A model generated the notes under the pieces. The model was not told the DNA's origin. It saw only the letters and a list, made by a program, of their open reading frames with translations, and made no database searches. DNA of 64,000 bases from Selaginella moellendorffii (Eukaryota > Plantae > Lycopodiophyta): positions 123,985 to 187,984 of the forward strand of contig NW_003314372.1 in assembly GCF_000143415.4 (NCBI RefSeq), in the 5' to 3' direction. The number at the start of each line of letters is the position of its first letter. Position 1 is the first letter of the stretch. The translations under genes were made by a program, and so were the position numbers. This document shows positions 1-64,000 of the stretch, one piece after another.

Positions 1-855
1 GGCTGTTCTTGAGAGTCTTCGCGTGTAGGAGTGCGACGGTTCACGAGGAGGCGATGCTCGCCATCGGGGCACTGGCGGATGCTATCGGAGTGGAGTTCGG
101 GAAGTACATGCAGGAGTTTTACAGATACTTGGAGATGGGACTCCAAAACTTTGAGGAGTACCAGGTGTGCGCCGTGACGGTCGGGGTTGTGGGTGATATA
201 TGCCGAGCTCTCGAGGACAAAGTTCTCCCTTTTTGCGACGGGATAATGACACAGCTGCTCAAGGACCTGGGAAGCAACCAGCTCCACCGCTCCGTCAAGC
301 CGCCAATCTTCTCGTGCTTTGGAGACATTGCGTTGGCCATCGGGGAGAACTTTGAGAAGTACCTGAGCTACGCGATGCCGATGCTCCAGAGCGCTGCGGA
401 GCTCTCGGTCATGCAAGCGGCCGGAGACGATGAGATGCTCGACTACAACAACCAGCTGAGAACAGGGATACTGGAGGCGTACTCGGGGATTTTCCAGGCA
501 TTCAAAGGCACCAAGCCGGAGGCGATGATGCCTTACGTAGCTGGCATATTGCAGTTCATCGAGAGTGTGTACCAAGACAAGGAGAGGTACGTTTGCTTGT
601 TTTCTTTTCTTCTCTTTTCCCAGGATGATGAACCGAAGCTAACTTTTGTTCTTGTGCAGAGATGATGTGGTTCTTAAAGCTGCGGTGGGAGTGATGGGCG
701 ATATGGCCGACTGTTTAGCAGGCACCAGCGCACAGTTCTTCCGAAACTCGGCCTTCTACAAGGATTTCCTGGACGAGTGCTTGTCGTCGGACGATCACCG
801 GCTCAAGGAGACCGCGGAGTGGGCTCAGGCGACGATCAATCGCTACATGGTGTAA
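1..855 (+). CDS. KPNB1: Importin subunit beta-1 (karyopherin beta), 3' part; exons <1-586 and 660-855
   Basis: HEAT-repeat sequence typical of importin beta C-terminus (VHEEAMLAIGALA, VGVVGDICRAL, LHRSVKPPIFSCFGDIALAIG, LRTGILEAYSGI). GT at 587 and AG at 658-659 join in frame; TAA 853-855. Confidence 0.93.
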
Positions 856-1604
856 CGCTCGCTCGAGAGGTAACAAGCTTGATCCTTAGACTCCCATCCA
901 TCATCGGTCTTCCTCCATATTCATTCATTTCTTTTGAGCTTTCTTCTTCTTCGCTTTCATTGCGCTTCCTTGTAAACTTGAGTCCTCTTCTCCCTCGCCA
1001 TCTCCATCTTTCTTCCATTTTTTTTTTCTTTGCTTTGGTCATTCTTCTTTTTTCTTTTTCCACTCTTTGAGCCTTTGGGCTTTTAGAAATTTAGCAGCAG
1101 CTCCGGCTCCCGAGTGAGAGAGCAGCAGCGTGAAAAGAGTCAGTTTGAGTGAGGGCAGCGAAGCGTATAATTTTGTCCAATACGTGTTCTCGCTGCCCTC
1201 TTTTGTAGGTGAAAGAGGTCCCGAGCGATGGAACCTCACAGAAAAAAGTCAGTGTAATTTTTATTTAAAGAAATTATTATTACACAAAATAAAAACTAAT
1301 TTTTAACTGCTACAAGGAATAAACTTAACAATATTTATTATTAATTGACCATATCATGACTCAAAAACCAAATAGTGAGGTGATTTAGGTAAAGCTGATG
1401 TAATACATTTTACTTTTTGCCAAATTCATAATCAATTTACAAACGTTATTGCCGCTTTGTTGCAATGCATCCCAACACAACAAAAGGATCTAATCATGCT
1501 TTTAAAGAAATCTACATTCCATGATTTATAACAGAACCCTAAGATTAAGAATTTTCTTTACTAACCATGGTGTTTTAAAAATCTTAATGATGATTATAGA
1601 AAGT

Positions 1605-1715
1605 TCCGGTCGTGCGTTCGAATCCCGTCCCCAGGCAGAGCGGGGGTGCGTTCACGGGTTCGAATCCACTCTGACTTCTTATCATTGCTCCAAAGGGAGG
1701 ATGAAATAAATACTG
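1605..1715 (+). other. Possible tRNA-derived SINE remnant
   Basis: Two Pol III B-box-like GTTCGAATCC motifs (~1616, ~1658) followed by AAATAAATA; no full cloverleaf or TSD identified. Confidence 0.3.
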
Positions 1716-1997
1716 TGCCTAGAGGAAGGAGAGACTAGCTAGTACAACAAAGAGGAGGCCTTTGATTTCCCTACGCCCTGTCTGTTCTAGCTAGGAGAAT
1801 AGCTAAAAGCTCTTGAAACAATCCCCACCACCACCGGACTTTTACTCCTCTCATGCTCCAAATCTCTTCTCTTCTTCCAAGTTTTGCTGCTGCTGCTGCT
1901 GTTGATTGATGCTTTGCTTACTTGCTGCTGCTGCTGCTTCATTGATCCATTCAAATCCTTGCGTTTGCTCCAGCTGCTGGCTTAATCTTCCTCTCCT

Positions 1998-3359
1998 CTA
2001 CGCAGCCATCACCGCACAGTTGTATATGAAAGTCCCCAGCATGGTCACGTATCGCCACACTGGTCGCTCCTCCTGTTCCTCCTGTGATGTTTGAGCACCA
2101 CCACCTCGAGCTGGTCTCCAGGCCCAGATCTCGATCCGATCAGGAGCGTCCTGACCACCAATCACGTACAGCTCGCCCTCCATGGCCTTGAACGCTATCC
2201 CCCACCCGGAGTTAAAGTCCGCTCTCACCGGAACCTCTCCCAGCGTTCTCCAGTCGTTTCTCATCTTGTTATACACCTTGAGCTCGTTGAGCGCCGTGTC
2301 CAGCGCGTAGAGCTGGTTGTCCACCACCGCCACCAGCGGCGGCGCCGTCTGGGACTGCTCGCTCGTCCCAAAGTACATGTTTGGGATCAATCTCCACGTC
2401 CCGGTAGCCGGATCGTATTCCTCTCCGCAAGTTAGCTGATCCTGTCCATCCTTGCCACCGATCACGTAGAACTTCCCATCCATGTAGAACCCCGAGCAAA
2501 GCCTCCGGCACCTGTTAAGATCCGGGAGTGGCTCCCAAGTCCCGGCCACCGAGTTGTATCTCTCGGCGCTCTTGAGGTTGTCGGTTCCAACCATGCTCGT
2601 CCCGCCAGCCACGAAACCATAGTTTCCACAGCTCGCCGACGCGTATAAGCTCCTCGACTGGATCATGTCCGGGCCTTTGATCCACTTGTCCTGGACCAGG
2701 TCGTAAATCCACACCACGTAGCCTTTGATCTCCATGCCTCGCACCAGCAGCTGTGTTCCGGCCGTGAGAGTCTCCTTGTCGCTCACCTCGAATGCGTAGT
2801 CGGACGGGATGGACTGGAGCTGCCGCCATGTCCTCTCCCGGGGATTGAAAGCTCGCCACACTCGCTGGTGGCCATCGCTGAGAATGTACATCCACTGCTC
2901 CACGATGCCCAGCTGCTGGCGGGCCTTGTAAATCTCTCCACGCTTGAGCTTGTCGTAGAACTTGCGGCTAACTGTGAAGTACTGCCAGTACGTTGATCTG
3001 GGCAGCCTCGCCAGGCACAGCAGCGCTAGATCGTCCGTCAAACCTGGAATGAGCTCTTGCTCCTCGTCGTGTTCTTCGTCTTCCAGAGGATCTCCATTCT
3101 CGAATCCACTGCTGCTGGTGCTAGTGTGATGGTAGCCATTCAACCTGGCGCGCTTAGGTCGGTCGTGGAATCCATTCTTCTTCCCATTCTTGGGCCGCCC
3201 GTTCTGTGGATGCTGCAAGGAAAGGCGCAGACCATTGGCGAGATGATCCCTATTCTCGGATCCTGCGTGATCACGGTAGGCCATCTCCATCCCCTTGCTG
3301 CAGCCGCTCCCATCACAGTAAGCCATGCCGCAGCAACGACGACGGCGACGACGCGGCAA
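1998..3359 (-). CDS. F-box/Kelch-repeat protein (SKIP11-like), intronless
   Basis: F-box-like LIPGLTDDLALLCLARLPR followed by Kelch repeats (FVAGG..., AERYN..W, FYVIGG, GEEYDP..W, LYVIGG). Start codon uncertain. Confidence 0.92.
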   Translation of the reverse strand: MPRRRRRRCCGMAYCDGSGCSKGMEMAYRDHAGSENRDHLANGLRLSLQHPQNGRPKNGKKNGFHDRPKRARLNGYHHTSTSSSGFENGDPLEDEEHDEEQELIPGLTDDLALLCLARLPRSTYWQYFTVSRKFYDKLKRGEIYKARQQLGIVEQWMYILSDGHQRVWRAFNPRERTWRQLQSIPSDYAFEVSDKETLTAGTQLLVRGMEIKGYVVWIYDLVQDKWIKGPDMIQSRSLYASASCGNYGFVAGGTSMVGTDNLKSAERYNSVAGTWEPLPDLNRCRRLCSGFYMDGKFYVIGGKDGQDQLTCGEEYDPATGTWRLIPNMYFGTSEQSQTAPPLVAVVDNQLYALDTALNELKVYNKMRNDWRTLGEVPVRADFNSGWGIAFKAMEGELYVIGGQDAPDRIEIWAWRPARGGGAQTSQEEQEERPVWRYVTMLGTFIYNCAVMAA

Positions 3360-3901
3360 AGATTCCAGCTCCTCCTCCCATGCCCAATCTACGCGGCCGC
3401 TGGAGCTAGCAATGCCCGCGCAGCCGTCGAGAATTTCTTGTCCTCCGCGCCATAGCCCGCACGCCGCGCATCAATCGCCGGCAGATCTAGGCGAATCCAC
3501 CGGACAAGAAGCGCGATTCATGCCTAGATCTAGATCGCTCCGCAAGAAATCCAGCTAACCCTAGCGCGCGCTCCCAGCGAAGACGACGAAACCAACGAAA
3601 CGAACCCTTGCTTGAATGAGGAGAGATGCTCCTCTCGCCTGTGTGGTCATTGGGCCTAGGTCCGGCACTAGCTTCGGCGCCACACCAACCGCCGAGCCAG
3701 TCGCCGAGCCAGCACCGAGCCACCGTGGCGGTCATGACGTGACGGGCGTCGACGGGTGTCCGTTCCGTCGCGGGACTCAATCATTTTGGTCAACCCCCAG
3801 ACCGCATATTCCGCGTTTACCGTCAAAAACTTAAATATCTCCGTTTCCCGCCCTGTGTTTAGGGTTCTTTTTTTTTTTTTTAGGGTTCTTCGCTGCGAGA
3901 T

Positions 3902-6900
3902 TTATTTCTTCGCAGCGTTCCTCAGGCTCCGGATCGTCATCACAAGCTCCTCGCGCTCCGCCTCCACCTGCGCGAATCGGAGGCTCATGCTCAGGTACCT
4001 CTCGCGCATCTCGCCGAGCTCGGTTTCCAGATCGCTGCTCTTGCGCTTGTATCCCAGCAGGCTGCTCACGACGTGATCGACGTCTCCCAGATTCTGGAGC
4101 GCCGCGGCATGGACGTTCTGCTGTGTCGCGAATGCGCTGCAATGAATGGGTAAAAATCGACCAACTCTCGAAAAGCTTCTAACCTGCGGAGTTGTTCTTT
4201 GTACATGGTGTTGGATTCCAGAGCTTCTGCGAGCTCTGTCTCGAGGCTTGCTACTCTCTCCAGTGTGCTCCCCCACTTGGAGCTCTCTTTGAATCTAGTG
4301 AGCTTCTCTTGGAGCTGAGCGTTCACCTGGAATGATCGATAGCAAAGTAAGTTTTTCTCGCCCAGAGAATTGATGTCCACTTGCCTGCTGCATTCTCTGG
4401 AGCTCCTTTTGTAGTAGCTCCTGCGAGCTTGGAAAGTTGGCCTCCTGCATGAAACTTCGATTAGAAACTGGAGAGTTTTTTGTTTTGCCTCAACCTCATC
4501 TTTTTGTTGTTGCTGTTGCTGTTCGTCGGTTTTCTTGATCGAGTTGGAATTAACTTCCTTTTGCCTTGCAGCAACCTCTCGTTTCAAGCTCTCGGATTCA
4601 GCAGCCTTTAGCTTCAGCTCCACCTGTTCCAATCCAGTTATAGAGCTTGAACGACGCGAAAGGACAGACATCCAAAGAAGAGAACATAGAGGACGACATT
4701 GGAAAACTGAGTAAAACTGGACCAACTAGAAACTGAGAAACTTGGACGAAAGATCGGAAACTTGGAGGGAAAGAAATTGGTACCTCGAGGGACTTGATCT
4801 TATCTCGAAGAAGGATAAGCTCCTGGCCTTCTCGTGTTCCAACCTTAACATTGCACTTCGATAATGATCTTGCAAGGACGCCATTACTTCCAGGTGCTAT
4901 CTTACCGTTTTCGTCTCCGCCACCTCTCCGCTTCTTCACATCAGCTTCCAGGCACTCGACCCGTCTTCTCAGCTCTTCTCTCTCGGCGTCTTGCTCGGTC
5001 ATCTTTTGCTTCATCTCGCTGTTTTGACGCCGAAGTTTGATGGACTCACATCTCTGCTCCACTTCCAGAGCCCGGCTGGCCGACTGCTCCGCCTGGAGCC
5101 TCGAGACACGGTCGTCCACCGCCGCTTTCGACTGCCTGAGCTGCTCCATCTCGGACACCGTCTCAGATAGCTCCGAAACTTTGGCGTCGAGAGAGGATTT
5201 CTCGTCCAGAAGGCTGATCTTCTCTTGGCTGAGAGTGTGGAGGCTGGTCTCTAGCTCGGACTTGGCGCTCTGGAGGCCTGCTACTGCTTCCCTGTGCTGC
5301 TCGAGCTGGTCGGAGATTTCGATATACTTGGCCCGTAGCTCCGAGTTTTCTCGCTCCAACTTCTGGATTTGACTTTCGAGAGCTGCTTTCTCCGCTGCTA
5401 GAGTCCGAGCACTAGCCTCGAGCTGAGCAATCCTTGCAGCCGACTTCTCGAGCTCGGAGGTAACTTCCATTTCTCGTTTCCTCGACGTGCTTAGAACCTC
5501 TCTGACAGTTTCTTCGTGTTCTCTATTCAGGGAATCGGCCTGTGCTTCCGCCACTTCCAGCCTCTCCTCAAGCTCTGTCCTGGCGTCCTCCCACTCAAGC
5601 TTCTCAGCACGAAGCTCCGATGCCTCGATCAAGGCCTGCGAAGCCAGATGCTCCTTCTCGTCGCAGGTAGCGTCCATTTGATCCGTCAACCTCTGGAGCT
5701 CGGCTTGGAGCCGCTCCACGGCAACCGACCTGTCCAACTGTGCTCTCTCATCGATTCTCCTCGACTTCTCTTCCGCCTCAGCCTTGGACTTCGCCATCTT
5801 TCGAAGCTCCTCGTTTAGTCTCCCCAGCTCGGCTTCCACTTCCACCACCTTGCCTTCAGCAGATTTTCTCGCCACTACACACTCCTCGTAGCTCTTCCTC
5901 GCAGTGGCCAGCTTCTCCTCCATCTCTCGGACCTCTTCTTCACGAGCCTCTTTCAGTTCTCTCATCTCCTCAAGCTGATTCTCGAGCCCCTTACGTGCAT
6001 GGACTTGAGAGTCCCTCTCTTCCAGCGCCTGAGCCAGCTCCACCTCGAAGCCATGAACCTTAAACTCGTACTCCTTGTTCGTCTGCTCCTGTGATTCCTG
6101 TAGCTTGCTTCTCTCTTTCTCGAGCTCCTTCACCCGGTTCTCGCTCGCAAAGCTTTGCATCCGGTACGTCTCTCTCTCCTCGGTCACGAAGTTTAGCTGC
6201 GCCTCGAGCCCCGCGATCCTCTCCGTCAGCTGCCAGTTCTCGTCCTCCAAGTGGCTTAGGTGCTTCTCCAGGCTCGCCTTTGCGCTTCCAAACTCCGCCA
6301 CCCTCTTCTCCAACGTGCTCCTCGCTGAGAGCTCCACCTCGAGCAGCGCATTCGACTCCGCCAGCTCTCCCATTATCCCATCGAGCTTCTCCTTCAAGAA
6401 CTTGTTGTCGTCCTGTCCGGTGTGGAGCATCCTTCCAAGCTCGAACCTTTCAAGCTCCAGGCCGTCAACTCTCGTCTCCAGCTCCTGCTTCTTGAGCTCC
6501 ACAGCCTCGAACTCCCTCTTGGTCGACGAAAGCTGGAGCTCCAGATCGACGATGCGCGAAGTGCTCAGTATCTCCCGGCTCTGGAGCTCCTGGATCCTGC
6601 TCTCAAGCTCGCTGTTGGACGCCTCCAGCATCACGATCTTCGACTCCATATCACTGACCTTCGCAGCTTTGCATGTCAAGAGCTGCGTCTTCTCCCCCAG
6701 ATCCGACTCATACTTTCGAGCTAGAGATCGCGACTTCAAGTTCTCGCTCTCCAAGTCCGCGAGCCTGTAAGCTAGATCGGTTTTGGCCACCTCGAGGCTG
6801 GTTAGAGCCTCCTCGACTTCGTCCTTCCTCTTGCGGTTCTCGGAGTTTTCCTTCTTCACCGTCTCGAGCTCGGTCTGGAGATCCGCCACCAGCCCGAAAG

Positions 6901-9413
6901 TCATGGAGTACTTCTCGTGCATCTCGTCTGCTCGCTCCTTGAGCCGGAGCTCCCGGCCCGAGAAGGCCTCTCGATCCATGGCGTGCATGGCTCTCGATGC
7001 CTTGAGGTCCGACTTGAGAGCTTGGATCTCCTCGAGCGAGCTCTTGAGCCGGGCTTCCAGGTCGACTTTGGCGAACTTAAACTCCTTGCACAACGACTCG
7101 AGCTGCGAGAGCTTGTCATTTGTGTTTTGATGTTCTCTCCGGAACTTCTGGAGCTTCTCCTCCATGTCCGTCATCCCAAGGTAGTCCGACTCTCCAGAAA
7201 ATCGCGAGAGCTCCTTGTTGGCGATGTTGAGCTTGAAGATCAAGTCTATGTTCTCGTCCGTCAGCTCTTTTATATCCACCTCGAGCTCCTCCACTTCTTT
7301 CTTGAGCTCTACGAGCTCGTTTGGATCGATGAGATCGCTGGCTGCTTGAATCGCCTCTAGGCTCGCCAACTTTTGTTGCAACGAGTTCAGCTCTTCCTCT
7401 CTGTCTTGAACTTTCTGTGAGAGTACTCGCTCCACTTCTCCCATCGTCTGCTCCTGATCGACCAAAGAGTTTTGGAGCTCCATGTTCTTCACGGACATGT
7501 CTTCCATCTTCTTCCTCTCGTCTGCCAGCGTCTCTTCCAGCTCTCTCACCGTCGACGAGAGCTTCTCCTTCTCTTCCTGGATCTTATCCAGCCGTGTGGC
7601 GAGATTTTCCTTAGATTCCTTCTCGTACGCCAAAACTTGCTGGAGCTCTTTGATGATATGCTTGCAGTCTTCAAGTTCGAGCTTCAAGCTGGCTTGTTGC
7701 TCGTCCAGGCCCTGCTTTTCTACTCTGAATCGCTGCATGGCTTCTTGTAAGCTGTCGAGAGCCGAGCTCTTCTCTTCTCTTGTAGCTATACTTTCGTCAA
7801 GTTGGCGCTTCAGGGAGCTTATCTCCTCTCTCAAACCATCCCTTTCACCCGTGAGAACAGTGAATTCCTCCTCTCTCGCGGATGCACGGCTTTCTTGATC
7901 GAGAAGCTGCTGCTTGAGCTTCTCTAGCTCTTCTTCCAACTTTGACACCGCTTCATCGACATTGCCAGGAGCTTTGTTATCTCCAGAAAGCCGCGCTACT
8001 GTTGCGGATGGCAAACTCGTCCTCGCCGCCGGTTTTAAAGGAGTAGCGAGCGACTTGATCGACTCAGTGCTTGCTCTAAGTCTTCCAGTTCGCTCCAGCC
8101 TCGAGTTAAAGCTGCCGGTGTTTGCCGTGCTTGCCGGGGACGGCACTTCCGGGGAGTTGTAAAAGTTCTTGCCGCTTCCATTCGCCACCGGAGTTGAGAC
8201 ATCCGAAGAGTCGGAGTTATACCTCGAAAGGACCTTGTCCTGTAAAAGAGAAAAAAAATAAATCATATCGACCTTTTTTTTTGGGTGGAAGTTCTACTCA
8301 CTCTACTTGGCGTGGGAGGAGGGAGATTCGTTGACGAGCTAACACTGGAATCATCCTCATCTTCCGAGAGTTGGTCGTTTAGTTCGGCTGTAACTTCCTT
8401 CGGTTGCTCAACTTCGCCACTGTCATTGACGTGAAAGAAAGTCAGTGATCCCTCATTGAAAAAATCTTGCTAGCGGCGAGCGCGTAGTACCTGTTTGTGC
8501 TCGGGCTGTCTGCCGACGTGAGGCATTGAAGCTTGATCTGTGGGAAGTGGGGTGAGAATCGAACAAATAAAAGAAATGGTACTACGTGAGCGGAACATTT
8601 AATTAGACTCGGCGAGAAACTTACGTGCAAAACAGTGCCTGTGGAACAGCTCTTGAGTGGGAAAGCATACGATGCTGCTGAAGTGACCGAGACATAATCC
8701 GCTAAGTTGAGCGTGATCTCTCCTAGAACCCGTGTAGGACTCTACAAAAAGAGAAAGAAGATCACCGCTAGCATTAGAATGAACAAGCAGAGATCATACA
8801 GATCTAGCATAGGAACTTTGATCCATCACGAAGAAAACGATCATAGAAATCACGACAAGAATTACCACCACGAACACAATCATGATCTAACAAAGATAGA
8901 ACGCATTCATGCAAGAAAAGAGGCCGCCATAAAGACGAACACGAAAACTTCACACTCACGAAGAAAAAAGAAGCAAAGCACGCCAACAAAAGAAGGAAAA
9001 AGAGAGCAAGAGAAAGAAATTTACCATTCCAATGACGAACTTGTAGAGCTTGGCCTCGTAAGAATTCGTGCGCGTCTCGTGAACAAGCCTGGTGGATTCG
9101 ATGATGGCGTCGGGCCATCGGCAAGCCCCACTCTGCGCCACGGATTTGGCAGTCTTGGCAGTCGTCTTGCCAGTCTCGATGGATTCCAGCGACACGTAGA
9201 GCTTCTCCCATCCAGAATGCGGTACCTGGAAGGAAGGAAATCATCCAATCACTCACCAATAATCCAATCCCAAGAACTAGCAAAGACGAGAGAAATCTCC
9301 ACTCCAGTGATGATCCAATCACTCAATCATACCCGAGTGGCGTGGAAGACGAACTTGAATTCGATCCTCTCGCGAAATTTCTCGGGCTTCTTCTTCCCCG
9401 CCTTGCCGCTCAT
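3902..9413 (-). CDS. NT-type C2 domain (EEIG1/EHBP1-like) long coiled-coil protein, myosin-heavy-chain-related plant family; multi-exon
   Basis: ATG 9413: MSGKAGKKKPEKFRERIEFKFVFHATR, then exons VPHSGWEKLYVSL..CRWPDAIIES..YKFVIGM, LGEITLNLADY..FPLKSCSTGTVLH, IKLQCL; ~3.4-kb coiled-coil exon 4785-8239; C-terminal LETELGEMRERYLSMSLRFAQVEAEREELVMTIRSL; TAA 3902-3904. Some internal exon limits approximate. Confidence 0.88.
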
Positions 9414-11289
9414 CCTGGCACTGAGCAAAGCCCTCTTTCGTCGTCGAGAATCTTGGCGAACGGGAGCTACATTGTCCGCGGGAGCGCCAGATCTAGCAGC
9501 GCGAAGACCCTAATTCCCTGGCAAGGCCCCGCCGATGGAAATGTGGCCTCGCCACGATCAAGAACCGAGGCACGGAGCGCAAGAAAAAAATCTCCGGCGC
9601 GTGTGAAAGAATCTCTCGATCATGGAATCCCTTCGCCTGTTACAACAATGCCAGTGCCAGTGCCAAGGAATCCCCCTCTAGCTGCGCGCTAGCTTAGGAA
9701 ATCTAGCTGGAGGAGCTCGATCGAACCAGTGACGAAGAACCCTAACACTTCATAGCTTTGTTTTGTTCCTAGCTCAAAGGAGCTCTGTTGTGCCATTGCT
9801 GTCCTCCACTCCAAAATACGCGAGATGGGCGCTCGCCTCTCTGCGAAATCTCGCAGACCCATTACAGCTCTGTGGTTTCCTGGCGCTCTCTCGCGACACC
9901 CGGCCAGATTCTCGGCAGAGCCCTTTTTTATTCTTCTCTCTTTCTTCCCCGAGCTTGCAATTCCCTACGATCTTTGGAGTGAAGCAAACGCTGGCCCTGG
10001 TTGGTCTCGCAAATCAATCACCCTGGATGGATAGATCGCCCATCGATCAATCCATCTATGAATGCTGCTTGCCACGGCGCGAGAGAGAAAGGGAGAAACA
10101 CGAAAGGGGCTTTGCGCTCGCTCGCATTCTTTCTCGCAAATTGGCAGTCTTTGCATTGAATGAGACGAGACACCAGCCAAATTTTACGCTATCGATCGAT
10201 CGATTCCTCCCGGTTGGTGGATTAGCGAGAAAAAGAGTGTGAAAAGGAGGAAGAACAGCGCTGTAGCAGCAATCGCTTTCGCTGCTACTCTTTACAAAAT
10301 TTCGTCGCTGGGCTGTCCAGTGTTTACCCCCCCAATGCCAAATTTTCCTCGCTCCTCTGTTAACTCCCAGTCTGGAGAACTCCTTTTCACGGATTAAACT
10401 CGTGTTCTTCGCAATGTTTACATTTACCCCGTGTCGGCACCACACCAATTTTAATCCCCAATCATCTGGAGAGCCTTTGTCTCCTAGCAGCAGTACCAAA
10501 TTTCCTCTTTTTCTTTTTCTTTAGAAAAAGAAGAAAATATTCGAAAAGAATCTCTCCGATTCATTTAACGAATTGCTGCAAAAAAAAAAAAGGAAAAGCG
10601 GTCTTCGAGAGAAAAATCTGGTGGAAGAGTGAAGGAACCATACGAGTATGATTGTCAAATTCGTTGCCTGCTGGTTTGGTGTTTGATCCAAAGACCAGCA
10701 AACATTTCTTCACTTGTTTATAGCTCTCACAGCTCACGGTGATGATTCATGGTTCCTTTCTTATTTCCTGCGATTAAAAATTCGCACCAACGTTACTATC
10801 AAAACTTTCGTTTGGGGAGTCAAATCCAAATCGCGAAGCAAACAAGCATGAGGCCATACATCTCAACACCCCGGCGGTAACGCTACCCCAGTACGAAGCG
10901 AGAAAGACTGAAAGAGAAGAGATAGCGAGAGCTGCGATGGCTACGTCTCTCTAAAGTCACGAGGAAAGACGACTATAACAAAAATAAATGGAGAGATCGT
11001 AACGAAGAGGACGCAGAGAGGCTTCCAAACAAATCCACTGAAACCACTCAAACATCATCCCGGCCTAGCTAGCTACGGACCTGATCGATCACAAAGAAGC
11101 AAAGCCAAGCAAAGTTTCTAGGACACGGACGGGCACACGCAATCCAGCACTCAGCTTTCACTCACGCCTGCCATGGAATCCATGCATTTCAACAACCTCA
11201 GAAGCTTCAAGTCGGTTTTCTTAAAGCCAACGAGCTCATGAGCGGCCTGAGAGTAAGATCTGACGCTACCTATCCAACTACGAGCGGAA

Positions 11290-11690
11290 CAAACTACACG
11301 AATCCATGAATACCATACACTACTGAGTGTACAAACCCAGAAATATATAAAAAAAAAACTTACCAAACGAGAGGCATAGCTGTGCAGGCAAAGCAAGAAC
11401 TAGTCACTCTATCACGATCCATCACGAACAAAAATCAAACGAGCTAAGAAAAGAGGGGAAAAAAGGATCTCCCGCTAACTTGCAAATCAAGCATCTACCT
11501 GAAGCAAGGCACAAAAAAGCAGCACAAACTACACGAATCCATACCATACACACCTGAGAGTACAAGCCCAGGAAAAACAAAGAAAAAGGCAAAAACTAAT
11601 CGCTCCATCACAAACAAAACTCAAACACCACTAAGCTATGAAAAGAGGGGAAAAAAGAAGAATCTCTTGCTAACTTGCAAAATAATCCAA
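11290..11690. repeat. Imperfect tandem duplication of a ~200-230 bp non-coding unit
   Basis: AAACTACACGAATCCAT..ACCATACAC..GTACAA.CCCAG and CCATCAC.AACAAAA.TCAAAC..AAAAGAGGGGAAAAAA..GCTAACTTGCAAA each occur twice (~11290 and ~11525). Confidence 0.6.
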
Positions 11691-11787
11691 GCCTAGGCAC
11701 ACAGGGAGCCTCAAACGAATATAAAAATTCAAGCAACACAAGCGCGAAAAGATTGATGCGAAGAATCGAGCGTACCTGATCGAAATA

Positions 11788-11987
11788 TCACGCCGGAGTA
11801 GCAGCATTTGGCTTTGGCTTTGGAGGCGGCGGCGGAGGCGGCGGCGGAGGCGGCGTCTGCGATCACCAAAATCCCGACTAGAACCAGCTAAAATCGACTA
11901 GAAATTTCTTACTCTTGTGAGCGCCAATCCAGCAATTGCGATGACGCAGCCGGCGGTGCCAAGCATGAGCTGCGTCTTGTTCACCAT
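11788..11987 (-). CDS. Predicted 47-aa microprotein: hydrophobic anchor/signal plus poly-Pro; exons 11987-11913 and 11856-11788
   Basis: ATG 11987; MVNKTQLMLGTAGCVIAIAGLALTR | GTAAGA..56 nt..GCAG | T(P)11KPKPNAATPA-TGA. Another donor-like CAG|GTACG follows just after the stop. Divergent from the VAMP gene, with AAACCCTA-like motifs between them. Confidence 0.6.
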
Positions 11988-12340
11988 CGCTCCTCTCCCT
12001 CGCCTAGAACCCTAAACCAGGGTTTATCTCTAAACATCAGGTTTAACAAGCTATTACCACGTGGACGGCCGAGATTTCTCGGCGCCAAGTTCTCGAAGTT
12101 TAAATTGTGCCTTACAACTGCCCTATATTTCGAGCATTTTCATCTCCTGGGGAGACGAAGCAGCGGCGGCGGGCGAGCACCTCATCGATCGACGCGTTGG
12201 AATGCTAGATCATTCGATCGCCAGGTATAGGCGACTATAAAACCCTAGGCTGCCGGCGCGAGATCTGGCGAGCAGGGTTCTCGAGAGTCGCCGTTGTGAA
12301 TTGTGAGGATCGCTGGTCGGAATAAGCAGGGATTCTCACC

Positions 12341-13215
12341 ATGGCGGGGCTGATCTACAGTTTTGTGTCGAGAGGCAATGTGGTTCTGGCGGAGTTCACG
12401 GCATTCTCTGGAAATTTTAGCACCATCGCTGTCCAGTGCCTCCAGAAGCTCCCCGCCAACAACAACAGATTCACCTATACTTGCGATCGTCATACTTTCA
12501 ATTACTTGATTGAGGAGGGATTCAGTAAGTAGCATTTTCTCCATTCTTCTTTAGCTCATGGGTTTTTTCTTTGCAGCTTATATGGTTGTAGCAGACGAGG
12601 ACTATGGGAGACAAGTACCTTTCGCGTTTCTTGAACGGGTTAAGGAAGACTTTAGGCGAAGATATGTTGGAGGAAGAGCGGAGACTGCCGTTGCTCACAG
12701 TTTGGACAGAGAATTTGGGTAACATGAACTCTTACATGGCTTGCTCAATCTGTACCTTGTGTTTTAGGCCCAAGCTCAAAGAACACATGGAATACTGCGC
12801 AGATCATCCAGAAGAAATGAACAAGATTGCCAGAATCAAACAGCAGGTTTCCGAAGTGAAAGGGATCATGATGGATAACATTGAAAAGGTGCACTATAGA
12901 GTTTCTAAAAGAAATTCGGTTCTTCAACTTTGGTTTTCCAGGTGCTCGAGAGGGGGGAGAAAATCGAGCTTCTGGTTGATAAGACGGAAAACCTACGGTT
13001 TCAGGTACAATGCTTTGTAACGTAAGAACGAAAATCAGTGTAACGCTACCTTCGATGGCAAACTGCAGGCCGACAACTTCCAACGGCAAGGCAGGCAGCT
13101 AAGGCGCAAGATGTGGCTGCAGAATATGAAAATGAAGCTCATAGTTCTTGCGATTGTCCTTTTCGTCATCGTAGTCATATGGCTTGCAATATGCCATGGG
13201 TTCAGCTGTAAGTAG
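12341..13215 (+). CDS. VAMP72: R-SNARE VAMP72 family (longin + synaptobrevin + TM); exons 12341-12524, 12577-12718, 12768-12888, 12942-13004, 13069-13215
   Basis: [35 protein letters not shown]; [16 protein letters not shown]; [32 protein letters not shown]; LRRKMWLQN plus TM. All introns GT-AG and in frame. Confidence 0.95.
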
Positions 13216-13309
13216 GTGAAACTTGGTCAATCACAGGTTTGGCTGGTAGTATACAGAGAGTTTTAGATTAGTTTCTCGACCAGGCTGAGCAAGTTTCGTG
13301 ATGAGACTT

Positions 13310-15298
13310 TCAGGATCGAGACATGTACAATCTTTGATCAGCATGGAGGTGGGAGAGAGCTACATAAGCAGAATGATCGAAGGGATCCAGCTGCAGAACA
13401 CGTCTGGCTGCCTCGGATCCTCGTTCTTTGTCGTGGTGAGTTCTGCAAGCACCAAGAAACGCCATCCGAACGGATTGGTCGGGTGGAAACGGCATGGATG
13501 TGGTAACTTTCTCGGCTATATCAAGACGACCAGCTCTGCCCAGCAGATCGATCAAACACGAGTAATGCTGCGAATTGCACATAAGTTGGTAGTCACATTT
13601 CATCCCTGCAAAGTACTGACAACCTTGACTGACCAGGCCACCGTGAGCACAAGCAGACAACACGGCATTCAACGTGATTCCATCGGGCTTGAAGCCACCG
13701 TCCTGCTGCATTTCCCAGAAGAGCTTCAGTGCTCTCTCAGAATTTCCGTTCTGAGCGTTTGCCGCAATGTAAACGTTACACAGCACCAGGTTCTTCACTG
13801 CCACAGCATTGTAGGCCCGTTTCGCCTGCTTCAGGTTGCCACAACCACTGTACATCTCAACCAAAGCAGCAGCAACGTCCACCTCGCTCTGGAATCCAGA
13901 AGCCACAATCTGGGAATGAATCCAAAGGCCATCGCTTAGACTCCTACAGGAACTTAGCAGCTCCAGGAACGTTACTTGGTTGGCACGAACTCCAGAATGA
14001 AGCAGTCTCCGGAAAACTACCAGAGCGTCTTGGAACTGAGCTCGCTGGGAGAAGGCCGCGATCAGAGCAGTACAGGAAATAACATCCGGAGAGCTGATAG
14101 AGCCGAAGACTTTTCTCGCTCCTTCAACGTCACCACACTTTCCATAGAAGCTGACGAGCGCATTCGTGACTTGGAGGCTCGACTGGTAGCCGCTCTCGGC
14201 AATGCAATTCAAGACGAGCTGGTAAAACGGAGGAACTGGAGGATCGACAAGGTTTTTCTCCATGGAGCTAAGGATGGACAAAAAGGTGGCTCTGTCCGGT
14301 CTCCTCCCTTCGGCCATCATCTCCATGAACAGCGACGCCACTCGAGGAGCTTCTCCTTCCTCCGCAGCAGCGTTGATCATCACGTTCCAAGAGATTTCGT
14401 CTCTCTCAGCCATGGATTGGAAGACTCTCGCCGCTGCAGCAAGATCACCACACCGAGCAAGCATTCCAACGCAGGCATTGGCAACAACAGTCACCGCTCC
14501 AAATCCGGACCCGACGATCTGCTCGTGGATCAACTTCGCAGCACGAAGATCTTTACTACCAGAGAAGAGCACTAGCGTCGAGCTAAAGGTGATCTCGTTT
14601 GGCCTCACACCTTCCAGCTGCATCGATCGAAACAGCCGCATTGCCTCGGCGAGCTCCCCCAACCTGGCAGACGCTGCGATCATCACAGTCCAGGACACAA
14701 CGTTTCTTTCGGGCATCCTCTCGAAGACTTTCCAGCAGCTTCGAAGATCCAGCCTCTTGCTATACATGCTCATCAGCGCGTTGGCAACGATTAGTTCCTG
14801 TTCCAGGCCACTCTCGACGATCCATCCGTGGACGCAAGTTGCCAGTTCCTGCGATTCATCTAGAGCGAGAGCGCCCAGCATCGCGACGAAGCTCACGGCG
14901 TCCGGGATCACTCCCTCGAGCAGCAGGCAGCGGAAGAGATAGATGGCCTGGTGGAAATCTCCGGAGTGGACGTAAGCGCTGATGATCGCGGTCCAGGCAA
15001 GCTTGCCTCGAGCCGGCATTGTGTCGAGCACTCTGCGCGCGTCGGCGAGGCTGCCGCATTTGAGATACATCTGGACGAGCTGGTTTCCAAGGTGGTGGTC
15101 GCGATCCAGCCCGGAGCTGACGATCCGCGAGTGGATCATCCGGGCGGTGGCGAGATCTCGCGTGGTGGAGCTGCATTCTCGCATGAGATTCGCGAGGAGT
15201 GATCGAGGGGGAAGAACTTTTGGTGGAGATGGGAGTGACTCGCTACTAAAGAAGGCCTTGAAGAGGAAGTGGGTGTTTCCAAGAGAGTTCTTTCTCAT
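13310..15298 (-). CDS. PLS-class pentatricopeptide repeat protein with E-type C-terminal extension (organellar RNA editing factor type), no DYW
   Basis: Repeated LVxMYxKCG..A..VF..M..RNVVSWTxMI motifs; VLSACAHGGLV..G..YF; HYSCLIDLLGRAGRL; AFLGACRTH; SAYVALSH. Confidence 0.92.
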   Translation of the reverse strand: MRKNSLGNTHFLFKAFFSSESLPSPPKVLPPRSLLANLMRECSSTTRDLATARMIHSRIVSSGLDRDHHLGNQLVQMYLKCGSLADARRVLDTMPARGKLAWTAIISAYVHSGDFHQAIYLFRCLLLEGVIPDAVSFVAMLGALALDESQELATCVHGWIVESGLEQELIVANALMSMYSKRLDLRSCWKVFERMPERNVVSWTVMIAASARLGELAEAMRLFRSMQLEGVRPNEITFSSTLVLFSGSKDLRAAKLIHEQIVGSGFGAVTVVANACVGMLARCGDLAAAARVFQSMAERDEISWNVMINAAAEEGEAPRVASLFMEMMAEGRRPDRATFLSILSSMEKNLVDPPVPPFYQLVLNCIAESGYQSSLQVTNALVSFYGKCGDVEGARKVFGSISSPDVISCTALIAAFSQRAQFQDALVVFRRLLHSGVRANQVTFLELLSSCRSLSDGLWIHSQIVASGFQSEVDVAAALVEMYSGCGNLKQAKRAYNAVAVKNLVLCNVYIAANAQNGNSERALKLFWEMQQDGGFKPDGITLNAVLSACAHGGLVSQGCQYFAGMKCDYQLMCNSQHYSCLIDLLGRAGRLDIAEKVTTSMPFPPDQSVRMAFLGACRTHHDKERGSEAARRVLQLDPFDHSAYVALSHLHADQRLYMSRS

Positions 15299-15319
15299 GG
15301 TTTGCTGGAGTGAAAGTCA

Positions 15320-15821
15320 TACCAAACACTCCATGGAATGAAAATACAAAACTAATTAGACTTTCAGAACTGGAGGTAGCGTCCATGGCTACTCCTGGGA
15401 CCAGCCTGCAGAAACGGGTTCGGAGTAACACTCTGTATCCTTGGAAACTGTCTTTGCAACTCCGGCACGATGCTCTGCATGAAATCCGCATCCAAAAGCT
15501 TGTCCAGAAGCAAAACAGCATCATCTGCCACACTGCTACCGACCATCTCGGCTGTCACTACGATCTTGACAGGCCGCTTGAAACCAGTTCTCGTGTTGAT
15601 CTGTTCCATGCTGCCAAAGTCAATGCGGTATGAATCTCCTGAAGGGTGGGAGCTGGAAACGAGAAGACCTTGGAGCCGGATTTCTTCGCAGCCATGATCT
15701 TTGAAGATAAGTTGGAATTATATTCCTGCCAACGGATCATATATTTAGGAGGGTCATCTTTGATGCCTTGAAAGATCAGCCAAGATTTTGATCATTTTTC
15801 ACAATCAGCATATTCTATCAT
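15320..15821 (-). pseudogene. WWE + PARP/ADP-ribosyltransferase-like pseudogene, copy 1
   Basis: WLIFQ..RWQEYNSNLSSKIMAA (frameshift) YRIDFGSMEQINTRTGFKRPVKIV is a WWE pattern; then IVPELQRQFPRIQSVTPNPFLQ..YLQF and FVFSFHG; internal stops. Confidence 0.65.
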
Positions 15822-15879
15822 TTAGGGTGTACGAATTGCTCTTCACTATTGACTCTACACTCCAAAGCAATACATGCGC

Positions 15880-17670
15880 TTTCAACAGCTATCCTCATTC
15901 CCTTGGTAGAACGCAAAGAATTTTCTTGCGTCTAAAATGCACGTACCTTGGATAGCCACAACGTTTGAAGCTGAAAGCACTTGCTTGAATAACTCTCCCT
16001 TCTTTTTCTCCCACAGACGAACGCCACATCATTGTGGAAAAAACTTCTTTCAAAGCCAAGGCCATAGAAGCATTTGCAGGCCTTGTGTTCAGCAATGCTT
16101 CCTTGACAGCTTTCCCCTTTCTGAAGCTGACACTCCCTGGCATGTCGCCAAGATTCAGGAACAAGCTGGTGTATAGTACCTGGAGCTCTGGTGCTATCCC
16201 GAAAAAATCTCTAGAACACTTTGCAAATTCTACATGACTGCCCCCAAAGACTGACTTGCAGCAGGCTGAAAGTGTCACCCGTGAAGCCCAATAGGATCAG
16301 GTCGACTCCCCCCTTCGGGCAGATGATTCCAACACCCGCCTTTCCCAGTGCAAACATTTGCTCCTTCTTGGTATGTCGAGCTTTTTAAACTGCAAGCACA
16401 AGAACTTCCCTTTCGCCACCTTTTCCCAACGCTTCCGCTGAGAAACATCCTCTTTGCAAAGAAGCGTCTTCCCGCAAAGGCTGCCACACAACTCCTCTAG
16501 AGTGAAGTTCACTGCAAGTAACAGCAGCAGTCGTGCCACAAGCTCCCCTTTGCAACCAGCATCGATCCAACCTTTCTGGAGCCCGTCATGAATGTTCCAA
16601 ACAAATCTTCCATTCGGCGGCTGTCTCCGCAAAACAAGAGCTGCAGCCGCTGCAACTGCTGGCCCCACGGCCCAATCCGTCCAGACACGCCGCAGGTCCG
16701 AGATGGACTCGACGGTAAGCAAATGGCTGGCAACCATGCGAGAGACAATGCTGGCCTGCGGGTTAATGTTGATGCACACCGACGGCCAACTTGGCCTCTG
16801 TTGATATCGTACCATTATGATGAAACTTATTAGATGTTCCAGTACCACCAAGGAGCTTCTCCACAGCAAGGACCTGTACCCGACTTCCGCAAGCCTTGTA
16901 CATTGCTGCCCACAACGGACGGACGTATGCAAAGAGACGACCCGAATCTGTGACTTGATCGAGCGAAAGGCTGCCTGTTTCCGGTGGCGAGCGCGCCGCA
17001 AACATGCAGTAGAGAGGATGTGCAACGAGCGCTCCTTCTGCACCGACACGGTCGCCGGGATGAGCCTCTGGACCAGGAGCTAAGCTGTTGATAATACTGC
17101 TGCAGGTGTCGATGAAGATAGCAGCCACATCTCCTTTGTCTGGCAGAACCCTGGTGGCTCTTGTGGCAGGCACGACGGCGTCGAAAGCTCCTTCATATTG
17201 GCCGTGAGCAAACCATCGGGCTTCGTCATGACAAGCAAAACCTTGGGCTTCCCCAGATGGAGACTCTGGCAAGTCCTTGAGTTTGTTGCGAATCCTCGTT
17301 CTACTTCCCGCAAGTGGCAGCTTCTCTTCCCATTCGTCCCAAACGTTGGATTCCTTTCCATGGAAGCGCAAGAGAACCGACAGGAGCTTCCCGGTCGTGT
17401 TTCCGTCGCTCCAAGCATCCGCTCCTCCAGGAATGCTTCCAACTTCATCTTCATCTCCACGGCTGTGCGATTCGAAGTAGTCCATGCAAAAGAGCATGAA
17501 CCTGCTTTGCAACACAAGCAATGTCCCCGAGCAGAGTAAGGTGACAGTGCTGTCATAGAAGAAATCGGGAATGGAGGGTATGTGGAGCCAGAGGCCAGCA
17601 GTAAACCATGAACACACCCCGAGTCACAAGCTCACACGTAGTGCTCGACTTTCACAGTTTGATACCTTTG
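15880..17670 (-). pseudogene. Crinkler-like NTPase-nuclease paralog A, decayed (many small deletions, Walker A deleted)
   Basis: Collinear with 41313-43465: DEARWF, IFIDTCSS, HPLYC, GRLFAY.RPLW, MVASHLL, GELVARLLLLLAV; frameshifts throughout. Confidence 0.85.
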
Positions 17671-17982
17671 TTGGAATCCTTCCTTCAAAATGTAAACACA
17701 AGACTAATCTTATTCATTATAATAAACTAGAATATACTAGGAAGTTTTTGTTTATAAATTATAAATATAAGATTAATATAAATGAATAAAAATTGATAAA
17801 TAGTAGAATATTTTAGAATATTCAAGTATATTTTACCCAAATTCCTAGAAATTTCCTTAAGCAAATATATAAATAGTGCTTGGAAATAGGTATAATAATT
17901 AGGGTATAAACTCCTGCTTATATATATGGCTGGACTATATTTAGTCTCAAATGGATATATTATACTACTATAATTAGTATAT

Positions 17983-17984
<2 letters not shown>

Positions 17985-18048
<64 letters not shown>
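17985..18048. repeat. (TA)n microsatellite
   Basis: Perfect TA run. Confidence 0.95.
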
Positions 18049-18052
<4 letters not shown>

Positions 18053-18165
18053 CAAACCTTACACTATCCTCCCCTTTATAAGATAAAATAATAATGATAA
18101 TAAGTTAGGTGGAACATTTGACATTTGGAGCTTTTATTAAATGATTATAAACTACTACAAAAACT

Positions 18166-19816
<1,651 letters not shown>

Positions 19817-20044
19817 ACAACTATAAAAAAATGTCTTCAACTATTTTAGCATCAAAGTTTGTTTTCTATTTTAATAGCAATTTTAAGTGGCTATACACTT
19901 GTATATAAATAATAAACATGCAGAAGTGTGTTATCAATTCTAAGAGATCTTAAAAATTCTAAGTCAAAGGAGTGTCTTGTAAACTTTTGAGAAGAATATG
20001 AAAATTTATATGGTAATAAATAAATAAATTAAAAATTATTACTA

Positions 20045-20217
20045 ATGAAATATAGAAATAAAATTGTCAAACATGTATGTAAAAACATTTTATGGAAATT
20101 TGAAAATATTTTCTTAATTTTACAAGTTGATGGAAATCTACTAACACATGGTCTATACGCAAATATTGTGAGAAATGCATTTTTATTATGTATCTTATTA
20201 TTGAAGATAATTGTGAT
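20045..20217 (+). pseudogene. Fragment of the bulb-lectin gene at 34790-35677
   Basis: AAAAACATTTTATGGAAATTTGAAAATATTTTCTT..TTACAAGTTGATGGAAATCT..CAAATATTGTGAGAAATGCATT..TATCTTATTATTGAAGATAATTGTGA matches ~35400-35583. Confidence 0.8.
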
Positions 20218-20269
20218 GGACAAATGCAGGGTTGATCATTATGTTCCAGGGGATTTTATCTTTCTCAGA

Positions 20270-20781
20270 CGAGATCACCACACCAAGGAAGCATTCCAAC
20301 GCGGTATTGGCAACAACAGTCACCACTCCCGCAGCACGAAGGTATTTACTGCCAGAGAAGAGCAACTAAAGGTGATTTCATTGGGCCTCACGCCTTCCAG
20401 CTGCATCGCTCAAAACAACGGCATTGCCTTGGCAAGCTCCCCCGATCAACACAGTCCAAGACACAACGTTCCTCTCGGCCATCCTTTCGAAAACTTTCCA
20501 GCAGCTACGAAGGTTGCTATACGTGCTCATCGTCGACGATCCATCTGGACCCAAGCTGCCAGTTCTTAATTCATCCAGAGAGAGCGCTCCCAGCATCGCG
20601 ACGGAGCTCATGGCGTCCGGGATCACTCCCTCGCGCAGCAGACAGTGGAAGAGATCTAAGATGGCCTGGTGGAAATCTCCCGAGTGGACGTAAGCGCTCA
20701 TGATCGGCAAGCTTGCCTCGAGCAGGCATTGCGCGAGCACTCTGCGAGAGTGGACAACGCTGCCGCATTTTAGATACATCC
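20270..20781 (-). pseudogene. Deleted partial duplicate of the PPR gene at 13310-15298
   Basis: MYLKCGS..SAYVHSGDFHQAI..EGVIPDA..LRSCWKVFERMAERNVVSWTV; collinear with ~14440-15070. Confidence 0.88.
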
Positions 20782-20899
20782 ACGCCTTAATTTTTAGTAT
20801 CATGGATTGTCCGCTTTTAGGGTGGGCGCTATATTGCAACTAGGTTCGTTTGTAGAGAAGGATGAATCGCAAGGATGTGCCGGAGCTTCGCAATAATGC

Positions 20900-23417
20900 A
20901 AAGAGGGCAAGCGGGACGAGCTGCAAAGGAAACGTGAAGAAATATATAGGGAGCTCCTGGAGATAAACAGGGAGCTTCTGAAGGAGCCAGCGGAAGCCGT
21001 GGATCAGGACACTATCCAGCCTTTCGCAGAAGCATTCAAGACTAAGTATCGAAGATGCGGTGTAGATAATGTAGGGCTCTTGCATTTTGAGCTTGAAACA
21101 GTGTCTAAGGACTGGTGTAATGGGCATGCCAGGGTAGCTCCTGTTGTGACTCTTGTGCAGTCGAGTGGCTGGGGAAAGTCGAGGACTGCTGTGAGCTTGC
21201 GAATAGGGGTGTGTTTGTGGTTTACTGCTCCTTCGCCTCGGCCTCCGGCTCCGCGTACCCTCCAAGGTCCGCCATTGCCGATTTCTTCTACGACAGCGCT
21301 GTCACCTTGCTCAGCTCGGGGCCATTGCTTGTGTCCCAGAGCAGGTTCATGCTCTTTTGCATGGACTACTTCGAATCGTGTATCGACACAGCCGTGGAGA
21401 TGAAGATGGAGCCGGAAGCATTCCTCCAAGAGGTAATGCTTGGAGACACTTTCTGGAGCACAGTAAAAGAGAAAATAAGGAATCGGAAAGGAGTCCGGGA
21501 GAAGCTGTCCAGCATACTCGAGCCAGGTCTATTGAAGAAGTCTTTCAACGTCTGGGGTGAATGGGAACAGAAAGTAACGCTGGGAAGAGATACTAGAATC
21601 ATGAAGAAACTCCAGGGCTTGCAAAACCCTGAATCTGGTATTCTTAAAGTCTTGTTTGTGATGGACGAAGCCAGATGGTTTGCGCAAAGCCAGGATCCTA
21701 CGGCTTTTGAGGCATTCATCCCTGCGAGAAGAGCAGCCAGAATTCTTCCCAACACAGGTGGTGCTTGTGTTCTCTTCATGGATACCAATGGCAGAAGAAC
21801 CAACTTTGCACCGCCATCCGAAGCTCACCCAAGTCACCGTGTGTATGGGCTTGGGGTTTCCGTTCCTCATCCTCTATACTGTACGTTTGTGGCACACTCA
21901 CCACCACAAACAAGCAGCCTTACCGTCGCTGAACTCAAGGAACCCGGTCGTTTGTTTGCATACGGTAGGCCGTTGTGGAGAGCCCTTTACGAGAAGCTCG
22001 ACGCGGATCGGGTACTAACCATGGCAGTGGATAAGCTCCTTGGTGGTACTGGGAAGCGTGCTAAGCTACAAGAAGGAGAGGTCTCCACCGCAGCTAAGTT
22101 GGCTGTACTTGGCTCCAGGGTGTGCCTGGACATCAACCCCCAGGCCACCATAATCTCTCGCATGGTAGCCAGTCACCTGCTTAGTGTGGTGTCCATATCA
22201 GATGACCGGCATCGTGTTTGGACAGATTGGACGTTTGAGCCTACGGTTGCAGCGGCTGCAGCTCTTGTTTTGCGGACCAAGCCAATGCCGACGACCTCTG
22301 GGTGGAAGATTTGTTTGCAAGAACTAGAGCAGAGCTTGCTACGTGGCTGGATCGATATTGGATATAAAGAGGAGCTTGTGGCACAATTGCTGCTGTTACT
22401 TGCGGTGGACAGACTAGAGAAGCATGTGTTTGACTGCTTCACTCTAGAGGAGTTGTGTGGCAGCCTTTGCGGGAAGACCCTGTCGTCACAGCTTCTGGAC
22501 AAGTGGTGGATCTTCAAGGCTAAGTTTTTATGCTTGCAGTTCAGAAAAGTAGATATTCCAATCGGAGGGTTACCGGCAGAGCATCTGTTTGAACTGGGAA
22601 AGGCAGGGACTGGAATCATCTTGAACGAGGGAACTTTGGGAACAGATTTAGTTCTTGTGGGGTTCAGAGGGAATATCTTCAAAGTGTCCACTATGGTGTT
22701 AATCTTAATCCAGGTAAAACTGAGGAAGACCCTAGGGGACATAAATGTCCTAGCAGCTAAGTGCTCTACGGAGTTTTCGGGGATAGCCCCTGGTTTCCCT
22801 TACGTGACTTTAATCTTAAATGTCGCGGCTGAGGTGGAAAATGGTGAAAGAACCGCTGTTCTCAGCAGGAGCGATGTGAAGAAGAGGATTCTTGATATGA
22901 CTCCAAAGAGTAGATCCATGGCAACTGCGTTAAAGAATGTTTTCCCAGAATGCCAGGAAGTTGCATTGTGGGAGGAAAAACACGGTGCCTTGGAAGGTGA
23001 AGACAAACCGTGCACAGCGGTTACAAGAGCATGGACACAATACTTTTCTGGAAATTCTGATCTTCAGAAAGTTATCGTTGTCGAAGGTACAGGTTGGTGA
23101 ATTTGTATCTCAGCAATAAGTGCATTATATTTTGTTGTACAGGTCTGAAGGCATTCTCGGATGCAAAAGAAGTTGAATGCATAGTCAAGCATTCGCTGAG
23201 TTCCACTAAAGGAATGAGGAGGCTTGAGCAGCAGAGTCAGAAGAGTTTGGCGGAGCGGATGTTCAGCCACTTGGGAAAAACTAAGCTTCCGTTGCAAAAG
23301 TGAGTGCTTTTATTGCTAGTTTTTGTGGATTAAAAGTTTTATTTATATTACAGATCTAACAAGGAAGCACAAAAGGAAGCAAAGAAGGGAACATGTGAAA
23401 ATGTAAGGATGGTTTAA
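20900..23417 (+). pseudogene. Crinkler-like P-loop NTPase + PD-(D/E)xK-like nuclease paralog B; near intact, one -1 frameshift at ~21188; introns 23087-23142 and probably 23300-23353
   Basis: Walker A VTLVQSSGWGKSR, Walker B LFVMDEAR, GRPLW, MVASHL..EP.VAAAA, ELVAQLLLLLA.D, C-terminal TDLVL...LILIQVK. Spliced C-terminal exon GLKAFSDAK.. is conserved with 40868-41030. No start ATG found in frame upstream of the P-loop. Confidence 0.8.
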
Positions 23418-25838
23418 TGAACAATGTTGAAAGTAAAAGTTTACTCAAAAGAATCATTAGAGGCTCCATTACTTCCATGGTACTCCCATAAATTACTTAC
23501 AAATTCACATCATTCACTCAAGTAAAAAACTGGTGTCCTTCCACAAGCACCCTGTTCTAGTTTATATTGAGAATATGTTCTACACATTTTTATATAAATA
23601 ATTATTTAAAATTAAATTTATTCAAATAAAACTGCACACATATATAGAATATAAAGCTGGAGCATTTACATTTGCAAACTCTAGAGTGATAGGATCCCAT
23701 GACCACAATATGCTCCCATTTGCATTTTACCATGACTTTAATTGAAACTAACAAAGAGCAAACCTTAAGCCACCTTCCTAACCAGCCATAGAATATTCTC
23801 ATAGTTTGTGTCCCTCATGAACCAGCTATAGATGGGAACCTCTAAAAGATAAACAAGCCTCACATAAAGGGAGTCTAAAATAATATGAAAAGATGTGCAA
23901 ATAACAACACTAATGTTATGTTAGACAGCCATAAAAATAAAATTAATATGGCTTTCTTGCATGACAATATAGTTATAGAAATAAGAGAATAAAAATAGAA
24001 TAAATGGCTCAAATCATGTAACAACGTGACTATAGAATTTAATTCTCCTTTTCCTTAAGAATGTTATGTAAACAATGTCTTCACATCATCTTTAATTTCC
24101 CATATAACTTTATCCATAAAATAGCCATTCTACTGAACTAGTAACTCCTAAGTTGTCTTGCAACCTTTGCCAACTTTTAAGTAAGAATATTGGCTAAACT
24201 AGCCTTCTCAACATTAATCTTTGAGACTTAAATGATCCTGAGTGTAAACATATTTAAGGCTTGCTTATATGAAACATTAGATGAATCTTCAAACTAGCTC
24301 TCAAGTCCAAAGCGTAACCAAAATGCCCCACATGCTACAAAATTGTTTAAGGCCCACAATACTATAAAAACATGCCACCTTTTTTTAGAGATTAATGTTG
24401 GGGGGGGGGGAGGGGAGGATTATGAGAGGGCTATGGGGGGTTTTTAAATGTATAGTAAGGATAGTAATTTGAAGCATGGTTAACTATAAAAAACATTAAT
24501 TTGGCTCCTGCTAAGCTATATTGCTCCTTGTTTTACATCCAATTTATGTTTAAGCCCAACCTCCATACTACTCTAGGTGGTGGGGCACCCTTCTTGCGTT
24601 AGGCCACCAATGTGCCAAAATTATGATAAATACTGTTTAACACCAATTTACATGCAAGAGTTAAATATAAAAAGGTAGTGCTTATAGGGGATATTAAGTG
24701 TGTATTAGACCCTCAATTCGTAGCATAATGGGCTTGGAATTCAACTCTAAATTTAGGTGTGCTACACAAATGGTGATGGTTGAGGATAATCTTAAGATTA
24801 ATTTTGTACCTTATTTAGTTTGTTCTTGGTGATGCTGTTCAAATTGAATAATGCTCCAGAAATTTTTTACTAGATGATGGATGAGATTCTTTACAATATG
24901 CCAAAGATGATTGTTAATTTCATTAATGATATCTTGATCCACTAAGAGGGAATATAGGAAGAGCATATCTATGATATTTATAAAGTGTTGGGTTAGTTAT
25001 AAGAAGTTAATTTAAAACTAAAATAGTCAAAATACATGTTTCATTGCCCCAGTAGCATTTCGGTTAGCATCCCTAAACCCCAAATTGCTACTAGATACTT
25101 TTTCTTTGTCATGCAAACATTTTAGTTTATGGACATTGAATGAATTATTATTAGGGCAATATTTTGACCATTTTAGCTTTAAATAAATTTTCCATAGCCA
25201 ATCTAACACTTTAACCATCCTAATCTGAATGCTAAATCTATTTAAGGTTAGCATCCTTGTGCAACAATTTAGTCAATGTCAGCCATACATTGCAATTAGC
25301 AAATGAACTATTCCATAATAAATGAGTGTTTAGCAATTTTTTAGGGTTTTAAGAACTTCATGCATATTTACATGGTTCTTGAATATTGGTAATTATGTTG
25401 CAATCACTTCAATATTAAATTAGAATAACTTGGTTTATTGTATTGTTTGGTGGGCTCTACAATTTTAGATATATAACTTTAAAGTTGTTTATCACCTAGT
25501 GAGTCTAAGGCTGATGCTAATACACTATCTTGAGCTCCTCTCCATTTTTTGCTCTCTTCTTATGTTCCTAACGAGCTTATTGTTCCAATATTAGTAAATT
25601 TTCTGGATGAGAATCTTATATAATTAGTAGTCACTGTACTTAATGTTCAATGTCCATAAGATGTAAAGTTAAATTTACCTTCTTTTGATCAGGTTTATAA
25701 AGCTTAAAAGATTAAGCCTTAGAGTTGAAAGCTTTGTGATAGATTTGAGAATATTGTATCACTTGTTAAAGGTTTGCTATTTTAACATCTACATTCTTAA
25801 TATTGCTTGAGAATGACATTTTTTATTTTGTGAGGATT

Positions 25839-28800
25839 TGTCGCGAATGTGACTTCGGGTATCGAAAGTTACCTGTCGGCTAGTCCTTACGGACACTCTT
25901 ACCTTACTGCCACGATGGCAGGAGGTCGGTATTGCTGGACCCTTTATTAGTCCCTCTTATTCAAGTGTTAGTAAACTGGACTTTGCATCTGTACTTGGCC
26001 GGATGAGCATAAGGAAGGAATTCCTAAGTGTCTATTTAGCTGAGCATACTTGGCCCGGCTTGTTAGTTCTCTTTTGCTCTGTCTTGCACTGGCTTGACAA
26101 GAACCCTCGCGTATTGAGATTGGTCCCTCAATATTGCTACATGATAGCTTACCGTGTCTGCCAAACACCCTCGCTATCATGCCCTTTGTGTTAGTCTCAA
26201 TTTGTCCCAAATGCTATTTATGGAAAGTGTCCAGATTTGCTCATTTGGCATATCTACGGAATGTAGAGATCGGCCTGAACACAATGGTGTTCGTCCCGTG
26301 TCCAAATTCACAATCTAAGGACATTCCATATTTAGTAAGTTTCGAGATTGTCCCAGAGACTAACTCCTGATACTAAGGGAGGCTTGGGGTGAAAGCCCAA
26401 AGCGTGTGTTCCTCAAGGGGGGGGGGGGGGGGGGGGGGCTATGGGGGGTTCCAAATGTATAGTAGGGATAGTGGGTAGGTCGGGCATGGCCGACCAACCT
26501 GAGGCATAGTCTAGCTCCCGCTTGCGTGCCTATCCTTGTTCTGCGTCCGGCTTGGGTCTAAGCCCAAGTTCCATTCCATGCTAGTTGGTGGAGTACCCAT
26601 ACTCTCACGTTAGGCCACCGGTATGCCGAAATAGCGCCAAACTCCGTTTGGCTCCGTTTTGTGTGCTAGTCCTGGCATTGGGATGTTGGTTGCTTCAGGA
26701 CTGTTCCAAGTCGCTCCGGGCTCCTGTCCCTTCGCTCCTTGGGCTATATGCTCGGGAGTTGCTCCGTGGTCCGGTTCCATCACTCCTTGGCGTCACGCTT
26801 AGGAGTTTGGCACCGTTCCTTCGTTCAGTGGCCCAAGGCCCTGAACCTCGGGTTCCTATGGACACGTGGCATGGACACGTGGTATGTGACATGTGGCATC
26901 TGTCACGTGGCACAAAGAGGGTTTAGGTTCCGCTTCGTGGTGTTATCCTATGGTAAATCACCATAGGATAAAGGGTCAAAACCACGTGCGCTACATTTGG
27001 TATCAAAGGATGAGTCTCAGCGAGTGCTATTCAATGAGATTGGGCAACTAGTCTCATTGCATACGCAGAGATGAAAACGATGATCTGAGTGGGTACACGT
27101 TTGGGTGCAAAGGCTTCGCAATCGTTCCTTAGGTATGTGAGCTTGCTCTTAGGCTCATAAGATGGATTTGAGTTGTTCCGGTTGCACGAGTTTGCGCTTG
27201 GGCTCGTGAGTGAGGCACATTAGCAACTCAAGGTTACACTTTGAGTTGGCAGGATTAATGTTAGCCTATCGGTGGTTCCATGAGTTGTTCCTTGTACCAT
27301 AGGTTAAAGCAACTTTCCCTGGGTTTGCTATGAGTGGCAAATAGGCTGGTCCATAGCTGTTTAGCACGGCACTAGTGGATCCTTCCTAGGCATGATTATA
27401 ATTGGATCAATCAAGACTGTAGGGAATAGTCTATTGGTTCAAGTAATCATTGCCGTGCTCTCTCATAAACTTTTCTTGGATTGAACTGAAGGCAGTGCGA
27501 AAGCAAGCTTGAGGTTTGGTCAAAGATGAGACCGAAAAGAGAGTCGTCAGGGACGAAGGATCAAATACGTAAATCATTTTCTCTTCTTGGAGAGATGATT
27601 TGCAACGAAGTGTTAACTCATTGCTTGTGTTTACATTATGCAATCAAGAGTCCCTACCTTGATGCATGTTGGAAATGATGGTCTTACAAATGGTGAGTTG
27701 TGGGATGGATAGCGGTGAAACGTTATACCATTTTGTCTAAGCTTGCTATGGAAGACTGGGGTTGCAATGCTCAATTCTTTTCCAGGGAACCTTGCTATTG
27801 CTCCTTGAGTAGCTTGGTGTTGGAATAGTTTTGAGATTGGTCGGAAAGAGAGTGGCATAAGCTTGTCTGTGTTATGAACAAAAGTTAGTGGTGTTGGGTG
27901 TCGTAAATCTCTATTGGTGGAGTGTGGCATTTATGTTGCATTTTGTCGAATCGAGTTGGCATTTGATACTCACATAAACGTTTAAAGTAATGACATAAGC
28001 CTTGCTCATTGCGTTACTCAATTGATGATCAAGTCATTGTGATTTATATCATATCCATGTGATAATGAGCAATGTGTTTACGAAGTTGCTTGGGTAAATG
28101 ATGATCAACCCCAAAGTGGTTGATGGAGAAGCTAGTCTACTTGCACGAAGTAGCATTGTAGTAGCCTTGACTGGATTCTCAATGGTGGTCCATTATGCTA
28201 AGCTTATGTTGGTACCTTGTTTCCTTGAGGGTTTGCCCATAAGGTGTTGGAAAAGGGTTATAGCATTCATTTGTTATAGCTCATCGGTTGATCCATTAGC
28301 ACTTGGAATAAATTATTGAATGGAGAAGGTGTGTAGTTGGGGCATTGACATCACTAGCACTTGTGTTAGTGGAAGTGGCATTGTTATTTCAAGTGATGAG
28401 GAATTTTTCTTGGACCTTGATTTTTCATGTCATTTATCTTGTTAGTGTTTTGGCTTCACATTGGATCTTGAAGGTGATTGAAGAAGAGTGTTAGTGCAAT
28501 GTGGATATCCGAAGATGTGGTCTTAGTGATCAAGCCTTGGATGTTCATTTTGCACTTTGCGGATGACGGTGTTGGATATCGGTTAGATGGGCAAAGATGT
28601 TCGATGCTTAAGCATGTTGTTCGATCATGAGAATTTGTGTTGAGGTGAGCCTATGTGAAGTTGTTGGTAGGAGGAAGTTGGTGAAGTCTTGAAAGTTTGC
28701 AATCCTGGACTGAGAGTCATTCTTTATCTAGGATGGGAAATTTTCCACAAATTTTCTTAGACTTTTCCAATGGCTAATCTATTGATCATTTTGTCCGAAA

Positions 28801-31800
28801 ACCATTCCGTTTTCGTAGGCCAGTACAAACTAGTGAAGGGGTTGGAGTTGACTTCGGTTAGCTTAGACCTTGGTAGGTAGTTTGTATGATGCAACCCAAA
28901 AGGGATGCTGACTTTTGGGGCTAAGGCAATTGAGTTGGATAGAGTCTGGAGTTGGTGTAGAAAAGTGGCTGTTGCGCTTTTCTAAGAAAGGTGGCCCTTG
29001 TGCCTGTCTTCTATAGTGTTCTGCTTAGTGGTAGGTTGCACCTTGCATTTCATTAAACTCTATGAGAGTAGTGAGCTCTCACTGATCTTGACTTGGTCTT
29101 GGTGGCCTTGCGCCTTGGCTGAGGATGGTGATGTCCAACTTAGTTGTTTGAGTTTGAGATGTTGGTACCCATACTATAGCTTTGTCTATGAGGAGGTTGT
29201 GTACCAATATAGATCCATCTCATGGTCTTCACTTTAGTTTCAGCTGAGTGTTGATCATGCATAGCTAGCCTCTTCAAAGCATGCTCAGAGCTATTGGCTA
29301 AATGCATTGGTGAGCTTATTGCAGTTGAGTTGGATTCGAGTGGTCATTTAGTTTGTGCTTGTCAATGAACTTTTATCTCATACCGAAGGTATCACGTTCA
29401 TGTTGGACAAGTGTATGACTCGATGACGTGAGTTTAGTGTTTGGGTCTTGTAAAGACAAGTTGAAAGAGTGATTGTTAGTTGCTTTGCGACTAATGATTG
29501 CTTGTAGACTTTGTCAAAAGACTGTTGACACTTGCTTCACTCGATGATGATTTAGCAATGATAGGTTTGCTTTACCGGATGGTGTTGCGGAGGATCGTGT
29601 CGTTAGACTTACATGGTTTTTCCATGTTGACATGTCGACTCTATCTCTGTCGATATCATTTGGTTGCATTTAGTTCGTGGTGTTAGATTTCATTGAGTCT
29701 TGGATGTGGTGACTCACTCCTTGAGGAAGTGTAATCTGTAACTGGGTTTTGCTAAAGGATTGGTCTCGGTTACTAATTAAAGTATCTTCGACCTTGGTTA
29801 GCTTGGTTGCTGGAAAGCTCCGAGTGGTGATTCACTCATGCTTTCTTCTAGCTTTGTTTTGGTGTTGATGGCATTGAAGTGATGCTTTGTCATTGACATT
29901 GTTGATATTGAGATCTGAGTGAAATGAGATATCCTTCCAAGGATTGATATTGAGTTTCATTAGTCTTGATGAATATAGTGTTGATGATTTGGCTATAGCT
30001 TTGTGTTGTTGGCATTCGTGCATTTGCTAGTTAGCAACTGTGTTGACGTTCAAATGAACTGAGTGGCAAGTTGAGTTAGTTGTGTTCTAGACGAGATTAT
30101 TTAGTAGAGGGTTGAGCTTTAGCTTTTCCTTGAAAAGTGATTTAGTCGTGGACTATGCTAACTCTACGAGAAGAAGAGTTAGTGATCGATATTAGAATGT
30201 TGAGTCCTTGCTAGATTTGAGTTCGGAATATAGCAATCATTAATGATTCTTTTTGAGCTTGTTATGAAGTGAGTTACGTCTTGCTATAGATGGATTCATG
30301 GAGGATCGTTTGATGATCACTTGTTAAGCATAGCTTCGTTATGCTTAGCTTTTGGATTGATGCAGAAATGCTCTTCATTAGCTTTGGCATTATGAAGTTT
30401 GGCTTATGGATGTGTTGAGGAAGATATTGTGGGTTGCACCATGATTTCTTCTTTAGCATTGAAGTTAGCTTCTATAAGACTCGTGATCATTATTAGGCAA
30501 GACTTAGTTATAGGCTTCTTCGAGCTTTTGGTTCTTGAGTTTTGTGCTCATTGTTCCATTTGTTTGAAGTTGTTGGGGGAAGGCATTTTGGCTCATTAGC
30601 TTCGATTGAAGTTAGTTTTTGCATCTGGCAATCATTGGTGATGATTGACTATCATCTAGGGTAGTTGATTGTCCTTATCACAAGTTTTGCTTGATTATTG
30701 TTGGTTTGGAATTATTTGCTATTCTTCGGGATGGTAGATTCTTTCTTCAACGATGATTATACATCACTACATTGATGGGCTAATTGACGATCTTTCATGA
30801 TAGTTGATTGTTCTTTTTGATGGCTTTTGGCTTTTTGCAATACCACATGTTCTTTGTGGTTTGCTCTGGATTGGTCTCTTGGGTTTAAGACATCAGTAGG
30901 ATGTTGCTAACACTTGCTTAGGCAACTTGAGTTCCTTGGTATTGTTGGCTGGGATCTATTCAGATTGGCTTTTGTGATAGTTAGCAGGCATGAGTGTTTG
31001 TTGGTCTTCCCACATTCATTCTCTTCTGTTGATTATTGCTTGAGTTAGTTTTGATAGATTTGGATGTTATTTCCTTTGGGTGATACATTCGCGAGCATTG
31101 TGCTTGTTAGTCAATGATACTTTGTGTTCTTTGAGTTCTCTCTAGTAAGTTGTTGGCTTACTGTCTGCTATCTTCGGTAGTTAAGTTTTATTATTGCGTT
31201 TACTTGATGATATACTTGCTATTGAATTTTGTTGGATGGTGCATCCTATGTTTTCCAATGATAGTGATCTTGGTGGTTCCTATACTGTAATACTAGTTTA
31301 TCGGATAATAACTTACTTGGAATACTTTTGTGTTCTAATCTAAGCTTTATTCCCTAATAATTAAATCTCTAAAATATCATTGTCTATGACTTTGATATTG
31401 TCCATCTATTGATCTTTGAGTTTGGGCCAGTATAGGCAGACTGGCTTCGGCACTTCGTGTGCATGGTGAAATCTCTAGTCATGGGGTAGCTACTGTCGAC
31501 TGGTCACATAACCCGCCTCTCTGTCGATGTTCCTTATTTCGGTGAAAGGGCGTGACCGTGTAAACAACTCTAAACTGCCTGTTGACAGTAGTCTATCTAA
31601 ACCTTACCGACGGGTTTGGTTTCTTTGCTCAGGAGGGTTGGGGCCTTTGGCTTCTCTTTCTTTGTCTCTGCGGGCAGGGGCGTATCACACTTTTGTAGCT
31701 GGGTGACACCCAGAGCAGCAAGGGTGGCTGACTCCATTAGTCATTTCTTTGTCGGCGACGGCCGGAAGGTGTCTGAGCTGGTAGCGCATCCGCGTTAGAC

Positions 31801-33096
31801 AAAGAGGTTGCCCCCTAACTCATTTAAGTTGGTGCATTTCTCACATAGTGTGAGTATCGTGAACTTTTTTCTGGAGTTGTTTCCTTGGCGGTATTCTAGA
31901 CTGGAGTATGCATATCGACGAGGACGTCGATTTTCCCAAGGGGGGGAGAGTGTCGCGAATGTGACTTCGGGTATCGAAAGTTACCTGTCGGCTAATCCTT
32001 ACGGACACTCTTACCTTACTGCCACGATGGCAGGAGGTCGGTATTGCTGGACCCTTTATTAGTCCCTCTTGTTCAAGTGTTAGTAAACTGGACTTTGCAT
32101 CTGTACTTGGCCGGATGAGCATAAGGAAGGAATTCCTAAGTGTCTATTTAGCTGAGCATACTCGGCCCGGCTTGTTAGTTCTCTTTTGCTCTGTCTTGCA
32201 CTGGCTTGACAAGAACCCTCGCGTATTGAGATTGGTCCCTCAATATTGCTACATGATAGCTTACCGTGTCTGCCAAACACCCTCGCTATCATGCCCTTTG
32301 TGTTAGTCTCAATTTGTCCCAAATGCTATTTATGGAAAGTGTCCAGATTTGCTCATTTGGCATATCTACGGAATGTAGAGATCAGCCTGAACACAATGGT
32401 GTTCGTCCCGTGTCCAAATTCACAATCTAAGGACATTCCATATTTAGTAAGTTTCGAGATTGTCCCAGAGACTAACTCTTGATACTAAGGGAGGCTTGGG
32501 GTGAAAGCCCAAAGCGTGTGTTCCTCAAGGGGGGGGGGGCTATGGGGGGTTCCAAATGTATAGTAGGGATAGTGGGTAGGTCGGGCATGGCCGACCAACC
32601 TGAGGCATAGTCTAGCTCCCGCTTGCGTGCCTATCCTTGTTCTGCGTCCGGCTTGGGTCTAAGCCCAAGTTCCATTCCATGCTAGCTGGTGGAGTACCCA
32701 TACTCTCACGTTAGGCCACCGGTATGCCGAAATAGCGCCAGACTCCGTTTGGCTCCGTTTTGTGTGCTAGTCCTGGCATTGGGATGTTGGTTGCTTCAGG
32801 ACTGTTCCAAGTCGCTCCAGGCTCCTGTCCCTTCGCTCCTTGGGCTATATGCTCGGGAGTTGCTCCGTGGTCCGGTTCCATCACTCCTTGGCGTCACACT
32901 TAGGAGTTTGGCACCGTTCCTTCGTTCAGTGGCCCAAGGCCCTGAACCTCGGGTTCCTATGGACACGTGGCATGGACACGTGGTATGTGACATGTGGCAT
33001 CTGTCACGTGGCACAAAGAGGGTTTAGGTTCCGCTTCGTGGTGTTATCCTATGGTAAATCACCATAGGATAAAGGGTCAAAACCACGTGCGCTACA
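25839..33096 (+). mobile_element. Non-autonomous LTR retrotransposon (LARD-like), 7258 bp; LTRs 25839-26995 and 31951-33096
   Basis: TG..CA LTRs near identical (9 transitions plus a G-run length difference by eye); TSD GGATT (25834-25838, 33097-33101); PBS TGGTATCAAAG (tRNA-iMet-like) at 26998; PPT AAGGGGGGGAGAG 31938-31950; no gag/pol ORF inside. Confidence 0.95.
26861..26988 (+). promoter_or_regulatory. G-box/ABRE-like cluster and hairpin at the LTR 3' end (repeated at ~32962-33089)
   Basis: CACGTG at 26863, 26876, 26904 and 26983 (incl. GACACGTGGC); 12-bp-stem palindrome TTATCCTATGGT-AAATC-ACCATAGGATAA at 26943-26971. Confidence 0.5.
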
Positions 33097-34233
33097 GGAT
33101 TGATTCTAATTACTATTTGTGGTTAGTGGTGCCTTTGATATTTATTTAACATTTTTTCCACTTTTATTATAATTATAAAACATTACCATATGACTGAGAA
33201 GCTAGAGATGCGACATAATTTATTCAGTATGTACATAGCTATATTTGATGTTAAGTTTATAATACTCACCCTTATGCTATGAAAGGATGATTGGAGTCAA
33301 TTGTAATTTTTTGTTTATTTAACTGATGGCATTGGATATGATAAAGCTCTTTCCACAGTCAATTGTTGACAATGAATATATCATTATTACTTTTGACTAC
33401 TTGACTTGGTGGGTGGAAGTTAGTGCTCTTGCTAGTGCATTTATGATTGTTATTAAATACTTCCTATAGTGTTCTAGTATTATTATTGAGAGCAAATTCT
33501 CTCAAATAATGTTCTTATATTTATGGATGAGGTATTTCACTTCTTGATGTCTTGGTTAGAGATATATTATACTTTCACAAATATTTATTATCAACAGATG
33601 GATAATTTAGTTGAACATTTCATTTATACTTTCAAAGGGATAATTGCAAAGTATGTGAACTTTTAGCACTTGAACTAAAGTGGTTATTTGCCATTTCTTT
33701 GGTATATATATGTCATGGGGATACAGAGTTCTATTGATGTTTCACCATAAAAACTCTTATTTGGTCATAATTTGATATTGTTAACAGAGTTATTACAATT
33801 GCCACAAGTTACTAATATTAAGTTCTTTAATCAATATTATATAAGCATTTTTCCACTAGTTTGAGTGGAGTTTATTGAAGACTTGGGCTATATATAAGTA
33901 AAACAATAGTGATGGTACATACAAGAAATAAAATAGATGATTTAAAATTAGTTAATCTTATAATACATGGTTTATTTAAAGGGCTTCTTGCTCAATAGAA
34001 GGCACTATATTGAGTGTTGTAGTAACTTGGACTAAGTTTATGGATTCAATATAACATTCAATAAGTTGATCCTTTAGAAATTGTACATGTAAAGTGGTTG
34101 AAGTGCTTTGTATAAAAGAATTAAGAACAAGTTGCACCACCTGTAAATCCATTAGTGCCTCTTCTTGATGTTATTTCTAACCTATTAACTATAAGACTCT
34201 AGCTGCTTTTCATCATTTTGAGATTGAGGGTTT

Positions 34234-34236
<3 letters not shown>

Positions 34237-34288
<52 letters not shown>
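34237..34288. repeat. (TA)n microsatellite
   Basis: Perfect TA run. Confidence 0.95.
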
Positions 34289-34291
<3 letters not shown>

Positions 34292-34789
34292 CCCAACTTA
34301 TATACAAAAGCAATCAAATACCTATCAAAATCTTATTACTCTTATATTAGTATATATTATTATAGCCATGGACCTGACGTCATATCTTTCATCTCTATAT
34401 TCTATACACTCATAAATGGTATATAAATATATACACTAGTGAAATTTTGGCAAAGGCAAAACTAGAAGCTCTTTCATTAATCTTTTTACATAGTTTTAAA
34501 GAGAGAGCTATAATATTTAAAAATTATATATTTAAGTATATAATTTAAAATATATTATTATCAAAAGAACTTTTAAATATAAAACATATTTTTTTTACAT
34601 TTGGAAGAATATAGAATTTATAGCTTTTAAAATTATACATAAGAAATTTTTAAAGTATTTGGATATTTAATATAATATAATATTTATATAATTTTTTAAA
34701 TAATAATAAAATAGTATAAATCCTGCTAACATCTTATATTTACAATTTCATAACTGTTTATTTAATATAAAAGTTTTCTAATCTATTTA

Positions 34790-35677
34790 ATGATCTTAAA
34801 AATATGTATAGTAGTGTTTGCTTATATAAATTTCGTATATGGAGTAAATATAGACTGGGGGAAAAAAGAAGTTCTTAGTGAACATGATATTCAAATCATA
34901 ATTGATCAAGGTTTTTTAAATTTAACAAGAAATATAACTCATAATGGTAATTATCCAGCAAATTATAAAGATGCAAGATTGGTTGAAATTAGTAAAGGTG
35001 CTGTTTTTGTAAGGATTGAATGTTTAGGAGATAAATGTAAATCTGGTAAATCAACAAATAAACAAGTGATTGGATCAAGAATAAAATCGGGAATAAAATA
35101 TACAATAGATGAATATAAATCACTATTATTATCACAACGAGCAGATAAATGTAAAATAACATTAACAAAATATATAATTGAGTATAGTCTTCAATTTTTG
35201 TGGACTCCTCAGTTACAAAATACAAAGGCACATCCATTTCTTGATAAAGATATTCATTCTAGGCAAGATTGTGATACAAGTTTAACCACTTTAAATGCTG
35301 GTTTTCGAGAATTTTATTTATATAAAGGCAACTTCTTAATATCATCTAATGGTAGAAATACATTATATTTAAAATCAAACTGTCAACTTGTAGTTTTCTC
35401 AGGTAAAAATATTTTATGGCAATCTGAAAATATTTTCTTTTATGAAGGCAATTGTGTGCTTAGTTTACAAATTGATGGAAATCTTGTTATATATGCTGAC
35501 ACAAGAAAAGTGTTATGGTCTATAAACAAATATTGTGAGAAATGCATTTCTCTTACATATCTTATTATTGAAGATAATTGTGACTTTGTCATTTATGAAG
35601 CTTCAGCTCCAAATAATAGTTGGTGGAGAATAAAACTTAGCAATCATATAGGTTGCTTCAAAGATAGAGTCTCTTGA
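34790..35677 (+). CDS. Secreted protein with C-terminal bulb-type (GNA/B-) mannose-binding lectin domain, 295 aa, intronless, very AT-rich
   Basis: Signal peptide MILKICIVVFAYINFVYG; LYKGNFLISSNG..LYLKSNCQLVVF..ILWQS..CVLSLQIDGNLVIY..VLWS..YLIIEDNCDFVIY contains the QxDxNxVxY motif. Confidence 0.8.
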   Translation: MILKICIVVFAYINFVYGVNIDWGKKEVLSEHDIQIIIDQGFLNLTRNITHNGNYPANYKDARLVEISKGAVFVRIECLGDKCKSGKSTNKQVIGSRIKSGIKYTIDEYKSLLLSQRADKCKITLTKYIIEYSLQFLWTPQLQNTKAHPFLDKDIHSRQDCDTSLTTLNAGFREFYLYKGNFLISSNGRNTLYLKSNCQLVVFSGKNILWQSENIFFYEGNCVLSLQIDGNLVIYADTRKVLWSINKYCEKCISLTYLIIEDNCDFVIYEASAPNNSWWRIKLSNHIGCFKDRVS

Positions 35678-36329
35678 AATTATAGAATATTAAAACATTT
35701 TAAGAAAATAAATTTCTATTCTAAGCCCACTCTCTAGTCTCACTACCATATTTTTAAAACAAGAATTAAAGTTTGAGCTTTTGTCTAATTTTATATAATA
35801 ATAATTTTTACTTCACTTAACTATAAATTACTTGCACCAAAATGTCTCAAAATAGGTAATAGGGAATATTGTCAATTGGTCTAAGCTCCTTGATGGATTT
35901 TTATATTCTGTCATAAATTAATGGGAAATTCAAATATTGGGAAAAGAAGTGGATTTAGATAAGTCTTAACCTATTTATGTAGACTTACTTTTACTTTAAA
36001 AGTTTCTACCACTAAGAATTTGTATTTAAATAGTAAATATCTATTAAACTTAGCAAAGTAAAATCTTTGTTGTGAAATAAGAAAATACTCTAAGGATGGA
36101 GGTGGTAATTCTATGTTGTTTAATGCAATGACCTAAGAAGGAAGTCAAAATGCTTAGTAAAGTGTTGCAAATATGATTATAGATATCAAAAGTTACTTGA
36201 TAGCAAATCTTTTTAAATGTTCTTTTTTGATAGTAGGAGATCAATATTGTTAAACCTTTTATCAGTCTCCATCCAAATTATTTGAAAAATTGATCTTTAT
36301 GTGTGCATTTGGTTAAAAGAGTATAAAGA

Positions 36330-37431
36330 TGGAATTCCTAAGTGTTATTATGCAAGCATACTTGATCTAATTAGAAAAAAACTCATTCCTTAGTTTGCAC
36401 TTACTAGTGTTGGGAAACCCTATGAAATTAAGCTTAATTGCTCAATACTTGCTAGATAATAGCTTAACATATTTACCAAGTGTAATGCACGTGGTTTTTA
36501 CTCTTTATTCTATGGTGATTTACCATAGGATAACCATGAAGTAGAATCTAAACCCTCTTTGTGCCACGTGACAGATGCCATGTGTCATATACCATATGTG
36601 GACAGTGGTGTGGAACCCGAGTTTCAAAGCCTTGGGCCACTGAATGAAGAAATGGTACCAAACTCCTAGCATAGAGCTAAGGAGTGATGGCACTGGAGCA
36701 CAAAACAACTCCCAAGTATATAACCCAAGGAGCGAAGGGACAGGAGCACGGAGCAACTTGGAACAGTCTTAAAGCATTAAGCATCCTAATGCCAAGACTA
36801 ACATGCAAAATGGAGCCAAACGAAATTTGGTGCTATTTCAGTATACCGGTGGCCTAAAGCAAGGATATAGGTACTTCACCAGGTAGCATGGTGTGGAGCT
36901 TAGGCTTAAACCTAAACCAGACGCAAAACAAGGATAGACACGCAAATGGGAGCTATGCTTTAGGTTGGTCAACCATCCCCAACTTACCCACTATCCCTAC
37001 TATACATTTAGAACCATATCCCCCCCCTGCCTTGAAGAACACACGCTTTGGGCTTTCACCCTAATCCTCCCTTAGTTTCAAGAGTTCTATTTTTTTGTTC
37101 GATGACCGAAGGCTTTAACTTGGGTTTCACTCCATTACCCATCCAAGGGTTTAGGTTCCACTTTGGTAAAACACCATAGAGTAAAGGGAAGAATAAATTT
37201 TAATTACCAATTTGTACCATATAATGTGAGCTTTTGCTTGTTCTCATAGGATGGGTTAAGATGCACCATTTGCACAAGTTTGTGCTTGGGCTTGTGAGTG
37301 AAGCATATTAATAGTTTAAAGTTATACTTTGAGTTAGCAAGATTAATGTTAGCTTATCATTGGTTACATGAGTTATTCTATATTATTGTGAGTAAAAGTA
37401 AACCTCCCCTAAATTTGCTATGAGTGGCAAA
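36330..37431. mobile_element. Older fragments of the same LTR family: inverted LTR 3' half 36481-37085 amid plus-strand LTR/internal remnants
   Basis: 36481 TGTAATGCACGTGGTTTT.. is the reverse complement of the LTR end at 26995; 37223-37431 matches ~27135-27340. Confidence 0.8.
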
Positions 37432-37899
37432 TNNNNNNNNNNNNNNNNNNNNNNNNNNNNNNNNNNNNNNNNNNNNNNNNNNNNNNNNNNNNNNNNNNNN
37501 NNNNNNNNNNNNNNNNNNNNNNNNNNNNNNNNTATATCGAGTACACCATAGAAAGAATTAGCTATCTCATGCATGCACTTTACCAACTCTAGAGTGTTAA
37601 TCCATGAAGTATCACTATTGTTACTCTTGACAATCTCTTTTACAGTGCTATGAATTTCAATATGTAGAACATTAAACTCTCAATAAATCTTTGGCTTCCT
37701 ATCATAAAATTGTTCCTTCCCAAGAGGAACATCTATGCTACCAAAATCCATAACTTAGAACGAAGGATAGTTACGAATCACTTAAACTATTAAAGAAACA
37801 CTCAAAACCTATCCACCTTAAACACATATGCTATATCCATCTATCATAACTACTTCATAGATTATTTTGTCACAAACAAACCAAGTTTCTTCACCACCT

Positions 37900-39300
37900 T
37901 AGAACTCAAAAAGTTCTGTATAACACCTAGATTGAAAAAAATACTAAACACATTATAACCACAATACTTTAAATGTCCCCCTTGGCCTTCACAAATTAAT
38001 TACATATAGAACCATTGAGCTTTGTAGAGTTGATACAAACTCAAGACTTTAGTTTTTGAACCTTTGACATGGGATATGGAATAGCCACCATAACAAATAT
38101 TTGAGTTGTATCCATGATGAATTCTTCTATATTCCCTTTTAACATTTTTTGACCCCTTCACAAGAAGCTAATCCTTACTTTGATATCTAACCATGTAGCA
38201 ATAAAAATAATTGCCTTTTACTTTGTTTTTCTCCTATTGGTTTGAATTAAGCTTTTTAGCTATATTACCATCTTTATTCTTTGAGCCACAATGAAACAAT
38301 AGTTATTTCTTCCTTGAATATGATGCATTTGTTAGCTGATCATTATATTGACTGCCTTATAGACCATCTCATTGACCAATATTGACCAAGTTGAGTAGTA
38401 TTTTAGGCAAAAAGATTTAAGCCTTAGTGATCAATATTGCAAGAAATTTATTCTTGACCTTCTATTGCACATTCATTAAGCTCAATCCTTTAATGAAATA
38501 TCACACCTTTAGCAGTTTATTAGAGGTGCTCATGAGATTAAACAAAGACTATAGAACATGCAAGCATACATATCTAAAGATAAAGCCTCTTGCTTGATTT
38601 TAAGTAATTAGTTCATGAGATCAGCCTCTTCAATTTTTGACGAACAAAACATGGAAAACTTTTGTTAAATCAAAGTTAACTTTAGATTAACTTTGATGAA
38701 GTTCTTTCATCACAAAAAAAGCATGACCTATAAGCTTGGTCACAAAAAATCAATTTTCACTTTGTCCTAGAAGGCTTATGAGACTAAGAAATTTCCCACA
38801 TTTTCAACCAACAATCAATTTTTTCGCTCTCACAAATATCTAGTGATCTTCCATTTCACAATACTATAATCTTTGGCATGTTTGATGTATCAATGGTAAT
38901 CATAAACACAAGATTTATTTAACCCTTAAGAGTCTATATAAAATAAAAAATCCTTTATGAGATTGACAGAATCCTTAACCTCCTTAATATCACTTTGAAC
39001 CTTAGTAATTTGATATTCTTGCCACACGACCACAGAGTCTTTTCCTCCTTATCATTACTATTGCCATATTTTGCATCTACCATCCCCAAAAGAATGCATG
39101 AGCTATAAAATATTCTTGGAATAGAATGTGCATAAACATTACCTATTGCTCCCAAAAACTCACTAGAGTTCTTTTATTTTTTTTGTTTTTATTCCCAGAA
39201 AAATAAAGTGAAAAATTCACATTTGCAAACATTTGCATTTCCCATGAACTCATTCATAGGTAACCATGATATTAACTAGCACTTTATTAACACAACCCTC
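37900..39300 (-). mobile_element. Possible highly decayed LINE reverse-transcriptase remnant
   Basis: Only weak minus-strand traces (FVR..LVENV; VKIDF..AY at ~38700-38850); no ORF. Confidence 0.25.
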
Positions 39301-40089
39301 CAACCTATGGACATTTTAATAAGGTTGGCACTTTCAGCCATCTATTGAGATTCATAACAATCTCAATTTGAAAATCATCCCATATTGAGATGGATCACTA
39401 TGGTCTATAATATATCTTGTCCACAATTCAAGACTATGTCATTCAACTCTATAAAGTTAACATACAGTTGGATTTGTTATCCCATGGTCATTATTATTGT
39501 AACTTCATAGTTATTCTCAAGGTGTGGTCTCACTTATAATATTCTTTACTTATGTTATCCTTACATATTCTTTAGGACCATCTTTACAAAATGTCCCGCT
39601 AGCTCACCTATATAAAAATATCATTTTGTTCTTTAAGTGCACTAAATTGTTCCAACATTTATAAAAGCTAACTTAAGGTATTATATACATTTCGATCATC
39701 CATGACTTTATCCTCAACTTCCTAAATATCATCTTATGACTCATTTACCATCTATGAGTCCTTTCCCTCAAGTAATCCTAGCCTTAATTATTTTCTTCTT
39801 CTTCTTCTTCTTTGGTATCTTCATCTCCTCATTGCAAATTCCTCAAGAATTCCAACAAAAGCCCTTATTCTTCTTGGCTGCTTCTCTCGCTATATTACCC
39901 TTCTAAATTGAGTGGTGATATATTTAGAAAGCCAGATTAAAAAAAAGCTCTCCCATCATTTGGACATTTATCCTAACATTAAAGATACTATTGACATCTT
40001 ACACCAAAGTCATACCATTTCAGTGCACCATCACCACAAATCCTAAAAAATAAACCATCCATTTCATACCCTTGACCACTATGAGGGAG

Positions 40090-40625
40090 ATTTTTTTAGC
40101 GGAGATAGAGAATTACTAAAGAAAGCTTTCAAAAGGAATTGCGAGTGAAAGTTTCCAAGCTTATACAAACATTTAAAAACTAGAAACACAGTCTTCCAGA
40201 TCTTATGACAATGGACGGCACAAATATAACTCCGATTTGTCATCAGAGATCATGGCTGCCAAGGCATCCGGCTCCTCATCCCTTGATCTGTGTGTGATTT
40301 CCTCGAGAAGTCCATACCACATCGACTTTCAAGCGCATGTTCAAGATTAACTGAGACGACGAATCGTGTTTCAAGGTGGTAGTCTTGCGGGGCCCTGTGA
40401 TCAGAGCCGAGGGGAGGTTGAGTTAATGGAGATCGTCATGCCCGAGCTGTGAAGTAAGTTTCAGAGGAGAGAGCGTTACCGAATCCGTTTTTGCGGGGTC
40501 AGCAGCAGCCATGAATTGTACCTCCAGTTTTGCTCCAAGGTTTTGGCCCAAATCTGAAAATTCACGGTTTTGATGTTTGTTTCCATGGAACTCCCACCCA
40601 AAATATTGAATCCATCTTGCAAATC
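40090..40625 (+). pseudogene. WWE + PARP-like pseudogene, copy 2
   Basis: DNGRHKYNSDLSSEIMAAK..PYHIDF; ELYLQFCSKV; CFHGTPTQNIESILQ (TTC CAT GGA ACT at 40581-40592); frameshifted. Confidence 0.7.
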
Positions 40626-40867
40626 TGACCAAGATCTTTGCAACTGATCCATGGGTGTCAATTCAATATTGCCACCCAAACTCATACTGCAAACCCGTCA
40701 GCCACCATGATCGTACTCTTGGATATGGGTTCAAGGCACAAAGTACCCATCCGTACATTAGCGATCTCCCAGCTTGTATGAGTTCCTGCTAAGCACAATA
40801 GATTTCTGTTTTTATTTTCTTTCCACAATAGTATTAGTTAGAATTGCCAATGTAGTATTTTAACAAA

Positions 40868-41166
40868 CTACACAAGTTTGCGCACTTTGCATTTTCCCAC
40901 AAAGCAATACATGCGCTTTGAACACCTCTCCTGACTCCTCTGCTCCAACATCCTCATTCCCTTGGTAGAACGCAAAGAAAATTTGAGAAGATCTTCAACT
41001 CTTTTTGCGTCTAAAAATGCCTTTAAACCTGAAAAAAAAACATTAAAACACATTAAAAAAACATAAAAAAAACATTTAAACGCACCTTGGATAGCCACAA
41101 CGTTTTGAAGCTTAAAGCAACCTTTGAAATAAGCTTTCCACGCTTCATAAGATTGGCTAACGGCAT
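40868..41166 (-). pseudogene. C-terminal exons of a Crinkler-like NTPase-nuclease paralog (left of gap)
   Basis: SYEAWKAYFKGCFKLQNVVAIQ | intron | GLKAFLDAKRVEDLLKFSLRSTKGMRMLEQRSQERCSKRM; same intron position as paralog B. Confidence 0.8.
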
Positions 41167-41312
41167 ANNNNNNNNNNNNNNNNNNNNNNNNNNNNNNNNN
41201 NNNNNNNNNNNNNNNNNNNNNNNNNNNNNNNNNNNNNNNNNNNNNNNNNNNNNNNNNNNNNNNNNNNCAATGATCTCAGAAAAGGAAAGGGAAAACGGCA
41301 GGCAGCAAACGA

Positions 41313-43465
41313 CTAGCTCGACATGCATATTAATAGTCTATGTTTCCACGCTTCATAAGAATTCCCTTGCTTGAATAACTCTCCCTTATTCTTCTCCCAC
41401 AGACGAACACCTCGGCATTGTGGGAAAACTTCTTTCAACGCCAACGCCATAGAAGCATTTGCAGGCCTCGTGTTCAGCAATACTTCCTTGACAGCTTTCC
41501 CCCTTCTGAAGCTGACACTCCCCGGCATGTCGCCAAGATTCAGGAACAAGATGGCGTATGGTACCTGGAGCTCTGGTGCTATCCCAGAAAACTCTCTGGA
41601 ACACTTTGCAAATTCTACATCCAGCTTCAGTGGCTGCCCCCAAAGACTGACTTTCAGCAGAACGAGTGTCATGGTTTCCAGGCTGAAAGTGTCACCCGTG
41701 AAGCCCACTAAGATCATGTCGACTCCCCCCTTTGGGCAGATGATTCCAACACCCGCCTTTCCCAGTGCAAACATTTGCTCCTTCGTGAGCTCTTTTGGTG
41801 GTATGTCGAGCCTTTTAAACTGCAAGCACAAGAACTTCGCTTTCGCCACCTTTTCCCAACCCTTCCGCTGAGAAACATCCTCTATGCAAAGAAGCGTCTT
41901 CCTGCAAAGGCTGCCACACAACTCCTCTAGAGTGAAGCAGTCAAACACATGCTTCTCTAGTCTGTCCACTGCAAGTAACAGCAGCAGTCGTGCCACAAGC
42001 TCCGCTTTGCAACCAGCATCGATCCAACCTTTCTGGAGCCCTTCCTGAAGCTCTTCCAAACAAATCTTCCACCCGGAAGCCTTCGGCTCGTTGATTGGCT
42101 GTCGCCGCAAAACAAGAGCTGCGGCCGCTGCAACTGCTGGCTCCACGGCCCAATCCGTCCAGACACGCTCTCGGTCGTCCGAGATGGACTCGACGGTAAG
42201 CAAATGGCTGGCAACCATGCGAGAGACAATGCTGGCCTGCGGGTTAATGTCGATGCACACCCTGGAGCACAGCACAGCCAACTTGGCCTCTATCGATATC
42301 GTTCCATTGTGATGAAACTTGTTAGATGTTCCAGTACCACCAAGAAGCTTCTCCACAGCAAGGACCTGTACCCGACTTCCACAAGCCTTGTACATTGCTG
42401 CCCACAACGGACGGCCGTATGCAAAGAGACGACCCGAATCTGTGACATGATCGAGCGAAAGGCTGCCTGTTTCCGGTGGCGAGCGCGCCGCAAACATGCA
42501 GTAGAGAGGATGTGCAACGACCGCTCCTTCTGCACCGACACGGTCGCCGGGATGAGCCTCTGGACCCGGAGCTAAGCTCTTGATAATACTGCTGCAGGTG
42601 TCGATGAAGATAGCAGCCACAGCTCCTGTGTTTGGCAGAACCCTGGTAGCTCTTGTCCTGTCGCTCCTTCATAATGGCCGTGAGCAAACCATCGGGCTTC
42701 GTCCATGACGAACAAAACTTGGAGCTTCCCACTTGGAGACACTGGCAAGTCCTTGAGTTTGTTACGAATTTTCGTTCTCCTGCTCGCAAGTGGCAGCAAG
42801 TCTTCCCATTCGTCCCAAACGTTGGATTCCTTTCCATGCAGGCGCAAGAGAACCGGCTGCAGCTTCCGAGACAGCTTCTCCCGGTTGTGTTTCCGACCAT
42901 TGATCTTGTCCCGCACTATATTCCAGACTCTGGCTCCAAGCATCAGCTCCTTCAGGAATGCTTCCGGCTCCAACTTCGTCTCCACGGCTGTGTCGATGCA
43001 CGATTCGAAGTAGTCCATGCAAAAGAGCATGAACCTGCTCTGCGACACAAGCAATGGCCCCGAGCTGAGCAAGGTGACAGCGCTGTCGTAGAAGAAATCG
43101 GCAATGGTGGACCTTGGAGGGTACGCGGAGCCGGAGGCCGAGGCGAAGGAGCAGTAAACCACGAACACACCCCGAGTCGCAAGCTCACACGTAGTCCTCG
43201 ACTTTCCCCAGCCACTCGACTGTACCATGGTCACCATGGGCGCTATCCTGTTCTTCCCACCCAGCCAATCCTCCCCTACTTCCTGGAGCTCAGCGCGCAA
43301 GAGCTCCACATTGTCCAGACCACTCACAGTTTGATACTTCCGTTCGAATGCTTCCTTCAAAGTCGAAAGTACATGGGGCGCGCACAAGCGTGGCTCATCC
43401 TCCTCAACCTCCTCGCTACTCCTGGAAAAGACCTCTTGCCTTGCCCTCTTCCTTGTCATCCGCAA
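41313..43465 (-). pseudogene. Crinkler-like NTPase-nuclease paralog C; frameshift at ~42660, diverges after YEAWK
   Basis: MVTMVQSSGWGKSRT, LFVMDEARW, GRPLW, ELVARLLLLLAVD. Relative to paralog A, 22 nt are replaced by GACAGG (net -16). Putative nuclease QxK is replaced by KVS. Confidence 0.88.
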
Positions 43466-43559
43466 ACCCTAACTAGGTTAAAAAGACGGTACTGCAAAAG
43501 CTAAATTGAATATCAAAGTAAACTTATAATAAATGAAAGATTTTCCATGAAAGGAAACA

Positions 43560-43960
43560 TTAAGTTTCACCTAGATTTCTGAGAGCCTTGTTGCGTCTCT
43601 TGAGACCACTCAGCAGAAACGGATTTGGCTTAACACTCTTTATCTTTGGAAACTTGCTTTGCAACTCTGGCACGATGAAATCCGTATCCAAAAGCTCGTT
43701 CAGAAGCAAAACAGCACCATATATCTCGGCTGCGATTCCAGAACTTGATGCCACTCCTAGTTCGCGTGTTCATGGTGCTGAAGCCAATGCGGCATGAATC
43801 TCCTGAAGGGTGGGAATTGAAAACAATGACAGATTGTGTGACCGTATTTCCTAGAAGCCATGATCTTTGGAGACAACTAGATCAATGTTTTTGAACAAGC
43901 ATATTCTAATTACTTAAAAACGGATTTACGGCACTTTTAACAATCAGCATATTCTATCAT
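43560..43960 (-). pseudogene. WWE + PARP-like pseudogene, copy 3
   Basis: Shares start context CCTAAATGATAGAATATGCTGATTGT with copy 1; SKIMAS.., CRIGFSTMNTRT, LLLNELLDTDFIVPELQSKFPKIKSVKPNPFL. Confidence 0.65.
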
Positions 43961-43993
43961 TTAGGGCATTATTCTTTTAGGGCTCCACAGGGA

Positions 43994-45010
43994 ATGGAGA
44001 AGGCTGCCCTGTTCGTGGTCTACTGCGGCGCGGGCTACAAGGGAATGCAGCGCAATCCTGGCGCCTTGACGATCGAGGGAGTGTTAGAGGAGGCCCTGGG
44101 GCGAGCTGGGGCGATCGGATCAAATGGGTGCTCCAGGAACTGGCTGGATTGGAAGCGCGCCGCAAGAACTGACAAGGAAGTGAGCGCCCTAGGGCAAGTT
44201 GTGTCGGCCAGGCTCTACCTCACCCCCGATCTCGTCCATCGCACCAACGAGTTCCTCCCAGGATCCATCCAGCTGCTGGGATTCAAGCGCGTCCCGGACG
44301 ATTTCAGCGCCAAGAAGATGTGCGATTCGCGGCGCTACGAGTATGTGCTTCCAGTCTTTGCGTTTGATCCGCGGACTGGGGATGATCTGGAGGAGGAATT
44401 CTTGTTTGATTTCGAGCGATTCAACCAGATCTTGGGACGATTCCTGGGGACCGATCACAGTTTCCACAATTTCTCGTGGCGCGTCCGGCCGGGCGACCGC
44501 GAGGCGCGGCGGACAGTGGTGGAATTTCGAGCGGCGGACAAGATCTGGATTGGAGGGAGCGAGTTTGTGAGGATCATCGTGCTTGCCCGGAGCTTCATGG
44601 CATACCAGATCAGGAAGATGGTGGGATTGGCAGTGGCGGTGATGCGAGACATCGCTCCAGTCACGACGATCAATCGGGCGCTAAGGAGGTAACAAACAGA
44701 GTGATCTATTCATCATGGATCATCGAACACTTTTCTTTCCTATGGCAGCGAAGTGGATGTGATCGTCCCCACTGCTCCGGAGGTGGGGCTTTTGCTGGAC
44801 GAATCCTTCTACCACGACTACAACGCAGCGGCGTCCACGCCCGAGGAATCGAGGATCGCTCTGGGGCTGGAATTTGGGGAGGCGATGCAGGAATTCAAGA
44901 GCAAGGTGATCTACGCGCACATTGCTCATCGCGAGCGCGAGCAGGGCATCGTTGCCAAATGGTTACCCTCTCTCAATGCCAAAAACTACTCGGCTCTGAG
45001 CATATGCTAG
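43994..45010 (+). CDS. tRNA pseudouridine synthase, TruA/PUS1 family; exons 43994-44688 and 44749-45010
   Basis: YCGAGYKGMQRNPG..TIEG, AARTDKEVSA (catalytic Asp), CDSRRYEYVLP, HSFHNFS, SFMAYQIRKMVG, PTAPEVGLLL; 60-nt GT-AG intron. N-terminus may be truncated. Confidence 0.88.
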
Positions 45011-45087
45011 GAATTTCGTGTGTATTTTTCCGCCCATTTCAAAACAATTAGGGCTAGGTTGGCGGGGGAATCGAGTGTGATGACGCT

Positions 45088-45247
45088 GTGCGTGCGGCTT
45101 GTAAAATCCCTTGGAAAGAGGCATTCCAACAGAATTGTGTACAATGTGACAATGTGGAGCTCTTGCGCGCTGTGTTCCAGGACATAGGGGAGGATGAGAA
45201 GAACAGTGTGACCATGGTGCAGTCGAGTGGCTGGGGAAAGTCGAGGA
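45088..45247 (+). pseudogene. N-terminal fragment D of the Crinkler-like NTPase
   Basis: KEAFQQ..DNVELLRA..VTMVQSSGWGKSR, ending abruptly after Walker A. Confidence 0.85.
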
Positions 45248-45805
45248 GATTTAAACCCCGCTGCAAGATGGATTCATGGGTGGTGGAAACAAACATCAAA
45301 ACCGTGAATTTTCTGATATGGGCCCAAACCTTGGAGCAAAACTGGAGGTACAATTCAGGGCTGCTCCTAACCCCCTCTTGCAAAAACGGATTCGGAGTAA
45401 CGCTCTGTATCCTCTGAAACTTCAACGATCTCCATCAACTCAACCTCCCAAAACCGAGCCTGGCAAGCTCTGAAACACGATTCTTCATCTTGCACAATCT
45501 TGACCAGGGACTTGAAGCCGCTCCTTATGTTGACTTGCTCCATGGTGCCAAAGTAGATGTGGTACGGACTTCCCAAGGAAATCACACCCAAATCAAGGGA
45601 TGAGGAGCTGGATGCCTTGGCAGCCATGATCTTCGATGACAAATTGGAGTTATTTGTAATAAATACTAAGTCAATCAGCCTTTTGGTATGAGAAAGGACT
45701 TCCTAAATGTTTGTATAAGCTTGTTTGTTTGAAACGTTCACTCCAAAGAACCACAAGAAAGAACTCCTAATTCCTTTTGAGTAAGTCTCATTTCCACCAA
45801 AATCT
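45248..45805 (-). pseudogene. WWE + PARP-like pseudogene, copy 4 (inverted partner of copy 2)
   Basis: YNSNLSSKIMAAK..PYHIYFGTMEQVNIRSGFKSLVKIV; RIQSVTPNPFLQ..LYLQFCSKV; CFH..ESILQRGLN; upstream AAGCTTATACAAACATTTA shared with ~40158. Confidence 0.7.
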
Positions 45806-47211
45806 TAGAATATGATCATGATAATTAAAGTACTGCAAGCTGTATATTAATATTAATGTAGTGAATTATTGAATTGGTTTCAATTCATATATAAACTAGG
45901 TTATCTAATATACACTTTTATATTTCATTTTTATCTTTCATGCACTCACATGCAATTCTAATTATCCCTAAAAGTAATTTGATTTATGCTTTTTGTTTAG
46001 ATCTAGCTTTTCCATTTTCTAGATCTCTCTTATTCCTATAGGTTTTTCATTTATTCTTTTTTATTTGTTTTTATTTTTTATTTCATCTTTATGGCAGAAT
46101 AACATACACCTCTTTTGACTTTAGAGTAGTAATTGGTGTAGTTGTTCAATGTTAGGCAATTGCAATTAATCAATTAGACTCAGTTGATGCCGGTATTTAA
46201 GGCATATGGTGTAGCTTCTATTGCTCTTACTGTCAATCCTTGTGTTTAGCCACATTTTTTCTGTAAATATCCTTAGGATGATATGTACCATTAATTTGAT
46301 TACTTTATGATGATTATATTATATCATTTTTTGGAATAATGCTTTTAAATGTGCATTTGGACATGCTAATGATTGTGAAAATGCTTCATAAGCCAAATCA
46401 AATTGATGTGGTTAACATTTTATTAAGATTTTGTAAAACTTATGCATGCATTTGCACTAGCCACCTTTGATAGCACTATGCATGCATTTGCACTAGCCAC
46501 TTTTGACAGTGCTCTTCAACGAATATAACTGAGTAAGGTTTTTTTTGCTTATACTCATGTTCTTGCCCTTACTTGTAAAATAATGATAAACAAACAGAAA
46601 CAAAAATATAGAGAAGAAAAGAAGAATAATAAAAGAATAGAAGAGAACTTAACCTTGAACTCCAAAGGCGTGAATAAAGATAAGTATATGTCATTTTCTC
46701 AACTTTACATTGCATAAACAGTCATATATAGGAGAAAAAATGGTTAATTCAATGCAAATGCATACAATAGTGAGTGGGGGTTAGTTTTTAACATATCTAA
46801 GTGCTATTTATATACTACATGATTATATAATCATTCCTAGCTATTTCATACTTGTTTATAACAAATGTTGCCTAAGTTGGGTCTTTCTTTTTTAAATGCC
46901 TAAGCTTAAGCATAACTCTATTTTGTCTAAACTTCCTTCTTTTACTTTGTTTGGGAAAATACACAAGATAAAACATTTACCACCCCTACAACAAAGCTAT
47001 TGCCTATCCTTAGACAATTAGATTCTCCAAATCCTGCTCCAAATTGTTGAGCTTGGTCTTCATAGTGATAAGCTTGATGCTTCGGCATAAATCGTTGAAT
47101 TCTTTACACATGATTTGATTTTCCTGGTTAAGCATTATGCAGGCAGGGATGTATCATTCATTTGTAAGTTGAGTGGTACTTAGAGTAGCAAGGGTAGCTA
47201 ACTTTGTTATC

Positions 47212-47718
47212 TTGTGTCCAAGTTCGTAATCTAAGGACATTCTATATTTAGTAAGTTTTGAGCTTGTCCCAAAGACTAACTCCTAGTACTAAAAAGGAGG
47301 CTTGGGGTGAAAGGCCAAAGCATGTATTTTTTGTTCCTCAAGGGGGGGGGGGGGGGGGGGGGGGCCCTTGGGGTGGGCCAAGGGGCCAATTATGGGGGGT
47401 TCCAAATGTATAGTAAGGATAGTGGTTGGAATATTTGTCTAACCACTTGAGACATTAGTTTGGCTCCCGTTGGGTTGTGTCCTTCTTTATTTTACATCCA
47501 ACTTGGGTCTAAGCCCAAACTCCACGCTCCTCTAGTTAGTGGTGTACCCTCCTCTTCGCATTAGACCACCGGTATACCAAAATTGTGCCAAACACCATTT
47601 AACACTATTTTACGTGTAGGTGTTAGATATGGGGAGCTAGTGGTCGTAGGATTGTACTAGACCCTCATTTTGTAGTGTAATAGACTTGGAATTTAGCTCC
47701 AAATTTAAGTGCACTACA
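47212..47718 (+). mobile_element. Diverged LTR (3' part) related to the 25839-33096 family
   Basis: AATCTAAGGACATTCTATATTTAGTAAGTT..GAGGCTTGGGGTGAAA..poly-G..TTCCAAATGTATAGTAAGGATAGTGG; ends GCACTACA. Confidence 0.75.
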
Positions 47719-48267
47719 TCTTGTGGCCCTTTTCTAGAGACTTGTTTATTGATCACTTCATACTCTATCCTCAAGCAGTTCTTTGGGAGTTCCACTTTTG
47801 TTTTTGACTTTTCAAGTTAAAGCTTTAGTTCAAATGTGTTACACTTGTTTGGCTTCCATTTCTGCCACTACTATATGACACCCTTTTGGCTCCACTTTGG
47901 GGCCTTATGGATTTGTGTCTCATAGAAGCCAATAGGTAACTTAAGTTCATAAAGTAACATGTAGGCATAACTATCCACTTGATAATTGAAGTTATCGTAA
48001 GAGGAATGATTATAATGATAATTGAAGTGCAAAACATGAATACCCAAGGCAAGATGAGCATTGAAATTATCTACTTAGGGGTAATTTCAAAATTATTTAC
48101 CTAGCCATAAGGAAAATAGGCCTAAAGATTATAATCAACCTAGAGAATACAATTAGTTTAAAGGTGTACCTTTGGGTGTTGCTCATAAGATTGGACATGT
48201 GGAGCACTTGAACCAAGTGCAAAAGTTGAGTGTACAATAGGCCTAGAGATTATAAAAAGGCCAAAAG

Positions 48268-50343
48268 TGTAACTTATGTGATTATAGTATGAGATTTGGA
48301 TATACTGTTACAGTGAATCTTTGAAACTTTAGGGGATAAAATAACCACTAAGAGCTCTCTCATCAAACAATTGTCCCTTTTCCAGTTGGCTTAAGAAGAG
48401 AAATATAAAGTGTGCTACATGTGATATCAGAGAAAATGGAATATGTTTGATTATTATTGATTAATTGCTACTTAAAATATAATATACTCTTGAGCAAGGT
48501 ATATTTATACCCCTAAATTTGAAATCATATGTATTGAGCATCCACGTATATGTCCTTCATTTTGTGGAGCATCCATGAACAAAAGTATCCACCATGGGAC
48601 TATGGTACGAGTGGATGACTAGTTGTTTCACATGGAATAGTTAGTCTACACAATAGAAGAATTAATAGATTCAGTGTAGAAATGAGGTGTTAGTTCCCCT
48701 TAGCTTAATAGAGGTTGTTAGTCAATAGTCAATGAGGACATTGATGTAAATCACAAATTTTTCCTTTTTAATTTATCAGTTTATCTCGTTTATTCGACCA
48801 CCACTGCCTTGGCCTTAATTAAATTCCCTTGTTAATGTTCTTGCTTATTGTACTAATTCCTACTTAGTTGTACTTGGTTTCAGCTACTCACTTCATAAAC
48901 ATTAGTGTTAACCATCCAAAACTTAATCATGGGACCCTTTAAATCCCAAGCCCTCGGTGCATCACTTGCTTCAGGACCTCAAGAGGAAATACCATGGTCT
49001 AATGGCCTAGTATGGGTACCTCTACTCCCCCACTTCCATCTCGAAGGGAAGGCCCAAGCCCTTAGAAAGGAGCGAGGACCAATAAACCACAAGGTACTCA
49101 AGTGGGGCACCACTCCATATAAGCCAAGAGCATTATAGTCAGTTTCCCTTCCGAGAGTGTTGCTCTTAAGTACTTCCTTGGGTGGCCCCTTCAGCACCAC
49201 TTGAGTCCATACTCACTCCCACCCAAAGCCCTTAAGCCCCAGTCTCAACCTCAAGTTGGCTTAGAAGAACCATTAGAGAGTTCCTTCAAAACTAGCTCTT
49301 AGACCCACAATTGCTACTATACTTTTGGAACCCACTGTAGCCCCCCTCCCCCCCCCCCCCCAACAATCACTTTAGGCTTTCACCCCATAACCTATATTAG
49401 TATTCAAACTTAGTCTCGAACTCAATCTCAGACTTGACCTTAGACTCGGTCTTGAACTCTATCTTGGACTCGATCTCAATCTGACCTTGGACTTGGTCTC
49501 AGACTCGATCTCAAACCTTGGATATGGTCTCGGACTTAGTCTTAGAGTTGGACTCGATCTTGAACTCAGTCTCAAAATCGGTCTCGAATTTGATCTTAGA
49601 CTTAGTCTCATCTAATAAACTCTTTATCATTCCAATCGTGATTTAGAGTTCCTTCAAAATTAGTTTTTGGACTTCACTATCCTTACTATACTTTTGGAAC
49701 CTCCTGCAACCACTCCCCCCCTCCCCCTTATGGGACGATCGATTTGGGCTTTCACCTCACGATCTGTATTAGTATTCAAACTTAATCTCAGACTCAACTT
49801 CGGACTCAACCTTGGACTCAACCTTAGACTTTGTCTTAGAATCAGTCTCAGACCCAATCTCAGATCTCAGACTTGGTCTCGATCTCAGATCTTGGACTCA
49901 ATCTCGAACTCGTCTCGGACTTGATCTCGAACTCATCTCGGACTCGATCTCGAAATTGGTCTCAAACTCATCTTGGACTCAATCTCGAACTCAGTCTCAA
50001 AGTTGGTCTTGAACTCGATCTCAGACTCGGTCTCGAACTCAGTCTCAAAGTCAGTCTCAGACTCAATCTCAGACTCAGTCTCATCTGATGAACTCTTTAT
50101 CATATCTAGTCGTGGTTTTAGGGATCCTTTAGCTTACGACACCTCAGGAAGTTGATTTCTTACAATTGACATCTCTAAAAGAGGGGGTAAGTGTAGCGTA
50201 TGTGATCATGGGATGAGATTTGGATATACTGTCATTATGGATTCTTGGAATATTAGGGGATAAAATAACTACTAAAAGCTCTCTCATCAAGTAATTACCT
50301 CTTTTTCAATTGGCTTAAGGGGAAAAAGATAAAGTGTGCTACA
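48268..50343 (+). mobile_element. TRIM-like non-autonomous LTR element; 152-bp LTRs 48268-48419 and 50192-50343
   Basis: TGT..ACA direct repeats; TSD AAAAG (48263-48267, 50344-50348); PBS-like TGATATCAGAG at ~48423; PPT AAAAGAGGGGG before the 3' LTR; non-coding interior. Confidence 0.88.
49405..50082 (+). repeat. Two degenerate 12-bp tandem arrays (consensus ~GACTCRRTCTCR), 49405-49610 and 49778-50082
   Basis: Visible periodic units such as GAACTCAGTCTC/AGACTCGATCTC, inside a duplicated block within the TRIM. Confidence 0.85.
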
Positions 50344-51055
50344 AAAAGAGTATGATCAAGCTAAGACTTTTGCTTGCTATCCTATGCCATACAATCAAGC
50401 TAAATCATCAAACAAAAATGATAGGCCTCCTAAGAATACACAAGCTGCAGTCACACAAGTTCAGATAGAATGGTTAAATACAAAAGAATTACCTAGCATT
50501 TGTATCATGACCAGAGCTTAACAAAGATGAGTTAAATCTAAAACCCAAGATGAAGGGAGTGATGATGAAATAGAAATCATCCCCAATAAGAAAAAGATCA
50601 ATGTAGAAATCACTTAACAAATACAAGACTTGAAACCACAAGTCGATTTAGAGAATAATGATTCGAACACAGAGAGTCCCAGACCTTTACAAGCTAATAT
50701 AAATTTACCATTAGCAAAAAAAGAAAATCCTATACTAAAACTAAATGGCAAGGATGAAAAAAAAAGTAGTAAAAGGCATTTTAAATGCCAAAATTAGACT
50801 CACTCTAAACCAACTTTTTGCTATAACACCTTACCTTAGAGTTGTATTGCTCAAAAAGCTCTTGCTTAAGAAGTTTAGGCTAAAATGATCACAACTAAAA
50901 AACTCACTAAAACGAAGAGGATGAGGTTATAAAAGAGGGTTTAGGTGAGCCAAAAAAGTATGGACTTAGTCTTCTTTAGTCCAACTATGCATTTTATAGC
51001 AACACACCCTTGGTAAATCATTCTAGTGAGATGAGGCAGCCATAACAATAGTAGA

Positions 51056-54000
51056 TGTTATGATCCAGCGCAAAAAAACAGAGATCTAATTGCCCTAGAC
51101 TATGCTACACCACCTTTTGAGGTTCCTCACCACCCAACCACCCCCAAGCTACCTCAAAAGCTCCATTGTGCCATTGCTCCACTATGAGCCCTAGGGTAGG
51201 GTTGAGTCCTTACCCTAACATGCCTCAATATATTCTTGAGCCTCCCTTTTACCAATGTTGACCACATGGTCAAAATTGGCACCTAACAATTCCTCCCCCC
51301 CAACGAAGTCCTTGTCCCAAGGACAAATTGTACTGGTGATTAGGGGAACCTTGCTCAAGCTCTTGGTCCATCTTCCACAGCCGTATACATCAAGGAGGCA
51401 TTGGGCCTGTCACTCCAAGATAGTACACCTTTCAACTAGCTGACATAAAATATTGGATGAATTTTCACCCCAGCTGCCAACCGCACCCGATAAGCCGCTT
51501 TACCAATGCACTCCAGCACTTCATATGGACCAGCATATTGATGGAAAAGTTTATCACTCTTCCCTATCCGTAAAGGCGCCAAGGTGTTCCGCCACTTATT
51601 TGATGGAAAGATCACTTGCACAAAGACGAGATCACCCACCTTATATTCTTGGAATTGGCGATGCTCATTAGCAAACTTCTCTGCTCTATCCTGAGCTGCT
51701 TGCAAATTCCGTTTGCACACCACTAGAATCTCATCAAGTTCTGTGCCCAGATTAATCGCCTCAGAATCAAGTTTATCTTGAACGTCCCCTTACTCAAATG
51801 CAATCCCAACTCCACTACTGTTTGGGGATGCCTTCCAAACATAGCAAAGTAAGGACTTAGTTTAGCTCCACTGTGTTGGCTATTATTGTAAGCAAATTGC
51901 ACCAACAGAAAATATAGATCCTATTGCCCTTGCCTTTGACCAATGCTACAACGTAGCATATCCTCCACCATCTGATTCACATGCTTGGTTTGCCCATTCG
52001 TCTGAGGATGATTTCCACTTGAGAATTTCAAAGTCACTTGCATAGCCTTTGCAAAGCTTTTCCAAAATCCACTAGTGAACTTTGAATCTCGATCATTAAT
52101 GATGTCCTTCGGCAAACCAAAATCAGGAAAAACCTTCTCCAAGTAAACTGCAGTCTAGTTTGAGGCAATAATAGTCTTCTGAAGAGCCAACAACTGCACA
52201 TACTTCATCAACCAATCCACTATGACCCATACTTGCTCCTTTTGCCTTTGTATTCGTGGCAAACAAGTGATGAAGTCCATAGAAATACTACACCAACGGC
52301 TCTAAAGAATAAGTAAAAGTTGCAAAAGTCCCCCTGGCTTCTCCTGTGGCACCTTAACCCGCTAACAGAGCTCGCATGATTTACAATCCTTGAGGATATC
52401 AACCTTCATATTCCTCCAATAAAAATTCACTTAATCAAGTTATACGTCTTCTTCCCCCCAAAATGACCAGCCTCTGGATGATCATGATAGTGGAATAAAA
52501 CTTGAGTAATTAACACATCCATCTGTGGCAAATATACATAGCTATTGTAATAGAGAATCCCATCCACCAATGAGAAAGGGGCTTCCATCTTGTCTAGCAA
52601 AAATGCCACCTCATCATCCTAAGTCTAAGCATGCTCAACCAATTGCCCAAACTCGCTGACCACCTTATTCAAATGATGACAAAATCGTGTTTGTAATGTC
52701 ATCACATGACAAATACGAGATAAAGCATCTGCCACCACATTTGATTTTCCTGGATGATGCTCAATAGGAAACTCCCCAAACTCTATGAGTTTGACTATCC
52801 AACGAGCTTGCCTAGTGTTTAACTCTTTCTGTGTGAAAAAATACATAAATGGTTTGTGATCTGTCAACACCACGAACACTACACCATAAAGATAATGTTA
52901 CCACATCTGCAAAGCATGAACAATAGAGAGTAACTCTTGCTCATATGTGGAATAGCGTTGCTTCATGGAATTTAAAGTTCGACTCTCATATGTAATAAGC
53001 TGTCCCTCTTGCATGAGAACTCCTCCCAGTGCATAACCACTCGCATCATATGTCATCTCGTAAGGTTTTGATGGATCAACAATGCAAAACACTAGAGTTT
53101 CACTCAACAATCGTTTTAGCGCCAGAAAACTCTCCTCTTGTGGCTTCTTCCACTCGAATGGCACATTCTTGTGTAACAACTTCGTCAAAGGAATAGCCAC
53201 CTCTGCAAACTTATGCTAGAAACATCGATAGTAACTAGCCATACCAAGAAAATTACGCAACTCATCCATTATAGTCGATGTCCCCCAATTTTCCACCACA
53301 ACCACCTTCCTTGGATCCATCTTGACACCCTTAGATGTCACAATATGGCCTAAATATTCCACCTCCGACTTTGCAAACTCATATTTACTCTTCGTCGCAT
53401 AAAGTTTGCTATCTCGGAGTAACAAAAAAACCTTGCGCAAATGCACTTTATGCTCCTCCATATTCTTGCTAAAAACAAGAATATCATCTAAGAAAATCCC
53501 CACAAACTCATGAAGCTAATGCCCAAATACCTTCATTATCAACCGAGTAAATGTGGCTAGTGCATTTGTCAAACCAAACAGCATAAATGTAAACTCAAAA
53601 TGTCCAAAGTTTATGTTGAATGCCGTCTTGGAAATAGATGCATCATCCATTGCAATCTAATGATATCCACTCCTTAGATCAATCCTGGTAAACACTTGTG
53701 CTTCACCAAATTTGTTTAGGATATCATCCATACGTGGCATCGGCATCTTATCCTTCACTATCTTCTTGCTCAAAGCGTAGTAGTGAATACACATCCGCAT
53801 TGAACCATCCTTCTTCTTCACAAGCAAGACTGGAGCACCAAACGGAAACTTACTTAGTTGAATAAATCCAAACTCAAGTAACTCCTTGACTTGTCATTAA
53901 ACTTTTTGCTCCTCTGCATAACTTAACCGAAATAGACGCCGGTAAATTGGCCTCCAATGTAATCCCATGCTCCACACCTCATAACGGAGGCAACCCATGA

Positions 54001-55924
54001 AGAAGTTCAAATGGAAAAACATTAGAAAACTTGTCAAGTACATCCCATACTGTTGCTTCTCCCCCACACATGCCTTGGTCCCCTAAGTCACGAACAAACA
54101 GTAAGTAGCTCAAAAGTGCTTTTCCATTACGATAAGCCCGCTTCAAATATGTAACAAAGAGCATAACAACTAGTGGTTGAACACCCTCACCAAACCATAC
54201 ATCTTTAATGCCACTATACTTTAGCGAGACACGCTTAATATTCCACTTTATCTTTGAATCCACCTTCACCAACCATGGCATCCCAAGAATGAGATCCACA
54301 CGATGGATATTTGCGAGATAAAAAGTCTCCACAAGTGTGGTTTTGCCAACCAACACTTCTAGCCCCTCGACACAAGTATCAAAATGCTAAGCAAAGGTAG
54401 CTACACCTTCCACCATGTATGGAAGAATTCTACGTGTGACCAAGCCATGCTCCACAACAAACTTTGCTGAAACAAAGTTGTCATCGCTCCCACTATCTAG
54501 TAAAATCTGCACTGGATTGCCATAGAACACACCCTCCAGCATTAAAGTTGATTCATAAGTATCCTCGAGCTCCATCTTATTCCACACACAGTTGAGCTGA
54601 CGAACAACGATCAAAAGTCTCTTCCTCCAACCGGAATGGTCATTCTCGGCATCCTCACGCTACAAAGTTTGCAACTTTTTAGTATCTGAATTACTATAGT
54701 AGAAGATTGGCCATTCTTTTTGTTCTACTGCTTGTTCTTCAACTGCGGCCAATCAGCCTTGTAGTGTCTAAGTTTGCCATAATGATGACAACTCTATTTA
54801 TAATTCTTCACAAAGAACTTCTACTTCTTGGACCCCTTTGCATCCGAAGTAGTCACCACCAACTTCAACTTGTGATGGTTGTTCCCATCCTTGTGTCCAC
54901 GACGATCATCACGACGATTCTCAATAGAAGGACTCCACGAATGCTTGTGAGACTTGTGCTTGTTATTGTCAAGTTGACAAGCCGCATAAAAGAGTTCTTC
55001 CAAACTCTTTGTAGACTGAGAATGACGCAAGTGTTGCCACATACTTTCACTATGTAGGCCATCAATGACGTAGGACTTATTCTGATCTGGATCCTTCGTT
55101 GAAACACGACTAATCAAGTGAGTAAGCTTCTCAATATAGTCCCCGAGCGTCATTTTCCCTTGCTGGAAATGTCGAAGTTCTATACGAGCATTCTCCACAT
55201 TGTAATGAGGGGCAAAACATAAACAGAAAGCAGCCTCAAACTCATCCATGGTAGACATTGGTGGTTTCTTATCTGCAATATGAGACTCCTCAAGCCAATG
55301 CCACCATTGAAGACCTATATCACGCAAAACCATTGAAATAGCCACTAAAGCCTCTACATCTAAAATTCCCCTAGTAGCTAAGAACTTCTTCACATTGGCT
55401 AACCAAGCAAAACACTCTTCCACACCACCATCACCAAAAAAGGTTGAAATCTTGAGTTGATCTACCAAAGAAGGCTTACTTGGAGCGCTACTCCGTCCAG
55501 CCTCAAGTGCCTCAACACGCCCATGTATGGTATCCATCATGCCATGCATCTCATCTTGCATCTCTTGCTAATTTCGATTAAGGGCTTGCAACTCATGAAC
55601 CACATCTTGAATGGTCTAAATCTTTGCAACTTCATTGGCACCATCGTTGGCACCACCATCGACAATAGGATTCTAGCATTCAGCTTGGTCGGCCATTGAT
55701 CAAGTGCAAAAAGACAAAGATCTAGCCACCCTAGACTATGCTACACCACTCGTGAGGTTCCTCACCACTCAACCACCCCCGAGCTACCTCAAAAGCTCCA
55801 CTGCTCCGCCGCTCTACTGTGAGCCCTAGGGTAGGGTTGAGTCCCTTACCCTAATATGCCTTAATATACCCTTGAGCCTCCCTTTGACCGATGTTGACCA
55901 TGTGGTCAAAGCTGGCGTCTAACA
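51056..55924 (-). mobile_element. Decayed Ty3/gypsy retrotransposon: gag (55696-54820), protease (LLDSGSDDNF), RT (FLDDILVFS), RNase H (TYDASGYALGGVL), integrase (INDRDSKFTS, HPQTNGQT, GPY); LTRs 51056-51288 and 55697-55924
   Basis: Domain order PR-RT-RH-INT; ~230-bp direct repeats; PPT GGGGGGAGGAAT next to the left LTR; TSD-like GTAGA/ATAGA; many stop codons. Confidence 0.93.
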
Positions 55925-56276
55925 ATAGATGTTGCAGCAGCACTACAAAGTCAAAGCTACCCGTGTCTTCGCTCACAAGACTGAATCAGCCGAGCAAGCC
56001 AACAATCTAAAGCTTCATAGAAGAGCTTGCTCAACACATCAAGGGAGGAGGTAAGCAGCCAATTGACAAGTTGATGTAGCCAATAAAAGATGAGAAAACA
56101 ACAAAATACCACATACAATTCTTGAGCTACCTCAAGACAATCACCAAGAAAGTGGATGGAGTCTTAGGCAAGCAAAATCATCAGCACCACATAATCCAAG
56201 AACTCAAGAGTACAATCCTGACTTATACATCCATCGATGCAAAACACATCAACCACTAGGACCAGTGCATTGACTT

Positions 56277-56423
56277 AACCTACCCTAGGGCTCATAGTGG
56301 AACGGCGGCACAATGGAGCTTTTGAGGTAGTTCGGGGGTGGTTGGGTGGTAAGGAATCTCAAGAGGTGGCGTAGCATAGTCTAGGGCAACTAGATCTTTG
56401 TCTTTTTGCACCGGATCATAACA
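56277..56423 (+). mobile_element. Partial inverted copy of the gypsy LTR
   Basis: Reverse complement TGTTATGATCCGGTGCAAAAAGACAAAGATCTAG.. matches 51056 onward. Confidence 0.85.
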
Positions 56424-56742
56424 AGGATATAGGGAGAAGGCTAGAGGCCCAACTTCCCCTGAGCAAGAAATCAACCTCATTGGGAAGATTTAGACAACTA
56501 TTATAAATTGGCAGATTAAGTTAATTAGATGACCATGCCCTTTTCAAAAATGAGTTATCAAGAGAGAGGCAAGGACTTGTGATCAGTCTATAATAATTAT
56601 CCCTATGGTTATGGATTAAACCCATGCACTGAAGTGCTGAAGTCAACCTGCCAAAATTGACCCAAATACTAACGAATGAGAAAAATAAAACTTTTGATTG
56701 ATAGAAATATATTACTTTATTACTTTGCAAGATTTATAAAAG

Positions 56743-57392
56743 CTAATCTTTATTATGATTCTCATACTCTGTGACAAGCTCATGAGCATGTGTAAGATTC
56801 CGAAGATGTTCCCAAGTTGATTCACAAGTTGAGTAACCTTTCCACTGAACTAGATATTCCTTCGCACGAGCCCGTCTCCAAAACCAAGAATCCAAGATAG
56901 ACTCAGCTTTATACTCATGTTCACCATCAATGATCACTGGCAGAGGATGAATGTCCATAGAGCATTCCACAACAGCATGATATGGTGCTAGTAAATTAAC
57001 ATGAAACATATCATGTATCTGAGATAATTCATCCAAAAGATCCAGCTTATAAAATACATCATCAACTCGCTTCAATACGGAACCGAGTTCGAGACCAAGT
57101 TCGAGACGGAGTCCGAGATCTGAAATCGGGTCCAAGACCGAGTCCGAGGTCGAGTCCGAGGTCGGGTCCGAGATCGGGTCCGAGATCGAGTCCGTGATCG
57201 AGTCCGAACCCGAATCCGAAGTCGGATCCGAAATACGGGTTCTACATATCTCGGTAACAACTTCCGAAATAAAAATCCCTTAATGTTCAAGTTCCAAGAA
57301 GATAGCCACACTTGATCTCCCACTTGATAGAATACATCCCGATAATGCTGATCCTTATCACGTCGATACCTATCCGGAACTTTGCCCATCAC
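56743..57392 (-). mobile_element. Chromovirus integrase C-terminus with chromodomain, interrupted by a tandem-repeat insert
   Basis: YQVGDQVWLS..KLLPRYVEP | insert | VLKRV..IHDMFHVNLL; EYKAESILD..EYLVQWKGYSTCESTWE. Confidence 0.88.
57081..57231 (-). repeat. CpG-rich 12-bp tandem array flanked by 7-bp direct repeat AATACGG
   Basis: Units such as GATCGAGTCCGA; AATACGG at 57074-57080 and 57232-57238. Confidence 0.85.
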
Positions 57393-57417
57393 CTCAGTAG
57401 CTCTAGTCCAACTTTGG

Positions 57418-58057
57418 ACAATCTTGATCGATTCCTATCGTTTTTCTCCAGCGATTCCAGCACTAGGTACTACGAGGCAATGCACGATCTGGGAAGAAAG
57501 CTGCTGAGATACGTCTCTAGAGGATTAGGCCTGGAATCCAACCGGATCAAGCAATCCCTAGAGGAACTCCATCACTCGATGCTGATGAATCGTTATCTTT
57601 CATGCCCACAGCCCAAGCTCGTGTTAGCGCTGCGCTCACACACAGACCCAAATGTCATCTCCCTATTGGTCGACAATGGAGTGCCTGGATTGCAAGTGCT
57701 CAAGGACGGCACATGGATCACCGTCCATTCTTTACCCGGTGCAATCGTCATTAACATGGGAGACCAACTCGAGGTAAAACGTAGATTTTGGTTTCTTACT
57801 TTCTACGTATTTGCACCCCAGATTATAAGCAATGGTAAATACAAGAGTGCCGAGCATCGTGCGTCGGCCAATTCTGATTCCACCAGATATTCCATTGCAA
57901 GCCACAGCCGGCTGGACCGTTGATCACGCCCTTCCCCGAGCTTGTCAATCCCCAGGATGAGTCGCAGTTTCAAGCCGTGTGCTACCGGGATTACCTCGCC
58001 ATCTTTTTCGCCATGCAGGCGAGTGGTAAATCTGTCATCACCCAGGTAAAGAAGTAA
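57418..58057 (+). pseudogene. 5'-truncated, frameshifted duplicate of the 2OG-Fe(II) dioxygenase
   Basis: Near identical to 60323-60972 starting inside intron 1; small deletion after RYSIAS. Confidence 0.9.
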
Positions 58058-58199
58058 AAAATATGTAGCCCTATCAGTTGTTTAAAAGACCTTCATTGAC
58101 TTTCCATTTGTTGACTTTGCCGGTGCCTCGGTTCTCAGTCTCTCAGCTCTCACCAGGAATGTATATACAGCTGCGTATATACACCTTATTTTTTTTTCT

Positions 58200-58335
58200 C
58201 CTCCTGGTTTCCTTGGCTTGCGCACTTTGCATTTTCCCACCAAGCCATTCATGCGCTTTGAGCACCTCTTCTGACTCTTCTGCTCAAGCTTCCTCATTCC
58301 TTTGGTGGAACGCACCGAAAGCTTGACGAGGAAAA
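58200..58335 (-). pseudogene. C-terminal exon fragment E of the Crinkler-like family
   Basis: LSVRSTKGMRKLEQKSQKRCSKRMNGLVGKCKVRK. Confidence 0.8.
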
Positions 58336-59820
58336 GCACCAGACCTCGGGGTATCATACGCTATCTCCTCTTTGCCCTTTCTTACTTCCTTCGCTCAGGC
58401 CTTACAGCCTTTGAGTGGTGCTAGTTCACTACATCCTCGAGAACCTGGGGACGGATTTTGAGCAATCTCACGTCAAGCCTGCGTTGGAGGATGCCTTTAG
58501 AAGGTGTGTTTTATTTTATCTCATATTACCGATCAGGGTGGACGGTGAAGTGAGTGCGCTAAGACTAGAAGCGTTCCAGCACACGAAGCTCACAGTGTGG
58601 GTTCACGATGGATGGATTTACACTGGTAGTAGTGCCCGAGTTCTACTCTCCAGATCTTTCAAGCCAGTCTACTTGCATTCGTGGGATAAGAGAAACATCA
58701 TGATAAGACGCTCTATAGTTCCTGAAAGCGAAGAAGAGATTTTGGATTACTTCCATATGGTAATTAGACATGAGCATTCTCAGGATTGATATCCTTCTCT
58801 CGTTTTGTTTTTCCAGAAACACGTACAAGAGGATGATGCCTTTGTGGCGATTTCTTCAGATCATATATGGATCTGACACTTAGTGAGTGAGACCCCAAAA
58901 CCACTCACACAAATTTGTGGACCCCTAGAGAGCAAGCGTACAAACAAAATGATGCACGCAACATTGACGTCACTGGAGATTTCATCACAAAGAACGAACT
59001 GGAGGGCGAGTGTGTTTTAGGACCGCAACTAAGCCAGCTCCAAGATTTTGATTCATCTTCCCTGGCTCAAAGTCATTTATCCCACCCTAGTCATCCTCCA
59101 TAAACTTTTTCCATCTCCATATATTACATGCTATTCACCTCCCACCACATTTATGTTTATCATTTTTTTTGAGATAGGCTTACAGTAGAAATGTCTCCCT
59201 TTCTTTGAGGCAAGTCTGAGAGACTTTTGGAGGAGATATATCCATCCTAATGCATTCTCTTGTTTACTAACTTGTTGCATGCAAGTTTTAGGTTGCCAAA
59301 GTAGAAAAACCTTTTTCTAATCACTTTGAACACTAAGATTGGCATAACAAAAGAAGGACATGCAATAAAGATAAAAAACAAAAAAAATACTTAAGCATTA
59401 AATTCTAGATCTGGCAACAGATCTAGATATAAAAGAATTAATAAACAAAATGCACAATTCCACAAAATGCATTGCTAAAAAACCTTGCCTTTTGAGATAA
59501 TATATAGTGCCCTTTACAAATCTGAATGCTCAATAGGTTTATTAATTGGGGTTTAGACCTCAAATTTTTTTTATAAATTTATGCAAGAAAACATTTATCA
59601 TTTATTCCTATGTCGTAATTTTGAAAAGCAAATAGGATTGGAACTACTTTGCTCGTCTCAATTGTTTACAATCGAAACACTGAGGCTTTGTGAGCTAAAA
59701 TGCATTCTAACTACCGAGCCTCTGGAAAATGCCAAGAAAGAAGTGTGATCTTTGAGAGATCTTCGTCAACAAAAGTCAAATTTTAGGATATTCTAAGCGT
59801 CTTGCTCCAATATTCTGGCT

Positions 59821-60972
59821 ATGGCGCTGGCTTCCATCGACCTCTACGCGCAAGCCATTCCTGTCCAGGATCTTCTCGCGCAAGGAATCACGAGTGTGCC
59901 AGAGGCTTACATACAGCCCCACCCTCCAATCTATGGCTCGCAGCGTGGCAATTCGACTCAGATCCCGGTGATTGACCTGACGCTGCCCGAGGAGGAGATC
60001 ACCGATACGATCGCGAGGGCGTGCAAGGATTGGGGCTTCTTTCAGGTGATCTCTCACGGCGTGGCGCAGGAGATTGTTGATGGGATGCTCCAGGCGGCCA
60101 AGGATTTCTTCGATCTTCCCATGGCAGTGAGGATGAAATATTTCAGCGCCACGCCGGTCCCCAAGACCACCGGCTACTCGGTCAGATTCGACAACTCGAG
60201 CGTCGTGGATTGCCGAGATTTCCTCTTCCAGAGCCTTTGCTATCCTCCGTCTAGCGATGCCGTTAAAGAATCGTGCCCGAGCGATCCTCCACACTACCGG
60301 TGAGCGCAAATTTTCCGAGAATGCAATCTTGATCGATTCCTATCGTTTTTCTCCAGCGACTCCAGCGCTAGGTACTGCGAGGCGATGCACGATCTGGGAA
60401 GAAAGCTGCTGAGATACGTCTCTAGAGGATTAGGCCTGGAATCCAACCAGATCGAGCAATCCCTAGAGGAACTCCATCACTCGATGCTGATGAATCGTTA
60501 TCTTCCATGCCCACAGCCCGAGCTCGTGCTAGCGCTGCGCTCACACACAGACCCAAATGTCATCTCCCTATTGGTCGACAATGGAGTGCCTGGATTGCAA
60601 GTGCTCAAGGACGGCGCATGGATCACCGTCCATTCTTTACCCGGCGCAATCATCGTCAACATGGGAGACCAACTCGAGGTAAAACGTAGATCTTGGTTTC
60701 TTACTTCTTACGTATTTGCACCCCAGATTATGAGCAATGGTAAATACAAGAGCGCCGAGCATCGCGCGTTGGCCAATTCTGATTCCACCAGATATTCCAT
60801 CGCGAGCTTCTTCGAGCCACCGCCGGCTGGACCGTTGATCGCGCCCTTCCCCGAGCTTGTCAATCCCCAGGATGAGTCGCAGTTTCAAGCCGTGTGCTAC
60901 CGGGATTACCTCGCCATCTTTTTCGCCAAGCAGGCGAGTGGTAAATCTGTCATCACCCAGGTAAAGAAGTAA
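59821..60972 (+). CDS. 2-oxoglutarate/Fe(II)-dependent dioxygenase (DOXC; DMR6/FLS-like superfamily); exons 59821-60299, 60357-60678, 60727-60972
   Basis: IPVIDL, ACKDWGFFQVISHGV, NRYLPCPQPEL, HTD, GLQVLKDG.W, VNMGDQLE|IMSNGKYKSAEHRA, RYS. Confidence 0.93.
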
Positions 60973-61119
60973 AAAATATGTAGCCCTGTCTATCTGGATC
61001 AGTTGTTTAAAAGACCTTCATTGACTTTCCATTTGTTGACTTTGCTGGTGCCTCGGTTCTCAGTCTCTCAGCTCTCACCATGAATGTATATACAGCTGCG
61101 TATATACACCTTTTTTTTC

Positions 61120-61260
61120 TCCTCCTGCTTTCCTTGGCTTGCGCACTTTGCATTTTCCCACAAGGCCATTCATGCGCTTTGAGCACCTCTTCTGACTCTT
61201 CTGCTCAAGCTTCCTCATTCCTTTGGTGGAACGCACCGAAAGCTTGACGAGGAAAAGCAC
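61120..61260 (-). pseudogene. C-terminal exon fragment F of the Crinkler-like family
   Basis: Duplicate of 58200-58335. Confidence 0.8.
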
Positions 61261-62707
61261 CAGGTATCATACGCTAGCTTGTTCCTACCATCGCCCTATC
61301 TCCTCTTTGCCCTTTTTTACTTCCTTCGTTCAGGCGCCGATCATTGGTTCACTACGTCCTCGAGAACCTGGGGACGGATTTTGAGCAATCTCACATCAAG
61401 CCGGATGCCTTTAAAAGGTGTGTTTTATCTCATATTTTTCAAGTATTCTCATTACAGCTAGTTCACCGATCCAGTTTTCGACGATACGTGGAATGAATTT
61501 GAAGCGTTCCAACACACGAAGTTCAACAGTGTGGTCGTCCTGGTTCACGATGGATAAATTTACACTGCTGGAACTAGGTAGTAGTGCCCGAGTTCTACCC
61601 TCCAGATCTTTCAAGCCAGTCTACTTGCATTCGTGGGATCATCAAGTGAAGAGAAACATCATGATAAGACGCTCTATAGTTCCTGAAAGCGAAGAGGAAA
61701 TTTTGGATTACTTCCATATGGTAATTAGACATAGGCATTCTCAGGATTGATATCCTTCTCTCCTTCTCTCGTTTTGTTTTTCCAGAAACACGTACAAGAG
61801 GACGATGCCTTTGTGGCGATTTCTTCAGATCATACATGGAGCTTGCTCAACTCTTTTGATGCGTTTATACCCGTTGTAGAGACCGACATAGACGCTGTGG
61901 TAAATTCATCCCAAACTTCGCTTTAGAAACTAAGTTTCTTCCTTCAGGGCTTGGTGACAGCGTGCAAATCAATGCTGGGGCGATACATGGATCGGAGCAA
62001 AATTGTTATAGTGATCACGCTCCAGAAAGACGCGCATCTGGCCTTGAAGGATCTGCCAAATGGTCCAAATGGTAAGTTGCATGCTAAGGCATGCATGAAT
62101 CTTTCCTTCTCTTCCTAGTTCACGAGCATCGAGTGCCTGGATTTTGTTAAGTTCCTGAGAATAACCTTTTGTTTCCAGCTTGATCATCTTCTACTGCAGA
62201 GGATACTATAGCCTAAGGCTCATCGTTTGTTCTTTTTTGCTGCTGCTAAATCACTGGATTCCAGTGGAGCAGACTCCCGAGACGCGTTTGGGCTCCTCCA
62301 AAATCCATGTGACGAAAGCGCGATCAAAGTTTCAACATCGCTGCGCTATTGAGCTCACCAGATCTAGACCGTGAGGATGAGCGAGGAGGACAAAGAAAGC
62401 TTTCCAGCGATCCAACCAGCGAGAGGAGGATAGGGAGATGTAACTTCGAGTGTTCTTCCAAGAGCGCATCTAGGAATCTAATTTTGTCCATATCAATCTC
62501 ATGTGGTTCCCGAATTATTAGGCACACTCCCACACTTTTGGGAACTCCTAGTCTTCCACGGTCGCCATCACCGACGAGCGAGAATCTCAAAGGAATCTAG
62601 ACTGGAGAATGGGGGATTTGACAATGTGATCCACGAGCATAGGTAAGTGTGAGTGATCTTACAGAGGATCGATCGATCGAGCAAGGCATCCGAGAGAGAT
62701 TTGCATC

Positions 62708-64000
62708 ATGTACGTGGTGGAGGACAAAGGGGGCGCCATCGCGCTCATGCTCACGGCGCTCGTCTTCCTGGGGACATGGCCAGCGATCATGAACCTGTTA
62801 GAACGAAGAGGGCGATTGCCACAGCACACGTACCTCGACTACTGCATCACCAATTACATTGCTGCCATTGTCATCGCGCTCACGCTCGGCCAGATCGGCG
62901 AGAGTTCCACTCAGACTCCCAATTTCCTGGAGCAGCTCAAGCAGGTGATCGCACCACCTTCTTCCTTTTGTTCTTCTTCGTCTGTGATTGCTGATGGGCT
63001 TCTTTGGTGGGAGGATCTTCCAGGATAACTGGCCGTCTGTTGGATTCGCCATGGCCGGAGGAATCGTCCTGTGCCTAGGAAACCTCTCCCTCCAGTACGC
63101 GCTAGCATACGTTGGTCTGTCGGTAGCCGAAGTTATCTCGTGTAGCATCACTGTCGTCGCTGGTAAGGACAAGTTTTTCCCAACTTTGGAGTGATCGATC
63201 TCGTTCCACGATCCTTCACTGTTCTTGAGTGTCCCAGGCACCACCATGAACTACTTTCTCGACGATCGGATCAACCGGGCCGAGATTCTCTTCCCTGGAG
63301 TCGCCTGCTTCCTGATCGCTGTCTTTCTCGGCTCGGCGCTGCATTCTTCCAACACCAAAGACAACCGAGCCAAGCTCGCGGCCGCAGAGCTTCTCAACAG
63401 CAAGTAAGTCACTGTTCTTCCTCCATGGCTGGATCAATCAACTTCGCTCTTACTTCGCAGTGATGGCTCCGGATCTTCTTACAAAAGGCTGGACGTCGAG
63501 ATGGCGGCTGTGGAAACCAAGAACCAACCGGAGGAGGAGAACGGCACCTCCAAAACTGTCAAAGCTCAAGCTGGAACTGCCGAGTTCCTCGATCAACTCG
63601 AGCACAAGCGAGCGATCAAAGTACGTTGTACTAGTAGCTGCTTGTTCCTGAGCCAGGTTTCTTCTTTTCTGGATGTAGAACACCACCTCCAACACCATCC
63701 TGGGCCTGGGAATCATCTTCTTCGCAGGCGCTTGCTTCTCCCTCTTCAGTCCGGCTTTCAACGTTGCCACCAACGATCAGTGGCACACTCTAAAGCCCGG
63801 AGTTCCCCGCTTGGTGGTGTACACTGCCTTCTTCTACTTCAGCACATCCTTCTTCGTGCTCGCGCTCTTCCTCAGCCTTGTCCTCCTCTACCGCCCCGCC
63901 GTCGGACTGCCAAAGTCCTCCCTCACAGCTTACGTCGCGGATTGGAATGGAAGGCCGTGGGCATTGCTCGCAGGACTCTTGTGTGGCTTTGGAAACGGGC
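62708..64000 (+). CDS. UPS: Ureide permease (UPS family), 5' part, multi-exon, runs off the window
   Basis: MYVVEDKGGAIALML..FLGTWPAIMNLLERRGRLPQHTYLDY; DNWPSVGFAMAGG..LGNLSLQYA; GTTMNYFLDDRINRAEILFPGVACFLIAVFLGSALHSSN; FSLFSPAFNVATNDQWHTL. Confidence 0.93.

What the first reader, a model, noticed from the sequence alone, without database searches (positions are those of the whole stretch)
15320..15821. Unannotated WWE + FHGT-type ADP-ribosyltransferase-like family (four decayed copies)
Piecing frames across copies gives W..(x)W.EY.S.LS.KI.AA ... YRIDFGSMEQINTRTGFKRPV (WWE), a linker, RIQSVTPNPFL..LYLQF, then CFHGTPTQNIESILQRGL (FHGT intact at 40581), the His-bearing first strand of PARP catalytic domains. 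Plant WWE-PARP proteins (RCD1/SRO) generally lack the canonical catalytic His, whereas WWE + FHGT resembles animal PARP7/11/12/14-type mono-ARTs. The ORF track misses this because of frameshifts. The downstream Tyr/Glu catalytic positions are not preserved in any copy.
Basis: partly seen in the sequence, partly recalled or inferred. Interest (0 to 1): 0.8.

Follow-up and report, generated by a model that had tools for sequence, protein, structure and literature searches.

The report
Dead copies of spikemoss WWE-PARP-like gene
These are four broken, non-coding leftovers of a small spikemoss gene that joins an ADP-ribose-reader (WWE) domain to a short PARP-like enzyme domain; the intact gene lies 27 to 57 kb away on the same scaffold, so the relics are ordinary pseudogenes of an unusual, little-described plant gene family.

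Summary
The window is Selaginella moellendorffii scaffold GL377676.1. It holds four frameshifted, stop-ridden relics (A 15358-15737 -, B 40204-40769 +, C 43544-43876 -, D 45250-45672 -) of a WWE + PARP-like gene.

The intact relative is a 274-codon intronless ORF 9138 nt beyond the window's end. It is annotated as hypothetical proteins SELMODRAFT_429141 and SELMODRAFT_425577. It passes Pfam's thresholds for both WWE and PARP, keeps the His and Tyr NAD-site residues, and has no RST domain. By architecture it is therefore not RCD1/SRO.

The relics form two groups: {intact, A, C} and {B, D}. B and D are arms of an inverted duplication.

Both haplotypes of copy A lack the start codon and carry a frameshifting deletion at the same WWE site, so sequencing error is excluded. 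The window's haplotype has also lost 325 bp that the other haplotype keeps. There the whole PARP-like part is still one open frame.

Copy B and the other-haplotype copy A keep it.

The short enzyme domain could not be folded confidently, and no tree against SRO was possible.

The scan found this family before on other DNA of this genome (s1-411679, s1-405267, s1-395611, s1-421258, s1-394736). These relics add a birth-and-death cluster to that picture, not a new kind.

The parts
15358..15737 (-). Relic A (window haplotype). Homolog of codons about 8-147 of the intact gene: the WWE domain minus its first strand, the linker, and the start of the PARP-like domain up to GRYLQF followed by a stop.
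   Evidence: tblastn E = 2.7e-35, read in two frames. 87% nt identity to the intact gene over gap-free columns. Three-way alignment with the intact gene and the other haplotype. Pfam WWE 26.6 bits.
15795..15828 (-). Conserved 5' flank of relic A. The block is also upstream of the intact gene (L001:9863-9896) and of relic C (43932-43966).
   Evidence: 91% identity to L001:9863-9896. 94% identity to 43932-43966. Alignment.
15358..15360 (.). Junction of a haplotype-specific deletion of about 325 bp. It removed the rest of the PARP-like part (codons about 148-247) and brought the relic next to the PPR gene start.
   Evidence: L004:10252-10576 has no counterpart between window 15358 and 15360. Sequence shown. 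Short TTCTG repeat at both edges.
13310..15298 (-). Intact PPR gene directly downstream of relic A. On the other haplotype, RefSeq model XP_002986657.2 extends this gene upstream through the relic.
   Evidence: ORF. Called gene. The P0021 N-terminus begins MEQINTRTGFKRPV, which is relic A, and then runs on into an out-of-frame reading of the ART part.
40204..40769 (+). Relic B, nearly full length (codons about 6-235). It has at least 3 frame changes and at least 3 in-frame stops. It keeps FHGT, the FATDP strand (Ile at the Tyr site) and two later strands.
   Evidence: tblastn HSPs in frames 1, 3 and 2. Downstream local alignments. Motif coordinates. Pfam WWE 21.6 bits.
40581..40592 (+). FHGT codons of relic B: the His-bearing first strand of the PARP-like domain.
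   Evidence: Aligned to FHGS of the intact gene and FHGT of PARP catalytic domains.
43544..43876 (-). Relic C (codons about 32-165). It has at least 2 frame changes and ends right after KLNVSFHG.
   Evidence: tblastn E = 1.3e-15.. Coordinates. 79% nt identity to the intact gene over gap-free columns.
45250..45672 (-). Relic D (codons about 15-180). It has at least 3 frame changes and ends at ESILQRGL. With relic B it forms the arms of an inverted duplication.
   Evidence: tblastn. Inverted repeat arms 40226-40585 and 45284-45653, 90-93% complementary in the best blocks. B and D are 84% identical over gap-free columns.
45148..45247 (.). Fragment of the neighbouring 'X' gene family, joined directly to the truncated 3' end of relic D. 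It is an inverted copy of 43195-43315.
   Evidence: 92-98% complementary.

Best explanation
The four stretches are pseudogene relics of a small Selaginella moellendorffii gene family. The family encodes an N-terminal WWE (ADP-ribose/iso-ADP-ribose reader) domain, a linker of about 45 residues, and a shortened PARP-type ADP-ribosyltransferase domain. They arose by local DNA-level duplication, flanks included, within a 60-kb neighbourhood that still holds one intact member 9138 nt beyond the window's end. They have since decayed neutrally and make no functional protein. Relics A and C are closest to the intact gene. B and D belong to a more distant subgroup and are arms of an inverted duplication. 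Shown here: homology, domain identity of the parent, the lesions, their presence on both haplotypes, and the grouping. Inferred: the intact parent reads ADP-ribose with its WWE domain and binds NAD+ through the retained His/Tyr site, acting as a mono-ADP-ribosyltransferase or an NAD-dependent sensor. That activity is untested, and the fold of the C-terminal half of the domain is unresolved.
For: Organism and position: window 63138-64000 is 100% identical to L001:1-863 of GL377676.1, GCA_000143415.2. Parent gene: L001:10001-10825 is a 274-codon ORF with Pfam WWE at E = 3.7e-10 and PARP PF00644 at 28.7 bits, above the 26.7 cut-off. The AF2 model of its WWE part has pLDDT above 93. Its 11 best structural matches are all WWE domains, Z 8.7-12.3, against 4.5 or less for unrelated chains. 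Alignment with PARP catalytic domains lines up RIQSV..NPFL, FHGS and YFATD with the canonical motifs. Relics: strong tblastn hits, each spread over several frames with stops. Copy A lesions shared by both haplotypes: a 58-bp deletion of the start codon, a 33-bp deletion and a 9-bp insertion. Each haplotype also has a frameshifting deletion at the same WWE site (13 bp and 40 bp). Private lesions follow in each haplotype: a 325-bp deletion here, and a 1-bp deletion and others in the other haplotype. Differences between relic A and the intact gene are spread almost evenly over codon positions (17/10/15). For intact versus the hap-2 copy A ART part, dN/dS is 0.5. The two alleles of the intact gene give dN/dS 0.25, with 0 nonsynonymous and 6 synonymous changes in codons 143-256. 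Grouping: {intact, A, C} and {B, D}, 100% bootstrap for the B/D split. No gene model covers relic A in the GenBank annotation.
Against: None of the relics alone reaches a Pfam PARP hit; the PARP assignment rests on the intact paralog and on the other haplotype's copy A (27.0 bits). The PARP profile match covers only profile positions 46-113 of 199. Two AF2 runs left the enzyme domain below pLDDT 50, and hhalign gave only 36% probability. The completeness of the ART fold and the third catalytic residue are therefore unknown. Transcription was not tested. A RefSeq model on the other haplotype runs through relic A, so the relic may be transcribed as a leader of the PPR gene. The duplication history is only partly resolved, and assembly gaps (100 N at 41168-41267) lie inside the B/C/D region.
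Confidence: 0.9

Rival explanations
1. The copies are working genes, and their apparent frameshifts are sequencing or assembly errors, short introns or programmed recoding.
For: The assembly has N gaps near copy B. The genome is eukaryotic, so frame changes can in principle be introns. A RefSeq model (XP_002986657.2) does include part of relic A.
Against: In copy A the start-codon deletion is found independently on both assembled haplotypes, and both carry a frameshifting deletion at the same WWE site. Each haplotype adds private lesions. Homologous residues on either side of the frame changes are contiguous, leaving no room for introns. The parent gene is intronless. Each relic has several stops and is truncated. 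The RefSeq model reads the ART part out of frame.
Confidence: 0.03
2. The relics are fragments of an ordinary RCD1/SRO (WWE-PARP-RST) gene.
For: RCD1-type SROs are the only WWE + PARP-like proteins described in land plants (PMC2848248, PMC2964712, PMC4245714). Pfam PF00644 also covers SRO PARP-like domains (my own knowledge, not tested here).
Against: The closest intact relative, 87% nt identical to relic A, ends about 25 residues after the ART core. It has no RST or other Pfam hit even at E up to 10. It keeps His and Tyr, which RCD1 has replaced (L-H-N; PMC2848248). A HMMER scan of 1.84 billion representatives with relic A returned 15 hits. Pfam found no RST domain in the 14 hits outside the query's own family. 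The PDB profile search did not reach the RCD1 PARP-like domain.
Confidence: 0.03
3. The fragments were captured and spread by a mobile element (Pack-MULE or Helitron-like gene capture, or carriage with the repeated 'X' unit), not by plain segmental duplication.
For: All four are truncated or rearranged. They lie beside copies of the repeated X family in three arrangements. The region is rich in repeats and retroelement sequence.
Against: No terminal inverted or direct repeats bracket any single copy. The only inverted repeats are the B/D and X arms themselves. About 140 nt of upstream flank is shared with the intact gene. All copies lie within 60 kb of the intact gene. X has no transposase-like Pfam or PDB hit.
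Confidence: 0.07
4. Relic A is exapted: it now serves as promoter or 5' leader of the adjacent PPR gene. This can hold alongside the pseudogene reading.
For: Relic A ends 60 nt from the PPR start codon after the 325-bp deletion. RefSeq on the other haplotype models a transcript or ORF running from the relic into the PPR gene.
Against: The GenBank annotation of this haplotype starts the PPR gene at its own ATG. The RefSeq extension may be a purely computational ORF extension. No expression data were available here.
Confidence: 0.15

Closest known systems
Intact Selaginella paralog SELMODRAFT_429141 / SELMODRAFT_425577 (UniRef D8T569 / D8STK0, 'WWE domain-containing protein')
   Same: Same family. 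It is 87% (A), 79% (C) and 63-64% (B, D) nt identical over gap-free columns. It has the same motif order: WWE, linker, RIQSV..NPFL, FHG(S/T), YFATDP. The upstream flank is shared with A and C.
   Different: It is intact (274-codon ORF), shows signs of constraint between haplotypes (dN/dS 0.25), and is annotated. The relics lack start codons, change frame, carry stops and are truncated.
Animal PARP11-type and PARP7/12/13-type proteins (PARP clade 3E: WWE followed by a mono-ART catalytic domain)
   Same: Domain order is WWE then PARP-like domain. The His and Tyr of the NAD site are retained. The RIQ.v.N..L motif lies before the His strand. PARP11 likewise consists of only a WWE and a PARP domain (PMC4245714).
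   Different: The plant domain is much shorter: about 135-160 residues after the linker, against a 199-position Pfam profile of which only positions 46-113 match. The third triad residue is unidentified. No direct sequence hit to PARP11 or PARP12 catalytic domains was found. Published surveys report clade 3 only from animals, Amoebozoa and ciliates (PMC2964712).
Plant RCD1/SRO family (PARP clade 2)
   Same: It occurs in a land plant. Some members have WWE followed by a PARP-like domain.
   Different: No RST domain. His and Tyr are kept (RCD1 has L-H-N). The protein is far shorter. No SRO appears among the HMMER hits.
Tpt1/KptA RNA 2'-phosphotransferase (ART superfamily)
   Same: A weak match of the HG(S/T)..NL.SIL..GL.P motif: E about 0.03-0.04 against PDB chains 9ld3, 9ld4 and 9ldc, and NCBIfam PRK00819 at E = 0.13.
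   Different: The second strand has Tyr (YFATD) where Tpt1 has His (VHVS). There is no Pfam Tpt1-family hit. The score is far below any cut-off. Tpt1 has no WWE domain.

Membership tests
WWE domain (PF02825) | Profile match above Pfam's gathering score | tested here: met
   Relic A 26.6 bits and relic B 21.6 bits (cut-off 21.1); relic D 19.9 bits, just below; relic C no hit. Intact paralog 40.5 bits.
WWE domain (PF02825) | WWE fold (half beta-barrel plus helix) | tested here: met
   Tested for the intact paralog only. The AF2 model has pLDDT above 93 over residues 1-72. The top 11 structural matches are all WWE domains (TRIP12, HUWE1, DTX1, RNF146, PARP14, ZAP, PARP11), Z 8.7-12.3.
WWE domain (PF02825) | Ligand-contact motif Y..D...M.Q.N..TG..R retained; actual ADP-ribose binding | not testable with these tools
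   The motif is present in the intact gene and relic A (YRIDFG.M.QINTRTG.KR), aligned to HUWE1, TRIP12 and PARP11. It is degraded in B, C and D. Binding itself needs an assay.
PARP catalytic domain (PF00644) | Profile match above the gathering score | tested here: met
   Intact paralog 28.7 bits, its allele P0016 28.8 bits, and the other-haplotype copy A 27.0 bits, against a cut-off of 26.7. The match covers profile positions 46-113 of 199 only. The window's relic pieces give no PARP hit on their own.
PARP catalytic domain (PF00644) | H-Y-E (or H-Y-hydrophobic) triad | tested here: inconclusive
   His is present in the intact gene, the hap-2 copy A, B and C. It is also present in D, where the frame breaks right after it. 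It is deleted in the window's copy A. Tyr is present in the intact gene and the hap-2 copy A, and is Ile in B. The third position could not be assigned because the alignments disagree and the models are unreliable.
PARP catalytic domain (PF00644) | Complete ART beta-sandwich fold | tested here: inconclusive
   Two AF2 runs gave pLDDT below 50 for this domain. hhalign against four PARP domains gave 36% probability.
RCD1/SRO (PARP clade 2) | C-terminal RST domain | tested here: not met
   No RST hit in the intact paralog at E up to 10 or in its allele P0016 at E up to 0.001. The ORF stops about 25 residues after the ART core.
RCD1/SRO (PARP clade 2) | Placement inside the SRO clade in an ART-domain tree | not tested
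   No SRO sequences could be obtained. The HMMER scan with relic A returned no SRO.
Animal PARP clade 3E (PARP7/11/12/13) | WWE immediately upstream of an H-Y-I/V mono-ART domain of full length | tested here: inconclusive
   Domain order, His and Tyr are met. Full domain length is not met: the domain is short and only half the profile matches. No specific sequence hit to clade 3E catalytic domains was found.
Tpt1/KptA | Family profile match and the R-H-R-R tetrad | tested here: not met
   Only a motif-level match, E about 0.03-0.13 and 11.7 bits against a cut-off of 231. Tyr sits where Tpt1 has the second-strand His.

The most novel reading that the evidence does not exclude
The WWE + mini-PARP genes may be a fast-turning-over conflict or immunity gene family of early land plants, functionally analogous to the rapidly evolving antiviral animal PARPs. 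On this reading, the cluster seen here (one live gene, four dead ones, haplotype-specific decay, repeated adjacency to the uncharacterised 'X' NTPase/nuclease-like genes) is the footprint of birth-and-death evolution of a two-gene defence module.
Probability: 0.1. Interest if true: 0.7.

Novelty: new variant of a known kind. Interest (0 to 1): 0.3.

Why it matters
The relics have no function of their own. They do show that the spikemoss WWE + short PARP-like family, which published PARP surveys of plants do not list (those give only PARP1-3-type, SRO and, in moss, clade 6), has duplicated and decayed repeatedly in one 60-kb neighbourhood and is still decaying differently on the two haplotypes. 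The other haplotype's copy A supplies a second, 77.6% identical sequence of the enigmatic short enzyme domain, which is useful for alignment and modelling. The work also exposes two annotation errors. SELMODRAFT_429141 loses the Tyr strand to a predicted intron. RefSeq XP_002986657.2 fuses relic A, partly out of frame, to a PPR gene.

Tried and rejected
1. Two word-index protein searches, with P0001 and with residues 112-274 of the intact ORF, found only P0001 itself. They gave no extra family members and no SRO sequences for a tree.

It found the parent but otherwise mostly WWE domains of multi-WWE PARPs. It could not be repeated with the full ORF.

3. AF2 with two hand-built shallow alignments failed on the enzyme domain. 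No fold search of that domain was attempted because a low-confidence model gives meaningless matches.

4. hhalign against four PARP domains reached only 36% probability. PDB sequence searches gave only weak Tpt1 and PARP16 matches.

5. I first took FSFHG at 15330-15344 as relic A's catalytic His strand. I rejected this after the other haplotype showed it lies in the 3' flank beyond the deletion.

6. Looking up gene models around relics B-D by exact ORF products failed, as did the first try for the PPR allele.

7. A repeat search found no transposon-like termini around single copies.

8. A-rich sequence at 41030-41078 was considered as a retrocopy poly(A) tail. I rejected this because it is an insertion inside sequence homologous to 15920-15945.

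Full report
**What is at the coordinates**

- RWQEYNSNLSSKIMAA in one frame;
- then, after a frame change, SHPSGDSYRIDFGSMEQINTRTGFKRPVKIV, a linker, and RQFPRIQSVTPNPFLQ...GRYLQF followed by a stop.

Related broken readings occur at about 40200-40770 (+), 43540-43880 (-) and 45250-45670 (-). tblastn with the pieces finds these four copies and no others in the window. Stop-free pieces of A and B pass Pfam's WWE threshold and D falls just short. FHGT starts at 40581, as stated.

**Where the window comes from**

A HMMER scan of 1.84 billion representative proteins with relic A's longest open piece (117 aa) gave one close hit, P0001, at 70% identity and E = 1e-36. P0001 is SELMODRAFT_429141 of Selaginella moellendorffii.

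Its locus, L001 on GL377676.1 of GCA_000143415.2, overlaps the window's last 863 bases at 100% identity. The window is therefore that scaffold, and the gene starts 9138 nt beyond the window's end.

**The intact parent**

At L001:10001-10825 there is an uninterrupted 274-codon ORF. The 213-aa GenBank model follows it for 189 residues. It then inserts an intron that skips the Tyr-bearing strand.

The allele on the other haplotype is SELMODRAFT_425577 (P0016, locus L002 on GL377640.1, same gene order around it). It is modelled through to the same stop codon.

Domain evidence for the ORF:
- Pfam WWE at E = 3.7e-10 and Pfam PARP at 28.7 bits (cut-off 26.7), the latter covering residues 155-214 against profile positions 46-113 of 199.
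- Aligned with PARP catalytic domains of multi-WWE PARPs found in the same scan, RIQSVTPNPFL matches the R(I/V)Q..QN..LW motif. VCFHGS matches LFHGT. LYFATDPSVSVPY matches TYFARDASYSVSY.
- No RST domain or any other domain is detected, and the protein ends about 25 residues after the last predicted strand.

Structure:
- An AF2 model gives the WWE part pLDDT above 93. Its eleven best matches among 48,161 PDB representatives are all WWE domains, Z 8.7-12.3, with the next chain at 4.5.
- The enzyme domain stayed below pLDDT 50 in two runs.
- hhalign gave 36% probability.
- PDB sequence searches gave only weak Tpt1 (E about 0.03) and PARP16 (E about 1) matches.

Membership of the ART superfamily, with a PARP-like H-Y site, is therefore supported. 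The completeness of the fold and the third catalytic residue are open.

Constraint: the two alleles differ by 8 synonymous and 7 nonsynonymous changes (dN/dS 0.25), with no nonsynonymous change in codons 143-256. This is weak evidence, from few sites, that the gene is maintained.

**Anatomy of the relics**

| Relic | Codons covered | State |
|---|---|---|
| A (window) | about 8-147 | Two frames, then a stop after GRYLQF |
| B | about 6-235 | At least 3 frame changes and at least 3 stops |
| C | about 32-165 | At least 2 frame changes; ends right after KLNVSFHG |
| D | about 15-180 | At least 3 frame changes; ends at ESILQRGL |

- Relic B keeps FHGT, IFATDPWVSIQYC (Ile where the parent has Tyr) and SATMIVLL...IRTLAIS.
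- Relic D abuts an inverted fragment of the neighbouring X gene family (45148-45247).

**The other haplotype settles the pseudogene question**

I reached the allelic locus L004 on GL377640.1 through the PPR gene next to relic A. Downstream of the relic the two haplotypes are 98% identical.

Between window positions 15358 and 15360, the other haplotype has 325 extra bases. These bases are the rest of the PARP-like domain. Codons 114-247 are there in a single open frame, 77.6% identical in protein to the parent, with CCHGSP and FYFATDP. They again reach the Pfam PARP threshold at 27.0 bits.

The three-way alignment shows lesions shared by both haplotypes:
- a 58-bp deletion that removes the start codon and the first WWE strand;
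- a 33-bp deletion;
- a 9-bp insertion.

Each haplotype also has a frameshifting deletion at the same WWE site (13 bp and 40 bp).

Private lesions follow:
- the 325-bp deletion in the window, flanked by a TTCTG repeat;
- in the other haplotype, a 1-bp deletion, a 3-bp deletion and a 4-bp deletion.

Sequencing error, introns and recoding are excluded. This is neutral decay, continuing after the haplotypes split.

Two further results fit this reading. Differences between relic A and the parent are spread nearly evenly over codon positions. dN/dS between the parent and the hap-2 ART part is 0.5, about what one constrained and one free lineage would give.

The FSFHG at 15330-15344 lies beyond the deletion and is a chance look-alike.

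**Relationships and history**

Over gap-free alignment columns:

| Pair | nt identity |
|---|---|
| A vs parent | 87% |
| C vs parent | 79% |
| B vs D | 84% |
| B or D vs parent | 63-64% |

A likelihood tree separates {parent, A, C} from {B, D} with 100% bootstrap. The live parent of the B/D subgroup was not found.

B and D are arms of an inverted duplication. A, C and the parent share a conserved block about 110-140 nt upstream of the start codon. Duplication was therefore at the DNA level with flanks.

The relics lie next to copies of an uncharacterised gene family X in three different arrangements. The X copies are at 15980-17653, 20148-23417 and 41313-43465, with a fragment at 45148-45247. 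None has a Pfam or PDB hit. That pairing is the subject of another first-reader note (s1-418389), and I did not pursue it beyond the map. No transposon termini were seen around single copies.

**Annotation**

The GenBank annotation of this haplotype calls no gene between 15298 and 20148.

On the other haplotype, RefSeq XP_002986657.2 (786 aa, named as a PPR protein) begins MEQINTRTGFKRPV. This is relic A's WWE tail and linker. The model then continues into an out-of-frame reading of the ART part and splices into the PPR gene. It is a chimeric model. Whether it reflects real read-through transcription is untested.

**Comparison with what is known**

Published surveys give land plants PARP1-3-type proteins and the SRO/RCD1 clade, plus clade 6 in moss. 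They give WWE-PARP mono-ARTs (clade 3E) only to animals (PMC2964712, PMC4245714, PMC2848248). No paper in the searchable library names the two Selaginella loci.

The family works, by inference, like a minimal PARP11: a WWE reader plus an H-Y ART. I do not file it as a member of clade 3E, because the domain is much shorter and no specific sequence link was found. I do not file it as an SRO, because the RST domain is absent and His/Tyr are kept.

**Standing in this scan**

The same family has been reported and followed up on other DNA of this genome (s1-411679, s1-405267, s1-395611, s1-421258). One of those reports calls it a small duplicating-and-decaying family. My results agree. They add the local cluster, the two subgroups, the haplotype-specific deletion and the annotation errors. 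The claim of an origin in streptophyte algae was not tested here.

**Limits**

Pieces were searched by reference, and stops were replaced by X only inside a local alignment script.
- No tree against SRO, no expression data and no genome-wide census were possible with the tools at hand.

Noticed in passing
L004:10001-10640 (other haplotype, GL377640.1); window equivalent 15298-15740: RefSeq XP_002986657.2 (786 aa, 'PPR protein At5g27110') is a chimeric model. Its first 125 or so residues come from relic A, and about 70 of them are an out-of-frame reading of the PARP-like part.
   Followed up: partly
L001:10001-10742: GenBank model SELMODRAFT_429141 (213 aa) inserts an intron into what is a continuous 274-codon ORF. 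It thereby drops the Tyr-bearing strand and the rest of the PARP-like domain. The allele model SELMODRAFT_425577 keeps them.
   Followed up: yes
window 15980-17653, 20148-23417, 41313-43465, 45148-45247: Repeated uncharacterised gene family 'X': an 888-aa gene model at 20148-23417, and 83% identity between 15980-17653 and 41366-43206. It has no Pfam or PDB sequence hit and lies beside the WWE-PARP relics in three different arrangements. Other notes on this window call it a Crinkler-like NTPase/nuclease.
   Followed up: partly
window 25839-26995 and 31951-33096: A direct repeat of 1157 nt at 98.3% identity, about 5 kb apart. It is probably the two LTRs of a young retroelement. Related sequence lies at 36474-37086 and 47214-47600.
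   Followed up: no
window 17934-19800: A very AT-rich block (GC about 0.25) of tandem and inverted repeats between the X copy and the PPR fragment.
   Followed up: no
window 20272-20780: A fragment paralogous to the PPR gene (72% identical to 14442-15071), next to the second X copy. The PPR gene seems to have been duplicated along with its neighbours.
   Followed up: no
window 37433-37532 and 41168-41267: Two 100-N assembly gaps. The second lies between relic B and the X copy, so the arrangement there may not be fully reliable.
   Followed up: no
window 57419-58874 and 60324-61843: A direct duplication of about 1.5 kb at 87% identity. A 109-nt element at 40878-40986 recurs inside both copies (58218-58326 and 61139-61247, 86%).
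   Followed up: no
window 43994-44692: An ORF with a weak Pfam PseudoU_synth_1 match (27.4 bits) between relics C and D. Parts of this stretch resemble the region upstream of the intact WWE-PARP gene (L001:9411-9789), but not collinearly.
   Followed up: no
P0002 / P0017 (Selaginella LOC112349277 / LOC112346420): A 343-aa Selaginella protein made only of WWE modules. Its WWE domains (GVWW...YKIDLERM.QVN) are the next-closest relatives of this family's WWE domain (E = 1e-10).
   Followed up: partly
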